Shown one piece after another: positions 1 to 64,000 of a DNA stretch of 64,000 bases; the first letter of the stretch is position 1; every line of letters starts with the position of its first letter. Source of the stretch: Syntrophales bacterium. GTDB lineage: Bacteria > Desulfobacterota > Syntrophia > Syntrophales > PHBD01. The notes beneath the pieces are model-generated. The model saw nothing but the letters and a program-made list of their open reading frames with translations, was not told where the DNA came from and made no database searches. The position numbers were made by a program, and so were the translations under genes. The stretch is taken from the NCBI GenBank assembly GCA_963668175.1, contig OY764159.1, positions 4,480,001-4,544,000 of the forward strand. Reading direction: 5' to 3'.

Positions 1-523
1 TCGTCTTATGGCGGGCGATACCTTCGCGCGTTTCAAAGCAAAGATTGAGGCCGTCATAATCCCGGTAACGCTTTTCCAGGGAGTCGACAATCCTGAGGCT
101 TTGAATATTATGCTCGAAGCCCCCGTCGTTTTTCATCAGTTCGTCAAGTTCCTCCTCGCCGGCGTGACCGAAGGGGGTATGCCCCAGATCATGGGCATAA
201 GCGATGGCTTCACACAGGTCTTCGTTAAGGCCTAATACCCTGGCAAAAGTCCTCGCATGCTGGGCGACTTCCAGGGTATGGGTCAATCTCGTCCTGTAAA
301 AATCGCCTTCCGTAATGAGGAAGACCTGGGTTTTGTACTGGAGGTCCTTAAAGGCCTTTGAATAGAGGATCCTGTCCCGATCCCTCTGAAAACACGTCCG
401 GAAATCGTCGTGCTCGTCGCCATGGAGCGTTCTGCCGAGACTCCGGGCGCTCTTTGTCGCATAGAGGGCCAGGCTTTCCTCTTCAACCTTTTCAAGTCTT
501 GCGCGAGGCGTTAATGTCCGCAA
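1..523 (-). CDS. dgt: Deoxyguanosinetriphosphate triphosphohydrolase (HD domain), 3' end runs off the window
   Basis: Not in the ORF track. Manual minus-strand translation from TTG at 523 (AAGGA upstream) gives ...[28 protein letters not shown]...[12 protein letters not shown]...[14 protein letters not shown]...[13 protein letters not shown], the classic dGTPase motifs. The 8..235(+) and 283..495(-) ORFs are shadows. Confidence 0.92.
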
Positions 524-678
524 CCGTTTCGTCCTTCGTCGTCATGATTCATGAAATGTAATGAAAAACTATCACCGCTTCATTCGTAAATCAATATCAA
601 AAGGTGCGGCCTTTCCGGTTGACACGGATGACGAAATTCGCCATATGGGACGGGCGGTCAGATAAGGAGGAACAAGAC

Positions 679-1854
679 ATGGCTTTACCCCTGCAAGGCA
701 TTCGCGTTCTCGATCTTTCGCAACTGTTGCCCGGCTCGCTCTGCACCCAGATGCTTGCCGATTTGGGCGCAGACGTCATCAAAATAGAACATCCGGAAAG
801 AGGGGACAGTTTCCGTTATGTGGCCCCGTTCATCGGAAACTGGGGCAGTTATTTCCACATTGCCAACCGCAATAAGAAAGGTTTGTCTCTGAACCTGAAA
901 ACAAAGGCAGGGCTCGAGATACTGAAAGCATTGGCGGAGAAGGCAGACGTCCTTCTGGAGAATTTCCGGCCCGGCGCCATCGGTAAAATGGGGTTGGGCT
1001 ATGAAGATTTGAAGCAGGTCAACCCACGGCTCATTTACTGTTCCCTGACGAGTTTCGGACAGGACGGACCTCACAGCGACCGGGCAGCACACGATCTGGA
1101 CGTCATGGGGCTGTCCGGCATCCTTGACCTCCTGGGCATACAGGGGCAACAACCGATTGTGCCGGTTGTACAGTTTGCCGGCGTGAGCGCCAGCCTGAAC
1201 GCCGTGATCGGTATTCTGACCGCCCTTTTTATGAGAGAGCGAACAGGAGAAGGACAGCACATCGACGCCTCCCTTCTCGACGGATTGACGCCCTTCTTAA
1301 GCCTTATCATGGCCCAATACATGACGGACGGGAAACTCCCGAAGCGAGGGGAAGCTAACCTGGGCGGAGGTTCCGTCACTTATAATGTCTATAAGACCAG
1401 GGACGGGAAGTACATTTCCCTGGGCTGCGTCGAAGAGAAGTTCTGGAAGGGCTTCTGTCAGGCAATCGACCGGGAAGACCTTGTCCCCGCCTGGTCGATG
1501 CCCGTAACCGATCAACAGGAGATCATGTCCGAGATAAGAATGATTGTTGCCGGAAAAACCCGGACGGAATGGCTTTCGCTCCTTTCGCAATTTGAAACCT
1601 GCTTTGCCCCGGTCAATGACCTGGAGGAGGCCCTTGCCGATCCGCAGGTTATTCACAGAGGACTCTGGTTCAAGGATCGACATCCCCACGGAGGCAGTGT
1701 CCCCCAACAGGGCTTCCCGGTCAAGTTTTCCTCCTTTACCCCCGGCTGGCGCACACCCCCACCGGACCTCGGCGAGCATACGGCGGAGATTTTGCGCGAC
1801 ATGGGATATTCGGAAGCCCAGATCGCCGCATGGGTTTCCAAAGGAATCGTCTGA
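679..1854 (+). CDS. CoA-transferase family III (CaiB/BaiF)
   Basis: [16 protein letters not shown]...[23 protein letters not shown]...LGLGYE, C-terminal [11 protein letters not shown] at 679 follows AAGGAGG. Confidence 0.93.
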
Positions 1855-1938
1855 GGAAACCGGACTGCCCTCTCCCGCCTGAAACCATCGTATATATTCC
1901 GGCCGTGCCCCCAACGCCTCCAAAGGACGCGGGTGGGA

Positions 1939-3081
1939 TTAAAAATGATCTTCCCGGTTGACCACCAGATGTTCACGTTTCTTCCCGTCGACGGCAGACC
2001 GCCAAGGGGTCGTCTGCCAATTGTCGCGGTAGCCGGTCTTGGGCAGCCATGGCGGCAGGGGAAAACGGAAAAAGCGGGAAAGCGAGCAGATATAAGGCTC
2101 ATAAAGCATCCGCAGTTCCGCAAGGTTGCTCGCCAGGATATCCTTGTCCGGCAGGGTCAGACCGGTAGAAGCAACGAGGGCATACAGGCGTTCGAAGTCG
2201 TCAGGAGGGAGTCGGTTGATCGTGCCATGGTGGGGAGGGCAGCTGTAAACCTGGGCCAAATCGACAATCGTGTGCCGCGTCATGGCAAAGGTGAAGCGGG
2301 CCTGATCGCTGCGGACTCCTTCCGTTGCCGCCATGATGATCGCACTGGCATCGAGGATGGCCGTGAGCGATCCCAGCCAGGACTGGTTGTCGTGATGCGA
2401 CCGGAAAAAGGCCAAAATCGGATAGGACAAAAGGCTCTCCAGAAGTTCGGCCGACCATCTTTCCCAATCGTAAAAATGGCGATCCAATTCCGTCAGGTCA
2501 TCCCGGTGGATATGGCGGAGCAGCATCTCGGTGGCCACAGGGGGCGATCCGGCATGAGAATCGAGGAGCGATACGGCAATCTCCCGCCTGGCGAACGATT
2601 GGTTAAGGAGAGGCAGATAGCTGATGACGAGAGCAAGAAATCCGAATCCCATTCCCGACTCCAACGCGGCGAGCCCCCGTCCCAAGGCTGTACCCGGGAC
2701 GACATCACCCAGCCCCAGAGTGAAGAACGTTGTCCCGCTCAGGTAAAGATACGTCCAAAAGCCGGCCGTTCCCTGCGGCGTTGCCAGGATCGTATCAAAG
2801 GCCCAATGCATGAGGGAGAAGCCCGTGATCAGCCCCGTCGCCCAGAGTATAATCAGTACGATGACCGAAAGGGGACCAAAAAAACCAAGGAAAGTATCCT
2901 GGCGGCGATGGGGTTTTATCATGCGTGCCAGGAACAGCCAAATGACCCAGGTGTATCGGAAATAGAGACGGGCCAGACGGAAACGGCGCGTCACCCGCCG
3001 GGGAAGGACCATGGTTTCAAAAGCGTCCCCCAGGATGATGACTATGAGAATCGTACCGACGATAAAAACGGCGATGTTCAA
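1939..3081 (-). CDS. Potassium-channel family membrane protein with long C-terminal domain
   Basis: TM helices flank the pore motif YLYLSGTTFFTLGLGDVVP (TxGxGD filter), followed by inner helix ESGMGFGFLALVISYL. Confidence 0.8.
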   Translation of the reverse strand: MNIAVFIVGTILIVIILGDAFETMVLPRRVTRRFRLARLYFRYTWVIWLFLARMIKPHRRQDTFLGFFGPLSVIVLIILWATGLITGFSLMHWAFDTILATPQGTAGFWTYLYLSGTTFFTLGLGDVVPGTALGRGLAALESGMGFGFLALVISYLPLLNQSFARREIAVSLLDSHAGSPPVATEMLLRHIHRDDLTELDRHFYDWERWSAELLESLLSYPILAFFRSHHDNQSWLGSLTAILDASAIIMAATEGVRSDQARFTFAMTRHTIVDLAQVYSCPPHHGTINRLPPDDFERLYALVASTGLTLPDKDILASNLAELRMLYEPYICSLSRFFRFPLPPWLPKTGYRDNWQTTPWRSAVDGKKREHLVVNREDHF

Positions 3082-3282
3082 GTTGCCACCGTCAATCCTT
3101 TACGTATTTTTGCACCGGCAGATGAGCCGTTACAATAAAAAAATACATCATGAGGTGATAGTGGTCAACAGAGAATCCATTGCAGAAAGATGATTTTCAG
3201 GATGAGTGAGATTCCTGTTTTCCTGAGGGAAGTATCGAGAACGTTCGAGAACCGCACCAGGTGATCAATGATCTGCGAAACG

Positions 3283-3314
3283 AAAAAAGCCGTCCCATCG
3301 TGAGACGGGACGGC
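3283..3314 (-). terminator. Intrinsic terminator downstream of the crystallin lipoprotein gene
   Basis: GCCGTCCC...GGGACGGC stem followed by a T6 tract on the minus strand. Confidence 0.75.
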
Positions 3315-3348
3315 CTCTTAAAACTGCCGGTGGTTTTTTTGGTGGGGA

Positions 3349-3747
3349 TCAACCGGCAGGATAACATTTTATCGATTTAATTTTATCGGACCATCCCTTC
3401 TCCCGGAAGTCCGGATAATTGCCCTCTCCCAAGGGGCCCAGTTTATTGCCCTTGCAGTCGGTATCCTCATAGAATTCGCACTTCAGGCCGCTTCCAATCC
3501 GTGCGGAAGAGATGGTACCCGAATAGCTTTGGGCCTTATCCTGCGCGACGTTTGGCGAATCATGCTTCTGCGGATGAAAGAGATCAGGTTCATACGTGCC
3601 CGAAGAAAGGGGAATAGATTCTCCTCCATACTGGCTCTGTCCATAAGCGGTGCCTCTTCCGAATTCGACCTGTTTCTGTGCTGACGCTGAACATCCCGCC
3701 AATCCCACAGCGACTATGACCACCAATGCCCATTTTAGAAGTTTCAT
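3349..3747 (-). CDS. Lipoprotein with a beta/gamma-crystallin (Greek key) domain
   Basis: Signal peptide with lipobox LAG|C; motifs AYGQSQYGG...TISSARI and EFYEDTDCKG...GNYPDF...WSDKIKSIK; strong RBS GAGGAGG. Confidence 0.72.
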   Translation of the reverse strand: MKLLKWALVVIVAVGLAGCSASAQKQVEFGRGTAYGQSQYGGESIPLSSGTYEPDLFHPQKHDSPNVAQDKAQSYSGTISSARIGSGLKCEFYEDTDCKGNKLGPLGEGNYPDFREKGWSDKIKSIKCYPAG

Positions 3748-4039
3748 TTTGTGACCTCCTCTTAACCTCTTATCTACGGCCTTCCCGGCGTCCGCCTTAC
3801 AGCCACGGGAACACTCCCGATAAGGCCGAGTCTACGCCCGGACGGCGTTTTTCGCCCTGCGGCCGCGGGATCAAGTCTGAAACCTCAACCCCACGGATAC
3901 CGCGCAACCGAAAGAGGCGATGAAGGAAACCGAGTCTCGGCCGTGCCTGTCCTTCTCTTATCGATCCCTTCCGCCGGCCTGTGCATGATTCCTTTCCGGG
4001 CAAATTCCCGGAGACCCGGTAAAGTCGAATGTCCGTATA

Positions 4040-4318
4040 TCATCGGACTTCGATCCAGACGGCATGTGAAACCAGGCCGTACTCTGCAAGGACGCTGCAC
4101 AGGGAGAGACCGGCGGCACTTCCCCATGGTTCTACCTGATCCGAATTCCAATAAATATGGATATTCAAGCCGTTTTCAGTCATGGCGTGACGGAACAGGA
4201 GGGTTCTCTCGATGCCGCTGTTCGGACCGATTTCCGAGATCAGGCCGGCGACCTTCTGATGCACAATCTCCCTGTTTTGCTCGGCGACCTGCATCATAAT
4301 AACCTCCAGCCATTTCAT
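4040..4318 (-). CDS. Small hypothetical protein (MKWLEVI...LVSHAVWIEVR, 92 aa) under a sigma54 promoter
   Basis: ATG at 4318 with GGAG upstream; lies directly downstream of a -24/-12 element and divergent from a sigma54 activator. Confidence 0.7.
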   Translation of the reverse strand: MKWLEVIMMQVAEQNREIVHQKVAGLISEIGPNSGIERTLLFRHAMTENGLNIHIYWNSDQVEPWGSAAGLSLCSVLAEYGLVSHAVWIEVR

Positions 4319-4353
4319 CTTCTCCGCCTCTCGGGTTCTTTTCACCTTATTGT

Positions 4354-4369
4354 CGCATAGACTATGCCA
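4354..4369 (-). promoter_or_regulatory. Sigma54 -24/-12 promoter
   Basis: Minus strand TGGCATAGTCTATGCG has exact GG-N10-GC spacing, about 35 nt upstream of the 4318 ATG. Confidence 0.75.
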
Positions 4370-4420
4370 CACAATATTATCCGTTATATCATATTGTTAC
4401 GAGAATGAATCCAACATTAT

Positions 4421-4475
4421 TGCGATTTTTCGCAGAACAAATTGCGCTATTTCACAACAAGTGCTATATTGCACA
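4421..4475. promoter_or_regulatory. Putative enhancer (UAS) sites for the adjacent sigma54 activator
   Basis: Three related 14-mers: TGCGATTTTTCGCA (4421-4434), TGCGCTATTTCACA (4443-4456), TGCTATATTGCACA (4462-4475). An IHF-like TATCATATTGTTA at 4387-4399 lies between them and the promoter. Confidence 0.55.
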
Positions 4476-4603
4476 AATCGGGAAGGTTCTTCATCCCAGG
4501 AACTCCAGTGCTTCAAGGACAAAGTGATGTCTATCGCAATGCCGTATCCGGATAGAATAAAAATAGTATTTCCAATATCTTATATCTTCGGAGGAAACCG
4601 CCC

Positions 4604-6145
4604 ATGATTGATGAAAATGATTTCTTCCGTCAGATGACGATCAGAATCTGCGGCAGCCTCGATCTGGACAGATCCCTTCAGCATTCTCTGCTCTATCTGC
4701 GGTCGTTCATGCCGGTGGACGAGATTTTTCTTCATCTCTACGAACAAAGCCTGGGGGCCATCCGAACCATAGCCGCGGTGACGTCTGCAGACAGCAGGAA
4801 TCCGGAGAAGATAACCCTCCTGACCAGGGAAGGCCGAATGAGTCTGGAAAAACCAGGGGTGCAGAATGTGCGGATCGTCAACCGCCCCGAAAGCGATCCC
4901 GTGATCGCCAAGATAGCGGAATCGTTCCGAATACCCGGATCATCGGCATTAATCATGCGACTGGTCATCGAAGGCGCACGATTGGGGTCCATCGTCCTGA
5001 CAGCGGACGGGTTTGACCGTTACAGGGAAGAACATGCCCGGCTCCTCGCGCTCCTGAACGAACCTTTCGCTGTCGCCCTGTCCAACGCCCTGGCCTACCG
5101 TGAGGTCATACGGCTGAAAGATATGCTGATGGACGACAACCGGTATCTCCACGACGAATTGCTGCGACTGTCTTACGATACGATCATAGGAAGCGACTTC
5201 GGCCTGAAAGACGTCATAGCCATGGTCCAGAAAGTCGCGCCGCTGGAAAGCCCCGTGCTGCTTCTGGGAGAGACGGGCGTCGGCAAAGGGGTTATCGCCA
5301 GCGCGATTCACCAATTGTCGCCGCGAAGAAAAGGGCCCTTCATTACGGTCAACAGCGGCGCGATCCCGGAAACTCTCTTGGACAGTGAACTTTTCGGCCA
5401 CGAGAAAGGGTCGTTTACAGGCGCCTTCGAACAGAAGCGCGGCAGGTTCGAACGGGCCGACGGAGGCACCATCTTCATCGATGAAATCGGAGAACTTCAA
5501 CCTCAGGCCCAGGTCAGAATGCTTCGCGTTCTCCAGGACAAAGTCATCGAACGTGTGGGGGGAACGAAACCAATCCCTGTCGATATCCGCATCATCGCCG
5601 CCACCCATCGCAACCTTCAGGAGATGGTCCGTATGAATCAGTTCCGGGAAGACCTGTGGTTTCGGATCAACGTCTTCCCTATCCGGGTCCTGCCGCTTCG
5701 GGAAAGAAAAGGGGATATTCCGTCGCTCGTTTATTATTTTATCAACAAGAAGGCAAGGGAGCTGAAACTACCCGTCCCTCCCGAACCGGCGCATGACGCG
5801 GTTGAACGACTCATGAGCTATCACTGGCCGGGCAACGTCCGGGAACTTGAGAATCTTGTGGAGCGGGAAATGATCCTGAATCCGAAAGGCCCCCTGGATT
5901 TCAACATCCTAGAGTTTCAGGACGGCGGCTACGACCAGGCATCGCTGCTGACGCTTCCGGGGCGTCCCGTAAGGCTCGACGAAATAACCGCCAGGCATAT
6001 CCAAAACGTGTTACGAATGACCCATGGTGTCGTCCATGGAGCGGAAGGCGCTGCGGCCCTCCTCGGCATCAACCCCAGCACCCTGAGGAGCAGAATGAAG
6101 AAATTGGGAATATCCTACGGCAGGGGCACGAAGAGATACGTGTAG
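4604..6145 (+). CDS. Sigma54-dependent transcriptional activator (GAF-AAA+-HTH, FhlA/HyfR-like)
   Basis: GETGVGK Walker [30 protein letters not shown]-terminal [23 protein letters not shown]-terminal GAF-like region. Confidence 0.95.
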
Positions 6146-6228
6146 CGTCAGAACTGTTCTGGTGCGTTCCGGAACGCCTGAGAAAGCTTCCCGTCATCGA
6201 AGAAGCATCAAGAACCCCCCAAACGAAA

Positions 6229-6262
6229 ATCGGGGATTCGGATTATAATCCGAATCCCCGAT
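6229..6262. terminator. Perfect 34-bp palindrome, probable bidirectional terminator
   Basis: ATCGGGGATTCGGATTA|TAATCCGAATCCCCGAT between the convergent activator gene and tRNA-Leu; T-rich tail on the minus strand. Confidence 0.7.
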
Positions 6263-6288
6263 CTCTGTGAGAAATCCCACTCTATCTA

Positions 6289-6375
6289 TGGTGCCGAAGC
6301 CGGGATTTGAACCCGGACAGGCCTACACCCACTAGACCCTGAACCTAGCGCGTCTACCAATTCCGCCACTTCGGC
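6289..6375 (-). tRNA. tRNA-Leu (anticodon CAG)
   Basis: Minus strand GCCGAAGTGGCGGAATTGGTAGACGCGCTAGGTT-CAG-GGTCTAG...GGTTCAAATCCCGGCTTCGGCACCA; long variable arm and encoded CCA. Confidence 0.97.
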
Positions 6376-6492
6376 AATGATGTCCAAGGAACTGCAAACT
6401 CAAGGGCTCTCTACAACGACGTAAGGTTGGTTGTCAAGGAAAAATGACGGCTGTCGCCGCCGCCGGCTCATTTGATCCGATCAAAAACACCC

Positions 6493-6521
6493 TTGATATT
6501 CATGGAATAAATGATTAAGTT
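6493..6521 (+). promoter_or_regulatory. Putative sigma70 promoter for ribF-nfi
   Basis: TTGATA-N17-TAAGTT. Confidence 0.45.
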
Positions 6522-6559
6522 AGCGCGGCAAATAAACAAAGCAAAGGCAAGCATTATCC

Positions 6560-7495
6560 ATGAAAATCATCACTAGCATCAACGATATTCCTGCCGATCT
6601 GCACGGGTCCGTCGTCACCATCGGCAATTTCGACGGCGTCCATCTCGGCCATCAGTCCATATTCAAACAGGTCGTCGCCGATGCGCGCCAGGTCAACGGG
6701 AAAGCCGTCGTCATTACGTTCGACCCGCATCCGAAGATGGTCCTGCATCCGGAAAGGAGGCCCTTCTATCTGATAACGACCATCTCGGAGAAGGCGGCGC
6801 TCATTGCGCAGACGGGTATTGACGCATTGATCATCATTTCGTTTTCATTAGAATTCGCCAAGACCACGGCAGGAGAATTCGTGAATCATATCCTGTGGGA
6901 TAAGCTTCGCATCCGCAAAATCATCATCGGACACGATTACGCCTTCGGCAGGAACAAGGAGGGTAATGAAGCTTTTCTCGCCGCCCATGGGAAAAGATTG
7001 GGATTCGAGGTACAGGTGATTCATGCGTTCAGCATCGGAGATACGGTCATCAGCAGTACCCGTGTCCGCAACGCCTTGACGGCGGGCGAGATACGCCTTG
7101 CATCGGAATGGTTAGGACGCCCCTACAGTCTGGCCGGAACCGTCGTTCGCGGGCATCAAAGGGGCGCCGGTCTCGGTTTTCCCACGGCAAACATCCAATC
7201 GGACAAGCTCCCTCTTCCCCCGGACGGCGTGTACGCCGTCGTCGTATGCCTGGATGGAAACCGCTACCGCAGTGTCCTCAATATCGGGAACAACCCGACT
7301 TTCGGCGATGCGGCCCGAACCGTCGAGGCCTTCATCCTCGATTTCAAGGGTGACGTCTACGATAAGGACATCGAAGTCCTCTTCATCGACCGGATACGCC
7401 CGGAGATAAAATTTGACGGCCCGGAAAAATTGATCGCCCAGATCAAACAGGACATCGTTCAGGCCGAGACCATTCTCAAGGATATGCCGTCATAA
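6560..7495 (+). CDS. ribF: Bifunctional riboflavin kinase / FAD synthetase
   Basis: TIGNFDGVHLGHQ, ISSTRVR, GFPTAN, NIGNNPTF, VEAFILDF, RIRPEIKF. Confidence 0.97.
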   Translation: MKIITSINDIPADLHGSVVTIGNFDGVHLGHQSIFKQVVADARQVNGKAVVITFDPHPKMVLHPERRPFYLITTISEKAALIAQTGIDALIIISFSLEFAKTTAGEFVNHILWDKLRIRKIIIGHDYAFGRNKEGNEAFLAAHGKRLGFEVQVIHAFSIGDTVISSTRVRNALTAGEIRLASEWLGRPYSLAGTVVRGHQRGAGLGFPTANIQSDKLPLPPDGVYAVVVCLDGNRYRSVLNIGNNPTFGDAARTVEAFILDFKGDVYDKDIEVLFIDRIRPEIKFDGPEKLIAQIKQDIVQAETILKDMPS

Positions 7496-7499
7496 CTTT

Positions 7500-8189
7500 A
7501 TGAGAATTCGAAACCTGCATGCCTGGGACGTTACCTCCCGGGAAGCCGTGGCTCTCCAGCAGGAGATCAAAAGTCTCCTGATTCTTGGAGACGATGATCT
7601 TCCCCGACAGATCAGGACCGTAGCCGGGGCCGACATCTCCTACACCAAGGGCAGCGACCTTTTCTTCGCCGTCGTGCTGATCATGACCTTTCCGGATATG
7701 GACGTCATCGAAGAAGCGTCTTTCTGCGCACGAGTCGCTTTTCCTTACATCCCCGGCCTGCTGAGCTTCCGGGAGGGACCTCCCCTCCTTGAGGCCTTCG
7801 CCAAGATCAAAAACACCCCCGACGTCATCATCTTTGACGGACAGGGAATCAGCCATCCGCGGGGCGTGGGACTGGCGTCCCATATCGGTCTTTTCCTGGA
7901 TATCCCTGCGATCGGCTGCGCCAAAAAACGTCTGGTAGGCACCCATGCAGAGGTCGGTCTGCAGGCGGGGTCCGTTGCCGATTTGAGGCTCGGCGAGGAA
8001 ACCGTTGGGGCCGTCGTCCGGACCAAGACGAATGTCCGCCCTGTCTATATATCACCGGGACACAAGATCGGCCTTGAAAAGGCCGTCTCTGTCGTCCTCT
8101 CTTGCTGTCGCGGTTACCGGCTTCCGGAACCGGTGCGCAAGGCCCATCTGGCCGTGAATCGTCTGCGACTGGAAGGTGCACGAGCCTGA
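7500..8189 (+). CDS. nfi: Endonuclease V
   Basis: VAGADISY, FPYIPGLLSFRE, FDGQGISHPRGVGLASH, IGCAK, PVYISPGH, YRLPEPVRKAH. Confidence 0.96.
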   Translation: MRIRNLHAWDVTSREAVALQQEIKSLLILGDDDLPRQIRTVAGADISYTKGSDLFFAVVLIMTFPDMDVIEEASFCARVAFPYIPGLLSFREGPPLLEAFAKIKNTPDVIIFDGQGISHPRGVGLASHIGLFLDIPAIGCAKKRLVGTHAEVGLQAGSVADLRLGEETVGAVVRTKTNVRPVYISPGHKIGLEKAVSVVLSCCRGYRLPEPVRKAHLAVNRLRLEGARA

Positions 8190-8263
8190 CACTCGGATCT
8201 CACAAACCAGCCGTTTAAGAAACGCATTCAAAACGGCACCCGCCGACTGCCCGGACATCATTT

Positions 8264-11200
8264 CTATCGGCCGAGTATCACGTCCCCCGTATCGGTGATC
8301 AGTTTCAGCGGCAGTTGGAACAATCTCCTGAAGATATTCAGGACGCCCTCAGCCATGTCTTTGACCGGGACGGCCTGGACGTCCGGGTTGTCCCATTTGC
8401 CTTTGGCCGTAAAATACATTGTTACGAGGCTGTTGGTTTCGTTGGTAAGGATCCATCCTACAACGGGGATATGGCTCACGACCTTATCCACGGTTTGGAG
8501 CGGCTGTACGCCGATCGTCTCCTCCAATTCGCCCCGTACCAAATCCACCTTCCCGATGATGGTGATGTTCATGGCATCGCTCTTGACATAGAGATCGTCG
8601 CTCGCGAGGATACCATCCTTCAGGGTGAAGCGGCCGGTAATCTGACTGTAGGGCATACCGCCGCTGACCATGTCCGGAAGCTGAAACTTAAACAGCTGCG
8701 ATACGTTGAGGATTGAGAATACCTTTGAAAGGACCTGGAACTTATGCAGTGCGCCTTTATCCGCCCGCAGATTGACGGCTCCCGTCACTGTTCGCTTGAT
8801 ATCCGACAAATGGGTCCCGCTTCCTGCAAGGTCGCCTTTTATCGTCATGTCGCCCGTCATTAGCTCCGGGTCTAAACCGACCATCGCCATCGTCTGCCCG
8901 GCGGATATGTTATCGATATTGAAAGCGACCTGATAACGGGGCTCCGAGCGGTCCGTTAAAAAGACGCGGCCGCTCCCGGAAACGTTTCCTCCCAGGGCAT
9001 TGAAACGAAGGGAATCCACATAGAGGGTCTCCTGACGCCAGGAAAGATCGGCGCTGAGTTTATTGTATGGTACGGATTGCAGCTTCCCTTCCAGGGCATG
9101 GATCGTCGCCTTGACGGTCACCTCCGGAGACGTCCCGTTTCTTTTCGATTTCGCCAGGTCGGTAAAGATTTTCAAATCGTCCGTATCAAAGTGGGATGAT
9201 TGCACATGGATATCGTAATGGGGCTTCGGCATGTCCGTGACATGGCCGCTCACGGTCAGGTCCGACCCGTTGACGGTGGCTGCAAGCGATCTTATACGAA
9301 TCCCCCGGTCCGACCAATGAACGTTTCCCTTGAAGTCCTTTATCAAGACAGGACCGGCGGCTCCCTCCAGGCCGATGTCCCTGAGGTCCACGGCTTTCGC
9401 GGACAGGCGCAAATCCAGGGTGGGCTCGGTAAATCCGGAGAGAACGGCCCTGGCTTGAAAAGGCGTGCTGCCGATCTGTCCCCTTATGAGGGAGGTCTCC
9501 AGGTGCTCGTTCTGCAGTTGTACGGTACCGTTCAGGCTGCTGACGGCCTTTATCGCTTCGCCGGGCAGAAAGGAAACATCGGCTAACGTGACGGAACCCT
9601 GCCAACGGATATCGTCCGCAGCCCCGTCTATGCCGTCCAACCGGGCCGATACCCTGACGTTGCCGCTCGGACGCCATTTAGCGATTGCAGGAAATGCCGA
9701 TTCGATATCCTGTATCCTGAAAAGATTGGAATCGAAAGAAACGAAAGCCGCCCGTTTCCCACGGAAAGGATACAGACCGGAAACCTTGATGGATAATGGT
9801 GCAAGTTCATAGGTGCCGTCGACAAGCCTCGCTTCATTATCGTTCATAAGGGATTTAAAGACGACCCGGTTGGGTTGGCCCTGTCTTTTGACAAACGTAT
9901 CGTTATATCTGTAAGAAGCGTCGGTCAGATCCCAGTCGCCCTCCAGTTCATATTGGTCGTATGTTCCTTTTCCCGTCAATCTCAGGACCGATTTTCCGGA
10001 GAAGAATAACTTCTCCGCCCTCTCTTTGCCCAATAGCCACGCAATCTCGCGGGGGCCCGGCGTCATGGTCATCTGGAACGGATATGTCGTTGGCACGGAC
10101 ACGGGATAATCGGTGATCCTCCCGTCCAGCGATAGAGGTGATTCCCCGAAATAACCGGACATCTGGCGGAGATAAAAATCCTTATCCTTGAGTTCCAGTT
10201 CTCCCGATATTTTCGTGAACTTAGGAATCGTCTCGCCGAACGTCATTTGCCCGTTTTTCACACCGGCCCTGATATGGAGGGTTTTGTAATTCTCGTTCGT
10301 GCCCATGTGGGCGATCTGGCTCACCCGTCCCGCCAGCGACCCTTCCAGGAGTTGATAAGTGCCTCCCGTGATGTGCTTCTTAATAAATCCGGCCACGCTT
10401 CCGGGAATGATACCGTAGGGAATGTACGTGATGTAAGACTCCAGGGAAAAGGGGGTTGTCGTCGCCGATGCAGACAGGAACGGATCATTCTTGTCCAAAT
10501 CTTTCATGGCGAAGCGACCCGTAATGTTCATGCCGTCAACCGTCACCCTGATATTTTCAACGGCAATGTCCGAAGGGCTCTTCTTTAATTGGCATGTAAC
10601 TTTAATGTCCTGCGGCTTCAGGACGGCAGGAAAGACGCCCGGATAAGCCAAAACGGCTTTTTGGACGGCAACGGTCCCGGAAATACTGAAGTTGTCGATA
10701 TCGCCTTTCAGATGACTGTCGAGATTGAGCCGACCGGCCATTTTCTCAAAGGGCACACAGGGACGGTAATAAGGCCAGAACTGCTCCAGGGACAATCCCC
10801 GGCACACGAGACCGCCTTCCAGCCTGCTCCTGTACAAAGGAACCGTTGCGGCGGCAATGCCGATCTTTCCATGCAGGGCGATATCTCCCTTGACGTCTCC
10901 CTGAATGACGGCTGTTTCCAGGTCCAGGTGGGATGCTTCTCCCCGTCGCAGATCGCCGATCCGGAAACGGATGCCGTCCAGTACGGTCTTGATCCCCGTC
11001 TGGCTTATCTTTTGGTCGAGAAATTCGATGTGTCCGCCGTTGACCGCCAACCCCCTGATTTCGACGGACCGGGGGGCTTCCTTCTTGCTTCCGATGAGAT
11101 CGCTGATATTGAATTCACCTGACGGATACCGGAGCAGCGTCAGTCTGGGTTTCTCCATAAGAAGCCTCTTGATGACGACCTGTTTCCGGAAGAGCGGCAG

Positions 11201-11497
11201 CAACGCCACCCTTAGTTCCAGCCGGTCCATGGCGGCGAAGGTAGATGAGCCGTCTCTTTCCCGGATTTGTATGCCCCGGAAGGTAAGGACGGGCCCTAAG
11301 GAAAAAGATAAATCGGCACTGTCGTAGGACACGTCGCGGTTGAGCGACGTCTTGAATGCCCGGACGATTTCTTCCTTATGGGTGGCAAGATCGGCCAGGC
11401 CGAGATAAGCGACGACCAGGCCGGCAGCGACAAGCAGAACCGCAAGGATGGATAAGATAATTACGATCTTTTTTCGGCGGGGCTTCATCATCGGCAA
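8264..11497 (-). CDS. AsmA-like (YhdP/AsmA family) envelope protein
   Basis: N-terminal TM anchor, AsmA-type N-terminus (LELRVALLPLFRKQVVIKRLLMEKPRL) and AsmA_2-like C-terminus (VDKVVSHIPVVGWIL...FTAKGKWDNPDV). Start may be the ATG at 11491. Confidence 0.85.
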   Translation of the reverse strand: MPMMKPRRKKIVIILSILAVLLVAAGLVVAYLGLADLATHKEEIVRAFKTSLNRDVSYDSADLSFSLGPVLTFRGIQIRERDGSSTFAAMDRLELRVALLPLFRKQVVIKRLLMEKPRLTLLRYPSGEFNISDLIGSKKEAPRSVEIRGLAVNGGHIEFLDQKISQTGIKTVLDGIRFRIGDLRRGEASHLDLETAVIQGDVKGDIALHGKIGIAAATVPLYRSRLEGGLVCRGLSLEQFWPYYRPCVPFEKMAGRLNLDSHLKGDIDNFSISGTVAVQKAVLAYPGVFPAVLKPQDIKVTCQLKKSPSDIAVENIRVTVDGMNITGRFAMKDLDKNDPFLSASATTTPFSLESYITYIPYGIIPGSVAGFIKKHITGGTYQLLEGSLAGRVSQIAHMGTNENYKTLHIRAGVKNGQMTFGETIPKFTKISGELELKDKDFYLRQMSGYFGESPLSLDGRITDYPVSVPTTYPFQMTMTPGPREIAWLLGKERAEKLFFSGKSVLRLTGKGTYDQYELEGDWDLTDASYRYNDTFVKRQGQPNRVVFKSLMNDNEARLVDGTYELAPLSIKVSGLYPFRGKRAAFVSFDSNLFRIQDIESAFPAIAKWRPSGNVRVSARLDGIDGAADDIRWQGSVTLADVSFLPGEAIKAVSSLNGTVQLQNEHLETSLIRGQIGSTPFQARAVLSGFTEPTLDLRLSAKAVDLRDIGLEGAAGPVLIKDFKGNVHWSDRGIRIRSLAATVNGSDLTVSGHVTDMPKPHYDIHVQSSHFDTDDLKIFTDLAKSKRNGTSPEVTVKATIHALEGKLQSVPYNKLSADLSWRQETLYVDSLRFNALGGNVSGSGRVFLTDRSEPRYQVAFNIDNISAGQTMAMVGLDPELMTGDMTIKGDLAGSGTHLSDIKRTVTGAVNLRADKGALHKFQVLSKVFSILNVSQLFKFQLPDMVSGGMPYSQITGRFTLKDGILASDDLYVKSDAMNITIIGKVDLVRGELEETIGVQPLQTVDKVVSHIPVVGWILTNETNSLVTMYFTAKGKWDNPDVQAVPVKDMAEGVLNIFRRLFQLPLKLITDTGDVILGR

Positions 11498-11803
11498 CCT
11501 ATGGGGACGACGTACAGGTTAAAGACGGGAAGGCATGAATATGACGCCGTACGGGAGCTTCCCGGCCGACCGGGTCCAAAGAAGACGGGAATATTCTTTC
11601 AAATTGACCTGACGGGTCCTCTCAATCCTTAATCCGCATAATCGGAGATCAAAGTTTAATAACGGGCATCTCCCTTTTTGAACACCATTGATCAAATTAG
11701 GTTTTCGACAGCGGGCGACAACGGCAGATTTTCCGTACCTCCATGGATTCACAGGATAGCGCTATAAATCCCTTCGGTCAATACCTTGCGACGCTTGGTT
11801 GCC

Positions 11804-12373
11804 TTAGTCTTTTTGATAGACGGACATTACTTCCGTTCTTGTCAGAACGGAATCCACGCGGTCCACAAGCGCCTGGATGTTTTCCCGGCCGCCCTCTTCG
11901 CGGTCAATGAGGGCAATGACCCTCTCCACGGCCAGCCCCGCCTCGCGTGCTTTTTCTATGGCCGTGATCGTTGATCCCCCCGTCGTGATGACATCGTCGA
12001 TGATGACGACCTTCTCGCCTTTGGCGACATTCCCTTCGACGGCGCTCCTGGTGCCGTGATCCTTCACGTCCTTCCTGACCACGAAAGACTTTATCGGCCT
12101 TCCTCTCTGAAAAGATATGACGGACAGGGCATTGGCGATCGGATCGGCCCCGAGTGTCAGACCGCCGGCGGCGGTGACTTCGGACGAAGCCAGCATGTCG
12201 AAGACAATCTGCCCGATAAGGTTCATGCCCTCGGGATCGAGCGTCGTCGGCTTGCAGTTGAAATAGTAATTGCTGGTCTTCCCTGACGCCAGTGTAAAAG
12301 GCGGATTGTCCCTGTATTTGAACGATTTCTCGATGATGATTTCAGCCAGTCTCTTTTTCAGCGGGTTTTCCAT
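11804..12373 (-). CDS. pyrE: Orotate phosphoribosyltransferase
   Basis: FTLASGKTSNYY, VRKDVKDHG, PRPP motif VIIDDVITTGGS. Confidence 0.95.
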   Translation of the reverse strand: MENPLKKRLAEIIIEKSFKYRDNPPFTLASGKTSNYYFNCKPTTLDPEGMNLIGQIVFDMLASSEVTAAGGLTLGADPIANALSVISFQRGRPIKSFVVRKDVKDHGTRSAVEGNVAKGEKVVIIDDVITTGGSTITAIEKAREAGLAVERVIALIDREEGGRENIQALVDRVDSVLTRTEVMSVYQKD

Positions 12374-12388
12374 GCTTTCCCTCCCGTT

Positions 12389-14806
12389 TTAGTTTTTCTT
12401 GATCCTCAACAGCTCTTCAACGACGCGAACGGCCTCCACGCCGTCCTTCGCATAGGCGGCCCCGATGGAATCAGCGAACGACCTTGTCACCACGGCGCCG
12501 CCGACGATGAAGCGGCAGCCCGGCAATTCTTTTCCGGCAAGGGCGACGATATCCTTCATGTTGACCATGGTGGTCGTCATCAGGGCGGAGAGGCCAATGA
12601 TATCCGGATGCAACTTGCCGGCGGCATGAACGATATCCTCATTCGGCACGTCCTTACCGAGATCAATGACGCGGTAACCGTGATTCCTGAGTATCAGGGC
12701 GACGATATTCTTGCCGATGTCGTGGATGTCCCCTTTGACCGTCGCCAGCATGATGACGCCCTTGTCGGCTGCCTGGGCATTCTCTTTCTGCAGAAACGGA
12801 TCGAGATAAGATATGCCTTTCTTCATCGCCTCTGCGCTGGCAATGAGCTGAGGCAGGAAATACTCTTTTCTCTCATAGAATTCACCGACCCGGACAATGG
12901 CCGGAATCATGAATGCATCGACGAGGCGCGAAGGTTCGATCCCCCCGTTCATTGCCGTTTTTATAAAATCCGTGATCTCTTCCCGGTTTCCTTCCAGGAT
13001 GGCCGTGTGGACCTTCTGTTCCGGACTTCGGTTTTCGACATCCTCAGGCGGAAGGGACGGTTTCTTGAAATTCGTGATATAGGCGGCTGCGTCCTTATCG
13101 CGCAACTGGAGGACGTCCCCTGCCCGTTTGACATGCATGAACTCGTCGCTCTCGGGATTGGCTATGGCCATCGTCAACCCCGCCGACTGCGCCATGGCGA
13201 GGAAAGCCGCATTCATCCACTTTCTTTCCGGCATGCCGAAAGAGACATTGGAAAGGCCCAAAACAGTCCTGACCTTGAAGTTCGCCCGGCACCAGGCGAC
13301 AACGTCCAGAGTTTCGCGGGCGGCCTGCGGATTCGAGGCCACCGTCATCGTCAATCCGTCCACGACGATGTCGTCCTTAACGAATCCCAAACGACGCGCT
13401 TCGCGGTATATCATCTTGATGACCTTGATGCGTTTGGCAGCCGTTTCCGGTATTTCCCCCTCCGTCAGGGGCAGAAGAACAAACATCGCCCCGTATTTGG
13501 CCGCGATCGGCAGCAGCTTCGTCAGTTTTTCCTTCTCCCCGGAAATGGAATTGATCAGGGCCCGGCCGGCATAAATCCGCAAGGCAGCCTCGATCGTTTC
13601 TATCTTCGCCGAATCGATCACCAGGGGCGCCGATGCCGTGGTCATTAAAACGTGCAGAACGTTCCTGATGGCCTTGATTTCATCCAGGCCCGGGACGCCG
13701 ACGTTCACATCGAGCAGGTCGGCCCCCTTCTTTTCCTGCTCCTTGGCCATTTGCCGGACGATGGCGGTCTTCCCCTCCAGCAGTTCCTGCTGCAGCGCCT
13801 TCTTGCCCGTCGGGTTGAGCCTCTCGCCTATGACATACAGCGGTTTGCTCTCGTCGAAAACAACATGACTCCGCGGCGAACTGACGGCGCTCAAAGATTT
13901 CACCCATGGAGGCATTGGAACACCATCTTCCAAATTCCGGCGCAACGCCGAGATATGGTCCGGAGATGTGCCGCAGCAGCCGCCCATCAGGTTTACACCG
14001 CCTGCAGCGAACCGCGGTCCAAAGGACGCGAACGTCGCCGCATCCATGTCGAAAATCGCCTTATTATCCACAAGCCTGGGAAGACCGGCATTGGGCTTGG
14101 CCACGAGCGGCACTTTCGCGTACGGTTTCATGGCGGAGATGAGATCGATCATCCCGTCCGGTCCCATCGAACAGTTGCAGCCGACCGCGTCGGCCCCAAG
14201 GCTCTGCAGCGTTATCAGGGCGGCCACCGGATCGGTGCCGTTAAGCGTACGGCCGTCTTTCTCGAAGGTCATCGTGACCATCGTAAAGATACGGCCCAGT
14301 TCTTTGACGGCGATGAGGGCGGCCCGGGCTTCCTGGATATCGATCATCGTTTCGATGACGATAAGGTCCGCGCCCCCCTGGATGAGACCTGAGGCCTGCT
14401 CCTTGAAGGCGGCAACCGCCTCTTCAAACCCGAGATCTCCAAAGGGTTCGATAAAACGCCCCGTAGGTCCCATATCCCCCGCGATAAGCGCTTTCTTTCC
14501 CGCCGCTCGCTTCGCCAGCGCCGCCAGCTCGCGGTTAATCTCCAGGATATTTTCCGCGCCGTACTCGGCGAGCTTTAGACGGTTGGCCCCAAATGTACAG
14601 GTATAGATGATATCGGCGCCGGCATCCAGATAAGAGCTGTGAATATCCGCCAGCACGGCCGGGTTTTCGAGACTCCACAACTCCAGACTTGCTCCCGGCG
14701 GCATTCCCCGCTTATACAGTTCCGTACCGGTCGCCCCATCCAGGATAGCGATCTTTTTCTGCAGCAAACGATTGATATTCGATCTTCTCAAAACAGTGTC
14801 CTTCAT
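12389..14806 (-). CDS. metH: Cobalamin-dependent methionine synthase, Hcy-, pterin- and B12-binding domains (no activation domain)
   Basis: LDGATGTEL, Zn ligands GCNCS and GGCCGT, IGERLNPTGKK, GLSNVSFG, B12 motif GDIHDIGKNIV...LSALMTTT. Confidence 0.92.
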   Translation of the reverse strand: MKDTVLRRSNINRLLQKKIAILDGATGTELYKRGMPPGASLELWSLENPAVLADIHSSYLDAGADIIYTCTFGANRLKLAEYGAENILEINRELAALAKRAAGKKALIAGDMGPTGRFIEPFGDLGFEEAVAAFKEQASGLIQGGADLIVIETMIDIQEARAALIAVKELGRIFTMVTMTFEKDGRTLNGTDPVAALITLQSLGADAVGCNCSMGPDGMIDLISAMKPYAKVPLVAKPNAGLPRLVDNKAIFDMDAATFASFGPRFAAGGVNLMGGCCGTSPDHISALRRNLEDGVPMPPWVKSLSAVSSPRSHVVFDESKPLYVIGERLNPTGKKALQQELLEGKTAIVRQMAKEQEKKGADLLDVNVGVPGLDEIKAIRNVLHVLMTTASAPLVIDSAKIETIEAALRIYAGRALINSISGEKEKLTKLLPIAAKYGAMFVLLPLTEGEIPETAAKRIKVIKMIYREARRLGFVKDDIVVDGLTMTVASNPQAARETLDVVAWCRANFKVRTVLGLSNVSFGMPERKWMNAAFLAMAQSAGLTMAIANPESDEFMHVKRAGDVLQLRDKDAAAYITNFKKPSLPPEDVENRSPEQKVHTAILEGNREEITDFIKTAMNGGIEPSRLVDAFMIPAIVRVGEFYERKEYFLPQLIASAEAMKKGISYLDPFLQKENAQAADKGVIMLATVKGDIHDIGKNIVALILRNHGYRVIDLGKDVPNEDIVHAAGKLHPDIIGLSALMTTTMVNMKDIVALAGKELPGCRFIVGGAVVTRSFADSIGAAYAKDGVEAVRVVEELLRIKKN

Positions 14807-14874
14807 GCGTGAATCGGTTACGATGCCTCGAAAAAGTTTTTTCTGCCTCGCATCACAACTCTGATCCGGTTTCT

Positions 14875-15498
14875 CTACGACATGACGCCCGTCACCGCCG
14901 TGACCGATTTCTCGGGAACGAGGATACAGCTTTCCGTCAGTTCCACGCCGATCCGTTCCATCTCCAGAAGCCCGTACATGATCCGCTGATTCTCCAGGAG
15001 CAAGTCGCCGTAGCCGGCCGAAAAGCGCTTCTTCATGAGCGCCCTGCCTTCCCTAAGCAGGTGCCTGCTAAAATAATCCATCATCCAGTCCAGGGCATGA
15101 TCCACGATTTCACTTGCGGCCGCGTCCAGGACGATCCCCCGGGTCATGCGATCCCCGGCGGCATCCTCCCGGATGGCCTCCATGATCTCGGGTCCCGCCG
15201 TACATCCCATGAGGACAATTTCCGTTGATCCCGCAAGAAAATCGGCCAGGTTCCTACTTGAAAGGACCAGATCCTGCGGAAGATAAATCCTCGCATCCCG
15301 GATGTCACGAATCTTCAGCCGTCTCGCCACGCCCTGCAAACGTATCAGCGAAGAGGCATCGTCGATGTAGGCCTCGATCTCCTCCTTCCGGATCTGGGAC
15401 AGTTTTGTCATGTCCTTCCGGAAACCCAGGCGTTTGTATATCTGCGGGCGCGGTATGTCAATCGAGATGTGATGAAATAATATTACGGAGGAGGTCAT
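14875..15498 (-). CDS. Stand-alone methionine synthase activation (SAM-binding) domain
   Basis: LDAAASE, RFSAGYGD, IGVELTESCILVPEKSVTAVTG; directly upstream of the truncated metH. Confidence 0.88.
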   Translation of the reverse strand: MTSSVILFHHISIDIPRPQIYKRLGFRKDMTKLSQIRKEEIEAYIDDASSLIRLQGVARRLKIRDIRDARIYLPQDLVLSSRNLADFLAGSTEIVLMGCTAGPEIMEAIREDAAGDRMTRGIVLDAAASEIVDHALDWMMDYFSRHLLREGRALMKKRFSAGYGDLLLENQRIMYGLLEMERIGVELTESCILVPEKSVTAVTGVMS

Positions 15499-15507
15499 GG
15501 GGTATGA

Positions 15508-16608
15508 TTACGCCGCCTTTGAGATGATCGCCTGTATCTTCTCGATGACCGCATCGCCCATTTCGCGCGTACCCAGGAGAATTGTTCCTTCTTCGTAGAT
15601 ATCCCTGGTCCGGAACCTTTCCCCGAGTACGCCCCGGACGGCGTCTTCGATGATTGCGCCGTATCCGGGCATATTCAGCGAATTTCTGAACATCATGGCC
15701 ACCGACAATATCGTGGCCAGTGGATTGGCTATGTTTTTGCCGGCGATATCCGGCGCCGACCCGTGAATCGGTTCGTACATGGCGGACTTCCGGCCCAGGC
15801 TGGCCGAGGGAAGCATGCCTATCGAACCGGTCAGCATGGAGGCCTCGTCGCTCAGGATATCCCCGAACATGTTGCCCGTTACGATGACGTCGAACTGCCC
15901 CGGATCGCGGATGAGCTGCATGGCGCAATTGTCCACGTACATGTGGTGAAGTTCCACATCGGGATAGTCTCGGCCCACTTCCGTAACCACGTCCCGCCAC
16001 ATTTGCGTACATTCGAGGACGTTGGCCTTGTCGACGGACATGACTTTTTTTCGCCGCAGCCTCGCCAGCTCGAACGCAATCCGGGCAATACGCTCGACTT
16101 CGTCCTCGCTGTAGATCATCGTATTGACACCGATGCGCCGCCCATCTTCCAAGCGGACGCCCCTCGGGGTTCCGAAATAGAGATCCCCCGTCAGTTCCCG
16201 GACGATCATGATGTCGATGCCGCTGATGATGTCCCGCTTGAGGGGCGAGGCGTCGATGAGATCGTCGAAGACGATGACCGGCCGCAGATTTGCAAAGAGT
16301 CCCATCTTTTCCCTGAGCCCCAGGAGGGCCCTTTCCGGCCTGAGCTGATATTCAAGCCCCTCCCAGGCCGGTCCGCCGACGGCCCCCAGAAGGACGGCAT
16401 CGCTGTTGAGCGCCATTTCCAGGCTCTCTTCGGGAAGGGGTTTTCCATGCACGTCATAGGCGGCGCCTCCGACAAGGCCCTCGCGAACGTCAAATCTGAC
16501 GCCGGCCGCCGTCTCGACGAGTTCGAGAACCCTCACGGCCTCCCGCATCACTTCCTGTCCGATCCCGTCGCCGGGAAACACGGCTATTTTAAAAATTTTC
16601 TTTTCCAT
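15508..16608 (-). CDS. leuB: 3-isopropylmalate dehydrogenase
   Basis: [51 protein letters not shown]. Confidence 0.97.
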
Positions 16609-17092
16609 ATCCCATCTTGATGACATGTTTAATTAGACCGCCGTCGACTACGAGTTTTTGCATGAATTCCGGGACTACCTGGATCTGCAGCGTCTCTCCA
16701 CCTTCTATCCTGATCGTTCCCGCGCTGCCGTCAATCTCGATGAACTGACCGTCTTGCACTTTGTCCCACAAATCTACCGATTCGAAGATCGGAAGCCCCA
16801 TATTGAACGCATTGCGATAAAAGATGCGGGCAAAACTCTTCGCCACCACCGAAGCGATACCGGCGGCCTTGATCGCGATCGGGGCATGTTCCCGGGAAGA
16901 CCCGCACCCGAAATTATCGCCGGCGACGATGATGTCTCCGGCCGCGATTTTGCCTATGAACCCCGGATCGGCGTCTTCCATGCAGTGCGCAGCCAGAAAG
17001 GCCGGATCGGAAGAGTTGATGTATCTCGCCGGAATGATGGCGTCCGTATCGATATTGTTGCCGAATTTCCATGCCCTGCCCACAAACTTCAT
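16589..17092 (-). CDS. leuD: 3-isopropylmalate dehydratase small subunit
   Basis: Start [50 protein letters not shown]. The ORF-track 5' extension overlaps leuC and is spurious. Confidence 0.94.
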
Positions 17093-17175
17093 GAGGAAAC
17101 GCCCCCTTTGTGCCGCCGGCTGCTTTCTTCTGTGCAATACCGGCCGGAAATATTCAAAAGTTATCTTCTGTTTTC

Positions 17176-18435
17176 CTAAAGCGCGTCCGGACCGGCAATC
17201 CTGCCCAGAACGGCCGATGCGGCGGCGACGGCCGGATTGGCCAAATAGACTTCGCTTCCGGGATGACCCATCCTGCCGACAAAGTTTCTGTTGGTGGTTG
17301 CCAAGGCCCGTTCGCCCTCGGCTAGGATCCCCATATGCCCGCCGAGACAGGCCCCGCAGGTGGGCGGACTGATGACAGCCCGGGCATCTAGAAAGATATC
17401 GAAAAGACCCTCGGCCATGGCCGCGCGGTATACTTCCGGAGTGGCGGGAACTACGAGCAGGCGGACGCTGCGGGCCGCTTTGCGGTTCTTCAATATGTCT
17501 GCGGCAATCCTCAGGTCTTCTATACGGCCGTTCGTGCATGACCCGATGTAAACCTGATCCACCTTGATGTTATCGATGGCGCTGATGCCCCGCGTATTGG
17601 AAGGCAGATGGGGAAAGGCCACCTGGGGTTCGATCGCGGTGACATCGATTTCGATGGTCCTGCTGTATACGGCATCCGGGTCGGAGGCATAGAACTCATA
17701 CTCCCGGCGGGCACGCCCCTGTACGTAGGAACGCGTGATCTCGTCCGGCGTAAAAATGCCGTTCTTGCCACCTGCCTCGATCGCCATGTTGGCCATCGTC
17801 ATGCGGTCGGCCATCGGCAGCTTTTCAATCGTATTCCCCGTGAACTCCATGGCCTTATAGAGCGCGCCGTCCACGCCGATCATGCCTATAAGATATAGAA
17901 TCAGGTCTTTGCCGTACACCCACCGGTTCAGGGAGCCGTTGAAGACGATCTTCATCGTCTCCGGTACCTTGAACCATAACTTGCCCGTCAGCATGACGGC
18001 CGCGAGATCCGTGCTGCCGACGCCCGTGGCGAACGCCCCTAGCGCCCCGTAGGTACATGTATGGCTGTCGGCGCCGATCACCAGATCTCCCGGGACGACG
18101 ATGCCCTGCTCGGGAAGAAGCGCGTGCTCCACGCCGCATTCCGCCCCTTCGTAATAGTGGACCAATCCCTGCTCATGCGCAAATTCCCGGAGCAACTTGC
18201 TCTGCTGGGCGGAACTGATGTCTTTATTCGGGGTAAAATGATCGGGAATCAACACCACCCGCTCACGGTCAAAGACCTTTCTGCCTCCGGCTTTTCTGAA
18301 CTCCGCAATCGCGATAGGCGCCGTCACATCGTTTCCCAAGGCGATGTCAATATCTGCATTGATGAGCATGCCGGGCTTAACTTCCGCGAGGCCCGCATGC
18401 CGGCAAAGGATCTTCTCCGTAATCGTCATTCCCAT
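17176..18435 (-). CDS. leuC: 3-isopropylmalate dehydratase large subunit (short LeuC/HacA type)
   Basis: [36 protein letters not shown]. Confidence 0.95.
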
Positions 18436-18661
18436 GATTTACCACCCCGGACAAAATTTCCGTAAACCTTTACAACATAATAGGGCATAATTCAACGGCA
18501 AGGTTTAAATTTAAGGTGTAAGGATCGCCGCGAAGACGGTTTAGAGAAGCCTTATCACGCGGGAGATCGGGATAATGGTCCCCGCAAGTTTCGGGGAAAT
18601 GGAATATGACGGGGGTGGGCAGAAGGGATGAAGCTGAACGAACGGTGTATGCCCGCCACAG

Positions 18662-18696
18662 AAAATCACCTGAAAGCGTGCGCGCTTTCAGGTGAT
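18662..18696 (-). terminator. Intrinsic terminator after the ZraP-like gene
   Basis: 14-bp stem ATCACCTGAAAGCG/CGCTTTCAGGTGAT with a short T tract on the minus strand. Confidence 0.75.
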
Positions 18697-18712
18697 CGTA
18701 AGAGGGTTTTGT

Positions 18713-19216
18713 CTACCAGTTGCCTCTGCCGCCCCACCCCGGACCTCTCGGTCCAACGGGGCCGGCGCCGTCACATCCAAATCCCGGACCGAATCCCCTT
18801 CCACGGAAGGCCTGTATCTTATCCTTCTGTTCCGGAGTCAGAAGCTTAAATATCGCCAGCCGGTAGCTGAGCATCTTATCCTGCATCTGGTCCCGCAGAT
18901 CACGAATCTCTTTATGAACGGCCGTTATTCTGTTTTCATCGGGGTTCTTTTGCAGCCAGAGCGACCTCAACTCACCCCGCTTGCTGAACATCTTCTCCTG
19001 AAGCGGCCGGATATCTTTCCATTGGGCCTCTCGCATTTCTCTTATTTTTTCCGTTTGTTCCGCACTCAAATTTAACGCTGCGGCACTGCCGTAATCGCCG
19101 TTATAACAGTAACCGCCTCCTCGCCCCCTTCCGTAACCGCCGTTGAAGGCCAGTGCCGAAGACGAAACGGCGGCAACCAACAGGACGGCCAGTAAAGTTA
19201 TCGATCCTTTTTTCAT
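18713..19216 (-). CDS. Periplasmic Spy/CpxP/ZraP-family protein
   Basis: Signal peptide MKKGSITLLAVLLVAAVSSSALA; two LTxxQ motifs (LSAEQ, LTPEQ); Gly-rich termini; RBS AAGGAG. Confidence 0.88.
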   Translation of the reverse strand: MKKGSITLLAVLLVAAVSSSALAFNGGYGRGRGGGYCYNGDYGSAAALNLSAEQTEKIREMREAQWKDIRPLQEKMFSKRGELRSLWLQKNPDENRITAVHKEIRDLRDQMQDKMLSYRLAIFKLLTPEQKDKIQAFRGRGFGPGFGCDGAGPVGPRGPGWGGRGNW

Positions 19217-19255
19217 GTTTGCTGCTCCTTTCGACATGCTTTTTGCTTGTAATAG

Positions 19256-19271
19256 AGCAACGAGCATGCCA
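19256..19271 (-). promoter_or_regulatory. Sigma54 -24/-12 promoter for the ZraP-like gene
   Basis: Minus strand TGGCATGCTCGTTGCT, near consensus TGGCAC-N5-TTGCW. Confidence 0.88.
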
Positions 19272-19357
19272 GACGCCGACAGACTATGCATCATATTGAT
19301 ATTATTAATATTCATTGCATTCGCCTTCGATAGAAACATAAATCAGCGTGAAATAGA

Positions 19358-19406
19358 TGGTTAGCAAGTATCCAATTATGGTATCCAGATGAATACAAAG
19401 TATCCA
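19358..19406. promoter_or_regulatory. Putative binding sites of the ZraR-like regulator
   Basis: Two imperfect palindromes TGGTTAG-CAA-GTATCCA (19358-19374) and TGAATAC-AAA-GTATCCA (19390-19406), 32 bp apart, plus a third GTATCCA half-site at 19381. Confidence 0.55.
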
Positions 19407-19415
19407 GGCTGACAC

Positions 19416-21158
19416 ATGATGAAAGACTCTTCTCTGGGAAAACGTTTATTGCAGGGCATATCGCCGGGAATAATCGTCGGGGCGCTCGTCGTGCTTCTGC
19501 CTATCTTCATCTTCCTGGCCCTCGACAACATTAATAAACAGAAAGAACAGACGATCAGGCTTTTAACCGAAAAAGGCGCAGCCCTGATCCGCTCCTTTGA
19601 AGCGGGAGCCAGAACGGGAGCAGGAATGCATTGGGGGGTATTTCAGCTTCAGAAATTGCTCGTGGAAACAGCCCAGCAACCGGATATCGACTACCTGATC
19701 GTCACCGATGAACAAGGTCTCATCCTGGCGGACAGCGATCCCTCCATGGTGGGGGAGCGTCATGGCACGAACCTTAACCTTGTCCATATCGCCCAATCGA
19801 AGAGTGTCGCCTGGAGGCAGGTCCAGAATTCAGTGGGTGCCGACACCTTTGAAGTCTTCCGAGGATTCGCACCGACAGAAGACGGATTCAGCGGTTTCCG
19901 ACAGGAAGCAAGAAGCGGAAGAATAAAGCAAGAGGGAAAGAACGAACGCTATGTCATTTTCGTCGGACTCAACATGGAGAGCATAGAAACGGCAAGGGTC
20001 CAGGATATGCATCATACCATCTGGATGGCTGCGATCTTTCTCCTGGCCGGTTTCTTCGGGATCGCCGCTCTATTCCTCGCCCAGGGCTATCGAACGACCC
20101 GCGTCTCCCTCTCGAGGATACAGGCTTTCTCCGACAGTCTGGTGGAGAATATGCCCATAGGCATCATTGCCGTCGATGGCGACAACCGCATCGCCTCCTA
20201 CAACCAGGCGGCCGAAACGATCCTGGGATATCGGACCATGGATATCGTCGGCAGGAAAGCGGAGGATGTTCTGCCTGTTCCCTGCCAGGCCATTTTGGAG
20301 ACAATGAAATCGCAGGAAGCCGTCGTCGAAAAGGAGGTCGAATGCCCGACGCGGGACGGCAGAACAACGCCTCTGGAAATCCTCGGAACGCCACTGCGGG
20401 ACGATGACGGAAACCTGATTGCCCATGTGGTTCTGCTCAGGGATCTGACAGAGGTGATTTATCTTAAAAGAGAAGTCGCCAGAAGCCAGCGTCTGGCATC
20501 GCTGGGACGTCTCGCCGCTGGCGTTGCCCATGAAATCCGCAATCCTTTGAGTTCGATCAAAGGATTTGCCACCTATTTCCGGGAACGTTACCGGGACAAC
20601 GCCCAGGATGCCGGAACGGCGGAGATCATGATCCAGGAAGTGGAACGTCTGAATCGCGTCATCAGCCAGTTGCTGGAATTCGCAAGGCCGCTGCAGATGA
20701 CGCTACAGGATGTCTCCCTGCCTTCCATAGTCCGTCATACCCTGAAGATGATCGAAGGACAGGCGCGGGAACACAGGATCGACATCCGAACCGATCTGCC
20801 CGAAGACATGAAGCCTATCGCTGCCGATCCGGATAAATTAAAGCAGGTTTTTCTCAATCTATACTTAAACAGCATAACCGCCATGGAAAACGGCGGCACC
20901 CTGACCGTCTCGGCCGCACGGGAAGAACATCATACGGTCCGCGTCGATATAACCGATACGGGAAGAGGCATTCCGGCGGAAGACCTGGGGCGGATTTTCG
21001 ACCCCTATTTTACAACGAAGCCGACGGGAACCGGCCTGGGACTGGCCATCGTTTACAAGATCGTCGAGGCCCACGGCGGCGAAATCCGGGTAACCAGCGC
21101 CGTCGGCAGCGGAACGACCGTGTCGATCTATTTGCCGACCATGAAGAAAGACAGGTGA
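19416..21158 (+). CDS. Sensor histidine kinase, ZraS/HydH-like (2 TM, PAS, HisKA, HATPase)
   Basis: LAAGVAHEIRNPLSSIKGFA, QVFLNLYLN, DTGRGI, FDPYFTTKPTGTGLGLA. Confidence 0.93.
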   Translation: MMKDSSLGKRLLQGISPGIIVGALVVLLPIFIFLALDNINKQKEQTIRLLTEKGAALIRSFEAGARTGAGMHWGVFQLQKLLVETAQQPDIDYLIVTDEQGLILADSDPSMVGERHGTNLNLVHIAQSKSVAWRQVQNSVGADTFEVFRGFAPTEDGFSGFRQEARSGRIKQEGKNERYVIFVGLNMESIETARVQDMHHTIWMAAIFLLAGFFGIAALFLAQGYRTTRVSLSRIQAFSDSLVENMPIGIIAVDGDNRIASYNQAAETILGYRTMDIVGRKAEDVLPVPCQAILETMKSQEAVVEKEVECPTRDGRTTPLEILGTPLRDDDGNLIAHVVLLRDLTEVIYLKREVARSQRLASLGRLAAGVAHEIRNPLSSIKGFATYFRERYRDNAQDAGTAEIMIQEVERLNRVISQLLEFARPLQMTLQDVSLPSIVRHTLKMIEGQAREHRIDIRTDLPEDMKPIAADPDKLKQVFLNLYLNSITAMENGGTLTVSAAREEHHTVRVDITDTGRGIPAEDLGRIFDPYFTTKPTGTGLGLAIVYKIVEAHGGEIRVTSAVGSGTTVSIYLPTMKKDR

Positions 21159-21159
21159 C

Positions 21160-22524
21160 ATGATGAAGACGAAGAATACCATACTGGTCGTCGATGACGA
21201 CCTGGCCCATCGCACGATGCTGCGGACGCTTGTTTCCGGGTGGGGCTACAGTGTCTCCGAGGCGGACGACGGAGAGAGCGCCATCGCGGCCGTCCGGGAG
21301 AAGCCTTACGACCTGATCCTCATGGATGTCCGCATGATCAAAGTGTCAGGACTCACGGCCCTTTCCGAAATCAAGGCCTTCAATCCGGCGATCCCCGTCA
21401 TTATCATGACGGCATACGCATCCGTGGAGACGGCGGTCGAAGCCCTGAAGAAAGGGGCCTACGACTATCTCACCAAACCCCTCGATTTTGACGAACTGCG
21501 CCTGACCATTGAAAGGGCGATGGAGCACACGCATCTCAGGGAAGAAAACCTGCTCCTCAAGGAGTCATTGGGCAGCCGGTTCGATCGCGGCAATCTTATC
21601 GGCCGCTCCGTCGCCATGACGAAACTCCTGGATACCGTGGCCATGGTCGCCCCCTCGGAGGCGACGGTGCTTATTGACGGCGAATCGGGGACCGGCAAGG
21701 AGATGATCGCCGGCGCCATCCACTTCAACAGCGCAAGAAAGAACAGTCCTTTCGTGAAAATAAATTGCGCAGCCATCACGGAAACCCTGCTCGAATCGGA
21801 ACTCTTCGGTCACGAAAAAGGGTCCTTCACGGGCGCCGACCGCCGTAAGGAAGGCAAATTCCGGCAGGCCGAAGGAGGAAGCATCTTCCTCGACGAGGTC
21901 AGCGAAATGTCCCTGCCCATGCAGGTGAAGTTGCTGCGCGTGCTGCAGGAACGCGAGATCACCCGCGTCGGCGGAGAGGAAGTCATCAAGGTTGACGTGC
22001 GTGTCATTGCGGCGACCAACCGGGACCTCATCAAAGATATGGAAAACGGACGATTCCGCGAGGACCTTTACTACCGGTTGAATGTCGTTACGCTTCATGT
22101 CCCGCCCCTCAGGGATCGCAGGGAGGATATACCTCTCCTTGCCCAGCATTTCCTGAAGGCCTTCGCGCAGAAGAACCGCAAAGAGATTCAAGGTTTCACG
22201 CCGCAGGCCATGGATCGTCTCTTGAAATACCCGTGGCCGGGCAATGTTCGCGAACTCATGAATGCCGTCGAGCGGGGCGTGGTTCTCGCCAGATCGGAAT
22301 ATCTCGATCTCGAAGAACTGCCCTTGATCCTTCGGGACCGGCAGGAAGAGAACCATTCGTTCGCGGCCGTCGATCTAGCCGAAGCGCCGCTGGACGCAGT
22401 AGAGAAGGCAACGATTTTGAAGACACTGGACGCGGCGGCGGGCAACAAAAGCGAAGCCGCCCGGCGTTTGGGCATCACCAGGCGGACCCTTCACAAGAAG
22501 CTGAAAAGTTACGGTATGATGTAA
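21160..22524 (+). CDS. Sigma54-dependent response regulator, ZraR/AtoC-like
   Basis: Receiver domain (VVDDD, LMDVRM, KP), [22 protein letters not shown], Fis-type HTH. Confidence 0.95.
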   Translation: MMKTKNTILVVDDDLAHRTMLRTLVSGWGYSVSEADDGESAIAAVREKPYDLILMDVRMIKVSGLTALSEIKAFNPAIPVIIMTAYASVETAVEALKKGAYDYLTKPLDFDELRLTIERAMEHTHLREENLLLKESLGSRFDRGNLIGRSVAMTKLLDTVAMVAPSEATVLIDGESGTGKEMIAGAIHFNSARKNSPFVKINCAAITETLLESELFGHEKGSFTGADRRKEGKFRQAEGGSIFLDEVSEMSLPMQVKLLRVLQEREITRVGGEEVIKVDVRVIAATNRDLIKDMENGRFREDLYYRLNVVTLHVPPLRDRREDIPLLAQHFLKAFAQKNRKEIQGFTPQAMDRLLKYPWPGNVRELMNAVERGVVLARSEYLDLEELPLILRDRQEENHSFAAVDLAEAPLDAVEKATILKTLDAAAGNKSEAARRLGITRRTLHKKLKSYGMM

Positions 22525-22750
22525 CGGATTTCCGGCATCGTATTCCCTGTCGGGACGCCACAAACACATGCGGACGGAACCATAAGGCGAGCCGCCTCCC
22601 GGGCGTCATGGACGTACCGATGATCCGGAAAAATCTTTACATTATCACAAAATTATGGAAGCAATGGCGTCGCATTATATCCCGGAGTTTTCGGGATCCA
22701 GGCCATTTCTCCATCGATAGCCCTGGATATCACGGCATGGCGGTTCATTC

Positions 22751-23509
22751 ATGAAAACGGTCAAAGAAGGAAAAGAGCGATACCCGCTGGTGAGGGAAAT
22801 GAACGCTGCCCAGCAGACCGGCATGGTCCGCGAGGTGTTCTCCACGATACACGAGCGATACGATTTCCTGAACCACCTGTTCAGCATGAGGCGGGATATC
22901 GCCTGGAGGCGCTTTGCCGCCGGCAAGATGATCTTTTTCGATACCCGCCGTTACCTCGATGTGGCAACGGGAACGGGCGACCTGGCTGTCGAAGCGGCAT
23001 CACTCCACAAGAATATTAACGTTGTCGGCCTCGATTTCGTCCGCATCATGATGACGGTCGCTTCACGGAAACTTGAAGACCGCCGCCTTGCCGAGCGCGT
23101 CCACCTGGTCCAGGGAGATGCGCTGAATCTGCCTTTCTCCGATAATCACTTCGACGTGACGGGAATCGCCTTCGGCATCCGGAATATACCTGCCAGAGAG
23201 AAGGCGCTGAACGAGATGCAGCGCGTCACGGTCCCCGGCGGCCAGGTCATGGTTCTCGAAATGAACGCCCCGCAGAGCAAATGGATCAAAACGCTTTATT
23301 CCCGTTACCTGGTGCACATCCTTCCGTATTCCGCCCGCTTCTTTTCCCGCAACCCCGCCGCATACGCCTACCTGGCCGATTCCATCATCCACTTCCCTTC
23401 TCCCGAGGAATTTGTCCGTATCATGACCGGGACGGGACTTCAGGATGTCCGGAAGTACCACCTCTCCTGGGGAATCACGCATCTGTACATCGGCGTTAAA
23501 GCGCGATAG
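22751..23509 (+). CDS. ubiE: UbiE/MenG-family quinone C-methyltransferase
   Basis: YDFLNHLFS, LDVATGTGD, GDALNLPFSDNHFD, AFGIRN, AYAYLADSI. Confidence 0.88.
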   Translation: MKTVKEGKERYPLVREMNAAQQTGMVREVFSTIHERYDFLNHLFSMRRDIAWRRFAAGKMIFFDTRRYLDVATGTGDLAVEAASLHKNINVVGLDFVRIMMTVASRKLEDRRLAERVHLVQGDALNLPFSDNHFDVTGIAFGIRNIPAREKALNEMQRVTVPGGQVMVLEMNAPQSKWIKTLYSRYLVHILPYSARFFSRNPAAYAYLADSIIHFPSPEEFVRIMTGTGLQDVRKYHLSWGITHLYIGVKAR

Positions 23510-23755
23510 GATGAGGAGCATGACTAGCGTTAACACTCATTGCTTTCATGCCACGCCCGATGCCGCTGGCAAACGGGGAAACACAAGATGAGCATAATTG
23601 ACTCCTATTAACAAAAGTGATATTATAATTATATATTGTCTATGATCGTTGCAGCATGGATGATGATAAAGTCGGGCCGATGGCGGGCAGTTCCTTTAAT
23701 ATGAATGATAACCATGAGTTCTGCAACCGGAATGACCGGATAAGGAGAGGTTATT

Positions 23756-25030
23756 ATGTTAACGGCAATACACATGATCATCATCGCAGCACTCGGCGGG
23801 CTTATTGTGTTTGTACTATCCCGCGTCGCCCGCAAGAGTGACCCCGGGACGAACGAAGAAACAACTGCTGGAGGAAAGAGAAGAAGCAGCCCCATCGTTT
23901 TTGCGGCCTTGACTATAGCATCCCTGGCTGCCGTTGCATTTGCCGTTTACAAATTCATGCCTTCGGACGCTTCCGCACCTTCGGCCCGGACGGCGCTGCA
24001 TCCGGGCCAAGGCACAATGCCCCCGCAGAACACTTATGTGTACATCCCGCCCCCTTCTAGCGACTTGGAAGGCAAACCCGTACCGCCGCCCCCGCCCCCC
24101 ACGGCACAAGAGACACAGACGATCAACGCCCTCTACCAGAAAATAGGACCTTCGGTGGTTTTTGTTATGACGAGTAAAACCAACAACCAACAGGGCTTTG
24201 GAAGCGGATTCTTCATCAATCATAAGGGAGACGTCATCACCAACCACCATGTTCTAAGGGATGCGAATTCAGCTAAAATCAGGACGGCCGGGGGCACAGA
24301 ATACGAAATCAGGAGCGTTCTCGCCGAGGACGTGGCCAACGATCTCGTCATGGTGTCGGTGAAGATCAACTCCGGGGAGGCTCGTCCTTTATCCGTGAGC
24401 GCCTCCCCCCCGTCGATCAGAGAAAGGGTAATCGTGGTGGGAAGTCCCGCTGGTCTGGAACAAACCGTGACGGACGGCATCGTCTCCGCATTGGGAAGAA
24501 CCTTCATGGGCGCGGGAAAATTCACTCAGATATCAGCTCCGATCTCTCCGGGTTCGAGCGGAAGCCCGGTCGTGAATATGAAAGGAGAAGTCATCGGTGT
24601 TGCCAGCGGCGCTTACGTCGGAAATAACGCCCAGAATATCAATTTTTGTTCCGCGGCCGAGAACATCACGGCCCTTTCCCCGGGAAACGGATATTCTCTG
24701 GGCAAGATGGATAAGCCGGCCTGGGCCGTTGCCGCTGAAAAAAGAAAGTCCGAAGAGGAAGACAGAATCCGGCAGCAACAGCAGCGTCAGAAGATGATCG
24801 CCGACATCCACAGCATGACCGACCAGGCTTACACCAAGGCAACGGCTGGCGACAACCAGACGGCCTACCAGCTTTACGAAAAATGCGTATCCCTCTGCCG
24901 CCAGATCGAAGACAACAGATGTATAGGCACCTATCTGCGCAATATGGGCATCATCCTCGAAAGGATGGGGAAGCGGGAAGAGGCGCAGCTATATTACATA
25001 AAAGCCTCCGAAGCCCTTGCAAAGAACTGA
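23756..25030 (+). CDS. Membrane-anchored trypsin-like serine protease with C-terminal TPR-like helices
   Basis: Two N-terminal hydrophobic segments, Pro-rich linker, GSGFFI...TNHHV, NDLVMV, ISPGSSGSPV; tail YLRNMGIILERMGKREEAQLYYIKA. Confidence 0.88.
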   Translation: MLTAIHMIIIAALGGLIVFVLSRVARKSDPGTNEETTAGGKRRSSPIVFAALTIASLAAVAFAVYKFMPSDASAPSARTALHPGQGTMPPQNTYVYIPPPSSDLEGKPVPPPPPPTAQETQTINALYQKIGPSVVFVMTSKTNNQQGFGSGFFINHKGDVITNHHVLRDANSAKIRTAGGTEYEIRSVLAEDVANDLVMVSVKINSGEARPLSVSASPPSIRERVIVVGSPAGLEQTVTDGIVSALGRTFMGAGKFTQISAPISPGSSGSPVVNMKGEVIGVASGAYVGNNAQNINFCSAAENITALSPGNGYSLGKMDKPAWAVAAEKRKSEEEDRIRQQQQRQKMIADIHSMTDQAYTKATAGDNQTAYQLYEKCVSLCRQIEDNRCIGTYLRNMGIILERMGKREEAQLYYIKASEALAKN

Positions 25031-25105
25031 AAGACGAGGTAAAGGCTGGTCGACAGCTATGTCAGTCGGGAATATATTTACAGCTTCACAGGACACAGAT
25101 ACCCT

Positions 25106-25528
25106 ATGGACAAGAAACCTTTGCACAAGAACTTCGAAATCGCTCGGTCGGTGCCGTTTTACGATCTGGATCCCATCCAGGTCGTCTGGCACGGCAACTA
25201 CCTCAACTACTTCGAGGATGCACGCGTAGCCCTTTTCAGCGAGAACGGCATCGACCTTTTCGATTTCTACAAGAAGAGCAGCATCATTTTCCCCATCACG
25301 AAAACCTCGACCAAACACATACAGCCTCTCCGCTACAGGGACGAATTCATCTGCAAAGCCACGATGGTCGATGCCCGGTTCAAGCTGGTCGTCGATTTTG
25401 AAATCAGGATGGCGTCGGACGGCAAGATCTGCACGCGAGGAAGGACGGAGCAGGTGGCGGTCAAAACCCCGGAGATGGAGATCCTTTTCGCCATTCCGGA
25501 TGAAATCCGCGTAGCGCTGGGATTCTGA
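25106..25528 (+). CDS. Acyl-CoA/ACP thioesterase (4HBT/YbgC hotdog fold)
   Basis: FYDLDPIQVVWHGNYLNYFEDAR. Confidence 0.9.
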   Translation: MDKKPLHKNFEIARSVPFYDLDPIQVVWHGNYLNYFEDARVALFSENGIDLFDFYKKSSIIFPITKTSTKHIQPLRYRDEFICKATMVDARFKLVVDFEIRMASDGKICTRGRTEQVAVKTPEMEILFAIPDEIRVALGF

Positions 25529-25529
25529 C

Positions 25530-27239
25530 ATGCCGATGTTCGATCGGGCATTCATGGCAGGCACGGAAAGGGTGGCCGCCTGGGCGGACCTTCTGGACAG
25601 GGTCAATGTTTTCCCCGTTGCCGACGGCGATACGGGAAGAAATCTCGTCATCAGTCTCGCGCCGCTTCGCCGTCCGTTAGAAAACTCGAAGTCCGCCGCC
25701 CGGGACCTGCTTCTTGCGGCCCGCGGCAATTCAGGCAATATCGCCGCCCGTTTCTTCTCAAGCTTTATTGAAGTCGACTCCCTGGATAATCTCGCCCGCT
25801 ATGCCCGCAGAGGCCGTGAAGAGGCCTGGAAGGCGATTCACGATCCCAAACCCGGGACCATGCTGAGCCTTTTCGATGCCCTCGCCGACATCCTGCAGCC
25901 GATGAAGTTTCCTGCCGATATCGATTGGGTCCGGCATGTCGTGGACCATCTGGAAAAAATCGTCCGGACAACACCGGATTTCCAGCCGAAACTGAAGAGG
26001 GCCGGAGTCGTCGATGCCGGAGCGCTGGGGATGTTCATCTTCTTTGACGGTTTCTTCAACACCCTCATCGGAAAACCGGATGGTTTTCGCCCGATATCGT
26101 CGGCCTTTGAAGGAATGATCGAGATCAGCCCCTCCTTTCGGGAAGAGGCTGATTCCGGGTATTGCATCGATACCGTTCTTCAGGGATCGGTTTATTCCGG
26201 CGAAACGGTGCAGCGTCTCACGGCCATCGGCGACAGCATCACGGTCTCCGGCGACGGTCACCTTCTCAAGATCCACCTCCACACCCAAGATGAACAAGAC
26301 GCCCGCGAGAAGCTTGCTTCATTTGGGAAAGCAGTCCGGTGGTCTTGCGACGACCTAGGAGAACAGATCCGGACGTTCCGATCCGCCGGACCGAAGCAGG
26401 CCGTCCATCTCATGACCGATGCGGCCGGCTCGGTTACACGTCAGGACAGCCGCCGATACGGGTTCACTCTCTTGGACAGCTACATCGCCGTCGGCGACAG
26501 ATCCTTGCCCGAGACCCTCTTTCAGCCCGAAGAAGTCTACAGGGCCATGAAGGAAGGCACGAAGGTTTCAACGTCGCAGGCCTCCGTTTTTGAACGTCAT
26601 CAGTGCTATCAAGCGGTCCTCGATCTCTACCCCACGGTTCTTTACGTGTCCGTCGGTTCTGTTTTCACGGGCAATTATGAGACGGCGACGGCGTGGAAGA
26701 AACAGTACGATCTGAACGGCAGGTTCCATGTCATCGACTCGCAGTCCGCATCGGGACGGCTGGGACTCGCCTTTCTGGCCGTCGCCAAATATGCCGCGAA
26801 CGTCGGCGATGCCGGCGATATCGCCATGTATGCGGAAGCGGCCGTCCGGCAGTGCCGCGAGTACATCTTTCTCGACAGCCTGAAATATCTGGCGGCTGGA
26901 GGCAGGCTTTCAAAAACGGGCGCATTTTTCGGCGACCTGATGCACATGAAACCGGTTGTAAGCCCGACGGCGGAAGGCGCAAAAAAAATCGGCGTAACGA
27001 GAAACCAAGAGGATCAGATTCGATTTGCCATCGATAAGTTGACTGAAATCTCCCAGGGGCAAGAGATGATGATCATGCTCGAATTCAGCGATAACTATCC
27101 CTGGGTGCGGGATGAAGTCAGGCCCCTGATCGAACGCTGTTGCCCCGCATCGGAGATATTGATGCAGCCGCTGTCGCTGACGACGGGGGTCCATACGGGA
27201 CCGGGGACATGGGGCATTGCTTTTCTGCCAACGGTATGA
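25530..27239 (+). CDS. DAK2 (FakA-like) - DegV (FakB-like) fusion, putative single-chain fatty acid kinase
   Basis: VNVFPVADGDTGRNL, ARGNSG, PGTML, VVDAGA, GYCID...KIHLHT, followed by DegV motifs MTDAA, STSQAS, IDSQSAS, LAAGGRL, GVHTGPG. Confidence 0.88.
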   Translation: MPMFDRAFMAGTERVAAWADLLDRVNVFPVADGDTGRNLVISLAPLRRPLENSKSAARDLLLAARGNSGNIAARFFSSFIEVDSLDNLARYARRGREEAWKAIHDPKPGTMLSLFDALADILQPMKFPADIDWVRHVVDHLEKIVRTTPDFQPKLKRAGVVDAGALGMFIFFDGFFNTLIGKPDGFRPISSAFEGMIEISPSFREEADSGYCIDTVLQGSVYSGETVQRLTAIGDSITVSGDGHLLKIHLHTQDEQDAREKLASFGKAVRWSCDDLGEQIRTFRSAGPKQAVHLMTDAAGSVTRQDSRRYGFTLLDSYIAVGDRSLPETLFQPEEVYRAMKEGTKVSTSQASVFERHQCYQAVLDLYPTVLYVSVGSVFTGNYETATAWKKQYDLNGRFHVIDSQSASGRLGLAFLAVAKYAANVGDAGDIAMYAEAAVRQCREYIFLDSLKYLAAGGRLSKTGAFFGDLMHMKPVVSPTAEGAKKIGVTRNQEDQIRFAIDKLTEISQGQEMMIMLEFSDNYPWVRDEVRPLIERCCPASEILMQPLSLTTGVHTGPGTWGIAFLPTV

Positions 27240-27272
27240 CGGGAGCCCCACGGCAAGGACAAAGAAATCGCG

Positions 27273-27992
27273 ATGACGCCAGAATCTTTTTCCATCATTA
27301 TTCCCGCATACAATCATGCCGGAGAGGTCGCTTCCGTCGTCAGGAAGGCCCTCGCTCTCGGCATGCCCGTCTTCGTCGTCGATGACGGCTCCTCGGATTC
27401 GACCTTCGACCAAATCAGAGAAATACCCGGCATCACCATACTTCGCCACAGAACAAACATGGGCAAGGGCGAAGCCATCCTCACGGGCTTCAAGGCCGCT
27501 GCACCAACCGCGCAATGGGCCGTCACCATCGATGCGGACGGCCAGCACCATCCGGAGGATTGCGTCAAGCTCATCGCGGCCGTTCCCGAAGGACAAAGGC
27601 CGATTGTCGTGGGCAAGAGGGAAGGCATGTACTCGGCCGAAGTCCCCTGGTCAAGCCGCTTCGGCCGCAAGTTTTCCAATTTCTGGGTCCGCGCCTCCGG
27701 AGGACCGCCTATAACGGACACCCAGAGCGGCATGAGGCTCTACCCTCTCCCCGAATCACTTCATCTTTCCGTTCTGTCGCGCCGCTTTCAATTCGAGGTC
27801 GAGGTCCTCGTCAAGGCCTCCTGGCGGCGCATACCGGTGATCGAAGCCCCCATCGGCGTCACCTACCAGGTCGGAGAGAAGCGGGTCAGCCACTACCGAG
27901 GCTTCGTCGATTTCATGAGAAACGCCGCGGTATTTACCCGTCTTATTTTCATGAGAATTGTGATCCCCTCGTCCTGGCGCGCCCGCTATTAA
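27273..27992 (+). CDS. Glycosyltransferase family 2
   Basis: IIIPAYNH, VVDDGSSD, NMGKGEA, TIDADGQH, DTQSGMRLYPL. Confidence 0.92.
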   Translation: MTPESFSIIIPAYNHAGEVASVVRKALALGMPVFVVDDGSSDSTFDQIREIPGITILRHRTNMGKGEAILTGFKAAAPTAQWAVTIDADGQHHPEDCVKLIAAVPEGQRPIVVGKREGMYSAEVPWSSRFGRKFSNFWVRASGGPPITDTQSGMRLYPLPESLHLSVLSRRFQFEVEVLVKASWRRIPVIEAPIGVTYQVGEKRVSHYRGFVDFMRNAAVFTRLIFMRIVIPSSWRARY

Positions 27993-28154
27993 CGGAAAGC
28001 GTCTCTTTCACCCGGTCTTTTGTCCTGAGCATGAGAGGAAAAATACGGATAGCCGTATAGGAACAGCAGGAAAAGACAGGAGGGCGGAACTGCAACAGAC
28101 TTCGTTTAAGGCCGTTGCGGGCGGGAAAGGCTGTCGCCCCGGGCATTCCGGTTC

Positions 28155-29075
28155 TCAGCCGAGAAATCCCTGGATGATCCGGTTGACGGCCTCTTCGTAG
28201 GATAAACCGAGACTCATAAGTTTTGTAAGCTGGTCGCTGGCGATCTTGCCGATGGAGGCTTCATGGGTCAATTCGGCGTCGGGATGGCGCGCCTTAAGTG
28301 AAGGGACCGTATCGCTGGTTCCGTTATCCATAATGATCGCATCGCATTCGACGTGCCCGAAGCTCTTGGCACGGGCCTCAATGGTGGCGAAGAAATTCTG
28401 CTGGGAATTGCCCTTGATGACCGACCGGGCGATCATGTTGGCGCGGCTGAGGTCGCCGGCAAGGATGATGTCCGTTTTGGATACGGCGTTCTGGCTGAAA
28501 TCCGTCAACACCTTTTCCGTGATCAACAGCATGCTGCCTGCTTCCAGGGTGGCCTCGTTGACCCGATTCGCCTCGTCGACGCCGCCGATCTGGGTGAGTT
28601 CCATGTCGACCTGGGCATCTTCGGCGAGAAATACCTTCGTCGACGGGTTCAGCGATCGTTTGCCCTTCCCGGCACCGGTGGCAAAATGCTTCTCCACGTA
28701 TTTGACCTTGGCCCCGCGATCAACGTGAAATTCGTGGATGCCGGCGTGCCCCTCCGCCTCCGGACCGCCACAGTGGATTCCGCATCCGGCGACGATCGTG
28801 ATATCGGACTCGGCGCCGATAACGAATTTATTGTATACGACGTCGTAGAGCCCGGCCAGGCTCAGGATGACGGGAATATGAACCGATTCGTTCACCGTCC
28901 CCGGTTTGACGGTGACGGTAATACCGGTCCCATCCGCGTGGCTTTCAATATTGATGTTCGCGGAGACTTCCCGCGCCAGCAGCTGACCGTTCTTTCTGAT
29001 GTTGAAAGCACCTTTGGGAAGCCCTTCCAAATCGGCAACGGCTTTCAGCAGTTCCTTATCTAAAGCATTCATCAT
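28155..29075 (-). CDS. sufB: Short SufB/SufD-family Fe-S scaffold (SmsB-like)
   Basis: About 306 aa beta-helix core with AGCGIHC, GHVECDAII, ELTHEASIGKI, LMSLGLSYEEA. Confidence 0.85.
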   Translation of the reverse strand: MMNALDKELLKAVADLEGLPKGAFNIRKNGQLLAREVSANINIESHADGTGITVTVKPGTVNESVHIPVILSLAGLYDVVYNKFVIGAESDITIVAGCGIHCGGPEAEGHAGIHEFHVDRGAKVKYVEKHFATGAGKGKRSLNPSTKVFLAEDAQVDMELTQIGGVDEANRVNEATLEAGSMLLITEKVLTDFSQNAVSKTDIILAGDLSRANMIARSVIKGNSQQNFFATIEARAKSFGHVECDAIIMDNGTSDTVPSLKARHPDAELTHEASIGKIASDQLTKLMSLGLSYEEAVNRIIQGFLG

Positions 29076-29814
29076 AGGGCCTTGCTCCACAAGTTCTGTA
29101 GCTGCAGATACTCAAGTCGTTCAGCAACGGCAGGGCTCCATCCAGATCCCCCTGGTATACGAATTTTCCCTGGTGGATCATGAGAATGACATCGGCCGCC
29201 TCCAAAAATGCCTTGTTGTGGCTCACGACGATGGTTGTCGTTCCGCAATTCTTCTGCTCTTTTTTCAGCAGTTCGACCATCGGTTCGATGGTCCAGAGGT
29301 CGATCCCCGTATCGGGTTCGTCATAGATGGCAAGTTTGGGATTCCTGGCGATCGTCGTCGCGAGTTCGATCTTCTTGATCTCTCCCCCTGACAGCTTGGA
29401 ATCGACTGATTTATCAAGAAAGGAAAGCGAACAGATGCCTACCCTCTTGATCAATTTCAAGAGTTTCAGCTCGTCTTCGCTGCCGGATGCGATGGCCAGG
29501 AGGTCTCTGAACGTAATGCCCTTGAAGCGGGCCGGCTGTTGAAAGCTGTAAGCAATGCCTGCCTTCGCCCGGTCCGTAATGGAAAGATTCGTGATGTCCT
29601 GCCCTTCCATTACAATGCTCCCGGACGAAACGGGATTGATTCCCATAATGAGTTTCGCCAGCGTCGTCTTTCCGCTCCCGTTGGGGCCGGTAATGGCGTA
29701 AAATTTCGATTTCTCGAAGACAAAATTGATGTTGTCGATGATATGCCGCCGCGAGCCGCCGTTTCCGTCATCCTGATCCGCAACGGAGAAGAATAAATTA
29801 TTCAATTCCAGCAT
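29056..29814 (-). CDS. sufC: SufC-like ATPase (SmsC-like)
   Basis: GPNGSGKTT, FQQPARFKG, LSGGEIKKIE, YDEPDTGID; Cys-containing tail ICSYRTCGARPYDEC; overlaps the sufB-like start. Confidence 0.85.
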   Translation of the reverse strand: MLELNNLFFSVADQDDGNGGSRRHIIDNINFVFEKSKFYAITGPNGSGKTTLAKLIMGINPVSSGSIVMEGQDITNLSITDRAKAGIAYSFQQPARFKGITFRDLLAIASGSEDELKLLKLIKRVGICSLSFLDKSVDSKLSGGEIKKIELATTIARNPKLAIYDEPDTGIDLWTIEPMVELLKKEQKNCGTTTIVVSHNKAFLEAADVILMIHQGKFVYQGDLDGALPLLNDLSICSYRTCGARPYDECFR

Positions 29815-30103
29815 AGCCAACCTCTCTATCACAGCCAAAACAAGAAAACCCCCGCGACCGCGCCGAATGAAGCAACAGCCCCGGTTATCCCGACGTTCGC
29901 AAGTATCGGATTCCTATTACGGAACGCGCGATGATGATGTTAGTCACGGAAAAGAGAATATTACAAATGGGGACCACTATTTCATCCACCGCACGCTCTT
30001 TGTATGAATTTTTGGTGAATGTCAATAGATAAATCCTATAATTTTTGCATAACAGAATTTCACTCAGGATGTGAGTATGATGGCCGTAAAAACCAGGCAT
30101 GCG

Positions 30104-30886
30104 TTAAAGATATGTTCGGGCGCCGATATAATGCTTCTGGAAGAAACTCTTGGACAAGGAATCCTTGCAGATGGACTTTCCCCGGCCGGGGGCGTGAATG
30201 AACTCCCCGCCGCCCAGATAAACACCTACATGTGTGACTTTTCCCGGCGTTGACGTCGCGAAGAACAGCAAATCCCCTTTCTGGAGTTCATCCTGGCCGA
30301 TAGGTGTGCCGGCTTCAAACTGATCCCGCGAAGACCGGGGCAAATTAAGGCCGTTCAGCTGATAGACCGTCATGGTCAGTCCGCTGCAATCGAAACCGGT
30401 ATCCGCCGACGTGCCGCCCCAAAGATAAGGAACACCGAGGAAGCTTTGTGCCGTCTTCACAAGCTCTTCCCGCAGGTAGGCATCGCCCAGCTGCTGTCTC
30501 TTGGCAACGGCATAGTCTTCGGGCGCGACAATATAATATTCCGCGATCACGCCGGACTGCTTCAGCGATTCAGCCTTCTTGCGGGCGGCCTCCCGTGAAG
30601 CGAAATTCCCGAAACGCACCTTATAAAGACCCGTAGCCGCGACAAAATACGTGGCATCAAGGCCCTGCTTGCACAGACGGTCCGTCAGCCTCACCGCATT
30701 CTGCACCTGGGCGAAGGCGCCGGCCTGAATCGTGTAACCCATGCGGGTCAATTCTTTTTTAGGAGGTGTTTTGGTTTGATACCGGTACTGATAGGTTGGA
30801 TGTTTCCTGCTGCATCCGACAACGATAAGTCCGCAGAGGATCAGCAGTATCGTTCTGAGGACGATCGGATATTTAAACAAGGGCAT
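30104..30886 (-). CDS. Lipoprotein with SPOR domain and NlpC/P60 peptidoglycan endopeptidase
   Basis: Lipobox VVG|C; YTIQAGAF...YKVRFGNF; PYLWGG...GFDCSGL...HVGVY...FIHA. Confidence 0.92.
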   Translation of the reverse strand: MPLFKYPIVLRTILLILCGLIVVGCSRKHPTYQYRYQTKTPPKKELTRMGYTIQAGAFAQVQNAVRLTDRLCKQGLDATYFVAATGLYKVRFGNFASREAARKKAESLKQSGVIAEYYIVAPEDYAVAKRQQLGDAYLREELVKTAQSFLGVPYLWGGTSADTGFDCSGLTMTVYQLNGLNLPRSSRDQFEAGTPIGQDELQKGDLLFFATSTPGKVTHVGVYLGGGEFIHAPGRGKSICKDSLSKSFFQKHYIGARTYL

Positions 30887-31028
30887 CGGTCGGGTATCCC
30901 TGAAATGTCATCGGTAAAGTCATCAGGATATCATTATCGCCGGGATATGCATCCCGCTTTTCCGCAGCCACTGTCTCCGGCCGTTTGTCCTCCGCCGCCA
31001 CGACGCCCATGAGGTGGGTCCCGGCCCT

Positions 31029-32360
31029 TTACATCTGGGAAAGGACGTCCGACACGTGATCGATGTCTTCCTTGCTCAGCATTTCCGTTGCGCAGAAGAG
31101 CAGGCAGTCTTTCAATTCAGGATAATCCCTTCCCATCTCATACCCGCCGATAATGCCCAGGGACTGCAATTTCCGGTTGACGGCGGCGGGGTCGGGACAG
31201 CGGACAACGAATTCGTTATAACACGTTCCTGCAAAAACGGGCTCCCAGCCTTTGAGGCTGCCGAGTTTCTTTCTGAAATAGAACGCCTTCTGCACATTGA
31301 TTTCGGCCAGTTTTTTAAGATTCTTCCCCAGACTGACAAGATAGACGGCGGCCGCCAGCGCACAAAGGGCTTCGTTGCTGCAAATATTGGAAGTGGCCCG
31401 TTCACGCCGGATATGCTGCTCCCTGGTCTGGAGGGTGAGAACGAATCCGCGGCGTCCCTGCCGATCCACGGTCATGCCCGAGAGCCTTCCGGGAATTTTT
31501 CTCAGGAAATCGGCCGTACCCGCCATTATCCCCAGGTAAGGACCGCCGTAATTCAGGGAATTACCGAAGGCCTGGCCTTCGCCGACGACGATATCCGCCC
31601 CAGAATCACCCGGCGGCTTAAGAATGCCCAGCGAAGTCGCTTCAGTAAATCCGGAAATCATGAGGCTCCGGCGGGAGTGGGCAACATCGGAAAGCGCAGC
31701 GACGTCTTCAATGACACCGAAGAAGTTGGGGCTCTGCGCGACAACGGCGGCAACTTTCTCGTCCACGGTCTTTGCCAGGCTGCCCAGGTCGACCTGTCCG
31801 CTTGTTTCATGTTCGACTTCAACAGTCTCGTATCCGTTGGACCAGGCATATGTTCGAACAACCTGCCTGTACTCGGGATGAACGGACCGGGCTATGACGA
31901 TCCTAGTACGGCCCGTGCTTTTTGCGGCAAGCACCGCCGCCTCGGCCATCGCGGAAGCCCCGTCGTACATGGATGCATTGGCGACCTGCATCCCGGTGAG
32001 GCCCGCAATCATGGTCTGATATTCGTATATGGCCTGCAGGATACCCTGGCTGATCTCCGCCTGGTAAGGCGTATAGGCCGTATAGAATTCCGAACGGGAT
32101 ACGACATGTCGAACGACGGCGGGAATATAATGATGATAGGCGCCGGCGCCCATCAGGGTCGTACGCGAGACCGTGTTTTGCGACGCCAGACCCTTCATCA
32201 GCCCGGCGACCTCCTGTTCGGAAAGAGCGGCAGGGAGGTCAAGCTCCGTAAGCAAACGGAATTTGGGGGGGATATCGTTGAAGAGATCATCGACGGCATG
32301 GATACCGATGGCATCCATCATCTGTTTCTGATCCGTATCGGTATGAGGGATATAGCCCAT
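31029..32360 (-). CDS. gcvPA: Glycine dehydrogenase (decarboxylating) subunit 1
   Basis: YIPHT, GAGAYHH, FYTAYTPYQAEISQG, NASMYDG, LQTREQHIRRERATSNICSN. Confidence 0.95.
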   Translation of the reverse strand: MGYIPHTDTDQKQMMDAIGIHAVDDLFNDIPPKFRLLTELDLPAALSEQEVAGLMKGLASQNTVSRTTLMGAGAYHHYIPAVVRHVVSRSEFYTAYTPYQAEISQGILQAIYEYQTMIAGLTGMQVANASMYDGASAMAEAAVLAAKSTGRTRIVIARSVHPEYRQVVRTYAWSNGYETVEVEHETSGQVDLGSLAKTVDEKVAAVVAQSPNFFGVIEDVAALSDVAHSRRSLMISGFTEATSLGILKPPGDSGADIVVGEGQAFGNSLNYGGPYLGIMAGTADFLRKIPGRLSGMTVDRQGRRGFVLTLQTREQHIRRERATSNICSNEALCALAAAVYLVSLGKNLKKLAEINVQKAFYFRKKLGSLKGWEPVFAGTCYNEFVVRCPDPAAVNRKLQSLGIIGGYEMGRDYPELKDCLLFCATEMLSKEDIDHVSDVLSQM

Positions 32361-32558
32361 CAATAACCTTCCCTAACCTTCCATGTTACGGTTTTGAAAA
32401 CGATTTCGATACGATTTATAACGTTTTCGACCATCAAAAGCAATTTTTTTCCTCGCTCACCGTCATGTGTTTATATGCATCATGACCGGATTGCATCGAC
32501 TTCTCCGGCTTTACGGCCGTGCCCGCTACGTCGCATGTCGATGCCCGCCAGATAATCA

Positions 32559-32587
32559 TTGACAAAAAATAAGTGAGGTAATACTAT
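32559..32587 (+). promoter_or_regulatory. Sigma70 promoter for the rfaE1-yicC-gmk operon
   Basis: TTGACA-N17-TACTAT. Confidence 0.7.
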
Positions 32588-32648
32588 GTAAAGCTTAGAA
32601 AAAGTTTACAGTATCCGGCTTTGCCGGACCAAGGACAAGTCAACTATT

Positions 32649-33638
32649 ATGGAACGGATGATTACGAAAAAAAGGGCGCTTGAAATCATTGACAACTTTA
32701 AACGGGCCAGGGTCCTTGTCGTCGGCGATATCATGGTGGATCATTTCATTTGGGGGCGGGTTTCCAGAATATCTCCGGAAGCGCCCGTACCCGTCGTCGA
32801 CGTCCAGTCGGACAACCTCCTTCTCGGCGGCAGCGCCAACGTCATCAATAACATTTGTGCCATAGGCGGAAAAGCTTATGGCACGGGGGTTGTAGGCGAC
32901 GATGACATTTCAGAGCTTGTATTCAGGGAATTTCGGAAGAAGAAACTCGACACGAAGGGTCTCATCAAGCAGGCGGAGAGGCCGACCACGCTCAAAACCA
33001 GAATTGTGGCCCACGGCCAGCAGGTGGTGCGATTCGACAGGGAAAGCCGTCAGGCCATCCATGCAGACAGCGTGGAGCGGATGCTCGAATATATTAAGAA
33101 GATAAGTCGTCATATCGACGTCATCGTGATCTCGGATTACGGCAAGGGGGTCATTGCCAAGCCGTTGCTTGAAGGCATCAGGCAGATCATCGCGGGCAAA
33201 AAGATCGTCGTCTGCGTCGATCCCAAGCACAGCGATTTCTCCCTTTACCAGGGATTCGACATCATAACGCCCAATCATCATGAAGCGGCGCGCGCCCTGG
33301 CAACCGAAGTCAAAAACGGCGGCGACCTCATCGCTGTCGGCGAGAAGCTTCTGAAAGCGTATCAATTCCGGGCACTCTTGATCACACGGGGCGAAGAAGG
33401 CATGAGCCTTTTCGAAAAGGACGGACGGATCCGTCACACGCATTTTTCGACACGGGCCAAAGAGGTGTTTGACGTCACCGGCGCAGGAGATACGGTTATC
33501 GGCGTTTTTGCCCTATGCATGGCTTCCCGTGCTACGTTCCGGGAAGCAGCTTTGCTGGCCAACCACGCGGCAGGCATCGTGGTAGGTAAAGTCGGGACGG
33601 CGACGGTTTCCCAGGAGGAGCTCAAAAGGTCCCTATGA
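32649..33638 (+). CDS. rfaE1: D-glycero-beta-D-manno-heptose-7-phosphate kinase (HldE kinase domain only)
   Basis: RISPEAPVPVV, SDYGKG, TPNHHEA, DVTGAGDTV, VVGKVGTATV. Confidence 0.93.
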   Translation: MERMITKKRALEIIDNFKRARVLVVGDIMVDHFIWGRVSRISPEAPVPVVDVQSDNLLLGGSANVINNICAIGGKAYGTGVVGDDDISELVFREFRKKKLDTKGLIKQAERPTTLKTRIVAHGQQVVRFDRESRQAIHADSVERMLEYIKKISRHIDVIVISDYGKGVIAKPLLEGIRQIIAGKKIVVCVDPKHSDFSLYQGFDIITPNHHEAARALATEVKNGGDLIAVGEKLLKAYQFRALLITRGEEGMSLFEKDGRIRHTHFSTRAKEVFDVTGAGDTVIGVFALCMASRATFREAALLANHAAGIVVGKVGTATVSQEELKRSL

Positions 33639-34159
33639 GCCGGCCTAAAGAAGCAGCGGATGTCAAGGTCGTAGCAAGTATCTTCTCGGCAAGTCTCGAT
33701 GTGATCAATGACGTCATCGCCGCCTTGTCGGGTCGATACGGTGAAACGGATTTCGTCAGCGATCCGCTGCCCTTTCGATATACCGACTATTACGAGCCGG
33801 AAATGGGATGCCTGCTCTGGAGGCGTTTTATCTCGTTTGCGGAACTGGTCAGGCCCGAAAGCCTGCCGGACATTAAACTATGGACAAATGAACTGGAATC
33901 GCGCTATGTGGTTCAGGAAAAGCGCTCTGTCAATATCGATCCCGGGTACATATCGTCGGCCCACTTGCTCCTGGCTACGGGGAAGGCGTACACGCACCGG
34001 CCCTACCTGCGGGACGGTATTTATGTCGATGTGACATTGATATACCAGAACAAGGCTTTCCAGAGCCTTCCCTGGACCTACCCCGATTATGCCGAGCCGG
34101 GAATGAGGGGCATGATGAAAAGGATACGAGACAAGTATCTATTGCAGCTTAAGGACTAG
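33635..34159 (+). CDS. DUF4416 family protein
   Basis: TDYYEPEMG, RSVNIDPGY, HRPYLRDGIY, PWTYPDY. Confidence 0.85.
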   Translation: MSRPKEAADVKVVASIFSASLDVINDVIAALSGRYGETDFVSDPLPFRYTDYYEPEMGCLLWRRFISFAELVRPESLPDIKLWTNELESRYVVQEKRSVNIDPGYISSAHLLLATGKAYTHRPYLRDGIYVDVTLIYQNKAFQSLPWTYPDYAEPGMRGMMKRIRDKYLLQLKD

Positions 34160-34216
34160 GAAGAACCTGATCGCTGCCGCAAAAGAAGACTTTACAGCAA
34201 CACGACACCTTGAGGA

Positions 34217-35107
34217 ATGTTTATGGTTAAGAGCATGACCGGCTACGGAAGAGCGGAATCTGTTTTCAACGGAAGAAAGATCGCCGTAGAAATAAAATCA
34301 TTGAACCACCGATACCTGGAAGTGTCATTACGCCTTCCCGGCTCCCTTGCCGTCCTGGAAATGGCGATCAAGAAGAAAATCGGAGAAAGGTTTTCAAGAG
34401 GAAGGATCGAGACGACCATCCGCATCGATGCGGACGGCGACATGGACAGCGGCGGAAGATTTCAGCTGAACGAACCGCTGCTCGAGAATTACTATGCCTT
34501 GCTTCAGCAAATCAAAGAACGCTTCGGTCTGAAAGATGACGTCAATTTGGCCACAATCGCCGGATTGAGAGACGTCTTTGTGCCCACGGAGACGGCGGAC
34601 AATCCCGACGACTTGCTGCCCGGCGTGGAGGCGGTTTTGAATGAAGCCATGCAATCGCTTACGGCGATGCGGGAAAGGGAGGGCGATATTTTAAGCCGCG
34701 ATTTGATGTTCCGGCTCGATACCGTAAGGTCCCGGCTGGAAGACATCGACCTCCGTGTTCCTATAGTCGTCAACGATTATCGAAAACGTCTGATGGATCG
34801 GGTAAAGGAACTGACAGACGGCATTGAAATAGACGAAGCCCGACTGTGCCAGGAAGTCGCCATCATGGCGGAGAAGAGCGACATCACGGAAGAAATCGTC
34901 CGCTTTAAAAGCCATATCGATCAGATGATCGAATTACTGGCGGGCAGCGACCCGGCGGGAAGGAAAGCGGATTTCCTGATACAGGAGATGAACCGGGAAG
35001 CCAACACGACGGGTTCCAAGAGCAGCGATACGGCCATTGCCAAAAATGTCATAGAAATCAAAAGCGAACTGGCCAAACTCAGGGAACAGGTGCAGAATAT
35101 TGAGTAA
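34217..35107 (+). CDS. yicC: YicC/YloC family endoribonuclease
   Basis: KSMTGYGR, KSLNHRYLE, DITEEIVRF, QEMNREANT, REQVQNIE. Confidence 0.93.
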   Translation: MFMVKSMTGYGRAESVFNGRKIAVEIKSLNHRYLEVSLRLPGSLAVLEMAIKKKIGERFSRGRIETTIRIDADGDMDSGGRFQLNEPLLENYYALLQQIKERFGLKDDVNLATIAGLRDVFVPTETADNPDDLLPGVEAVLNEAMQSLTAMREREGDILSRDLMFRLDTVRSRLEDIDLRVPIVVNDYRKRLMDRVKELTDGIEIDEARLCQEVAIMAEKSDITEEIVRFKSHIDQMIELLAGSDPAGRKADFLIQEMNREANTTGSKSSDTAIAKNVIEIKSELAKLREQVQNIE

Positions 35108-35723
35108 TCTCCCTTCCATGCGCAACGGAGGTCTTTTTATCGTCGTTTCGGCGCCGTCGGGCACCGGCAAAACATCCATCTGCCGGGAAATACTGAAAAT
35201 GTTCCCGAATATCCGCTTCTCCGTATCCTATACGACGCGTAAGCCGAGACCGAATGAGATCGACGGGCAAGATTATCACTTCATCTCTGAGAAGGAATTC
35301 CTGGATGGGATAGAGCGGGGCGAATTCGCCGAATGGACGGAAAATTACGGCCATTATTATGGAACATCTACGAAGACGATGGCCGCTTTTCTGGAACGAG
35401 GCTGCGATCTCATCCTGGACATCGAGTCGGCAGGGGCCAAGACGCTGAAGAATCATTTCGGTCCCGGCATCTTCATCTTCATCCTGCCGCCGAGTCTTGA
35501 CGAATTGAAAGTGAGGCTTCGCAAAAGGGGGTCCGAAAGCGACGACGCCCTGCAAAAGAGGTTGCGCAACGCCCTGAACGAAATCAGAGAGATAGGTTTG
35601 TACGACTATATCATTTTTAATGACAATCTGGAGACGGCCATCGACCGCTTCAAATCCATCTATGTCGCGGAGAAGTGCCGGAGAGAGCGATTGCAGGAAA
35701 GAATCAACGATTTTTTTAACTAA
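35100..35723 (+). CDS. gmk: Guanylate kinase
   Basis: SAPSGTGKT, SVSYTTRKPR, DGQDYHF, YYGTS, FILPPS. Confidence 0.96.
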   Translation: MSNLPSMRNGGLFIVVSAPSGTGKTSICREILKMFPNIRFSVSYTTRKPRPNEIDGQDYHFISEKEFLDGIERGEFAEWTENYGHYYGTSTKTMAAFLERGCDLILDIESAGAKTLKNHFGPGIFIFILPPSLDELKVRLRKRGSESDDALQKRLRNALNEIREIGLYDYIIFNDNLETAIDRFKSIYVAEKCRRERLQERINDFFN

Positions 35724-35739
35724 CGGAGGTTTAAAATAA

Positions 35740-36012
35740 ATGGCCAGAATTACGGTGGAAGATTCCCTGAAACAGGCAAGGAACCGGTTTGCCCTCGTTC
35801 TGTTAACAGCCAAGCGCGCCAAGCAGCTGTTAAAAGGATCGAAGCCCACGACCGAAGTCAAGAACAACAGAGAGATTGTTGCGGCGCTGCGCGAAATAGC
35901 CGACGGAAAGGTCGCTTATGCGCATCCCGAATATCTTGAACGGGTAAAAGAGGAATTCAAACCTCTCCTTGATGACACGGAATTTGTCGGCGATGAAGAA
36001 TATACAGACTAG
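35740..36012 (+). CDS. rpoZ: RNA polymerase omega subunit
   Basis: MARITVEDSL...NRFALVLLTAKRAKQL...ALREIADG; follows gmk. Confidence 0.95.
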   Translation: MARITVEDSLKQARNRFALVLLTAKRAKQLLKGSKPTTEVKNNREIVAALREIADGKVAYAHPEYLERVKEEFKPLLDDTEFVGDEEYTD

Positions 36013-36751
36013 CTCACCCCGCGACAGACTCATCTTTGCTCTGGATATCGGCGGCGATCCGGCCGAGGCCCTCTCCTGGGTCAGGCGCCTGAAAGATCAC
36101 GTGGGACTCTTTAAAGTGGGCAAGGAGGCTTTTACGCATTTTGGTCCCGATCTTGTTTGGGATATCCAGAAGAACGGCGGCAGGGTTTTTCTCGACCTGA
36201 AATTTCACGATATCCCCAATACCGTGGCCAGAGCAGCAGAAGCGGCGGTGAAACTGGGGGTCGCCATGTTCAATGTCCATGCCATGGGCGGAGCGGCGAT
36301 GCTGAAAGAAACGGCGGCAGCAGTTAATGCCTTATCCGCAAAAAACAGCCAGCCGCCGCCTCTGATTCTCGCGGTCACAGTGCTGACCAGTTTGAACAAC
36401 AAAGATCTAGACAGTCTGGGATTCCAAGAGACAACCGATCAACTGGTGGTCAGGCTGGCCCGGATGGCCCAAGCGTCCGGCATTCCCGGGGTTGTCGCTT
36501 CAGCCCAGGATGTGGCCGCCATCCGCAGGGCCTGCGGCCGGGATTTTGTCATCGTAACGCCCGGCATCCGGGGGACCCGGTTGGTGGCCGGGGATGATCA
36601 GAAAAGGACCCTTTCGCCGGCGGAAGCGATTAAAGAAGGCGCCGATTATATCGTTGTGGGCAGACCGATTCGTACGGCCGAGAACCCGGAAGATGAAGCT
36701 CGGAAGATCGTCCAGGAAATAGCGACAGGTATGTCCGAGCGGCAGATATGA
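35993..36751 (+). CDS. pyrF: Orotidine 5'-phosphate decarboxylase
   Basis: LIFALD, FLDLKFHDIPNTV, VTVLTS, VTPGIR, IVVGRPI. Confidence 0.96.
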   Translation: MKNIQTSSPRDRLIFALDIGGDPAEALSWVRRLKDHVGLFKVGKEAFTHFGPDLVWDIQKNGGRVFLDLKFHDIPNTVARAAEAAVKLGVAMFNVHAMGGAAMLKETAAAVNALSAKNSQPPPLILAVTVLTSLNNKDLDSLGFQETTDQLVVRLARMAQASGIPGVVASAQDVAAIRRACGRDFVIVTPGIRGTRLVAGDDQKRTLSPAEAIKEGADYIVVGRPIRTAENPEDEARKIVQEIATGMSERQI

Positions 36752-36826
36752 ATCTTCCGTCTGCCGGCACACGGTCGGAGCAACCAGCGGCGCAAGATCG
36801 TGACGGAGATCACAGGAATAAATATC

Positions 36827-37573
36827 ATGCAGATGATATACGGTATTAATCCTGTCATGGAGGCAATAAAGACCGTCGGGGGAGGCCTCGAAAAAATCAT
36901 CGTCATGAGATCGAAAGCGGGGAAGCCCGTGCAGACCATCCTCCAGATGGCAGCCCGTGAAGGCATCCCCGTTGAATTCAGGGACAAGTCCCATTTGGAA
37001 CAACTGGCACCGGGGGAGTCGCATCAGGGAATCATCGGCTTGTGCAAGGATTACGGATATGCCGACGTCGACGATATTATCGCCAACCGCCATGCGTCGC
37101 TCCGTCGCGACCTGGTCCTCATCCTGGACGGCATAACGGATCCCCAGAACCTTGGATCTTTGGTGAGGACAGCTCATTGCCTGGGGGCTAACGGTGTGAT
37201 CATCCCGGAACACAGGGCCGCCCCGGTAACGGCTGCTGCAGTAAAGGCGTCCGCCGGAACGGCCTACTATGTGCCGATAGCCATGGTTTCAAACCTGGCC
37301 AATACGATAGAATATCTCAAGACGAAAGGATTCTGGGCCTATGGAACCTATGCGCCGGATGGTGACGACATACGGTCCGTCAATTTCGACGAAAAGGTCG
37401 CCTTGGTGATGGGAAGCGAGGGGAAAGGAATCAGGGAACTTGTCAGGAAGAAATGTGACTTTCTGGTATCCATCCCCATGCTGGGAAAGATCGATTCATT
37501 AAATGTGTCTGTCGCCGCGGGTATCGCCATTTATGAAATCCTGCACAGGCAGGGTACATTAAATATGCATTGA
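36827..37573 (+). CDS. rlmB: 23S rRNA Gm2251 2'-O-methyltransferase
   Basis: IYGINPVME, HQGI, LDGITDPQNLG, VMGSEGKG, SLNVSVA. Confidence 0.94.
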   Translation: MQMIYGINPVMEAIKTVGGGLEKIIVMRSKAGKPVQTILQMAAREGIPVEFRDKSHLEQLAPGESHQGIIGLCKDYGYADVDDIIANRHASLRRDLVLILDGITDPQNLGSLVRTAHCLGANGVIIPEHRAAPVTAAAVKASAGTAYYVPIAMVSNLANTIEYLKTKGFWAYGTYAPDGDDIRSVNFDEKVALVMGSEGKGIRELVRKKCDFLVSIPMLGKIDSLNVSVAAGIAIYEILHRQGTLNMH

Positions 37574-37635
37574 TGTCGAAAGCAGAAACATTTATACCAA
37601 ATCAACTGTTTTCAACGGAAGAAAGGGAATGAACT

Positions 37636-38844
37636 ATGCCGGTATTTCTATGGGAAGCGACAACCCGCAAAGGCGTTGAGCGAACGGGTGAAATCGATGC
37701 CGTCGATCAGGCCGCCGTACGAACCATTCTCCGCAAGCAAGGCTTCAAATCGATCACCGTAAAAGCCAAACCCAAGGATATCTTGGAATATCTGCCTTTT
37801 CTCAAGGAAAAAGTGAAGGAGAAGAACGTCGTTGTCTTCTGCCGTATTTTTGCGACCATGATCAATGCGGGCCTTCCCTTGATTCAGTGCCTGGAATTGT
37901 TGGCCGGCCAGGAGGAAAACAAGACCTTCAAAAAAGTCATTCTCGCGGTTAAGGACGATATCGAAGGGGGCTCGACATTGTGCGACGCCTTGAAGAAATA
38001 CCCGGATATCTTCGACCAGCTCTTCGTCAACCTGATCGCCGCCGGCGAAAGCGGCGGTATCCTGGACGTCATCCTGAACCGTTTGTCGACTTACCTGGAA
38101 AAGGCGGCCAAACTGAAGAGCAAGGTAAAGGGCGCCATGACGTATCCGGCAGCCGTTCTCGTCATCTCCTTATGCGTCGTCGCTCTGCTGTTGATCAAGG
38201 TTATTCCCGTCTTCCAGAAAATGTTCGAAGGAATGGGCGGACAATTGCCTGCTCCCACGCAGTTCCTGGTTAATGCCAGTCAATTCGCACAGAGTTATTG
38301 GTGGATCATGCTGGGTATTATCGTCGCAATCGTTTTCGCCTTCAAGACATTCAGAAAAACCGCAAGAGGTCAATACATCACGGACGATTTGGCGCTGAGA
38401 TCGCCCGTCTTCGGTCCCCTCCTGAAAAAAGTGGCGGTCGCAAAATTCACGAGAACATTGTCCACCATGATGTCCAGCGGCGTTCCGATCCTGGAAGGCC
38501 TGACCATCGTGAGCAGGACCGCCGGAAACGTCATCATCGAAAACGCCCTTCTCAAAGTCAGACAGAGCATCAGCGAAGGTAAAACCATCGCCGAGCCGCT
38601 GATGGAGACCAAGCTTTTTCCGAACATGGTCGTACAGATGATTTCCGTCGGGGAAGCAACAGGCGCTCTCGATTCCATGCTCTCGAAGATTGCCGACTTC
38701 TATGACGACGAAGTCGATGCCGCTGTCGAAGCGATGACCGCCCTGCTGGAACCGTTCATGATGGTTTTCCTTGGCGGTGTCGTAGGTGGCATGATCGTCG
38801 CCATGTACCTCCCCATCTTCAAAATGGCATCCGTCGTCGGTTGA
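37636..38844 (+). CDS. pilC: Type IV pilus platform protein PilC (GspF family)
   Basis: ATMINAGLPL, AGESGGILD, GAMTYP, SSGVPIL, VGEATGALD, AMYLPIF. Confidence 0.93.
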   Translation: MPVFLWEATTRKGVERTGEIDAVDQAAVRTILRKQGFKSITVKAKPKDILEYLPFLKEKVKEKNVVVFCRIFATMINAGLPLIQCLELLAGQEENKTFKKVILAVKDDIEGGSTLCDALKKYPDIFDQLFVNLIAAGESGGILDVILNRLSTYLEKAAKLKSKVKGAMTYPAAVLVISLCVVALLLIKVIPVFQKMFEGMGGQLPAPTQFLVNASQFAQSYWWIMLGIIVAIVFAFKTFRKTARGQYITDDLALRSPVFGPLLKKVAVAKFTRTLSTMMSSGVPILEGLTIVSRTAGNVIIENALLKVRQSISEGKTIAEPLMETKLFPNMVVQMISVGEATGALDSMLSKIADFYDDEVDAAVEAMTALLEPFMMVFLGGVVGGMIVAMYLPIFKMASVVG

Positions 38845-38904
38845 CGATCAACACGGCCTGTCAAGAATCAGCTGTTGCCGAAAAGGTAGGAAGTTGATAT
38901 AAAA

Positions 38905-38981
38905 TGGTCGGGATGGCGCGATTTGAACGCGCGACTCCTGCGTCCCGAACGCAGTGCCCTACCAAGCTGGGCCACATCCCG
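38905..38981 (-). tRNA. tRNA-Pro (anticodon CGG)
   Basis: Minus strand CGGGATGTGGCCCAGCTTGGTAGGGCACTGCGTT-CGG-GACGCAG...GTTCAAATCGCGCCATCCCGACCA, 77 nt. Confidence 0.97.
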
Positions 38982-39176
38982 ACACGGCAGGCACGATATA
39001 AAATTTGTTTCTAAATGTCCATTCTTTTTTTATACGGGCGGGCAAGATTTTAGCCGACCGGCCGGCCCCGACAACAGGCGGCATGAACCGTCCGCGGTTT
39101 ATTGCTTCCATTTGCGGGGAAGATATGATAGCAGGCAACGCAAACGGGCAACATATTCGATATATGGAGCGGAAAA

Positions 39177-39590
39177 GTGATTATTTACGAATTGCGCTGC
39201 AAAAACAAGCATCAGTTTGAGGGCTGGTTTCAAGACCGGAACGCCTTTGAGGAACAAAAATCGAAAAATCTCATCCTTTGCCCGGTGTGCGGTGATGCCG
39301 GAGTGGAGATTGTTCTGTCGTCGCTGACCGTCATGGGTAAGGATACACCCTCCTATGAGAAGTCCCCCAAAGGGATGTCGCCTGTCCAAACCTTGAATGC
39401 GCTGCATGACTTCATCAACAGGAATTTTGAGGATGTCGGTGACAAATTTGCCGATGTTGCCCTGAAAATACATCGCGGTGAGGAAGAACAGCGGAATATT
39501 AAAGGCACAACGACAAGGAACGAAGAAGAAGCGCTCGTTGAAGAGGGCATTCACTTCATTAAAATTCCCATCACCAAATTTAACAGCTGA
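39177..39590 (+). CDS. DUF1178 family Zn-ribbon protein
   Basis: MIIYELRCKNKHQFEGWF...CPVCG...FEDVGDKFADVALKIHRGE...IKG...LVEEGI. Confidence 0.88.
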   Translation: MIIYELRCKNKHQFEGWFQDRNAFEEQKSKNLILCPVCGDAGVEIVLSSLTVMGKDTPSYEKSPKGMSPVQTLNALHDFINRNFEDVGDKFADVALKIHRGEEEQRNIKGTTTRNEEEALVEEGIHFIKIPITKFNS

Positions 39591-39603
39591 AACCACTCTC
39601 ACC

Positions 39604-41916
39604 ATGCAAGATTTCTTTACGGACATCACCAAAACCATTGGGAACTCGCCTCTTGTCGAAATCAAACGCCTAAATCAGAATAATAATGTAAAAATATTCG
39701 CGAAATTGGAGAGTTTCAACCCGGGAGGATCGATTAAAGACCGTGTTGCTTTCGCCATGATTGAAGGTGCGGAACGTCGCGGCGAACTGACCCGGGACAA
39801 AATCATCCTCGAAGCGACCAGCGGCAATACGGGGATCGGTTTGGCCTTTATCGCGGCAGCGAAGGGTTACAGGTTATGCCTGGCCATGTCGGAGGCTGCA
39901 AGCGAAGAGAGAAAGAAAATCCTGAAAGCCATGGGAGCGGAACTGCTTTTCACGCCGGCGAATCTCGGCACCGACGGCGCCATCGAGACGGTCTACAAAA
40001 TGCTCCGGGAACATCCGGATAAATATTACGGCACGGACCAGTTCAATAACGAAGACAACGTCCTGGCGCATTATCACGGTACGGGCGAGGAAATCTGGCG
40101 ACAGACGGGCGGCGCCGTGACGATGGTCGTCGCCACCCTTGGAACGACAGGAACGGCAATGGGCGTCTCAATGCGCCTCAAGGAGTACAATCCGGCCATT
40201 CGCATTATCGGCGTCGAGCCGTACCTGCAGCACAAGATCCAGGGGCTCAAGAACATGAAGGAATCTTACCGGCCGGGAATCTTCGACAAGAGCCGCCTCG
40301 ATGAAAAGATCAACATCCTCGATGAAGACGCCTTCGAGATGGCCAGGCGCCTGGCCCGGGAAGAGGGACTCCTGGTGGGGATGAGTTCAGGCGCAGCCAT
40401 GCACGTCGCGATTGAGAAGGCCAAAACCATGAGCGAAGGATTGGTGGTCGTCATCCTCCCGGACAGCGGCGAAAGATATCTAAGCACGGAGCTCTTCACG
40501 GATAAACAGGAAACGACGCTCCGGGTCTTCAATACGCTGACGAAAGAAAAAATGTTTTTCAAACCGATCAGCCCTGAGACCGTATTGATGCATTCGTGCG
40601 GACCCACCGTTCATGAGGTTCCGCATATCGGAAGTTACCGCCGTTTTGTCGTGTCCGATATGATCCAGCGGTATCTTGAATACAAGGGATACCAAGTGAA
40701 GCATGTCATGAATATCATCGATCTCGCCGACCGCGCCATCCGCGGCGCGGAGCGAGCCAACATGGAGATGGCGGCCTATTCGGAAAAATGCACTGCATCC
40801 TTCATGAACGGCATCGATAAACTGAACATCAAGCACGAAGAACCTTATCCCAAGGCGAGCGAGAATGTCGACGCCATGGTCCGTCTCACGGAGCGGCTGA
40901 TCGACAAAGGCTATGCCTATGAAAAACTGAGGTCCGTTTATTTCGATATCTCCAAACTAGATGATTACGGCGTATTGTCGAACATCGACCTCAAGAAAGT
41001 TAAACCGGGCAAGACCATCGACCAGGACGATTATGCCAAGGACAGTCCCGTCGATTTCACCCTCCTTAAAAGATCCACCCTGCAGGAACTGAAGAAGGGT
41101 GTTTATTTCACGACCCCGTGGGGGAGCGTCCGGCCCAGCTGGCATCTGGAATGTGCGGCTATCTCACTGAAATACCTCAATGAATCGTTCGACATTCATG
41201 CCAGCGGTTCCGACATCATTTTCCCCCATTGTGAAAATGTCATGGCAATCGGAAAAGCTGCGACAGGGAAGCAGATGGCCAATTACTGGCTCAACACGGA
41301 GCTCCTGATGATCGAGGGGAAGAAGATGTCGCGATCCCTGAACAACACCCTGACGATCGAGGAACTGGAAGCAAAGGGATACGCCGGCCGGGAGATCAGA
41401 TTTTTTCTTCTCAGCGCCCATTACCGAAAACCGCTGAATTTTTCCTTCGGAGCCCTGGCCTCGGCCAAGAACACCGTGACGAGACTCGATCGGTTCATCC
41501 AAAGGCTGATGTATTTCACCCCCGGCAGCGGTCATCCCGATACGGAACAGCTCATTTATGACCTCAAGCAGGGTTTTGCCCAGGCCATGGATGACGATTT
41601 CAACATGTCGGGGGCCTTGGCGTCGATTTTCGAATTCGTCAAGAAGGTGAATCTTCCGCTCTCCCAAGGCCAATTGACGGAAAAAGAGAGGGACCGCATC
41701 CTGGAGACGATGACCTCGATCGATAAGGTCCTTGGTGTTATGAACTTTGAAAAACAGATCATCGACAGCGCGACGCTGAAGCTCATCGAAGAGCGGGAAG
41801 CCTTGAGAAAGGACGGCCGCTGGGATGAGTCGGACGCCATCAGGAGAAAACTGGCAGAGATGGGGGTGGAGATTTCCGATACCCCGGAGGGCATGTTCTG
41901 GAGGTTGAAATCATGA
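39604..41916 (+). CDS. Cysteine synthase (PLP, CysK/CysM-like) fused to a cysteinyl-tRNA synthetase-like domain
   Basis: One 770-aa frame: KLESFNPGGSIKDR, EATSGNTG, PDSGERYLST, then from about 40513 VFNTLT...CGPTV...HIGS...RPSWHLEC...FPHCEN...KMSRS...AMDDDFN...SDAIRRKL. Confidence 0.92.
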   Translation: MQDFFTDITKTIGNSPLVEIKRLNQNNNVKIFAKLESFNPGGSIKDRVAFAMIEGAERRGELTRDKIILEATSGNTGIGLAFIAAAKGYRLCLAMSEAASEERKKILKAMGAELLFTPANLGTDGAIETVYKMLREHPDKYYGTDQFNNEDNVLAHYHGTGEEIWRQTGGAVTMVVATLGTTGTAMGVSMRLKEYNPAIRIIGVEPYLQHKIQGLKNMKESYRPGIFDKSRLDEKINILDEDAFEMARRLAREEGLLVGMSSGAAMHVAIEKAKTMSEGLVVVILPDSGERYLSTELFTDKQETTLRVFNTLTKEKMFFKPISPETVLMHSCGPTVHEVPHIGSYRRFVVSDMIQRYLEYKGYQVKHVMNIIDLADRAIRGAERANMEMAAYSEKCTASFMNGIDKLNIKHEEPYPKASENVDAMVRLTERLIDKGYAYEKLRSVYFDISKLDDYGVLSNIDLKKVKPGKTIDQDDYAKDSPVDFTLLKRSTLQELKKGVYFTTPWGSVRPSWHLECAAISLKYLNESFDIHASGSDIIFPHCENVMAIGKAATGKQMANYWLNTELLMIEGKKMSRSLNNTLTIEELEAKGYAGREIRFFLLSAHYRKPLNFSFGALASAKNTVTRLDRFIQRLMYFTPGSGHPDTEQLIYDLKQGFAQAMDDDFNMSGALASIFEFVKKVNLPLSQGQLTEKERDRILETMTSIDKVLGVMNFEKQIIDSATLKLIEEREALRKDGRWDESDAIRRKLAEMGVEISDTPEGMFWRLKS

Positions 41917-42740
41917 ATGGCGAGACAAGAAGATCGATCATTGCAGGTTCATGGTACCCCGGCAATCCCGATGTCTTGCGCGAAGACATTGAAGAGTATT
42001 TAAAAGAGGCATCATCAGGAGACATACAGGGCGAGATATTGGGCGTCGTAGCGCCCCACGCAGGCTACGTCTATTCAGGAGGCGTGGCCGCCTATGCCTA
42101 TAAACCCATCCGGGGCAAGCGATACGACACGGTCATCGTCATCAGCCCGTCGCACCGCATGGCCTTTCCGGGAGCCTCCATATACCGCCGGGGAGGCTAT
42201 GAGACGCCTTTGGGCATCGTACCCGTTGATGCGGAGATGTCGGACTTCCTTATCAATAACAGCACGATCATCAGCGATGCACCTGCGGCGCACATTCAGG
42301 AACATGCCCTCGAAATACAGCTGCCTTTCCTGCAGACCGTTCTCGGTCCATTCCTCCTTGTACCCATCATTATGGGCAGCCAGGATAGAAGGACCTGCGA
42401 ATCGCTTGCCAAATCGATAACGGAGGCCGCCGGCGATCAGCAGGTCTTGATCGTGGGCAGTTCCGACTTATCACACTTCCACGATTACCGCAGGGCGGTC
42501 AGTATCGATCAGACGGTGTTGCAGCATCTCGATAAGATGGATGCCGTCGGACTTCTGAACGATCTCAAGACGGGCCGCGGCGAGGCATGCGGCGGAGGAC
42601 CCGCCGCCGTCACCATGATGGCGGCAGGCATGCGGGGAGCGACCGAAGCGAAAGTGCTTAAATACGCGAATTCCGGCGATGTTACGGGGGACAGGGACCG
42701 GGTTGTCGGCTACGCCGCCGCCGTATTCTGGAAACCATAA
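41913..42740 (+). CDS. amrB: AmmeMemoRadiSam system protein B (MEMO1 family)
   Basis: AGSWYP, PHAGYVYSG, SPSH, EHALEIQLPFL, SSDLSHF, ACGGGP, YANSGDV, VVGYAA. ATGA overlap with the upstream fusion. Confidence 0.93.
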   Translation: MNGETRRSIIAGSWYPGNPDVLREDIEEYLKEASSGDIQGEILGVVAPHAGYVYSGGVAAYAYKPIRGKRYDTVIVISPSHRMAFPGASIYRRGGYETPLGIVPVDAEMSDFLINNSTIISDAPAAHIQEHALEIQLPFLQTVLGPFLLVPIIMGSQDRRTCESLAKSITEAAGDQQVLIVGSSDLSHFHDYRRAVSIDQTVLQHLDKMDAVGLLNDLKTGRGEACGGGPAAVTMMAAGMRGATEAKVLKYANSGDVTGDRDRVVGYAAAVFWKP

Positions 42741-42770
42741 AGCACAGTCTCAGGACAGATTGGGGGGCCT

Positions 42771-43322
42771 GTGAATCTGACGGAAAGCGAAAAAGAGCAT
42801 CTGCTCAACATAGCCAAAACCGCAGTGAAGACGCGGCTGGCCGGGAACGATACGCGGGAGAAGAAAACACCCGACATGCCCGTTTTGAAAGAAAAACGGG
42901 GGGCATTCGTCACCTTAAAGAAAAGAGGGCAGTTGCGCGGCTGCATCGGTTACATCCAGGCCGTTAAGCCCCTCGGACAAACCATAGATGAAATGGCCCA
43001 GGCGGCCGCATTCGGCGATCCGAGATTCCCGCCTGTGACGAAGGAGGAATTGCCCCTCCTGTCATTCGAGATTTCCGTCTTGACGCCGCTTAAGGAAATA
43101 GAAAATGTGGACGAAATCGAGGTAGGCGTCCACGGGATATATATCGTCAAGGGATTCCACTCCGGCCTGCTCCTTCCCCAAGTCGCAACGGAATACGGAT
43201 GGGACCGGAAGACCTTTCTCGAACATACCTGCTATAAGGCGGGACTTTCCCCCCGGGCGTGGCAGGATAAGGACGCAAAGATTTACATCTTTTCCGCGGA
43301 TATATTTTGTGATTCCGTATAG
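42771..43322 (+). CDS. amrA: AmmeMemoRadiSam system protein A (AMMECR1 family)
   Basis: GAFVTL...LRGCIG, AAAFGDPRF, EISVLTP, GLLLPQVA, KAGL. Confidence 0.94.
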   Translation: MNLTESEKEHLLNIAKTAVKTRLAGNDTREKKTPDMPVLKEKRGAFVTLKKRGQLRGCIGYIQAVKPLGQTIDEMAQAAAFGDPRFPPVTKEELPLLSFEISVLTPLKEIENVDEIEVGVHGIYIVKGFHSGLLLPQVATEYGWDRKTFLEHTCYKAGLSPRAWQDKDAKIYIFSADIFCDSV

Positions 43323-43341
43323 TTGCCTGATAAAAAAACAT

Positions 43342-43370
43342 TTGACTAAAATACGGGGGATCATTAAGAT
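43342..43370 (+). promoter_or_regulatory. Sigma70 promoter for gap-tpiA
   Basis: TTGACT-N17-TAAGAT. Confidence 0.6.
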
Positions 43371-43406
43371 CAGGCCCCGTTAAAATCCATTCACAAGGAG
43401 CGACAT

Positions 43407-44414
43407 ATGGCTGTTAAAGTAGCTATCAATGGGTTCGGCAGAGTTGGTCGGTATATCGTCAGGGCCTGCCTGGGCAACGGCGACATCGAGATCGTGGCCA
43501 TCAACTCGAGAGCGAAAGTGGATACGCTGGCACACCTTCTGAAATACGATTCCGTCCACGGCAAGATTGAGGCCGATGTCTCCACGGAAGGCAATACCAT
43601 GATCGTCGGCGGCCAGAAGATCACGATTACGAGCGAAACATCCAATCTGGCACAATTGCCCTGGAAATCCATGGGCGTCGAGATCGTCCTAGAATCGACG
43701 GGCAAATTCAGAAAGAAAGACGAAGTGTCGGGCCATATCGCAGCAGGGGCCAAGAAAGTCATTCTGGCCGTTCCCGGCAAGGGTATTGACGGAACATTTG
43801 TCATGGGCGTGAACGAGGGCTCGTACGATCCCCAGAAACACCACATCATCTCCAATGCGTCATGCACGACAAACTGCCTTGCGCCGGTCGCGAAAGTCCT
43901 TCAGGACCAATTTAAAATCGTCAAGGGCTTCATGACGACCGTCCACGCTTTCACAATGGACCAGAGGCTTCTTGACGGGTCCCACAAGGATTTGAGGCGG
44001 GCGCGCGCGGCCTCCATGTCGATCGTTCCGACGTCGACGGGGGCGACTTCAGCCGTTGCGGAAGTCATCCCGGAGCTTAAAGGCAAGCTCGACGGCGTCG
44101 CCCTGAGGGTGCCGACACCGAACGTGTCCCTCGTCGATTTCGCCGTCGAAGTGGAAAAGAAGGTCACCGTCAACGATGTCAACGGGGCATTGAAGGATGC
44201 GGCAGCAGGAAAACTGAAGGGCATCCTGGCCTATTCCGATGAGGAACTGGTCAGTGTCGACTTCACAAGCAGTCCGTATTCATCCATTGTGGATGCCCCC
44301 CTGACTTCGGTTATCGACGGCAACTTCGTCAAAGTCTTTTCCTGGTACGACAACGAAAGCGGTTATGCATGCAGAATGAGAGACCTTGCCATCTACATCA
44401 GTCGTAAAGGATAA
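43407..44414 (+). CDS. gap: Glyceraldehyde-3-phosphate dehydrogenase type I
   Basis: INGFGRVGR, LKYDSVHG, SNASCTTNCLAP, RVPTPNVS, WYDNE. Confidence 0.97.
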   Translation: MAVKVAINGFGRVGRYIVRACLGNGDIEIVAINSRAKVDTLAHLLKYDSVHGKIEADVSTEGNTMIVGGQKITITSETSNLAQLPWKSMGVEIVLESTGKFRKKDEVSGHIAAGAKKVILAVPGKGIDGTFVMGVNEGSYDPQKHHIISNASCTTNCLAPVAKVLQDQFKIVKGFMTTVHAFTMDQRLLDGSHKDLRRARAASMSIVPTSTGATSAVAEVIPELKGKLDGVALRVPTPNVSLVDFAVEVEKKVTVNDVNGALKDAAAGKLKGILAYSDEELVSVDFTSSPYSSIVDAPLTSVIDGNFVKVFSWYDNESGYACRMRDLAIYISRKG

Positions 44415-44422
44415 GACGAGCA

Positions 44423-45175
44423 TTGACGAAACCATTCATTGTTGCCAACTGGAAGATGCACAAGACGATCAGTGAAGCGGTTGCTTTTGCCGAGTCTTTG
44501 AGAAAACTTCATACGGATCCGGCGAAGTGCGATCTCGTGATTGCACCTCCGTTTACCGCCATACGCTCCATTGCTGACGCTTTGAAGGGATCGCCAATAG
44601 GCATTGCCGCCCAGAATCTGCATCACCATCGTGACGGCGCCTTTACGGGAGAAATATCGGCGGGAATGCTGGCCGAAGCGGGATGTCAATATGTTATTAT
44701 CGGACATTCCGAGCGGAGATTACATTTCGGCGAAAGCGATAATATTATTCATCAAAAAATTAAAATGGCCCTTGCGTTCCACTTGGTGCCGATCCTTTGT
44801 ATAGGAGAGACGCTTCCGGAACGCGAGAGGGAAGAAACATTTGAGGTCATAGAAAAACAGTTAAAAGAAGGATTGAATAATTTCGGGGCAGGTGATATAG
44901 GACGGCTCGTCATCGCCTATGAGCCGGTATGGGCCATAGGCACGGGAAGAACAGCAACGCCGGAACAGGCTGAAAATGTTCATGTTCATATCAGACATTT
45001 GCTGTCATCCCAATGCGGTGACCAGGTTGCGCGTCAGACAAGCATTATTTACGGCGGCAGCGTCACCGGGGATAACATTGCCGGACTCAAGGAAAAGCAA
45101 GCCATCAACGGTGTTCTCGTCGGCGGTGCCAGCTTAAAGGTTGAATCGTTTGCCAGAATTGCCGGCTATGAATGA
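44423..45175 (+). CDS. tpiA: Triosephosphate isomerase
   Basis: NWKMH, GHSERR, AYEPVWAIGTG, YGGSV, LVGGASL; TTG start. Confidence 0.97.
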   Translation: MTKPFIVANWKMHKTISEAVAFAESLRKLHTDPAKCDLVIAPPFTAIRSIADALKGSPIGIAAQNLHHHRDGAFTGEISAGMLAEAGCQYVIIGHSERRLHFGESDNIIHQKIKMALAFHLVPILCIGETLPEREREETFEVIEKQLKEGLNNFGAGDIGRLVIAYEPVWAIGTGRTATPEQAENVHVHIRHLLSSQCGDQVARQTSIIYGGSVTGDNIAGLKEKQAINGVLVGGASLKVESFARIAGYE

Positions 45176-45317
45176 TCGGTTTCGTGGCAAGACTGTAGGA
45201 TAATAGAGGATAAACCCTAACAGGGTCCGGAAATCATAAGGGAAGAGATACCCGGCGGAGATCATTTCATACCAGATAAGATCTCTAAAATATCTCGCAA
45301 AGTCAAGGAGCGGTTAA

Positions 45318-45686
45318 GTGCAGATATTTATCACTATTATTCACGTAGTAGTCTGTTTTGTGCTGGTACTTGTTGTCCTTCTGCAGGCTGGCAAAGGGGC
45401 GAGCATGGGGGCTGCTTTTGGCGGGTCGAGCCAGACGGTTTTTGGAAGCAGCGGTCCCAGCACATTTCTGAGCAAGATGACGACATGGGTGGCTGTGGTC
45501 TTTATGTTGACCTCTTTGGCCCTATCCCATCCATACTTCTATAGTTCAGGCGGCGGGTCTCTCATGAAAGGTGCCAAACAGCAGGATACGAAAGCCGCGC
45601 CGCAGGTTCCGGCGCAGCAACCGCAGGCGCCGTCTGCACCGGCGGCACAAGGACAGCCGGCACCTCCTGCAGCGCCGGGGAAGTAG
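45318..45686 (+). CDS. secG: Preprotein translocase subunit SecG
   Basis: [27 protein letters not shown]; two TMs; tpiA-secG-tRNA-Leu synteny. Confidence 0.94.
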
Positions 45687-45788
45687 TGAACTGTTAAAAG
45701 GAGATAAAATAAGAAGAAACCTGTTTCGATAGGTTGAGAGGTTCTGCGGAGAATCAGTAGGGAATTTGCACACCACGATAAAATACAT

Positions 45789-45875
45789 GCCGAAGTGGTG
45801 GAATTTGGTAGACACGCTATCTTGAGGGGGTAGTGGGCCACGCCCGTCCGGGTTCAAGTCCCGGCTTCGGCACCA
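45789..45875 (+). tRNA. tRNA-Leu (anticodon GAG)
   Basis: GCCGAAGTGGTGGAATTTGGTAGACACGCTATCTT-GAG-GGGGTAG...GGTTCAAGTCCCGGCTTCGGCACCA. Confidence 0.97.
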
Positions 45876-45885
45876 TGAAATGAAC

Positions 45886-45918
45886 AAATAGCGCAGCAAA
45901 ACATGTTGCGCTATTTTT
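45886..45918 (+). terminator. Intrinsic terminator after tRNA-Leu
   Basis: AAATAGCGCAGCA...TGTTGCGCTATTTTT. Confidence 0.75.
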
Positions 45919-46095
45919 CTGATACATCCCTTTGAGATCGGCTGAACAAGAGCGACACGAACCGCAGAAGCTCGATTTCAGGCATTTTCAATGCCTTCGG
46001 CATTTCGACATCCAATCCTGTCATCGTCATGGACAATTAACCTATCAAATAATCAGGGAACATAACCACTAAGAATTCGACAGGAGGCTTTCTTC

Positions 46096-46716
46096 ATGTT
46101 TTTGGTTCCTAAAGAAGAAAAATTTTTTGACCATTTTGAGCAGTTGGCGGATAAAATCGAAAAAGGCGGACAGTTATTTCTCGATATTCTTGACAATTAC
46201 GAACATTCCGAGGCCAAAGTCTCTACGCTGAAGGAAATAGAACACGAAGCGGACAAGATAACCCACCAGATATACGCCAAGATGCACCAGACGTTTTTAA
46301 CCCCGCTGGACCGTGAGGATATTTATGCCCTTGCCAACAAAATGGACAGCATTCTGGACATCATTGAGGCGTCCGCCGTTCGTTTATATCTTTATAAGGT
46401 CAAATCGCCCGTCAATGAAATCAAGGAATTAGCCTTGACGCTGGAAAAAGCTATCGCGCTTGTGAAGGTCATTGTCCACGCGCTCCGGAATAAGAAGAAT
46501 TCCGAGATGGCCATCAAAACCTGTGTCGAGATCAACACCCTGGAAAATGAAGGCGATTACATTTTAAGGCAGGCGATAGCGAGGCTTTTTGAGCGGGAAA
46601 AGGATGCTGTTGAGCTGCTCAAGCAGAAAGAAATTCTGGAAAGGGTTGAAGAAGGTCTCGATACATGTGAGGATGTTTCCAATATTGTGGAAGGAATTAT
46701 CCTGAAGCATGGATAG
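46096..46716 (+). CDS. DUF47 phosphate transport regulator (PhoU-like)
   Basis: EHEADKI, TFLTPLDREDI, LENEGD, DTCEDVSN; overlaps the pit start. Confidence 0.92.
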   Translation: MFLVPKEEKFFDHFEQLADKIEKGGQLFLDILDNYEHSEAKVSTLKEIEHEADKITHQIYAKMHQTFLTPLDREDIYALANKMDSILDIIEASAVRLYLYKVKSPVNEIKELALTLEKAIALVKVIVHALRNKKNSEMAIKTCVEINTLENEGDYILRQAIARLFEREKDAVELLKQKEILERVEEGLDTCEDVSNIVEGIILKHG

Positions 46717-47710
46717 CCATTCATTAGCTTTAATTATAACAATTGTAATTATAGCTTTTGTTTTCGATTTCATTAACGGTTTTCACGACTCGGCAAATGC
46801 CATTGCCACCGTCGTAACCACCCGTGTTCTCACGCCGGTCAAAGCCGTCATCTGGGCGGCCACCTTCGAATTCATGGCCTTCTTCGTCGCCGGTATTCCC
46901 GTGGCGAAAACCATAGGCACCGGCATCATCGATCCGAATATCGTCGATAATCTGATTATCCTGGCGGCGCTCTTGGGGGCCGTCAGTTGGAATCTCATCA
47001 CCTGGTGGCTCGGTCTGCCCAGCAGTTCTTCCCATGCCCTCATCGGCGGCATGATCGGTGCCGGCGTCATCAAGGGCGGCGCGGATATTCTGGTCTGGAA
47101 GGGCATCATCAAGACGACCCTTTTTATCGTCATTTCGCCACTGTTAGGTATGATCTTGTCATTTTCCATCATGATCCTTGCCTTGAATCTATCCCAAAAC
47201 AGCAACGTACGCCGATCGGACACCATTTTCCGGAGACTGCAGTTGGCGTCTGCGGCCGTATACAGTATGAGCCATGGTATGAACGACGCTCAAAAGACCA
47301 TGGGCATCATCGCCATCGTACTTTTCAGCGGCGGCTATTTAGGGCCTACCTTTCACGTACCTCCGTGGGTTATGCTCGGATGCTACGTATTCATCGCCCT
47401 GGGAACCATGGCCGGCGGGTGGCGGATCGTAAAAACCATGGGCAACAAAATCACCAAGCTCACGCCCATGGGGGGATTTTGTTCAGAAGCCGCGGCCGCC
47501 ATTTCGATTATCGGCGCCTCCCTTGGAGGCATACCTGTGAGCACTACCCACACCATCACCGGCGCCATCGTCGGTGTTGGCGCCACCAAAAGGCTGACGG
47601 CCGTACGTTGGGGAATAGCCGGTGAAATCGTTTGGGCCTGGGTACTGACTATTCCGATGGCGGCAGCATTATCGGCGGTTCTGTTTCTTGTTTTAGATCT
47701 CGTCATATAA
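46709..47710 (+). CDS. pit: Inorganic phosphate transporter (PiT family)
   Basis: NGFHDSANAIAT, GLPSSSSHALIGG, HGMNDAQKTMG, GIPVSTTH. Confidence 0.95.
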   Translation: MDSHSLALIITIVIIAFVFDFINGFHDSANAIATVVTTRVLTPVKAVIWAATFEFMAFFVAGIPVAKTIGTGIIDPNIVDNLIILAALLGAVSWNLITWWLGLPSSSSHALIGGMIGAGVIKGGADILVWKGIIKTTLFIVISPLLGMILSFSIMILALNLSQNSNVRRSDTIFRRLQLASAAVYSMSHGMNDAQKTMGIIAIVLFSGGYLGPTFHVPPWVMLGCYVFIALGTMAGGWRIVKTMGNKITKLTPMGGFCSEAAAAISIIGASLGGIPVSTTHTITGAIVGVGATKRLTAVRWGIAGEIVWAWVLTIPMAAALSAVLFLVLDLVI

Positions 47711-48255
47711 TAGCGCCCGCCGGTATTTTCGATCTTTAGGAGTGGTCCCTGATGCCGTTCTTTCCAAAGCAGCCGATAAGCTGATCGGACGTTTTTACCA
47801 ATCCTGTTTTATCTTGACTATGGAACCTTATCAGCTTAATATTAGCATCACTTTAGGCACTTGCCAGATATCAGCGGACCGCTTTTACGTGTGACAATGG
47901 ATTTATAAATTTAAATAAATTCTCGATCCTGCGACGAATAGAATTTTTAAAAGGCGGATGAACGATAGGTGTTGGAATGCGATTGACTGACGGCTCTGCT
48001 ATTCCTGTATCGTGATGGAACTCCTATCAGGCAAGTTCAATAGAATATATTGCGCTTTCTGCTGATCAAAGCCGATTTTTCAAGTTATCGAATTCACTTC
48101 AGATAGCAGTGTGACGATCATTGATCGCCAAAGTTGTCGCGGGAAGGAATCCCTGTTACGCAACCGGAGTCGTCTTAGATTTTTTATTCTTCACGATGCT
48201 CGTTTGCGGAGGAATTCATCGAACCGCTATTGAATTCATCAGGATGGTATCGCTC

Positions 48256-48960
48256 ATGTCCTTATCTCGAATTTCATCCGGAACGGTCGCGCCAAGAGTT
48301 GCCCCTTTTGCCCTGTTCATGCTTTTTATCGGATTGGATGAATTATTGCACTTTCTTAAAATTCAAGGACTTGTAAATATATCGGAAACCTTCTTCCTGT
48401 TTCTATATCCGGTTAAGATATCGCTGGTAGGGTTGATCCTCTGGCTGTGGCGCTCTGCTTATACAGAGATTGATGCAAAGGATATTTTGAAATATCGCTT
48501 GAGCTTCATCAGCATAATCACAGGCGTTGTTGTCTTTGTACTGTGGATTTGGATGATATGGCCTTTCGCCGTATTCGGAAACCCAGCGGGATTCGATCCT
48601 TCGATTTTCGTCAACGACGGACTTAAATATTTCATGATAACGGTCCGTCTGATAGGAGCGGTTATCATCGTACCGATTATGGAGGAGCTTTTTTGGCGAT
48701 CATTTCTGATCCGCTACCTTACCGGCACTTCCTTTTCGGACATAAGAATCGGTCAGATGACTGCGACAGCCTTCGTCGTAACAACGGTTCTCTTCGGATT
48801 GGAACACAATCTCTGGCTTGCCGGGATGATGGCCGGTGCAGCCTATAATCTCCTTCTGCTACACACGCGGAGCATCGCACAGTGCATTATTGCCCACGCC
48901 GCAACCAATGCATTGCTGGGAATATACGTCCTGACGACGAAACAATGGTTCTTCTGGTAA
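48256..48960 (+). CDS. CAAX prenyl protease-related (CPBP) membrane protein, exosortase-associated type
   Basis: PIMEELFWRSFL, LFGLEH, IIAHAATNALLG, terminal QWFFW. Start uncertain (48244 or 48256). Confidence 0.85.
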   Translation: MSLSRISSGTVAPRVAPFALFMLFIGLDELLHFLKIQGLVNISETFFLFLYPVKISLVGLILWLWRSAYTEIDAKDILKYRLSFISIITGVVVFVLWIWMIWPFAVFGNPAGFDPSIFVNDGLKYFMITVRLIGAVIIVPIMEELFWRSFLIRYLTGTSFSDIRIGQMTATAFVVTTVLFGLEHNLWLAGMMAGAAYNLLLLHTRSIAQCIIAHAATNALLGIYVLTTKQWFFW

Positions 48961-49085
48961 AATGTTGCCCTCGACCCAAGGGAGTCGGTCCCTTTGATTG
49001 GCTCTTGCAAAATGAAGTATTCATATCATGAGTGTATTTACCCACAAGATATAGATCACGCACATCGATAAGACGTGGAATTGAC

Positions 49086-51251
49086 ATGGTAAAAAAGAGA
49101 GAAGACAGTACGGATGAGTTGGTCGGATTGCGCCATTTGGTTCGGCAAATGGACCAACTGGAAACAGATAAGATATCAATGATCGACGCTCTCAGAACAT
49201 CCGAACTCGCTTATCGTCGTCTGTTCGAGGCTGCCCCGGACGGCATCTTAATACTAAGCGCCGAAACGGGACAAATTATGGATGTGAATCCTTTTCTGGA
49301 AAACTTACTGCAATACCCCAGAAGAGAATTTATCGGGCAAAAAATATGGGAGGTCGCCCCTTTCAAGGAAACGGGTATCACGGAGGCATCTTTCGGAGTC
49401 ATGCAAGGGTACTTCAAAAACGACTCCATGCAGCTGGAATCCAGAGACGGAAGAAAGATAGATGTCGAATTTGTCTGCAATGTTTATCTCGTCGATGACA
49501 AAAGAGTTATCCAATGCAATATCCGCGATGTCACTTCCCGCAAGAAAGCGGAGACGGCTCTATACGAATCCGAAATCAAACTTCGTCATTCGGCGGACAA
49601 TCTTCCAACGTTCGTTGCGTTCATCGATACGACTGAACGCTATCAGTTCGTCAATCAGGCGTTTAAGAACTGGTTTGGAGTCCATTCCAAAGAGGCCATC
49701 GGCAAAACGATACGCGAAATAAAGGCTCATCAAGGGTATAGAATCATCGTCGATAATGTTGATTTTATCCTGTCGGGCAGAAACATGCTTCATAAGGACG
49801 TGATGCATCTGCCGGATGGAAAGGCTGTTTATTACGAAGCCAATTATATACCGAACAGGAATGAGTCCGGCGACCTTGAAGGATGCTGCATTCTCATACG
49901 AGATATAACCGAGCTGAAAACTCTCGAAGACAAATTAAGGGAAGCTCGATACCATTTGGAATGGCTGGTGAGCGATCGCACTTCCAAGATCATGGAGATG
50001 AACCGTCAGCTCCTTCGCGAAATCGAAGAACGCAGAAAGACCCATGAGTCTTTATTGATTTCTGACGATAATTTTACAGGTTTCATCGATATTATTGGCG
50101 TAGGAGCCGCTCTTATCAATCCAAACATGGAAATATTAGCCCTGAACGACCAGATGAAGAAATGGTTCCCTCATGTGGACACGTCAAAAACGCCTTACTG
50201 CTTCGAGGTGTTTAACATACCGGGACGAGACGGCATCTGTCACTACTGCCCGACATGGAAGACCCTTCAAGACGGCCAAATTCATGAGGCGATAACCGAA
50301 ACGCCCAAGGATGGCGCCATTATCAATTACCGGGTCGTGTCATCCCCCATTAAAGATCAAAATGGGCAGATTACCGCGGCAATTGAGTTGATCGATGATG
50401 TAACCAACAGGGAATCCGTACGGACAGGATGGGATCAATCCGAAAGCGATTTTCAGACTATTTTTGAAACGACGGGCAACGCGACTGTCATGATAGAAGA
50501 GGACGCAACGATCAGCATGGCCAACAGGATGTTCTTAAAACGCCTCGGGTATTCCAAAAGCGAATTGGAAGGGCAGAAAAGGATTACCGATCTCATTCTC
50601 ACGGAGGATTTAAGTAAATTCAGAAAATATTATATCCAGAGAACGGATCCCACCGAATCTTTGGAATGTCATTTTATTGATAAGAATCAGAATAAAATCG
50701 CTGCAGTCATCTTCATGAATACCTTGCCCGGCAGAATGAAAAAGGTGATATCCCTTTATGATATTACAGAGTTGAAACGCCTGGAGGAAATCGTCAATGG
50801 AAAAGAGCGAGAACTGCAATTGAAGGGTCACAAACTGGAGGAAATAAACACGGCCCTGGCGGTTCTCCTGAAGCGCAGAGAAACGGATAACGCGGAAATG
50901 GAGGAGAAAATTCTCACCAACGTGAACGACCTCATCAGGCCTTATTTAGAAAAACTTAATAAGGGGCACCTGGATGCCAATCAGCGGGCCTACGTCCGTC
51001 TCATTGAGGATAATATAAGCAATATTATTTCCCCATTCTTGCATAATTTTTCAAATAAATACCCGAACTTAACGCCACAGGAGATTCAAGTGGCCGCCAT
51101 GATTAAAAATGGAAAAACCAGCAAGGAAATGGCCGAGTTATTAAACATTTCCGAAAGAACCGTCAATTTTCACAGAGAACACATCAGAAAGAAACTGGGG
51201 TTGGCCAACAAAAAAGTCAATCTTAGATCACATCTGCTTTCCATGGCATAG
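49086..51251 (+). CDS. Multi-PAS LuxR-family transcriptional regulator
   Basis: About four PAS repeats (YRRLFEAAPDGIL..., NIRDVT, IRDIT, YDIT) and C-terminal LTPQEIQVA...GKTSKEMAELLNISERTVNFHREHIRKKLG; no kinase domain. Confidence 0.9.
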   Translation: MVKKREDSTDELVGLRHLVRQMDQLETDKISMIDALRTSELAYRRLFEAAPDGILILSAETGQIMDVNPFLENLLQYPRREFIGQKIWEVAPFKETGITEASFGVMQGYFKNDSMQLESRDGRKIDVEFVCNVYLVDDKRVIQCNIRDVTSRKKAETALYESEIKLRHSADNLPTFVAFIDTTERYQFVNQAFKNWFGVHSKEAIGKTIREIKAHQGYRIIVDNVDFILSGRNMLHKDVMHLPDGKAVYYEANYIPNRNESGDLEGCCILIRDITELKTLEDKLREARYHLEWLVSDRTSKIMEMNRQLLREIEERRKTHESLLISDDNFTGFIDIIGVGAALINPNMEILALNDQMKKWFPHVDTSKTPYCFEVFNIPGRDGICHYCPTWKTLQDGQIHEAITETPKDGAIINYRVVSSPIKDQNGQITAAIELIDDVTNRESVRTGWDQSESDFQTIFETTGNATVMIEEDATISMANRMFLKRLGYSKSELEGQKRITDLILTEDLSKFRKYYIQRTDPTESLECHFIDKNQNKIAAVIFMNTLPGRMKKVISLYDITELKRLEEIVNGKERELQLKGHKLEEINTALAVLLKRRETDNAEMEEKILTNVNDLIRPYLEKLNKGHLDANQRAYVRLIEDNISNIISPFLHNFSNKYPNLTPQEIQVAAMIKNGKTSKEMAELLNISERTVNFHREHIRKKLGLANKKVNLRSHLLSMA

Positions 51252-51416
51252 TTCCAGGTAATACCTGGCATTATGCCCGACACTTTACGGTATTGTATAC
51301 GTTGCCGAGATATCCTATATCATAATACAGATCATTCAGTTACAGAACAAGAACACTTACTGCCGAAGAGCTCTGACAATCTCAACAACCCGATATCATT
51401 TACAAAGGAGCAGATA

Positions 51417-51716
51417 ATGTGCTTGGCTGTTTGCCATAAGAAACTGGGTGGGTGTGGATATCTCGGTGATGAACAGGAGTGGATACGCGAAGGGAAACAA
51501 TGCCTTTGCCCCAAGTGCCGTCAAGACCGCATGTATTTTTTGTTCGACTACAACCTGGAAGAAGTCGTTGATTTTTCGGTTATGAACAGGGCAAGGAATA
51601 TGCTCACCGAATACAATGCGAAACTAAAAGGTAAAGCTCTACAAAAAGCAATTAAAAACGGCCAGATTGCCACATACCATCTCACGCAAGATCAGAGACT
51701 GGAAATCGGTCTTTAA
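51417..51716 (+). CDS. Small Cys-rich (Zn-ribbon-like) hypothetical protein
   Basis: AAGGAG RBS then MCLAVCHKKLGGCGY...QCLCPKCRQ, 99 aa. Confidence 0.65.
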   Translation: MCLAVCHKKLGGCGYLGDEQEWIREGKQCLCPKCRQDRMYFLFDYNLEEVVDFSVMNRARNMLTEYNAKLKGKALQKAIKNGQIATYHLTQDQRLEIGL

Positions 51717-51946
51717 GTGCCTTCTTGCGCAAGACGAGTCCATATAGCACCGAAACATGCATACGGCATTTCGGGGGACTCCCCGCTAAATAAATCAAGA
51801 ATTTTCTTGAATTCTACGGTAATTTCACCTAATGATGAACGAGTGTTTTGCCCGCGCATGAATGCAACGGACATTTATCGAAGTTTTTCATCAAAGGCAA
51901 TACAAAGGTATATGGTATAAACCTCGATAATCATAGAGGGATTCAC

Positions 51947-53368
51947 ATGATCAATCCGGCTGTACCGCATAATATTAGCGATTACGTAGAGATTCTTCGG
52001 CGGCGCTTGTGGTTTATCTTCGTTCCGTTTGCTGCAATCATTTTGGGAACGGCCATATACGTTATTTTTGCTCCCAGGATCTACATGGCCTCCACCATGA
52101 TCTTGGTAAGCCCCCAAAAGGTTCCGGAAAGCTATATCCATCCCACTGTGACCACCAGTGTAGCGGAGCGGCTCCAATCCATAGCCCAGGAAGTGATGAG
52201 CCGTACACGCCTCGAGCAAGTCATAGCCGAACTCAATCTCTATAAGAGAGAAGCAAGGAGCCGTACCAAAGAAGAGGTTGTGGAACTGATGCGCAAGGAT
52301 ATCAGGGTTGAGCTTCCGAAAGGAAAAGAGGGCTATTTCTCCATCAGCTACATGACCGACGATCGTAACATGGCAGCCACGGTAGCCAATCGTCTCGCCT
52401 CCCTTTTCATTGAAGAAAACCTCAAGGTAAGAGAACAACAGGCCATGGGAACGACGGAGTTTCTGGCGACGGAGCTCAGCAACACCAAGGCCAAACTTGA
52501 TGAGATGGATAAGCAGATCCTGGAATATAAGCGGCAATACATGGGAGAGCTTCCGGAGCAAAGGGATTCCAATTTGAAAATATTCGAGCAGTACCAGGCC
52601 CAGAGTCTGAAAGTCGCTGAAAGCTTGAGAGCCGCTCAGGACAGAAAAATATTACTCCAGAAACAACTCTCGGACCTGGAAACGTCCGGCACGTTGTCCA
52701 CATCGGAGAATACGAAATCCGGGCGGAGCGGCGCCGTAGGGTCATACGAATCTGAAATTGCGAACCTGAAGAACACCCTCGAATCCCTCCAGGGAAAATA
52801 CACGGATAACCATCCGGATGTTATGGTGACCAAGAGAAAAATTGCCGATATGGAATCCAAGAGGACGGCACTCACCATTAAGAACGATCCGCGATACCGG
52901 GAAATACAGGGACAAATCGTTGCCACCGATCTGGAAATAAGACGATTGAAGCAGGAAGAGGCGGCGAACCAGGGACAGATGAGTAAATACAGGGCCAGGG
53001 TTGAAAATGCGCCTTTGAGAGAACAATCCATGGCTACCCTTATGAGGGAATACCAGAACACCAAACTGGCTTATGACGCCCTTTTGCAGAAAAGCCAGGG
53101 GGCTCAGCAGGCAGAAAATCTGGAGCGACGCCAGAAAGGGGAGCAATTCAAGGTGATCGACCCAGCTCGCGTCCCGGAAAAGCCCTTCTCGCCGAATATA
53201 CCTAAAATTTTACTTATGGGCCTTATGGCCGCCATAGGGGGTGGAATAGGTCTTGCTTTGCTCCGGGAGCAGATGGACCGTTCCTTCCGTGATGCCGAGG
53301 ACGTGGAAATGACTTTAGGGGTCAAGGTCCTCGCCAATATCCCAAAAATCGAATCGAAAGTAGCATAG
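51947..53368 (+). CDS. Polysaccharide chain-length determinant (Wzz/Wzc N-terminal, GumC family)
   Basis: Two TMs, coiled coils, KYTDNHPDV, FKVIDPARVPEKPFSPN. Confidence 0.9.
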   Translation: MINPAVPHNISDYVEILRRRLWFIFVPFAAIILGTAIYVIFAPRIYMASTMILVSPQKVPESYIHPTVTTSVAERLQSIAQEVMSRTRLEQVIAELNLYKREARSRTKEEVVELMRKDIRVELPKGKEGYFSISYMTDDRNMAATVANRLASLFIEENLKVREQQAMGTTEFLATELSNTKAKLDEMDKQILEYKRQYMGELPEQRDSNLKIFEQYQAQSLKVAESLRAAQDRKILLQKQLSDLETSGTLSTSENTKSGRSGAVGSYESEIANLKNTLESLQGKYTDNHPDVMVTKRKIADMESKRTALTIKNDPRYREIQGQIVATDLEIRRLKQEEAANQGQMSKYRARVENAPLREQSMATLMREYQNTKLAYDALLQKSQGAQQAENLERRQKGEQFKVIDPARVPEKPFSPNIPKILLMGLMAAIGGGIGLALLREQMDRSFRDAEDVEMTLGVKVLANIPKIESKVA

Positions 53369-53374
53369 ACTGCT

Positions 53375-54289
53375 GTGTACAGAAAATTCTTCGGCCTTAA
53401 AGACAAACCCTTTGAGATCACGCCGGACCCGCGTTTTCTTTATCGGAGCGACATTCATAAAGAAGCGCTGGCGAACTTGAAATATGCCGTCAGGGAAGGT
53501 AAAGGTTTTACGGTAGTCACAGGTGAAGTGGGAACGGGAAAAACCACGCTGATCCATTCTCTGCTCAGCACACTTGACGGTAATGTCCGCACCGCTTATA
53601 TCTTCAATCCCAATCTCCGGCCGACGGACTTTTTGAACTACATCTGCGACGACCTGGGACTGAAATCGGAAGAACTGCGCTCCCGGGGGCAGAGTCTGAC
53701 GATGCTACATAACTTTCTCCTGGAATGTTACGAAAAGAACGAGAAAGTATACCTCATCATTGATGAGGCACAGAGTCTCAGCCCGAAACTCCTTGAGGAA
53801 GTTCGTCTTCTCACGAATTTGGAAACGGCCAAGAGTAAACTTCTCCATCTGATTCTGATGGGTCAGCCGGAACTCGATAATATGCTTGCCGACCCGGGGT
53901 TACGCCAACTTAAGCAGAGAATCACGATCCGGCATCGCATAACCCCTCTCGACGAAAGAGATACCAGAGATTACATCCTTCACCGCCTTAAGATTGCCGG
54001 AGCGAAACATATTAATATCTTCGATGAAGGGGCGATTAAAGAGATATATCGTTATTCATCAGGGATACCGCGGTTAATCAATATCGTGTGCGACAACGCT
54101 CTTATCACCGGATTTTCCCGGGAAGAGAAGAGAATCACAAGGTCGATAATCAAGGAAGTCATCAGGGACCTGGAAGGACCTTCTTACACCCGCAAGTTTG
54201 TGTTTAACTGGAAGATCGCATTGTTATTGGCCCTTATTGTCGTATTGGTCATTGTGACCTTGGATTATTTCATATTAAATACAAAATAG
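53375..54289 (+). CDS. ExeA-family AAA ATPase (PEP-CTERM locus type)
   Basis: FFGLKDKPFEITPDPRF, GEVGTGKTT, IIDEAQ, LMGQPEL, GIPRLINIVCD. Confidence 0.92.
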   Translation: MYRKFFGLKDKPFEITPDPRFLYRSDIHKEALANLKYAVREGKGFTVVTGEVGTGKTTLIHSLLSTLDGNVRTAYIFNPNLRPTDFLNYICDDLGLKSEELRSRGQSLTMLHNFLLECYEKNEKVYLIIDEAQSLSPKLLEEVRLLTNLETAKSKLLHLILMGQPELDNMLADPGLRQLKQRITIRHRITPLDERDTRDYILHRLKIAGAKHINIFDEGAIKEIYRYSSGIPRLINIVCDNALITGFSREEKRITRSIIKEVIRDLEGPSYTRKFVFNWKIALLLALIVVLVIVTLDYFILNTK

Positions 54290-54304
54290 GATGGTGTCGG
54301 ACAC

Positions 54305-55201
54305 ATGGGCAAGATGTTCGAAGCGCTACAAAAGGTCGAAAGGGATAAGGTTAGGGAGTCGGAACCTGATGTTCCTGAAACCGCTCCGGACCAAATGGTT
54401 CTGGACGAAAACATGGTTTCTTACTTCCTGCCTGAATCAGTCGCCTCGGAGCAGTTCAAGAAGCTTAGAACCCACCTATTCAAAGAGAGCATTCATTCCA
54501 AAGAGATACCGCGAACCATTCTTGTGACCAGTACGACAAGCGGGGAGGGGAAAACTTTTGTGGCCATCAACCTGGCGATCACACTGGCAACAGACTTGCA
54601 GAAGTATGCCCTCCTGGTCGATTGTGATCTTCGCAATCCATCCTTTTCCCGCTGGTTCGGCCTCTCGGACCGGAAGGGTCTTTCCAACTATTTGCAGGGA
54701 GAAAGCGATATCTCGGAACTCCTCATCAAGACCAACATAGACAAATTGACCCTCTTTTGCGGCGGACCGGCCAATCAGGATAACCCGGTGGAGTTAATCG
54801 GTTCGAAGCAAATGGAATCTCTGGTCAGTGAATTGAATGCCCGTTACCCGGACCGCTATATCATCATCGATTCGCCTCCTTTGCTGGCCACAACGGAACC
54901 AACCGTCCTGATGAAGATGGTCGATGCCATCCTGTTCGTCGTACGGGCAGGACAAACACCTCGCGATTCAATCCTGCAGGCCATAAAAGGAATCGACAAG
55001 AAGAAGATCATCGGCGTCGTGCTGAACGACATTGAATTTAAGACATCATCGCTGAATTCGAGATACTTCGGTTCCCGGGACGGATATTACGGGTATTATT
55101 CAAAAATGCGAAAGCCTCAGCCGAAAGGCTGGAAGAAATGGATTGCCGTACCGCGTTTTTTCAGAAAGAAACACTTCAGACCAGGTGAAAATGTCAAATA
55201 A
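54305..55201 (+). CDS. BY-kinase, polysaccharide tyrosine autokinase (CpsD/CapB)
   Basis: SGEGKT, LVDCDLRNP, IIDSPP, C-terminal Tyr cluster RYFGSRDGYYGYY. Confidence 0.92.
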   Translation: MGKMFEALQKVERDKVRESEPDVPETAPDQMVLDENMVSYFLPESVASEQFKKLRTHLFKESIHSKEIPRTILVTSTTSGEGKTFVAINLAITLATDLQKYALLVDCDLRNPSFSRWFGLSDRKGLSNYLQGESDISELLIKTNIDKLTLFCGGPANQDNPVELIGSKQMESLVSELNARYPDRYIIIDSPPLLATTEPTVLMKMVDAILFVVRAGQTPRDSILQAIKGIDKKKIIGVVLNDIEFKTSSLNSRYFGSRDGYYGYYSKMRKPQPKGWKKWIAVPRFFRKKHFRPGENVK

Positions 55202-56588
55202 GACGAGGCTTTATCTCGACGTCCGGGCATTTTTTTATATCAGCCTGGAGGCCCTGCTGATGATCGGGATTCTTATCTTCAGCATCTACATACGTCGTGG
55301 CGGTTTGTTATTTTCTATCATCGGCGATGAAAGCTTTATCTTGAAAGTGGCTGTTTTCATCACCTTGATCCTCGTTCCGCTTTACTTGTTGAGTCTTTAT
55401 GAAGAAAGAATTGCTCCGGGTCATGTACTTGAATTGTCCGGCTGGCGATTTTTACAGGCCCTTGTCATTGCAGCCTTCCTTCTATCGTTTATCTATTTCC
55501 TTCATCCGTTCCTGGCCTTCGAAAGAGACGTTTTCCTGACCAGCTTTCTCTTGATCGGTTTATCGTCTCTTGCTATCAGATTGGTTTACCAGAAGATTCT
55601 CACCATCCAACACGTAGCCAAGAATGTTCTCGTCATTGGATGCGGAACATTGGCAGGCGAGATTACACAGGAAATAGAAAACCAAAAAAACATCGGCTAC
55701 AATTTGGTGGGATTCATAACCAACGAACCGGATCGCGTTGGAAATCTGGTGTATAACAAACCCATTCTGGGCGATCCGTCGCAAATCATGGAAATCGTCA
55801 AAGACAAGAAAATCGATCAGATTATTGTCGCGCTCGATGAAAGGAGGGGGGGATTTCCCCTCATGCAACTTCTTGAGTGCAAAGTCCAGGGGCTAATCAT
55901 CAAACCCGGCGTTGAATTCTATGAACGCCTCACCGGCAGACTGAAGATCAAGCACTTGGTCCCCAGTACCATGATCTTTTCGAAAGGATTTAAAAAATCC
56001 GCTCTGCAACTTGCACTCAAGAGGTTTACAGAACTCATCATGTCGATCTGTGGCCTGATCATCCTGGCCCCTCTTATGTTGATCATTGCTCTTATCATTA
56101 AGCTGGAGTCTCGTGGACCGGTATTTTACCGTCAGGAAAGAGTGGGGGAATACGGAAAATGTTTCGAATTGATCAAGTTCCGTTCGATGTATACTGATGC
56201 GGAGGCAAACGGCCCGGTCTGGGCAAAGGAAAACGATAAAAGAGTGACGCGGGTCGGGAAATGGCTGAGGAAATTGCGTCTTGATGAAATACCGCAGATG
56301 ATCAATGTCATAAAGGGGAATATGTCATTTGTAGGTCCCAGGCCCGAACGTCCTCACTTTGTGAACATCCTGCGCAGGGAAATCCCTTTCTACGATCAAC
56401 GTTTATCCGTGAAACCGGGCATCACCGGGTGGGCCCAAATCATGTATGTATATGCCGGTTCCAAAGAAGAAACCTTGGAGAAAATGACCTACGATTTGTT
56501 CTATATTAAGAATATGTCATTATTTCTCGATTTCTATATCATTTACAAAACGATCATGGTCGTGTTTTTTGGAAAAGGGGCAAGATAA
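55191..56588 (+). CDS. Priming polyprenyl glycosylphosphotransferase (sugar transferase)
   Basis: N-terminal TMs; GPVFYRQERVG, KFRSM, LDEIPQ, GPRPERP, VKPGITGWAQ. Confidence 0.94.
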   Translation: MSNKTRLYLDVRAFFYISLEALLMIGILIFSIYIRRGGLLFSIIGDESFILKVAVFITLILVPLYLLSLYEERIAPGHVLELSGWRFLQALVIAAFLLSFIYFLHPFLAFERDVFLTSFLLIGLSSLAIRLVYQKILTIQHVAKNVLVIGCGTLAGEITQEIENQKNIGYNLVGFITNEPDRVGNLVYNKPILGDPSQIMEIVKDKKIDQIIVALDERRGGFPLMQLLECKVQGLIIKPGVEFYERLTGRLKIKHLVPSTMIFSKGFKKSALQLALKRFTELIMSICGLIILAPLMLIIALIIKLESRGPVFYRQERVGEYGKCFELIKFRSMYTDAEANGPVWAKENDKRVTRVGKWLRKLRLDEIPQMINVIKGNMSFVGPRPERPHFVNILRREIPFYDQRLSVKPGITGWAQIMYVYAGSKEETLEKMTYDLFYIKNMSLFLDFYIIYKTIMVVFFGKGAR

Positions 56589-56969
56589 GGCCCATAAGCA
56601 AATACGGAACAAGACTTCCTGCTGGAATTGTCGTATAATGATTCCGGAAGAGAGTGTGAGGGGGATTTTGAGTAATCGTCCCTATAATGGAATCACATAT
56701 TCCATGTTCATCTAGATTTGTTTGGATATCGATTCCCAGCGTCCGGAAGCTGCGGGGATGGCCGTACACACGCCCATAGATGAGGGAAAGGCGGATACAA
56801 GTCTTTCCAAGGGCTTTAGAATTATAAAGCTTTTTTTGCCATCAAAAGTCCTGAAGACACGACAGGACCTGTCGGTTGCATGGATATATGTAATCGAGAG
56901 GGCGTGAGCTTGTCATTTCCTGGGGTCTGGCTGTACGTATCGATTCCCGATCTCGAATAAAATATACCC

Positions 56970-57893
56970 ATGAAGAACAGGATTAATGCCCTTACCATCG
57001 ATGTCGAAGACTACTTCCAGGTTCAGGCCTTTTCGGCAGTTTCCAAATATGAAACCTGGGGGCATTATGAAGTACGCGTCGAAAAGAACACCTTCAATCT
57101 TTTGAACATTCTGGATGGAGTGCCTTCACACGACCCGGCAAATGGATCGACGATTCCCTGCAAAGCCACGTTCTTTGTCCTCGGATGGATCGCGGAGAGA
57201 TACCCACATATCGTAAAAGCTATTAAAGCCGCCGGTCATGAAATAGCAAGCCACGGTTATGCCCACCAGGTTATATACAACCAGACGAAGGATGAGTTCA
57301 GAACAGATATCCGGCGCGCCAAGGCTGTACTTCAGGATATTACGGGAGAAGAAATTATAGGATACCGAGCGCCCAGCTATTCGATAACGCCTAAGACACT
57401 TTGGGCTTTGGAAATTCTCATAGAAGAAGGATTTCATTACGACTCAAGCATCTTTCCCGTATATCACGATATTTACGGAATGCCCGATGCCCCGCGCTTC
57501 CCGTTTGCCGTCCGCATCGATGAAAAGAGAAAGATTGAATTCGCACCTATAACGGCTGAAACGAAACGTACCGCCATGCTGGAATTCCCCATATCAACCG
57601 TAAAGATCCTCGGAACGAACATCCCTGTGGCGGGAGGCGGTTACTTCCGCCTATTCCCCTATCACCTCATTAAATACGGATTGAAACGGATCAACGAAGT
57701 CGACCAACAGCCTTTTATCTTCTACCTTCATCCCTGGGAGTGCGACCCGGAGCAGCCCAAAATAGATGGAGCGGGATTACGTTCCCAATTTCGCCATCGA
57801 ATCAACTTGAGCAAAACGCAACGTCGTTTTCAAAAGTTACTGGATGATTTCCAGTTCACAACCGTTCGGGACATGTTGACCAATCATATTTGA
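56970..57893 (+). CDS. Polysaccharide deacetylase (XrtA-system type, DUF3473)
   Basis: TIDVEDYFQV, HEIASHGYAH, GYRAPSYS, YDSSIFP, GGGYFRL, YLHPWE. Confidence 0.93.
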   Translation: MKNRINALTIDVEDYFQVQAFSAVSKYETWGHYEVRVEKNTFNLLNILDGVPSHDPANGSTIPCKATFFVLGWIAERYPHIVKAIKAAGHEIASHGYAHQVIYNQTKDEFRTDIRRAKAVLQDITGEEIIGYRAPSYSITPKTLWALEILIEEGFHYDSSIFPVYHDIYGMPDAPRFPFAVRIDEKRKIEFAPITAETKRTAMLEFPISTVKILGTNIPVAGGGYFRLFPYHLIKYGLKRINEVDQQPFIFYLHPWECDPEQPKIDGAGLRSQFRHRINLSKTQRRFQKLLDDFQFTTVRDMLTNHI

Positions 57894-57910
57894 AAGGTAT
57901 CCGGATTCCC

Positions 57911-58765
57911 ATGAATGATCTTCTGTTCAAAGATAAGAAGCTTGCCGGTATCGGCGCCGCTGCCTTTGTTCTCTTCATCTTGACTTTTTATCCCGTCTTT
58001 CAATCCCTTATCGGTAGATGGTACAACGATGAAGATTATTCGCACGGGTTCCTGATCATTCCGATATCCCTGTATATCGTATGGGAAAAGAGGCATTTGC
58101 TGGCTCAAGTATTCCGGCGGCCTTCCCAATGGGGTCTCGTTTTCATTATGATATCCCTGTTGATCTATATCCTTGCGCAAATAGCAGAAGTCGTCTCCCT
58201 GGCCTCCGTTTCCATGATCCTGCTCCTCGCGTCTGCGGTCATTTATCTTCAAGGATTTCCTATGTTAAGGGCACTTGGCTTTCCTTTAGCATTTCTTCTC
58301 TTTATGATACCGGTTCCGGCACAGATCTATTCGGCGTTGACGATCAACCTTCAACTTTTCGTCACTCAAGCCAGCGCCTGGATTTCTCCGCTTCTGGGTA
58401 TATCTCTTTATCATGAAGGGAATGTGATTTATTTGCCTCACCGCACGCTTCAAGTCGTCAACGCCTGCAGCGGTATGAGATCGATTATTTCTTTGCTTGC
58501 CATGAGTTCCATCGTCGCCTATTTCTACCTGCAATCGAATCCGCTTCGCTGGATACTATTTTTCCTGGGTATACCAATAGCTGTTATTACGAATATCATT
58601 CGCGTTATCAGTCTGATTGTGGCTTTTCAATATTTCAATACGGACCTGACGGCCGGCACGGCCCATACAGTGCTCGGTTTGGTCATTTTTGCACTGGCTT
58701 TGGCTTTGACGATCTTAGGCATGGAGGTACTGAAAATTTGGGAAAAGAAACTCAAAAAAAGTTAA
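57911..58765 (+). CDS. Exosortase (EpsH family)
   Basis: Multi-TM; YSHGFLI; catalytic Cys (VNACSGMRS), Arg (NIIRV) and His (AHTVLG). Start 57890 or 57911. Confidence 0.92.
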   Translation: MNDLLFKDKKLAGIGAAAFVLFILTFYPVFQSLIGRWYNDEDYSHGFLIIPISLYIVWEKRHLLAQVFRRPSQWGLVFIMISLLIYILAQIAEVVSLASVSMILLLASAVIYLQGFPMLRALGFPLAFLLFMIPVPAQIYSALTINLQLFVTQASAWISPLLGISLYHEGNVIYLPHRTLQVVNACSGMRSIISLLAMSSIVAYFYLQSNPLRWILFFLGIPIAVITNIIRVISLIVAFQYFNTDLTAGTAHTVLGLVIFALALALTILGMEVLKIWEKKLKKS

Positions 58766-59385
58766 TTATCCTAATCGTATGCCTGTTGGCAGCCCTCGCG
58801 TGCATTTATGGACTGCCCACTTCCGAACCTCACCGCAAAAATGTCAGGCTCAACGATATCTTGGCGAACGTGGGAGGATGGAATCCGGGTGCGCCTATTG
58901 ATATCGAACCGGCGATTGTCAAGGTCCTGAATCTTGACGATTATTTGAACCGTTACTATTTTCGGGAGAAAGAAAACGTATCTCTATACATCGGATACTA
59001 TCTTACAAAAAGCAAGATAGGAGCCGCTCATGATCCGATGGTTTGTTTTCCCGGACAGGGATTCATACTGTCTAGTGTCAATAAAGGGACATATCAACTC
59101 CCCACCAGCCGCGAGACCATCACCTATTCCCTCATGACAGCGCAACGGAATCAAAAAAAGGACCTCATCATTTACTGGTTTCAGTCATTCGATCAGACCA
59201 ACGAAGACACGTTCCGCCAGAAAGTCAATCTCCTTTTGCAGCAGATCAAGACGCGCCGGGAAGATAACGCCTTTGTAAGAATTACCGTGTCCCTGGACAA
59301 CAGGACACAGCAGGAAGGTTTGAAACTGGGCCTTGATTTCATTGACGCCTTCTACCCTCGCTTTCTCGAATACGTCAGGATGTAA
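58738..59385 (+). CDS. EpsI family exosortase-associated protein
   Basis: LNLDDYLNRYY, SLYIGYY, HDPMVCFPGQG, IIYWFQ, AFVRI; follows the exosortase. Confidence 0.88.
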   Translation: MGKETQKKLIILIVCLLAALACIYGLPTSEPHRKNVRLNDILANVGGWNPGAPIDIEPAIVKVLNLDDYLNRYYFREKENVSLYIGYYLTKSKIGAAHDPMVCFPGQGFILSSVNKGTYQLPTSRETITYSLMTAQRNQKKDLIIYWFQSFDQTNEDTFRQKVNLLLQQIKTRREDNAFVRITVSLDNRTQQEGLKLGLDFIDAFYPRFLEYVRM

Positions 59386-59394
59386 TTCTTACCA

Positions 59395-60609
59395 ATGTTG
59401 CTCATTGCCGGCATTTTTTATCTATCCATATTCATTCTTTTCTATATTTACGCGGGATATCCGTTTCTTGTGTTCATCATATCCATGATCAGAAGCAAGC
59501 CCGTAAAGAAAGACCGATCCCTGCCTCACGTTACAATTCTTATCGCCGCATATAACGAAGAAAACGTCATTGAGGCGACGGTTAAAAACAAGCTGAAGCT
59601 CAATTATCCTGCCGACAAGCTGGAGATTATCGTCATTTCCGACGGTTCCGACGACCGAACGGATCAAATCGTTCAGGCCCTTATCCCTTCATTGCAGATA
59701 ACAGAGACTGGCAGAGAAACACCTGCGGAAGGTAGACAAACGGCAATGCCCACGCCTTCAGTGAGACTCCTCCGCCAGAAACCAAGGTCGGGCAAAACTT
59801 CGGCACTAAATATGGCTGTACCGCATGCAAAGGGTGAAATCATCGTTTTTTCAGACGCCAACTCGATCTATGATCCGGAGGCCTTGGTATACCTGGTTCA
59901 AAACTTTCATGATCCGACTGTCGGCTACGTAACAGGTAAGATGATATACACAAACCCCCAGGGAAGCATTATAGGGGATGGCTGCTCTACGTACATGAAA
60001 TATGAAAACACCCTGCGTAGCCTGGAGTCCGAAATCGGCTCTATCGTGGGCGTTGATGGCGGCATCGACGCTATGAGAAAGACGTTGTATAAACCCATGA
60101 ATCCGGACCAGCTTCCGGATTTCGTTCAGCCTCTGAAAGTCGTAGAACAGGGTTACAGGGTGGTTTATGAACCTGCCGCACTATTGAAGGAGCCTGCACT
60201 TACTTCTATGAAGGACGAATATCGCATGCGGGTGAGGGTTTCGCTTCGCGCCATATGGGCACTTCATGATATGAAGCACCTTTTCAACCCGGGACGATTT
60301 GGACTCTTCTCGTGGGAACTTTTGTCTCATAAATGGCTTCGCTACACAGCTTTTTTGTATCTCATCACGGCCTTTGTTTCCAATCTTCTATTATTGAACG
60401 AGCATCCTTTTTTTCGCATCCTGATGATTCTGCAGGCTCTATTCTATCTGGCGGCACTATTGTCCTTCATCCTGGAGAAAAAGGATCTCCATGTAAAAGT
60501 TTTTTATATCCCGTATTATTTCTCGTTAATTAACCTGGCTTCCGCCCGGGCTTTTTTGAAATTTATGATGGGCGAAAAACAGGTCATCTGGACACCGAGG
60601 AAGGGATAG
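59395..60609 (+). CDS. Glycosyltransferase family 2 (membrane-bound)
   Basis: IAAYNEE, SDGSDD, GKTSALN, FSDAN, EYRMRVR, SHKWLR. Confidence 0.92.
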   Translation: MLLIAGIFYLSIFILFYIYAGYPFLVFIISMIRSKPVKKDRSLPHVTILIAAYNEENVIEATVKNKLKLNYPADKLEIIVISDGSDDRTDQIVQALIPSLQITETGRETPAEGRQTAMPTPSVRLLRQKPRSGKTSALNMAVPHAKGEIIVFSDANSIYDPEALVYLVQNFHDPTVGYVTGKMIYTNPQGSIIGDGCSTYMKYENTLRSLESEIGSIVGVDGGIDAMRKTLYKPMNPDQLPDFVQPLKVVEQGYRVVYEPAALLKEPALTSMKDEYRMRVRVSLRAIWALHDMKHLFNPGRFGLFSWELLSHKWLRYTAFLYLITAFVSNLLLLNEHPFFRILMILQALFYLAALLSFILEKKDLHVKVFYIPYYFSLINLASARAFLKFMMGEKQVIWTPRKG

Positions 60610-60647
60610 CGACAGAAACGGGATATGCCGGGATATTATGGGATAGC

Positions 60648-61220
60648 ATGCGTTTCAGTGAATATCGATACCTGGTTAAAAGCGATTTATACCGATATAA
60701 TGCAAGGAAAGATACCGCGGTATTCATCCGCAATCTTTGTTTCAATCCCGGCTTTAAATATACGTTCTGGATGAGGTCTGCAAAGTATTTCCGTAAGAAG
60801 AAAACTTTTCTTTTTTTTTATATATTAGCCAGGCTGTTTCTCCATCATTACAAGTTCAAATACGGTATCAGCATCCCATACGACACACGCATCGGCGCCG
60901 GTTTTTATATCGGTCACTTCGGCGGCATCGTTGTCAATCCTGAGGCCGTCATAGGCAGCAATTGCAACATAAATCAGGACGTATCCATCGGCGCGACCTA
61001 TGGAGGACGCACCCCGGGGGTTCCCTCCATCGGAGATAACGTCTATATGGGACCAGGATCAAAGATCATCGGGGGCATTCGCATCGGCGACGATGCAGCC
61101 ATCGGCGCCAACTGTGTTGTCAACAAATCCATCGAAGACCATTCAGTGGCGGTGGGCAATCCGTTTCAAATCGTTTCTCATGAAGGCGCTTCGCGCTACG
61201 TTATCAACACGGACTATTGA
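60648..61220 (+). CDS. Serine acetyltransferase-like hexapeptide O-acetyltransferase
   Basis: IGAGFYIGHFGGIVVN, IGDNVYMGPGSKIIG, IGANCVV, VAVGNP. Confidence 0.88.
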   Translation: MRFSEYRYLVKSDLYRYNARKDTAVFIRNLCFNPGFKYTFWMRSAKYFRKKKTFLFFYILARLFLHHYKFKYGISIPYDTRIGAGFYIGHFGGIVVNPEAVIGSNCNINQDVSIGATYGGRTPGVPSIGDNVYMGPGSKIIGGIRIGDDAAIGANCVVNKSIEDHSVAVGNPFQIVSHEGASRYVINTDY

Positions 61221-61260
61221 TCCATGCATTTACGTGCCATTGGCATAAACAAGAGGAGAT

Positions 61261-62289
61261 ATGAAAGCCGTTCTCTTTAAATCCAAAGAACGTTTCGCTG
61301 CATTCGAGGAGAAATTGAGGATTTACGGCATCGAACTTGCCGTTCTCGATTTCGAGGATCATCGATGGCTCGATTTCAAATACGACGACATCGATTTCAT
61401 CATCTATTACCCGTCGTTTAAGTTTTCATCCAACCATCCATTGGCTTTGCAGGAAGTTTACGACAATCTGACATTCCTTCACGATGCGTATCCGAATATC
61501 ATCATGTTCCCGGATATCAACGGAATCAAATATTACAACGATAAATACAGACAGTATCTTTATCTGCATCATCATGGGTACCCGACGCCCCGCACGATTC
61601 CTTTACTATCCGAGAAATCCATCGATTTCGCAGAAAAGCAACTCGGATATCCCATGGTGGTCAAGAATCGATATGGTGCCGGGGGAGGATCCGTCTTTCG
61701 CATCGACAGCCGGGAAGCATTGATCAAGTATTACAAGATTTCCAAACTGGACTTGTTTAATCCAGGCTCCCTCCTCTATTTTGCCGGTATGTTGAGCGAA
61801 CGGCTCTTTTACTGGGAACTGATCAAAGCCAGGAAAGCGAGATACCCGTTCCTTTCGGCACCGCTACTGGCGCAGGAATTCATCCATCACGACCGGGATT
61901 TGAAAACCGTCGTCGGCTACAATAAGGTTGTGGAGGCCCACTGGCGATTCAAAGCCGACGCAGCCATGTGGAAGGTCAATATCGATGGCGGCGGTATCGG
62001 CGTTTGGGGACACGTACCACAGGAAGCCCTCGATTTATCGACCAGACTGGCCAGCGATCTTAAAATCAGCTGGCTTAACCTCGACATTATCAAGGGCAAC
62101 GGCCAGTTTCTCATTACGGAGTTTTCTCCGGTATGGCATCACTACGCCTACCGGGAAAAAGAGAGTTTTGTGTATAAGGACGATTACAATATCGAAATGC
62201 CGCTCGAGATATCGCTCGATCTGGAAAGGATCATCGTGGAATCCATGATACGAGCAGCCAAGGAAAGGAAGAACAGCACCGGCGTCTAG
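61261..62289 (+). CDS. ATP-grasp ligase (RimK-like)
   Basis: NDKYRQY, PTPRT, YPMVVKNRYGAGGGSV, LAQEFI, WKVNIDGGG, LDII...ITEFSP. Confidence 0.82.
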   Translation: MKAVLFKSKERFAAFEEKLRIYGIELAVLDFEDHRWLDFKYDDIDFIIYYPSFKFSSNHPLALQEVYDNLTFLHDAYPNIIMFPDINGIKYYNDKYRQYLYLHHHGYPTPRTIPLLSEKSIDFAEKQLGYPMVVKNRYGAGGGSVFRIDSREALIKYYKISKLDLFNPGSLLYFAGMLSERLFYWELIKARKARYPFLSAPLLAQEFIHHDRDLKTVVGYNKVVEAHWRFKADAAMWKVNIDGGGIGVWGHVPQEALDLSTRLASDLKISWLNLDIIKGNGQFLITEFSPVWHHYAYREKESFVYKDDYNIEMPLEISLDLERIIVESMIRAAKERKNSTGV

Positions 62290-62302
62290 CCGGTCAACAA
62301 CC

Positions 62303-63565
62303 ATGAGCCGTCGTTTATTGAAAATCATGTGTGTCGTGGGGGCGCGTCCCAATTTCATGAAAGTTGCCCCGATCATCAATGCCATCGAACAATGGAATCG
62401 CGATGCCTCCGTTCAGCAGGAAAAGAGCCTGCAATGCATCCTTGTACATACGGGGCAGCATTACGACACTGCGATGTCTAAACAGTTCTTCGACGAACTG
62501 GAGATCCCAAGGCCCGACGTCAATCTTGAGGTTGGATCCCTGTCCCACGCCGAGCAGACGGCGGAAATCATGAAGCGTTTCGAACCGGTACTAGTGAAGG
62601 AGCAGCCCGATTGCGTCGTGGTTGTCGGCGATGTCAATTCGACTGTCGCCTGCGCCCTTGTGTGCGCGAAAATACAATACCATGCAGGTAACCGGATTCG
62701 CCCTTTGATTGTTCATGTCGAAGCAGGACTTCGCAGTTTTGATCGAGACATGCCGGAAGAGGTGAATCGAGTCTTGACCGACGCGATCTCGGACGTCCTC
62801 TTTACAACAGAAGAGGGTGCAACGGAAAATTTGAAACGGGAAGGCGTTTCCGAACAGAAAATCCATTTCGTGGGAAATGTCATGATCGACACCCTCCAGC
62901 ATCATCGCAAGAAAGCGGAGCAGTCGACCATCCTGAAAGAACTGGGGTTGGACGACCCGATAACGACGGATACGACAACGGGGAGCAGTCATGCGACTGA
63001 GAAAAAACCTTACGCCATTCTGACATTGCACCGCCCCTCCAATGTCGATGACAAAGGTATATTTTCCGATATCCTGGACGCGGTCATGACCTTGAAAGAC
63101 CGATTGCGGATTATCTACCCGATCCATCCGAGATCTCTGGGCCGGATTAAAGCATTCGGGCTTGACTCCTCTTTCGATTGGAGATCCTATCCTTCTTCCG
63201 AATCTCTTCAAGCCGCAGGAACTAAAAACAATGCAGAATCCATTCTGGCCATTCCTCCTCTTGGATACATCGATTTCCTGCATCTGATGGCCAATGCAAG
63301 CCTCGTATTCACAGATTCCGGCGGAATACAGGAAGAGACTACCATTCTTGGCGTCCCCTGTATCACGTTACGGGAAAACACAGAAAGACCGATTACCGTG
63401 ACCAAGGGAACGAACATTATCGCCGGAACAAATAAAGACAAGATTATCGAAACTACTTTGAGCCAAATGCGGGCTACTTCAAAAAACCATCAACAACAGA
63501 TACCGCCGTTATGGGACGGCCATGCCGCCCGAAGGATCGTCGATATCCTGGCTGACTTGTTGTGA
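62303..63565 (+). CDS. wecB: UDP-N-acetylglucosamine 2-epimerase (non-hydrolysing)
   Basis: GARPNFMK, HTGQHYD, VGDVNST, HVEAGLRS, MPEEVNR, TDSGGIQEE, WDGHAA. Confidence 0.95.
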   Translation: MSRRLLKIMCVVGARPNFMKVAPIINAIEQWNRDASVQQEKSLQCILVHTGQHYDTAMSKQFFDELEIPRPDVNLEVGSLSHAEQTAEIMKRFEPVLVKEQPDCVVVVGDVNSTVACALVCAKIQYHAGNRIRPLIVHVEAGLRSFDRDMPEEVNRVLTDAISDVLFTTEEGATENLKREGVSEQKIHFVGNVMIDTLQHHRKKAEQSTILKELGLDDPITTDTTTGSSHATEKKPYAILTLHRPSNVDDKGIFSDILDAVMTLKDRLRIIYPIHPRSLGRIKAFGLDSSFDWRSYPSSESLQAAGTKNNAESILAIPPLGYIDFLHLMANASLVFTDSGGIQEETTILGVPCITLRENTERPITVTKGTNIIAGTNKDKIIETTLSQMRATSKNHQQQIPPLWDGHAARRIVDILADLL

Positions 63566-63602
63566 ACCGGGATTACTTCTCCAGGACAAGGAATCGTTTC
63601 TC

Positions 63603-64000
63603 ATGCATCACTTAGAAATCGTCCGGAATGTGACATCTACAGAATGGAACGATGAAGTTATCCGTCTGAACGGATGTACTTTCCATACATACGAATGGAG
63701 TCTTTTCAGCAGTGAAGTCAATAAGACAGACCCCGTTTACTTCAGATTGAAGAATGACGATCAGGTTATCGCTCAGAGTTTTGGTCTGAAAACATCACGT
63801 ACCCTCCTTAAAAAAGAGCTTTTCAAATCGCTATCCTTCGGAAGTTTGCCTGCCGCCGAGAATGCGGCCTCGCAAAGGAATATGGTTGAGAAACTTATAC
63901 AATATGCGCAAAAGGATAGCGTCACGTCCATCTCTTTCCATAGTTTCGGAACGCCTTACGGAAGCGATATCCTACCGGAACTTGGATTTAACGTGAGCAA
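63603..64000 (+). CDS. FemAB/GNAT-like protein, truncated by the window end
   Basis: Not in the ORF track. Open frame MHHLEIVRNVTSTEWNDEVIRLNGCTFHTYEW... to the window end; EWN...FHTxEW is typical of FemAB-like N-termini in EPS loci. Confidence 0.65.
   Translation, partial: MHHLEIVRNVTSTEWNDEVIRLNGCTFHTYEWSLFSSEVNKTDPVYFRLKNDDQVIAQSFGLKTSRTLLKKELFKSLSFGSLPAAENAASQRNMVEKLIQYAQKDSVTSISFHSFGTPYGSDILPELGFNVS

Follow-up and report, generated by a model that had tools for sequence, protein, structure and literature searches.

A putative tRNA-linked cysteine synthase: a CysM-type enzyme fused to a remodelled cysteinyl-tRNA synthetase-like module in a Syntrophales bacterium

The window, that is, the whole stretch of 64,000 nucleotides analysed here (contig OY764159.1 of assembly GCA_963668175.1), carries a gene in which a PLP cysteine synthase is joined to a protein resembling cysteinyl-tRNA synthetase (CysRS). 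A single open frame extended over 39478..41916 (+), and translation from the ATG at 39604 gave a protein of 770 residues with its stop codon at 41914-41916. The homologues start at the position equivalent to this ATG. The features of the locus were as follows.

39177..39590, + strand: DUF1178 gene, the upstream neighbour, ending 13 nt ahead of the fusion ATG (context)
39604..41916, + strand: whole fusion gene (P0001), 770 amino acids plus stop, full-length in relatives
39604..40500, + strand: CysM-type PLP cysteine synthase half, residues 1-299 (PALP, TIGR01136 and 2bhs match)
about 40501..40518, + strand: linker, residues 300-305 (TDKQET), its length differing by a few residues across the family
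40519..41469, + strand: CysRS-like catalytic part, Rossmann plus CP (Pfam, TIGR00435 and alignment to E. coli 1li5)
41575..41904, + strand: DALR_2 plus CysS_C anticodon-binding part (Pfam and alignment to E. coli 1li5)
41913..42740, + strand: AmmeMemoRadiSam system protein B, with an ATGA overlap with the fusion stop (context)
42771..43322, + strand: AmmeMemoRadiSam system protein A (downstream context)

According to Pfam, PALP covered residues 8-287 of the fusion (3e-69) and tRNA-synt_1e covered residues 319-622 (1e-87), followed at the C-terminus by DALR_2 (658-713) and CysS_C (726-767). The full CysRS-like half comprised residues 306-770, a C-terminal module of 465 residues. The original prediction had described an uninterrupted frame that joined a PLP cysteine synthase to a full-length CysRS-like protein through a very short linker near 40495-40515, and both points were borne out by the 770-residue frame with its Pfam and NCBIfam domains and by the linker of about six residues. 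The junction sequence at the linker was inspected and contained neither a homopolymer nor any other feature suggestive of a frameshift. The fused frame recurred in 49 of the order's 61 genomes (full-length in 45 and truncated by contig ends in four), and 122 of the 301 genomes in the phylum sample had a match at E ≤ 1e-110, related genomes in these counts not being independent samples. Among the phylum matches listed, nearly all covered both halves. Hence, an assembly artefact, which had been named as a possible refutation, was excluded by the clean junction and by the same fused frame across genomes of the order and the phylum, and the fusion is an old one. Members of the family were also found in Planctomycetota and in DPANN and CPR relatives.

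Database annotations of the fusion were limited to the names 'cysteine--tRNA ligase' and 'cysteine synthase', and no description or characterisation of a cysteine synthase–CysRS fusion was found in the literature searched (subscription journals and supplements lay outside the search). The earlier statement that such fusions are annotated but have no known biochemistry agreed with this result. The DUF1178 and AmmeMemoRadiSam synteny around the fusion was kept within the order only; elsewhere the fusion was flanked by housekeeping genes of unrelated kinds, including tmk (3 of 10 loci), nth, ykuD, murJ and adk. A functional tie to the AmmeMemoRadiSam or DUF1178 genes was rejected because of this loss of synteny.

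The PLP half matched the NCBIfam cysKM family TIGR01136 over residues 8-298 with 364.5 bits (cut-off 344.15), and its score against the CysM equivalog TIGR01138 was 363.5 bits, which was below the cut-off of 394.2. The best match among solved structures was E. coli CysM (PDB 2bhs, 257 bits). The PLP lysine was K45 (nucleotides 39736-39738), the TSGNTG loop occupied residues 72-77, and the GTTGT loop and SSGAA were also present. The PLP lysine, (T/S)SGNTG, GT(T/S)GT and S(S/A)GAA were conserved in all 30 family genes of the motif survey, which held 31 rows for 30 genes (L031 and L049 were one gene), 17 of them from the order and 13 from outside it. All the PLP and substrate-loop motifs were shared with the CysM or O-phosphoserine sulfhydrylase type (2BHS), from which the fusion differed in its score below the equivalog cut-off, its long CysRS-like tail and its gene neighbours. 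Sulfur-carrier genes (CysO/ThiS, JAMM) were found neither near the fusion nor beside six unfused relatives (for L057, the ORF selection lacked the PALP gene itself), and a sulfur-carrier route for the PLP half was rejected on this ground.

The distribution of CysE was then of importance for the function of this half. According to a hand cross-tabulation, the fusion was the sole cysKM match in 28 of the 49 fusion genomes of the order. A CysE-like gene occurred in 1 of these 28 fusion-only genomes, compared with 18 of the 21 genomes having both the fusion and cysK and 10 of the 12 without the fusion. Outside the order, the fusion was the sole cysteine synthase match and CysE was absent in three of five complete genomes. 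One of these three genomes was G170, in which the synthetase site of the fusion was dead. The window's own genome possessed a separate cysK at C1:888001 and a CysE-like gene at C1:892873; therefore, the fusion is not its only cysteine synthase. The motifs and genomic setting of the PLP half suggest that it is functional as a cysteine synthase and independent of CysE. In most fusion-only genomes this apparent independence would resemble that of the M. tuberculosis CysM, which reportedly works without CysE (Agren et al. 2008, as cited in PMC11361707). As judged by the absence of CysE, the substrate would probably be O-phosphoserine or another non-acetylated serine ester, used with sulfide.

The CysRS-like half reached 399.5 bits against the NCBIfam cysS model TIGR00435 over residues 306-767 (cut-off 340) and aligned to E. 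coli CysRS over residues 306-769 (283 bits). The score above the cut-off, together with the very short linker, favours a bifunctional enzyme with channeling, in which cysteine from the PLP half would be activated at the variant site of the CysRS half and loaded onto tRNA-Cys, the fusion acting as a second CysRS for cysteine made de novo. We consider this reading unlikely, and the first point against it was that a better cysS always coexisted. A search for a second, canonical cysS had been proposed, and one was found in the window's genome, where the stand-alone gene scored 555 bits versus 401 bits for the fusion. The separate cysS likewise outscored the fusion in 10 of the 10 complete fusion genomes, two of whose fusions fell below the TIGR00435 cut-off. 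The second point was the rate of divergence. The CysRS-like half diverged more than the stand-alone CysRS of the same genomes in 15 of 15 genome pairs, with pairwise identities of 32-50% (82% in one close pair) against 46-56% (89%) for the stand-alone enzyme. Compared with the PLP half, at 56-69% (93% in the close pair), the CysRS-like half was far more diverged. On these sequence comparisons, the CysRS-like half is probably not the housekeeping CysRS of the window's clade. A total of 50 tRNAs were detected with ARAGORN in the window's genome, including a single tRNA-Cys(GCA) and one tRNA-Sec, and the idea of a dedicated second tRNA-Cys for the fusion was rejected because only one tRNA-Cys gene was present.

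The catalytic motifs of the window's protein were HIGS at residues 341-344 (nucleotides 40624-40635), followed by R346-R347, and KMSRS at residues 574-578 (nucleotides 41323-41337). The Zn/Cys pocket of the E. coli enzyme consists of C28, C209, H234 and E238, together with T68 and W205. In the window's protein, C332 corresponds to C28, I372 to T68, and W513, H514 and C517 to W205, H206 and C209, whereas the segment H542-C543-E-N-V546 spans the positions of H234, H235 and E238. The full pocket was not found, given the changes T68I, H235C and E238V. These changes were order-wide: T68 was replaced by I or V in 17 of 17 genes, E238 by V, I or L in 17 of 17, and H235 by C in 16 of 17. Outside the order, the Cys/Zn pocket was canonical although the ATP loop was dead. 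The second lysine of KMSKS was conserved in none of the 30 fusions; KMSRS was present in 21, and the loop was unrecognisable in the other nine, all of which belonged to the 13 genes sampled beyond the order. The KMSKS loop was likewise missing from five of six further named Desulfobacterota fusions. The loss of this lysine and loop, and the lack of the Zn ligand E238 and of T68 in the order, also speak against the bifunctional reading. The fourth histidine of HIGH was absent from all 30 fusions, yet HIGN occurred in 36 of 46 rows of KMSKS-type CysRS. Its absence was dropped as a sign of decay, and the presence of HIGN- and HIGS-type motifs in apparently normal CysRS is in favour of charging.

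The bifunctional reading is further supported by the residues that were retained in the window's version. Relative to canonical CysRS (E. coli CysS; 1LI5/1U0B), the domain order (Rossmann plus CP, DALR_2, anticodon domain) was shared, as were C28, H37 (the first histidine of HIGH), W205, H206, C209, H234 and K266, along with the anticodon residues described below, and K269R is a conservative change. The fusion was unlike the canonical enzyme in the attached PLP enzyme, the better cysS beside it, KMSRS, the RR pair after HIGx, the three pocket changes, the faster divergence and the catalytic death of many family members. The window's version could still aminoacylate, since it exceeded the TIGR00435 cut-off, kept the key residues and had only the conservative lysine-to-arginine change. 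The Syntrophales-type version (HIGS, KMSRS), which is the least degenerate, may retain residual aminoacylation. Charging cannot, however, be the conserved function of the whole family because of the redundant cysS, the lost motifs and the faster divergence.

In one relative, a Nanobdellota genome, cysM was fused to a cysS with canonical motifs, which was the sole cysS match of that genome. Adjacent genes, with cysM immediately ahead of a cysS that was again the sole cysS match, were found in Woesearchaeota, Moranbacteria, Bathyarchaeia and Bdellovibrionales, and the Nanoarchaeota protein P0248 was collinear with the window's protein over 768 residues at 45% identity. The fused and adjacent units had the same gene order and the same junction as the window. 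Their CysRS kept HIGN, T68, HHxNE and KMSKS, whereas the window's clade was of the remodelled RR type and had a second cysS. In a quick tree of 72 rows (58 of 150 listed representatives plus our own sequences, with the fragments P0244, P0252, P0264, P0276 and P0277 excluded), the RR-type rows were split from all 46 KMSKS-type rows by a branch with an SH-aLRT value of 98. The existence of these units agrees with real charging by such an architecture, and it backs a putative functional link of cysteine synthesis with tRNA-Cys. The family probably originated from a truly bifunctional cysM-cysS unit of the kind still present in relatives from DPANN and CPR. Desulfobacterota possess a bacterial-type cysS as well, and in them the ancestral bifunctional unit would have become a binding or regulatory module. 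The original prediction that new cysteine is channelled to the synthetase site was thus supported in its tie between cysteine synthesis and tRNA-Cys, but delivery to a charging site was disfavoured for the window's clade by the better cysS, the lost KMSKS lysine and the altered pocket.

The anticodon-binding region behaved differently from the catalytic site. The anticodon contacts of E. coli CysRS include Arg427, Trp432, Asp436 and Arg439, according to the available portion of PMC13449415. R731, R735, W740, D744, R747 and D759 of the window's protein are equivalent to R423, R427, W432, D436, R439 and D451 of E. coli. The equivalents of R423, D436, R439 and D451 were present in 30 of 30 fusions, and that of R427 in 29 of 30 (one K); the same conservation was seen in the further named Desulfobacterota fusions. 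These residues remained intact in L041, L050 and L051 despite the loss of HIGH, KMSKS and/or Zn ligands.

The invariance of the residues for tRNA-Cys recognition could also be expected if cysteine were made on the tRNA, with the CysRS-like half holding Sep- or Ser-tRNA-Cys and the PLP half converting the bound precursor to cysteine. The many genomes in which the fusion was the sole cysteine synthase match and CysE was missing are in line with such a route. The earlier suggestion of this kind, in which the PLP domain acts on a tRNA-bound precursor in the manner of SepRS/SepCysS, was nevertheless not supported by the results: SepRS (TIGR00470) was above the cut-off in none of five genomes, the window's own genome included, and the PLP half belongs to fold-type-II CysK/M. 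SepCysS has a PLP fold other than that of fold-type-II CysK/M. Moreover, the invariant carboxylate-binding (T/S)SGNTG loop of the PLP half would point to a free amino-acid substrate, no loader is known that would place the precursor onto tRNA-Cys where the site is dead, and only a single tRNA-Cys gene was found. A precedent does exist, since methanogens are described in the available text of PMC5424206 as making cysteine only on tRNA. The likeness to SepRS/SepCysS, as far as that text describes it, lies in phosphoserine-type cysteine synthesis linked to tRNA-Cys in organisms without CysE/CysK; the fusion differs in having no SepRS, a CysK/M-family PLP half and a CysRS-like class I half for tRNA binding. 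Tandem action on the tRNA was therefore regarded as a very remote prospect.

The conserved anticodon residues also bear against the view that the CysRS-like half is a relic, kept only to help the cysteine synthase to fold, stay soluble or oligomerise, with no tRNA or cysteine role. In favour of this view, the catalytic motifs decayed differently between lineages, the divergence was quick, and the identity of the anticodon-binding region between fusions was only 24-42%. When the halves were folded as separate chains, the predicted interface scored 0.35 and the best control 0.00, which was a weak pass. The mark was attained by 116 of the 157 solved complexes and by 2 of the 215 mismatches used for comparison (counts that hold only approximately, since our own alignment was used). 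Among these passing cases, scores of 0.60 or less were seen for only 18 of the 157 solved complexes and for both mismatches. The interface runs agreed in at least 90% of the contacts, and the pLDDT of the partner was at least 88. The weak interface is compatible with a structural partner, and it lent slight support to the tethered-synthase reading set out below as well. However, the anticodon-contacting residues were conserved in the 30 genes amid diverging surroundings, and the full length was retained over phylum-level divergence. Unfused CysM-like relatives of the PLP half exist in some lineages; hence, the PLP half can exist without the domain. Furthermore, of the 142 columns invariant in six canonical CysRS, 36 were lost in the fusions, and many of the lost columns carried a new conserved residue, such as S347R and S504T (31 of 31 rows each). 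New invariant residues in place of canonical ones indicate neo-functionalisation of the CysRS-like half and not simple decay. The relic view was judged improbable.

The remodelled pocket raises the alternative of a new specificity, in which T68I, H235C and E238V would accommodate another thiol, or cysteine would be ligated to a non-tRNA acceptor as by MshC. The order-wide nature of the pocket changes agrees with this idea, as do the new positive charges near the site (S347R, E573K/R, S609K and E596R/K). MshC is itself a precedent, being described as a CysRS paralogue in the available parts of PMC9437257 and PMC2922099. The fusion, however, scored only 183 bits against the MshC model TIGR03447 (cut-off 485.1), and the genes outside the order combined a canonical pocket with a dead ATP loop. 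The ligand suggested by the invariant anticodon residues is tRNA-Cys rather than a small acceptor, and no biosynthetic neighbours of the fusion were found in the loci outside the order. A new specificity was consequently rated as highly improbable. The conservation of the altered pocket (I/V, C and V/I/L) throughout the order agrees with selection for ligand binding. An active catalyst would require such binding as well, which weighs against the reading that we place first.

The reading that we place first, with a confidence somewhat short of even, is that of a cysteine synthase in no need of CysE, tethered to a pseudo-synthetase or weak synthetase that would bind tRNA-Cys, with a coupling of the HisZ or GCN2 kind. 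The PLP half would condense an O-phosphoserine-type ester with sulfide to give cysteine, for which CysE would not be needed. The CysRS-derived module would no longer be the cysteinyl-tRNA synthetase of the cell; its ligand would be tRNA-Cys, joined by cysteine in those members whose Zn pocket is preserved. The bound tRNA-Cys or cysteine may then couple the cysteine synthase activity to the demand for tRNA-Cys or to its charging state, and the fused module would stand in for the feedback node provided elsewhere by CysE. Allosteric control of the PLP half by tRNA or cysteine is purely conjectural and is drawn by analogy. GCN2 has a HisRS-like domain. HisZ, in the available text of PMC9437257, has no adenylation activity and mediates the inhibition of HisG by histidine. 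The fusion matches the HisZ-like pattern in that the CysRS paralogue, with its damaged catalytic motifs, is fused to the cognate biosynthetic enzyme. In both systems, the enzyme that makes an amino acid is physically linked with a paralogue of the matching synthetase that lacks, or in the fusion would lack, normal adenylation capacity. The fusion is unlike HisZ–HisG in being class I rather than class II, fused rather than a separate subunit, complete in its anticodon domain, and regulatory by inference only. A bolder form of the tethered-synthase reading, which we hold to be doubtful, is a tRNA-gated cysteine synthase derived from a bifunctional ancestor, in which the fused pseudo-synthetase would read the tRNA-Cys anticodon and switch the main synthase of CysE-less anaerobes. 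Cysteine output would in that case track tRNA-Cys charging, and the protein would be a bacterial equivalent, in one polypeptide, of the HisZ and GCN2 arrangement.

The fusion is a widespread combination of textbook families with inconsistent annotation, and it is uncharacterised as far as the literature searched shows. If the tethered-synthase reading is true, annotations as 'cysteine--tRNA ligase' would need correction, the protein being mainly a cysteine synthase, and the making and control of cysteine in CysE-less syntrophs and sulfate reducers would be explained. The family also forms a natural series. At one end, the cysM-cysS units contain a sole, presumably active CysRS; the remodelled KMSRS type lies in between; and at the other end, the site is fully dead but the anticodon readers persist. 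Such a series is suited to the study of the conversion of a synthetase into a module for binding. The only CysRS paralogues named in the available portion of a 2022 review were CysRS* and MshC (PMC9437257), so that the fusion would, if the reading holds, represent a third functional class. It resembles both in being a divergent CysRS copy beside a normal cysS. CysRS* has no anticodon domain and MshC is tRNA-independent, whereas the fusion keeps the anticodon domain and carries the PLP enzyme. The window's genome also contains a third CysRS-like gene, and it is this gene, not the fusion, that resembles the description of CysRS*.

The gene under study occupied an open frame at window positions 39478–41916 on the plus strand. 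Counted from the ATG at 39604, to which the starts of its homologues were equivalent, the product had 770 residues with the following Pfam domains:

Residues 8–287, plus strand: PALP domain of the PLP half (3e-69)
Residues 319–622, plus strand: class-I CysRS catalytic domain (1e-87)
Residues 658–713, plus strand: DALR_2 domain
Residues 726–767, plus strand: CysRS C-terminal anticodon domain

Both halves exceeded the curated NCBIfam cut-offs, with 364.5 bits for the PLP half against cysKM TIGR01136 (cut-off 344.15) and 399.5 bits for the CysRS-like half against cysS TIGR00435 (cut-off 340). The junction (…LFTDKQETTLRVFNTL…) was about 6 residues long, and no homopolymer run was found in the junction DNA. 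The original prediction of one frame joining the two halves through a very short linker was confirmed on all points. The fusion was neither an artefact nor rare. Among 61 sampled genomes of Syntrophales, it was full-length in 45, cut by contig ends in 4 and absent from 12; among 301 genomes of Desulfobacterota, matches at E ≤ 1e-110 were found in 122, and nearly all of those listed covered both halves with 43–78% identity. An assembly artefact, which had been considered beforehand, was ruled out by this occurrence in 49 of 61 and 122 of 301 genomes. Two interrupted copies were also observed: the halves at G339:C15:206488-208765 lay in adjacent frames meeting at residue 343 (a split gene or a frameshift), and the match at G057:C7:173009-175030 contained an in-frame TGA and ended at residue 679.

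The 770-aa form was represented by more than 120 clusters at no less than 69% identity, with the source name 'cysteine--tRNA ligase' and entries from Syntrophus aciditrophicus, S. gentianae and Syntrophales MAGs. A distant member showed complete identity to an entry under the name Desulfarculus baarsii DSM 2075, which is called 'cysteine synthase' by NCBI but 'Cysteine--tRNA ligase' by UniRef; among the relatives of this member were entries for Desulfocarbo, Thermoguttaceae, Ca. Anammoximicrobium and CSSED10-310. In full-text searches of the openly accessible literature, a cysteine synthase–CysRS fusion was nowhere mentioned. In the accessible text of a 2022 review of synthetase paralogues, only CysRS* and MshC were listed for CysRS, and the word 'fusion' was absent (PMC9437257). 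The earlier statement that such fusions are annotated but not known to be characterised agreed with both the public annotation and the literature search. The fusion is an uncharacterised family made of parts of known types, and its function is likely to differ from its database name.

The CysRS-like half was not the housekeeping CysRS. In the genome of the window (one contig, 4.57 Mb), a stand-alone cysS scored 555 bits against TIGR00435 and the fusion 401 bits; a C-terminally truncated third CysRS-like gene (286 bits) and a stand-alone cysK (452 bits) were also present, and tRNA-Cys(GCA) was encoded by a single gene. The second, canonical cysS that the original prediction had thought worth seeking was thus present here and in all 10 complete single-contig fusion-bearing genomes, where the separate cysS outscored the fusion (432–602 versus 277–457 bits); the fusion fell under the TIGR00435 cut-off in two of them. 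The third CysRS-like gene encoded 417 aa at G000:C1:3596790-3598001 (1462–2715 counted within locus L003), outside the window, next to genes for a MATE-type transporter and a lipoprotein. The lack of an anticodon domain in its product fits the description of CysRS* in the accessible part of the review (PMC9437257). A SelC*-like tRNA was not found in this genome, which had one tRNA-Sec and one tRNA-Cys. Another genome carried, alongside its intact cysS and the fusion, an extra cysS-like copy that was split into two parts and contained TGA and TAG codons in frame (G007:C1:1072239-1073541).

The fusion protein was aligned to E. coli CysRS (PDB 1li5), which gives the numbering of the pocket and anticodon residues named below, and motifs were compared among 31 fusion frames and 6 canonical CysRS of Desulfobacterota. 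Two loci (L031 and L049) represented one gene, so the 31 rows corresponded to 30 genes. All 30 kept the Schiff-base Lys (S-x-K-D-R) of the PLP half and its (T/S)SGNTG, GT(T/S)GT and S(S/A)GAA motifs. The second Lys of KMSKS was found in none of the 30. The loop read KMSRS in 21 genes, including all 17 from Syntrophales, and was unrecognisable in the remaining nine, all of them among the 13 genes that do not belong to Syntrophales (degenerate forms included KISQA, KLSSE/D, KISEK, KKANRV, KKMDEN, SLGEEN and RKLARE); five more such cases occurred among six further named Desulfobacterota fusions. The pocket residues C28 (28/30), W205 (28/30), C209 (29/30) and H234 (29/30) were mostly kept, and the Zn ligand E238 was retained in only 8/30. 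The pocket of the Syntrophales fusions carried conserved changes: T68 to I/V (17/17), H235 to C (16/17) and E238 to V/I/L (17/17). T68 and the four Zn ligands were taken to have the roles known from structural work on the E. coli enzyme. The six canonical CysRS had 142 invariant columns, of which 58 persisted in 90% or more of the fusions and 36 were lost. Many lost columns carried a different residue that was itself conserved (S347R and S504T in 31/31 rows, D444S in 30, G509V in 29 and R471T in 28). Hence, the redundant CysRS-like half has been remodelled, evidently under selection, and has not simply decayed. A bifunctional enzyme, in which this half also charges tRNA-Cys, appears rather unlikely; the Syntrophales-type version of the window is the least degenerate of the family, so residual charging is possible there.

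The residues that read the anticodon outlasted the catalytic ones. Equivalents of R423, D436, R439 and D451 were present in 30/30 fusion genes and R427 in 29/30 (one Lys), even where HIGH, KMSKS and/or the Zn ligands were gone (L041, L050 and L051), and the same residues were kept in the six further named fusions. In the accessible text on the E. coli enzyme (PDB 1U0B), the anticodon contacts are Arg427, Trp432, Asp436 and Arg439, with Arg427 hydrogen-bonded to G34 (PMC13449415). The anticodon-binding region overall was the fastest-evolving part of the fusion (24–42% identity). In six genomes (15 pairs, one of them close), identity was 56–69% for the PLP half (close pair 93%), 32–50% for the CysRS-like half (82%) and 46–56% for stand-alone CysRS (89%); the CysRS-like half was more diverged than stand-alone CysRS in 15/15 pairs. 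With these residues retained within a fast-evolving region and catalytic ones lost, selection seems to favour tRNA-Cys reading over the chemistry of adenylation.

The PLP half looks like a working cysteine synthase. The fusion, cysKM-family matches (E ≤ 1e-30) and CysE-like genes (TIGR01172, E ≤ 1e-35; the curated cut-off was reached in only 12 of the 61 Syntrophales genomes) were cross-tabulated by hand. The fusion was the sole cysKM-family match in 28 of 49 fusion-bearing genomes of the order. A CysE-like gene was detected in 1 of these 28 (G012, 86% complete). Of the 21 genomes with a stand-alone cysK/M besides the fusion, 18 had such a gene, as did 10 of the 12 fusion-free genomes, all counts being of related genomes and not of independent samples. 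The CysE-like gene and the stand-alone cysK often shared a contig, and no CysE above the cut-off was found in five high-quality fusion-only genomes. Among five complete genomes outside the order, three (G099, G164 and G170) had the fusion as sole cysKM match and no CysE-like gene, and in the other two cysK immediately adjoined a CysE-like gene; the synthetase site of the G170 fusion was thoroughly dead. In many genomes, then, no candidate cysteine synthase other than the fusion is present, and there the fusion would be independent of O-acetylserine from CysE. A putative O-phosphoserine-type, CysE-independent reaction would be shared with M. tuberculosis CysM, which Agren and colleagues reportedly described in 2008 as an O-phosphoserine-type cysteine synthase. 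No CysO/ThiS-type carrier was found in the neighbourhood of the fusion or of its unfused relatives. Counter to the sole-synthase pattern, the genome of the window had both cysK and a CysE-like gene. In the region around them (G000:C1:886501-894876; L009 and L052), cysK lay between O-acetylhomoserine sulfhydrylase-like and homoserine O-acetyltransferase-like genes, named by eye from translations, and the CysE-like gene 4 kb downstream scored 169.7 bits against a cut-off of 210. The region resembles a separate cluster for sulfur amino acids, one absent from many relatives.

The suggested analogy to SepRS/SepCysS, with tRNA-dependent cysteine synthesis by the PLP half, is unlikely: SepRS was found in none of the 5 genomes searched, the tRNA-Cys gene of the window's genome was single and ordinary, and the PLP half retained an invariant loop that would bind the carboxylate of free amino acids. 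The best explanation, held tentatively and at a little less than an even chance, is a cysteine synthase tied to a CysRS-derived module that binds tRNA-Cys. The conserved role of the module in this clade would be tRNA-Cys binding, with cysteine binding as well where the pocket survives, and cysteine synthesis would be coupled to tRNA-Cys. CysE is the usual feedback point, and such a module would fill an evident gap in organisms without it. The HisRS-like domain of GCN2 is one precedent for a synthetase-derived module. The closest in logic, a synthetase paralogue tied to a biosynthetic enzyme, is HisZ; according to the accessible text of the review, this HisRS paralogue has no adenylation activity and renders HisG histidine-sensitive (PMC9437257). 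When the two halves were folded as separate chains, the score was 0.35 (best control 0.00), which weakly suggests a defined interface; the runs agreed in at least 90% of contacts, with partner pLDDT of at least 88. Of 157 solved complexes, 116 reached the mark, but only 18 did so at 0.60 or under; of 215 mismatches, 2 reached it, both at 0.60 or under. These counts hold only roughly because the alignment was our own.

The fourth His of HIGH was found in 0/30 fusion genes. Its loss was rejected as a sign of decay because HIGN is common in KMSKS-type CysRS. An exhaustive representative search with the CysRS-like half gave 20,840 proteins at E ≤ 0.001; the best 58 of 150 listed included many unfused CysRS that had HIGN although their Zn ligands and KMSKS were intact. 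HIGN also occurred in 36 of the 46 KMSKS-type rows of the tree set, so the missing His is a trait of the clade from which the fusion arose. The signatures of the family are instead Arg-Arg after HIGx (RR-type), an altered KMSKS loop and replaced conserved columns. In a quick ML tree (72 rows after 5 fragments were dropped), 46 KMSKS-type and 24 RR-type rows were split by a branch with SH-aLRT 98. Unfused RR-type proteins exist, for example P0250 (468 aa, representing a cluster of 58). P0248 from a Nanoarchaeota MAG was fused at the same junction; it was collinear over 768 residues with the protein of the window (45% identity) and carried HIGN, T68, HHQNE and KMSKS; in a small Nanobdellota MAG from a species-genome collection (L061), a P0248-like fusion was the sole cysS-family match. 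In Woesearchaeota, Moranbacteria (two loci), Bathyarchaeia and Bdellovibrionales (two loci), cysS was immediately preceded on its own strand by a cysM-like gene, at a distance of 3 to about 600 nt, and the paired cysS was the sole match in the four small MAGs searched. Hence, the pairing is apparently older and wider than the Desulfobacterota fusion, and by its motifs it can involve a fully canonical synthetase. The predicted link between cysteine synthesis and CysRS was thus partly supported: the pairing recurs with canonical, sole cysS in other lineages, but the CysRS-like half of the window is redundant and remodelled. The recurrent pairing in DPANN, CPR, Bathyarchaeia and Bdellovibrionales (L061, L063, L065–L068 and L072) may merit its own study.

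The gene order pilC, DUF1178, fusion, AmmeMemoRadiSam B and AmmeMemoRadiSam A was found throughout Syntrophales. The adjacency of the B and A genes was kept within the order only; the same synteny was not found outside it, where the neighbours were unrelated housekeeping genes. The arrangement was read as inherited gene order and not as a functional system. The DUF1178 gene ended 13 nt before the fusion ATG, with no obvious Shine-Dalgarno sequence in between (39591–39603), and translation of the fusion may be coupled to it. On the 3' side, AmmeMemoRadiSam system B and A occupied window positions 41913–43322, with an ATGA stop/start overlap at 41913.

What the first reader, a model, noticed from the sequence alone, without database searches (positions are those of the whole stretch)
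40513..41916. CysRS half has eroded catalytic motifs but a retained anticodon-binding tail
Compared with E. coli CysRS motifs recalled from memory: TVYD>TVHE, HIGH>HIGS (40624), NITDIDDK>NIIDLADR, LWK>LLK, GRPGWH>VRPSWH, HGGG>HASG, HHENE>HCENV (41227; Zn-ligand Glu lost, new Cys), WMH>WLN, KMSKS>KMSRS (41323). The Cys/Cys/His Zn ligands and the C-terminal R..RK...W..SD.IR..L...G.EI.D tail remain. Inference: it may have changed substrate, act as an MshC-like ligase, or serve as a Cys/tRNA sensor regulating the synthase.
Basis: partly seen in the sequence, partly recalled or inferred. Interest (0 to 1): 0.8.

Follow-up and report, generated by a model that had tools for sequence, protein, structure and literature searches.

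The report
Cysteine synthase fused to remodelled CysRS
One gene joins an intact cysteine-making enzyme to a second, remodelled copy of the enzyme that loads cysteine onto its tRNA, and this copy probably senses or holds tRNA-Cys for the synthase rather than serving translation.

Summary
Window 40513-41916 is the C-terminal half of a 770-aa ORF (39604-41916) that joins a CysM-type cysteine synthase to a full-length CysRS paralogue. All nine motif changes are present.

"Eroded" is the wrong word. Of 55 positions near-invariant in 101 canonical CysRS, 16 are changed, including T68I, H235C, E238V and KMSKS to KMSRS. The new residues are themselves fixed in 121 Syntrophales homologues. HIGS is a mild change, because canonical enzymes mostly carry HIGN.

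The genome also has a canonical cysS, a solo cysK with a SAT-like gene, and a single tRNA-Cys.

The fusion is a single-copy family found in 121 of 301 sampled genomes of the phylum. Across 52 members:
- the PLP lysine and the anticodon-domain residues R731, D744 and D759 are invariant;
- HIGH plus KMSKS survive in only 12;
- the full zinc ligand set survives in 25.

In 30 fusion-bearing genomes a canonical cysS is always present, but the fusion is the only CysK/M homologue in 14, and none of those 14 has a SAT gene.

Best reading (about 0.5): a tRNA-Cys/cysteine-binding module coupled to a SAT-independent synthase, analogous to HisZ. A still-active second CysRS is not excluded.

I found no paper on it. 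This scan has reported the same family on other genomes.

The parts
39604..41916 (+). Whole fusion ORF, 770 aa (P0001): CysM-type cysteine synthase plus a CysRS paralogue
   Evidence: There are 120 full-length homologues at 69-98% identity.
39625..40464 (+). PLP-dependent cysteine synthase domain (residues 8-287). The PLP lysine K45 is at 39736-39738. The TSGNTG and GTTGT loops are intact.
   Evidence: Pfam PALP 233.9 bits. TIGR01136 cysKM 364.5 bits, cut-off 344. The closest solved structures are E. coli/Salmonella CysM 2bhs, 2jc3 and 2v03. K45 and N75 are kept in 52/52 family members.
40513..41913 (+). CysRS-like module (residues 304-770), the stretch named in the finding
   Evidence: TIGR00435 399.5 bits, cut-off 340. 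The best PDB match is CysRS 8qhp at 330 bits; E. coli 1li5 scores 283 bits.
40558..41469 (+). Class I catalytic (Rossmann plus CP) domain, residues 319-622
   Evidence: Pfam tRNA-synt_1e 294.5 bits.
40597..40599 (+). C332, equivalent to the E. coli zinc ligand C28 (the ligand role is recalled from the literature)
40624..40635 (+). HIGS, the HIGH motif. H341 and G343 are fixed in the Syntrophales type; the fourth position is S or N.
40717..40719 (+). I372 in place of the threonine that is invariant in canonical CysRS (T in 101/101)
   Evidence: In the 121 Syntrophales-type sequences it is I in 89 and V in 32.
41128..41154 (+). VRPSWHLEC (canonical GRPGWHIEC). W513, H514 and C517 are kept; G509V and G512S are changed.
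41227..41241 (+). HCENV (canonical HHENE). H542 is kept, H543 is changed to C (121/121), and the zinc-ligand glutamate is changed to V546 (118/121).
41323..41337 (+). KMSRS (canonical KMSKS). R577 is fixed in 121/121.
41575..41742 (+). DALR_2 helical domain, residues 658-713
   Evidence: Pfam 40.2 bits.
41779..41904 (+). CysS_C anticodon-binding domain, residues 726-767. R731, D744 and D759 are invariant in 52/52 family members and R747 in 51/52.
   Evidence: Pfam 30.8 bits. The alignment to E. coli residues 419-461 is.
39177..39590 (+). DUF1178 gene, whose stop lies 13 nt upstream of the fusion's ATG. It is a neighbour only, not shown to be a partner.
   Evidence: Pfam DUF1178 137.8 bits. It is adjacent in 78 of 79 Syntrophales loci but in 0 of 30 distant loci.
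41913..43322 (+). AmmeMemoRadiSam system proteins B (41913-42740) and A (42771-43322). The first ATG overlaps the fusion's stop codon (ATGA). They are neighbours only.
   Evidence: They lie downstream in 44 of 79 Syntrophales loci and are absent from at least 15 loci that have more than 4 kb of downstream DNA.

Best explanation
The protein is a CysM-type, PLP-dependent cysteine synthase carrying a complete CysRS paralogue at its C-terminus with almost no linker. The paralogue is not the cell's cysteinyl-tRNA synthetase.

Across the family, what selection preserves is the synthase chemistry, the anticodon-binding residues and part of the cysteine/zinc pocket. The ATP-activation motifs are not preserved. 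I therefore read the module as a tRNA-Cys binder, and probably a cysteine binder, that couples the fused synthase to the state of tRNA-Cys. It would act as a built-in sensor, regulator or tether, working like HisZ on HisG.

In the Syntrophales branch, which includes this window, the module still keeps a fixed H-x-G and KMSRS. It may therefore still bind ATP. Its cysteine/zinc pocket has been rebuilt and then frozen (T68I, H235C, E238V, two new histidines).

Shown here: the architecture, the paralogy, the conservation pattern and the phyletic pattern.
Inferred: tRNA binding, and any regulatory effect on the synthase.
For: 1. The genome holds a separate canonical cysS (555 bits, all canonical motifs). 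It also has a solo cysK (452 bits) close to a SAT-like gene, only one tRNA-Cys(GCA, U73), and no SepRS or SepCysS.

2. In the order, 120 of 121 genomes have a cysS match. The five apparent exceptions are contig-end fragments, a frameshift, or one 90%-complete genome with no match.

3. In 30 fusion-bearing genomes from 21 families, a canonical cysS is present in 30/30. The fusion is the only cysKM-family match in 14/30.

4. The fusion occurs in 121 of 301 sampled genomes of the phylum (116 of 284 high-quality genomes, 78 of 199 genera), always as one copy.

5. The family is one clade apart from canonical CysRS: SH-like support 99 in FastTree and SH-aLRT 99 in IQ-TREE.

6. Conservation in 52 family members:
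- Kept: PLP lysine 52/52, R731 52/52, D744 52/52, D759 52/52, R747 51/52, H234-equivalent 51/52, W205-equivalent 50/52.
- Largely lost: first His of HIGH 21/52, HIGH plus KMSKS-like together 12/52, C28 34/52, E238 33/52, full zinc set 25/52.
On the tree the ATP motifs change at least 4 times and the zinc set at least 7 times.

7. Within the Syntrophales type the module is nearly as constrained as the synthase half: 46% against 52% of columns are at least 95% conserved.

8. Folding the two halves as separate chains gave weak support only. The score was 0.45 and the best of 3 controls 0.00. That mark was reached by 116 of 157 solved complexes and 2 of 215 mismatched pairs, but at 0.60 or under by only 18 of those 157 and by both mismatches that passed. 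The runs agree in at least 85% of contacts and the partner's pLDDT is at least 85.
Against: In this lineage H341, G343 and all of KMSRS are fixed in 121 sequences, whereas they drift freely in other branches of the family. That argues ATP chemistry is still used here, so 'sensor only' may be wrong for Syntrophales.

The module passes the curated cysS cut-off (399.5 against 340) and keeps 39 of 55 near-invariant canonical positions.

No binding or regulation has been measured. No conserved partner gene points to a pathway.

The 52 family rows were chosen by similarity to one query plus my own picks. They are not a random sample.

Five SAT-less genomes manage with a solo CysM-like enzyme and no module, so the module is not required for that route.
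Confidence: 0.5

Rival explanations
1. It is a working second CysRS. The fusion would be a bifunctional enzyme that hands freshly made cysteine directly to tRNA-Cys by substrate channelling, using a variant zinc site (Cys, Cys, His plus the new Cys543) and a KMSRS loop.
For: - TIGR00435 scores above the cut-off.
- The module has full domain architecture, including the anticodon domain.
- H-x-G and KMSRS are fixed in 121 sequences.
- Basal family members keep T68, all four zinc ligands, HLG[LVI] and KMSRS.
- An independent fusion of CysK to a fully canonical CysRS exists in a Nanoarchaeota MAG (P0124).
- Other class I synthetases work with non-HIGH and non-KMSKS variants (my own knowledge, not tested here).
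Against: - T68, G204, G226-equivalent G534 and E238 are each 101/101 in canonical CysRS, and all are changed here. H235 and the second lysine of KMSKS are 100/101 and are also changed.
- A canonical cysS is kept in every genome examined, so translation does not depend on the module.
- 40 of 52 relatives have lost the ATP motifs yet keep the fusion, so the fusion's selective value does not rest on aminoacylation.
Confidence: 0.27
2. The module has new chemistry. It would use ATP to activate something other than free cysteine (O-phosphoserine, S-sulfocysteine, cysteine persulfide or another thiol), or ligate cysteine to a non-tRNA acceptor as MshC does. The rebuilt pocket might hold a different metal centre.
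For: - The ATP motifs are fixed while pocket residues are replaced and then fixed.
- An acidic ligand is lost (E546V). A cysteine (C543, 121/121) and two histidines (H330 115/121, H337 119/121) are gained near C332, C517 and H542.
- The fused CysM-type enzymes are closest to E. coli CysM, which accepts thiosulfate (my own knowledge).
- A review reports that E. coli CysRS makes cysteine persulfide in a PLP-dependent reaction (PMC10655014, passages read).
Against: - The MshC model fails (183 against 485 bits).
- The anticodon domain is kept, which points to tRNA-Cys as a ligand.
- No neighbouring gene suggests a thiol-cofactor pathway.
- The pocket changes are confined to the Syntrophales branch of a family whose other branches lose the ATP site instead.
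Confidence: 0.13
3. The module is a decaying relic with no function of its own, a former CysRS carried along by a useful cysteine synthase.
For: Catalytic motifs are lost repeatedly in the family. One closed genome (G132) has a truncated copy followed by a frame containing a TGA.
Against: - The module is kept at full length in 121 of 301 sampled genomes.
- 46% of catalytic-domain columns are at least 95% conserved in the Syntrophales type.
- R731, D744 and D759 are invariant in 52/52.
- The replaced residues are themselves fixed.
Confidence: 0.03

Closest known systems
Canonical bacterial/archaeal cysteinyl-tRNA synthetase (TIGR00435; solved structures 8qhp, E. coli 1li5/1li7/1u0b)
   Same: It has the same fold and domain order: Rossmann plus CP, DALR_2, and the CysS_C anticodon domain. 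It scores 399.5 bits against a cut-off of 340. It keeps 39 of 55 near-invariant positions, including the C28, W205, C209 and H234 equivalents.
   Different: It is fused behind a cysteine synthase. It is never the only cysS in a genome. Sixteen near-invariant positions are replaced, including T68, H235, E238 and the second lysine of KMSKS. It belongs to a separate clade in which most members have lost HIGH and KMSKS.
CysM / O-acetylserine sulfhydrylase B (E. coli and Salmonella, 2bhs, 2jc3, 2v03)
   Same: The N-terminal half matches at 257 bits and passes TIGR01136. The PLP lysine, the TSGNTG loop and the phosphate loop are invariant across the family.
   Different: It scores below the cysM equivalog cut-off (363.5 against 394.2) and carries a 467-residue CysRS-like extension. 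In 16 of 30 fusion-bearing genomes no SAT-like gene was found. The acceptor substrate there is therefore probably not O-acetylserine. That is an inference; O-phosphoserine is the obvious candidate.
HisZ-HisG (a HisRS paralogue acting as regulatory subunit of ATP phosphoribosyltransferase). HisZ is named as a HisRS paralogue in histidine biosynthesis in PMC7373986 (passages read). The mechanistic details are from my own knowledge.
   Same: A synthetase paralogue sits alongside the real synthetase and is physically coupled to an enzyme that makes the same amino acid. Catalytic motifs are dispensable in most members.
   Different: Here the coupling is a gene fusion. The coupled enzyme catalyses the last step, not the first. 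The anticodon-binding domain is kept, whereas HisZ lacks it (recalled), which suggests tRNA rather than only the amino acid is sensed. No regulation has been shown.
MshC (cysteine ligase of mycothiol synthesis; TIGR03447; 3c8z, 8hfm)
   Same: It is also a CysRS paralogue with a non-translational role.
   Different: The TIGR03447 score is 183 bits against a cut-off of 485. The solved MshC chains (413-414 aa) align only to residues 3-328 of the module and have no anticodon domain.
SepRS-SepCysS, tRNA-dependent cysteine synthesis (PMC8762117, passages read)
   Same: It links a PLP enzyme that makes cysteine with a tRNA-Cys-recognising synthetase body. The same tRNA identity elements (GCA, U73) are present in this genome's tRNA-Cys.
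   Different: No SepRS was found in this genome or in 30 other fusion-bearing genomes, and no SepCysS in this genome. The PLP enzyme is of the CysK/CysM family, not the SepCysS family. Nothing shows that it acts on tRNA-bound substrate.

Membership tests
Cysteinyl-tRNA synthetase (functional CysS, TIGR00435) | Profile score above the curated cut-off | tested here: met
   399.5 bits against a cut-off of 340. From the genome DNA the score is 401.3 bits.
Cysteinyl-tRNA synthetase (functional CysS, TIGR00435) | Class I ATP-site signatures HIGH and KMSKS | tested here: inconclusive
   The motifs read HIGS and KMSRS. H1 and G3 of HIGH are kept. The fourth position is N or H in 101/101 canonical enzymes. 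The second lysine is K in 100/101 canonical enzymes and R here.
Cysteinyl-tRNA synthetase (functional CysS, TIGR00435) | Zinc/cysteine pocket: the four ligands (E. coli C28, C209, H234, E238; roles recalled from the literature) plus the invariant T68 | tested here: not met
   C332, C517 and H542 are kept. E238 is replaced by V546 and T68 by I372. Both are 101/101 in canonical CysRS.
Cysteinyl-tRNA synthetase (functional CysS, TIGR00435) | Anticodon-binding C-terminal domain | tested here: met
   CysS_C 30.8 bits and DALR_2 40.2 bits. R731, D744, R747 and D759 are kept.
Cysteinyl-tRNA synthetase (functional CysS, TIGR00435) | Serves as the genome's cysteine-charging enzyme | tested here: not met
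   A canonical cysS exists elsewhere in this genome, in 30/30 fusion-bearing genomes, and across the order wherever it is assembled.
Cysteinyl-tRNA synthetase (functional CysS, TIGR00435) | Forms Cys-tRNA-Cys | not testable with these tools
   This needs ATP-PPi exchange and aminoacylation assays.
Cysteine synthase CysK/CysM (TIGR01136) | Profile score above the cut-off and an intact PLP site | tested here: met
   364.5 bits against a cut-off of 344.15. K45, TSGNTG, GTxGT and the MSSGA serine loop are invariant in the 51-row alignment. K45 and N75 are kept in 52/52.
Cysteine synthase CysK/CysM (TIGR01136) | Works with a serine acetyltransferase that supplies O-acetylserine | tested here: inconclusive
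   This genome has a SAT-like gene near its solo cysK. No SAT-like gene was found in 16 of 30 fusion-bearing genomes, including all 14 in which the fusion is the only CysK/M homologue.
MshC (TIGR03447) | Profile score above the cut-off and an architecture without an anticodon domain | tested here: not met
   183 bits against a cut-off of 485.1. The anticodon domain is present.
Regulatory pseudo-synthetase of the HisZ kind (works-like comparison) | A synthetase paralogue that coexists with the real synthetase and is coupled to the biosynthesis of the same amino acid | tested here: met
   (coexistence). (fusion to the synthase).
Regulatory pseudo-synthetase of the HisZ kind (works-like comparison) | Loss of aminoacylation chemistry | tested here: inconclusive
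   40 of 52 family members have lost HIGH and/or the KMSKS-like motif. The Syntrophales branch keeps both motifs.
Regulatory pseudo-synthetase of the HisZ kind (works-like comparison) | Allosteric control of the partner enzyme by the ligand | not testable with these tools
   This needs enzyme kinetics with tRNA-Cys, cysteine and ATP.
SepRS/SepCysS indirect pathway | Presence of SepRS (TIGR00470) and SepCysS (TIGR02539) | tested here: not met
   In this genome the best scores are 22.8 and 29.6 bits, far below the cut-offs. SepRS was found in 0 of 30 other fusion-bearing genomes.

The most novel reading that the evidence does not exclude
A single polypeptide may carry out tRNA-dependent cysteine synthesis without SepRS or SepCysS. 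The remodelled, ATP-competent module of the Syntrophales branch would load or hold tRNA-Cys carrying a serine-derived precursor such as O-phosphoserine. The pocket has lost its acidic zinc ligand and gained two histidines and a cysteine. The fused CysM-type PLP domain would then convert the tRNA-bound residue to cysteine.

Nothing here excludes this. The fusion is SAT-independent in about half of the genomes examined. The module keeps the anticodon reader, and in this branch it keeps the ATP motifs. However, branches with dead ATP sites could not work this way.
Probability: 0.06. Interest if true: 0.95.

Novelty: new variant of a known kind. Interest (0 to 1): 0.68.

Why it matters
Databases name this protein 'cysteine--tRNA ligase' in Syntrophales and 'cysteine synthase' in Desulfovibrio. 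Neither name describes it.

It is a large, single-copy, strongly conserved family in sulfate reducers and syntrophs. In many of them it is the only recognisable cysteine synthase, and it works without a serine acetyltransferase.

If the module senses tRNA-Cys or cysteine, it would be a bacterial case of an aaRS-derived tRNA reader wired directly to an amino-acid biosynthetic enzyme. It is related in logic to HisZ, but keeps the anticodon domain.

The family is also a natural series in which one synthetase body loses its ATP site, its zinc site or both, in different lineages. That makes the question of what the scaffold does when it no longer charges tRNA directly testable.

Tried and rejected
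- **Dedicated second tRNA-Cys or a tRNA-Sec-like tRNA-Cys for the paralogue.** ARAGORN finds one tRNA-Cys(GCA) and one tRNA-Sec among 51 tRNA/tmRNA genes.
- **SepRS/SepCysS partner.** None found.
- **DUF1178 as a partner.** It is adjacent in 78 of 79 Syntrophales loci but in 0 of 30 distant family loci. I rejected it as order-level synteny.
- **Memo/AMMECR1 as partners.** They lie downstream in 44 of 79 Syntrophales loci. They are absent from at least 15 loci with more than 4 kb of downstream DNA and from the 30 distant loci. Rejected.
- **Any recurrent neighbour in the 30 distant loci.** Only lineage-specific groups of 3-6 loci were found.
- **MshC membership.** Rejected.
- **Expression.** No RNA holder was listed for window 39100-43400.
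- **Literature.**
  - Four full-text searches found nothing on a CysK/CysM-CysRS fusion.
  - Passages read in PMC1779556, PMC2922099, PMC8762117 and PMC5388404 also mention no such fusion.
  - Two searches for the zinc-ligand residues did not give the original structure papers.
  - Two look-ups of the 2002 E. coli CysRS structure paper failed because it is not held. Residue roles are therefore recalled.
  - Supplements were not consulted.
- **Technical.** (MAFFT --auto) timed out and was rerun with faster settings. One search failed on strand handling and was redone.
- **Structure prediction.** I did not run structure prediction or a fold search, because the tools return no side-chain geometry for the zinc site.
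Full report
**Observation.**
Window 40513-41916 is the C-terminal 467 residues, plus the stop codon, of one 770-aa ORF that starts at the ATG at 39604.
- Pfam finds PALP (residues 8-287), tRNA-synt_1e (319-622), DALR_2 (658-713) and CysS_C (726-767).
- NCBIfam gives cysS 399.5 bits (cut-off 340) and cysKM 364.5 bits (cut-off 344).
Each is also visible against this genome's own canonical CysRS.

**How unusual the substitutions are.**
I compared the module with 101 canonical CysRS representatives drawn from a search of 1.84 billion cluster representatives.
- 55 columns are at least 95% conserved in the canonical set. The module keeps 39 and changes 16.
The fourth HIGH position is N in 71 and H in 30 of the 101, and three other listed positions vary freely.
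- The serious changes are T372I (T in 101/101), G512S (101/101), G534S (101/101), E546V (101/101), H543C (100/101), K577R (100/101), W488L (100/101), G509V (100/101), H564N (100/101), Y330H (100/101) and Y337H (97/101).
- The zinc-ligand roles of C28, C209, H234 and E238, and the role of T68, are recalled from the E. coli structure literature, which I could not open. A review confirms only that a zinc ion in CysRS selects the thiol (PMC7373986, passages read).

**Fixed, not eroded.**
A search of 5.8 billion proteins returned 120 listed full-length homologues of 752-803 aa at 69-98% identity. Sources name them Syntrophus, Syntrophales or Deltaproteobacteria.
- In these plus the query (121 sequences) the new residues are fixed: C543 121/121, R577 121/121, I549 121/121, L488 120/121, H337 119/121, V546 118/121.
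- The catalytic domain has 46% of its columns at least 95% conserved. The cysteine synthase half has 52%.

**Not the housekeeping enzymes.**
- The 4.57-Mb single-contig genome has a canonical cysS (555 bits) with every canonical motif.
- It also has a third, shorter CysRS-like gene.
- It has a solo cysK (452 bits) about 4 kb from a SAT-like gene.
- It has one tRNA-Cys(GCA) with U73.
- It has no SepRS or SepCysS.
- Across the order, 120 of 121 genomes have a cysS match. In four of the five apparent exceptions cysS is a contig-end fragment or is frameshifted. The fifth, 90% complete, has no match.

**The family.**
- A scan of 301 genomes of the phylum with the Desulfovibrio ferrophilus member (P0128, annotated 'cysteine synthase') found full-length fusions in 121 genomes. 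That is 116 of 284 high-quality genomes and 78 of 199 genera, with one copy each.
- In a FastTree of 120 CysRS domains, 11 of 12 fusion representatives plus 7 'solo' rows form one clade (support 99). Several of those solo rows are fragments, or come from clusters that hold full fusions. The twelfth fusion, from a Nanoarchaeota MAG, is an independent fusion to a canonical CysRS.
- An IQ-TREE of 52 family members rooted on two canonical enzymes recovers the family (99) and the Syntrophales branch (100).

Conservation across the 52 family members:

| Feature | Kept |
|---|---|
| PLP lysine | 52/52 |
| Asparagine-loop N | 52/52 |
| R731, D744, D759 | 52/52 each |
| R747 | 51/52 |
| H234-equivalent | 51/52 |
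| W205-equivalent | 50/52 |
| R735 | 49/52 |
| C209 | 40/52 |
| C28 | 34/52 |
| E238 | 33/52 |
| T68 | 25/52 |
| All four zinc ligands | 25/52 |
| First His of HIGH | 21/52 |
| HIGH-like plus KMSKS-like together | 12/52 |

- On the tree the ATP motifs change at least 4 times and the zinc set at least 7 times.
- By the alignment, the five anticodon-domain positions correspond to E. coli R423, R427, D436, R439 and D451. I recall that part of the protein as the anticodon reader in the tRNA complex.
- The 52 rows are the 30 best matches to P0128, 14 regions I picked for high cysS scores or closed genomes, and 8 database proteins. They are not a random sample.

**Phyletic asymmetry.**
I chose 30 fusion-bearing genomes for contiguity and spread (21 families, all at least 96% complete).
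- A canonical solo cysS is present in 30/30, one of them split by a frameshift.
- The fusion is the only cysKM-family match (E no greater than 1e-40) in 14/30, five of which are closed genomes.
- A SAT-like gene (150-171 bits, below the cysE cut-off) is found in exactly the 14 genomes that also have a strong solo cysK, usually next to it. It is found in none of the other 16.
- SepRS is found in 0/30.
- As a control I examined 20 fusion-less genomes. 19 have a solo CysK/M homologue and 13 have a SAT-like gene. Five of the SAT-less ones hold only a canonical cysS and a solo CysM-like enzyme.
- So a SAT-independent CysM-type route is common in the phylum, and the CysRS-like module is an add-on to it. 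That the substrate is O-phosphoserine is my inference. A non-homologous serine acyltransferase is not excluded.

**Neighbourhood.**
- In 79 Syntrophales loci the order rpoZ-pyrF-SpoU methylase-PilC-DUF1178-fusion is constant. DUF1178 is seen in 78 of the 79; the remaining locus has no upstream DNA.
- Memo/AMMECR1 follow the fusion in 44 of the 79.
- None of these genes lies beside the fusion in 30 distant loci, and no other neighbour recurs there. The fusion is therefore a self-contained unit.

**Interface.**
Folding the two halves as separate chains gave weak support only. The score was 0.45 and the best control 0.00. The calibration was 116 of 157 solved complexes and 2 of 215 mismatches at that mark, but only 18 of the 157 at 0.60 or under. 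Contact agreement was at least 85% and the partner's pLDDT at least 85.

**Reading.**
- Family-wide, selection keeps the synthase chemistry and the tRNA anticodon reader and lets the ATP site go. The common function of the module is therefore most likely binding of tRNA-Cys, and in many members of cysteine, on behalf of the fused synthase. The logic is that of HisZ.
- The Syntrophales branch is special. It keeps H-x-G and KMSRS invariant, which argues that it still uses ATP. It rebuilds the pocket by losing a Glu and a Thr and gaining a Cys and two His.
- I put about 0.5 on the sensor/tether reading, 0.27 on a still-working second CysRS that channels cysteine, 0.13 on new chemistry and 0.03 on a functionless relic.
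- None of the binding or regulatory steps has been shown.

**Comparison and novelty.**
- The module is not MshC (183 against 485 bits).
- It fails two defining features of a working CysS: the zinc/Thr pocket and the housekeeping role.
- I found no paper on the fusion in four full-text searches or in the passages read from four papers.
- This scan has already reported the same family on other genomes, with the same general reading. I formed my reading before seeing those notes.
- This report adds the 30/30 against 14/30 asymmetry, the exact match between SAT and solo cysK, the fusion-less controls, and the count of 16 changed and fixed positions out of 55.

Noticed in passing
L003:1498-2712 (G000:C1:3596790-3598001, outside the window): This is a third CysRS-like gene of 405 aa with no anticodon domain. 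HIGN and KMSKS are intact, but the C209 equivalent is Asp, H206 is Asn and E238 is Ser. It scores 286.5 bits on cysS (below the 340 cut-off) and 159 bits on MshC (cut-off 485). It lies between a MATE-type transporter and a lipoprotein gene. Several genomes of the order also show three or four cysS-like matches.
   Followed up: partly
window 39177-39590: A DUF1178 gene ends 13 nt before the fusion's ATG. It holds this position in 78 of 79 Syntrophales loci but is absent beside 30 distant family members. This is order-level synteny, not a family-wide partner.
   Followed up: yes
window 41913-43322: AmmeMemoRadiSam system proteins B and A follow the fusion. The first ATG overlaps the fusion's stop codon (ATGA). 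No radical-SAM partner lies next to them; GAPDH, TPI and secG follow.
   Followed up: partly
window 51848-63565: This is an exopolysaccharide/exosortase cluster. It includes Wzz/GNVR, AAA ATPases, a sugar transferase, a polysaccharide deacetylase, exosortase EpsH, DUF3485, a GT2 glycosyltransferase, a hexapeptide transferase and a UDP-GlcNAc 2-epimerase. It sits in DNA of lower GC (0.43-0.50, against 0.51-0.58 upstream).
   Followed up: partly
G132:C1:2736763-2739059 (another genome): In one closed genome the fusion's open frame stops at 704 aa. The rest of the CysRS-like part continues in a frame that holds a TGA. This may be a pseudogene, a frameshift or a sequencing error.
   Followed up: no
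P0124 (Nanoarchaeota MAG protein, 768 aa): This is an independent fusion of a cysteine synthase to a CysRS with fully canonical motifs. It branches inside canonical CysRS, not with the family described here.
   Followed up: partly
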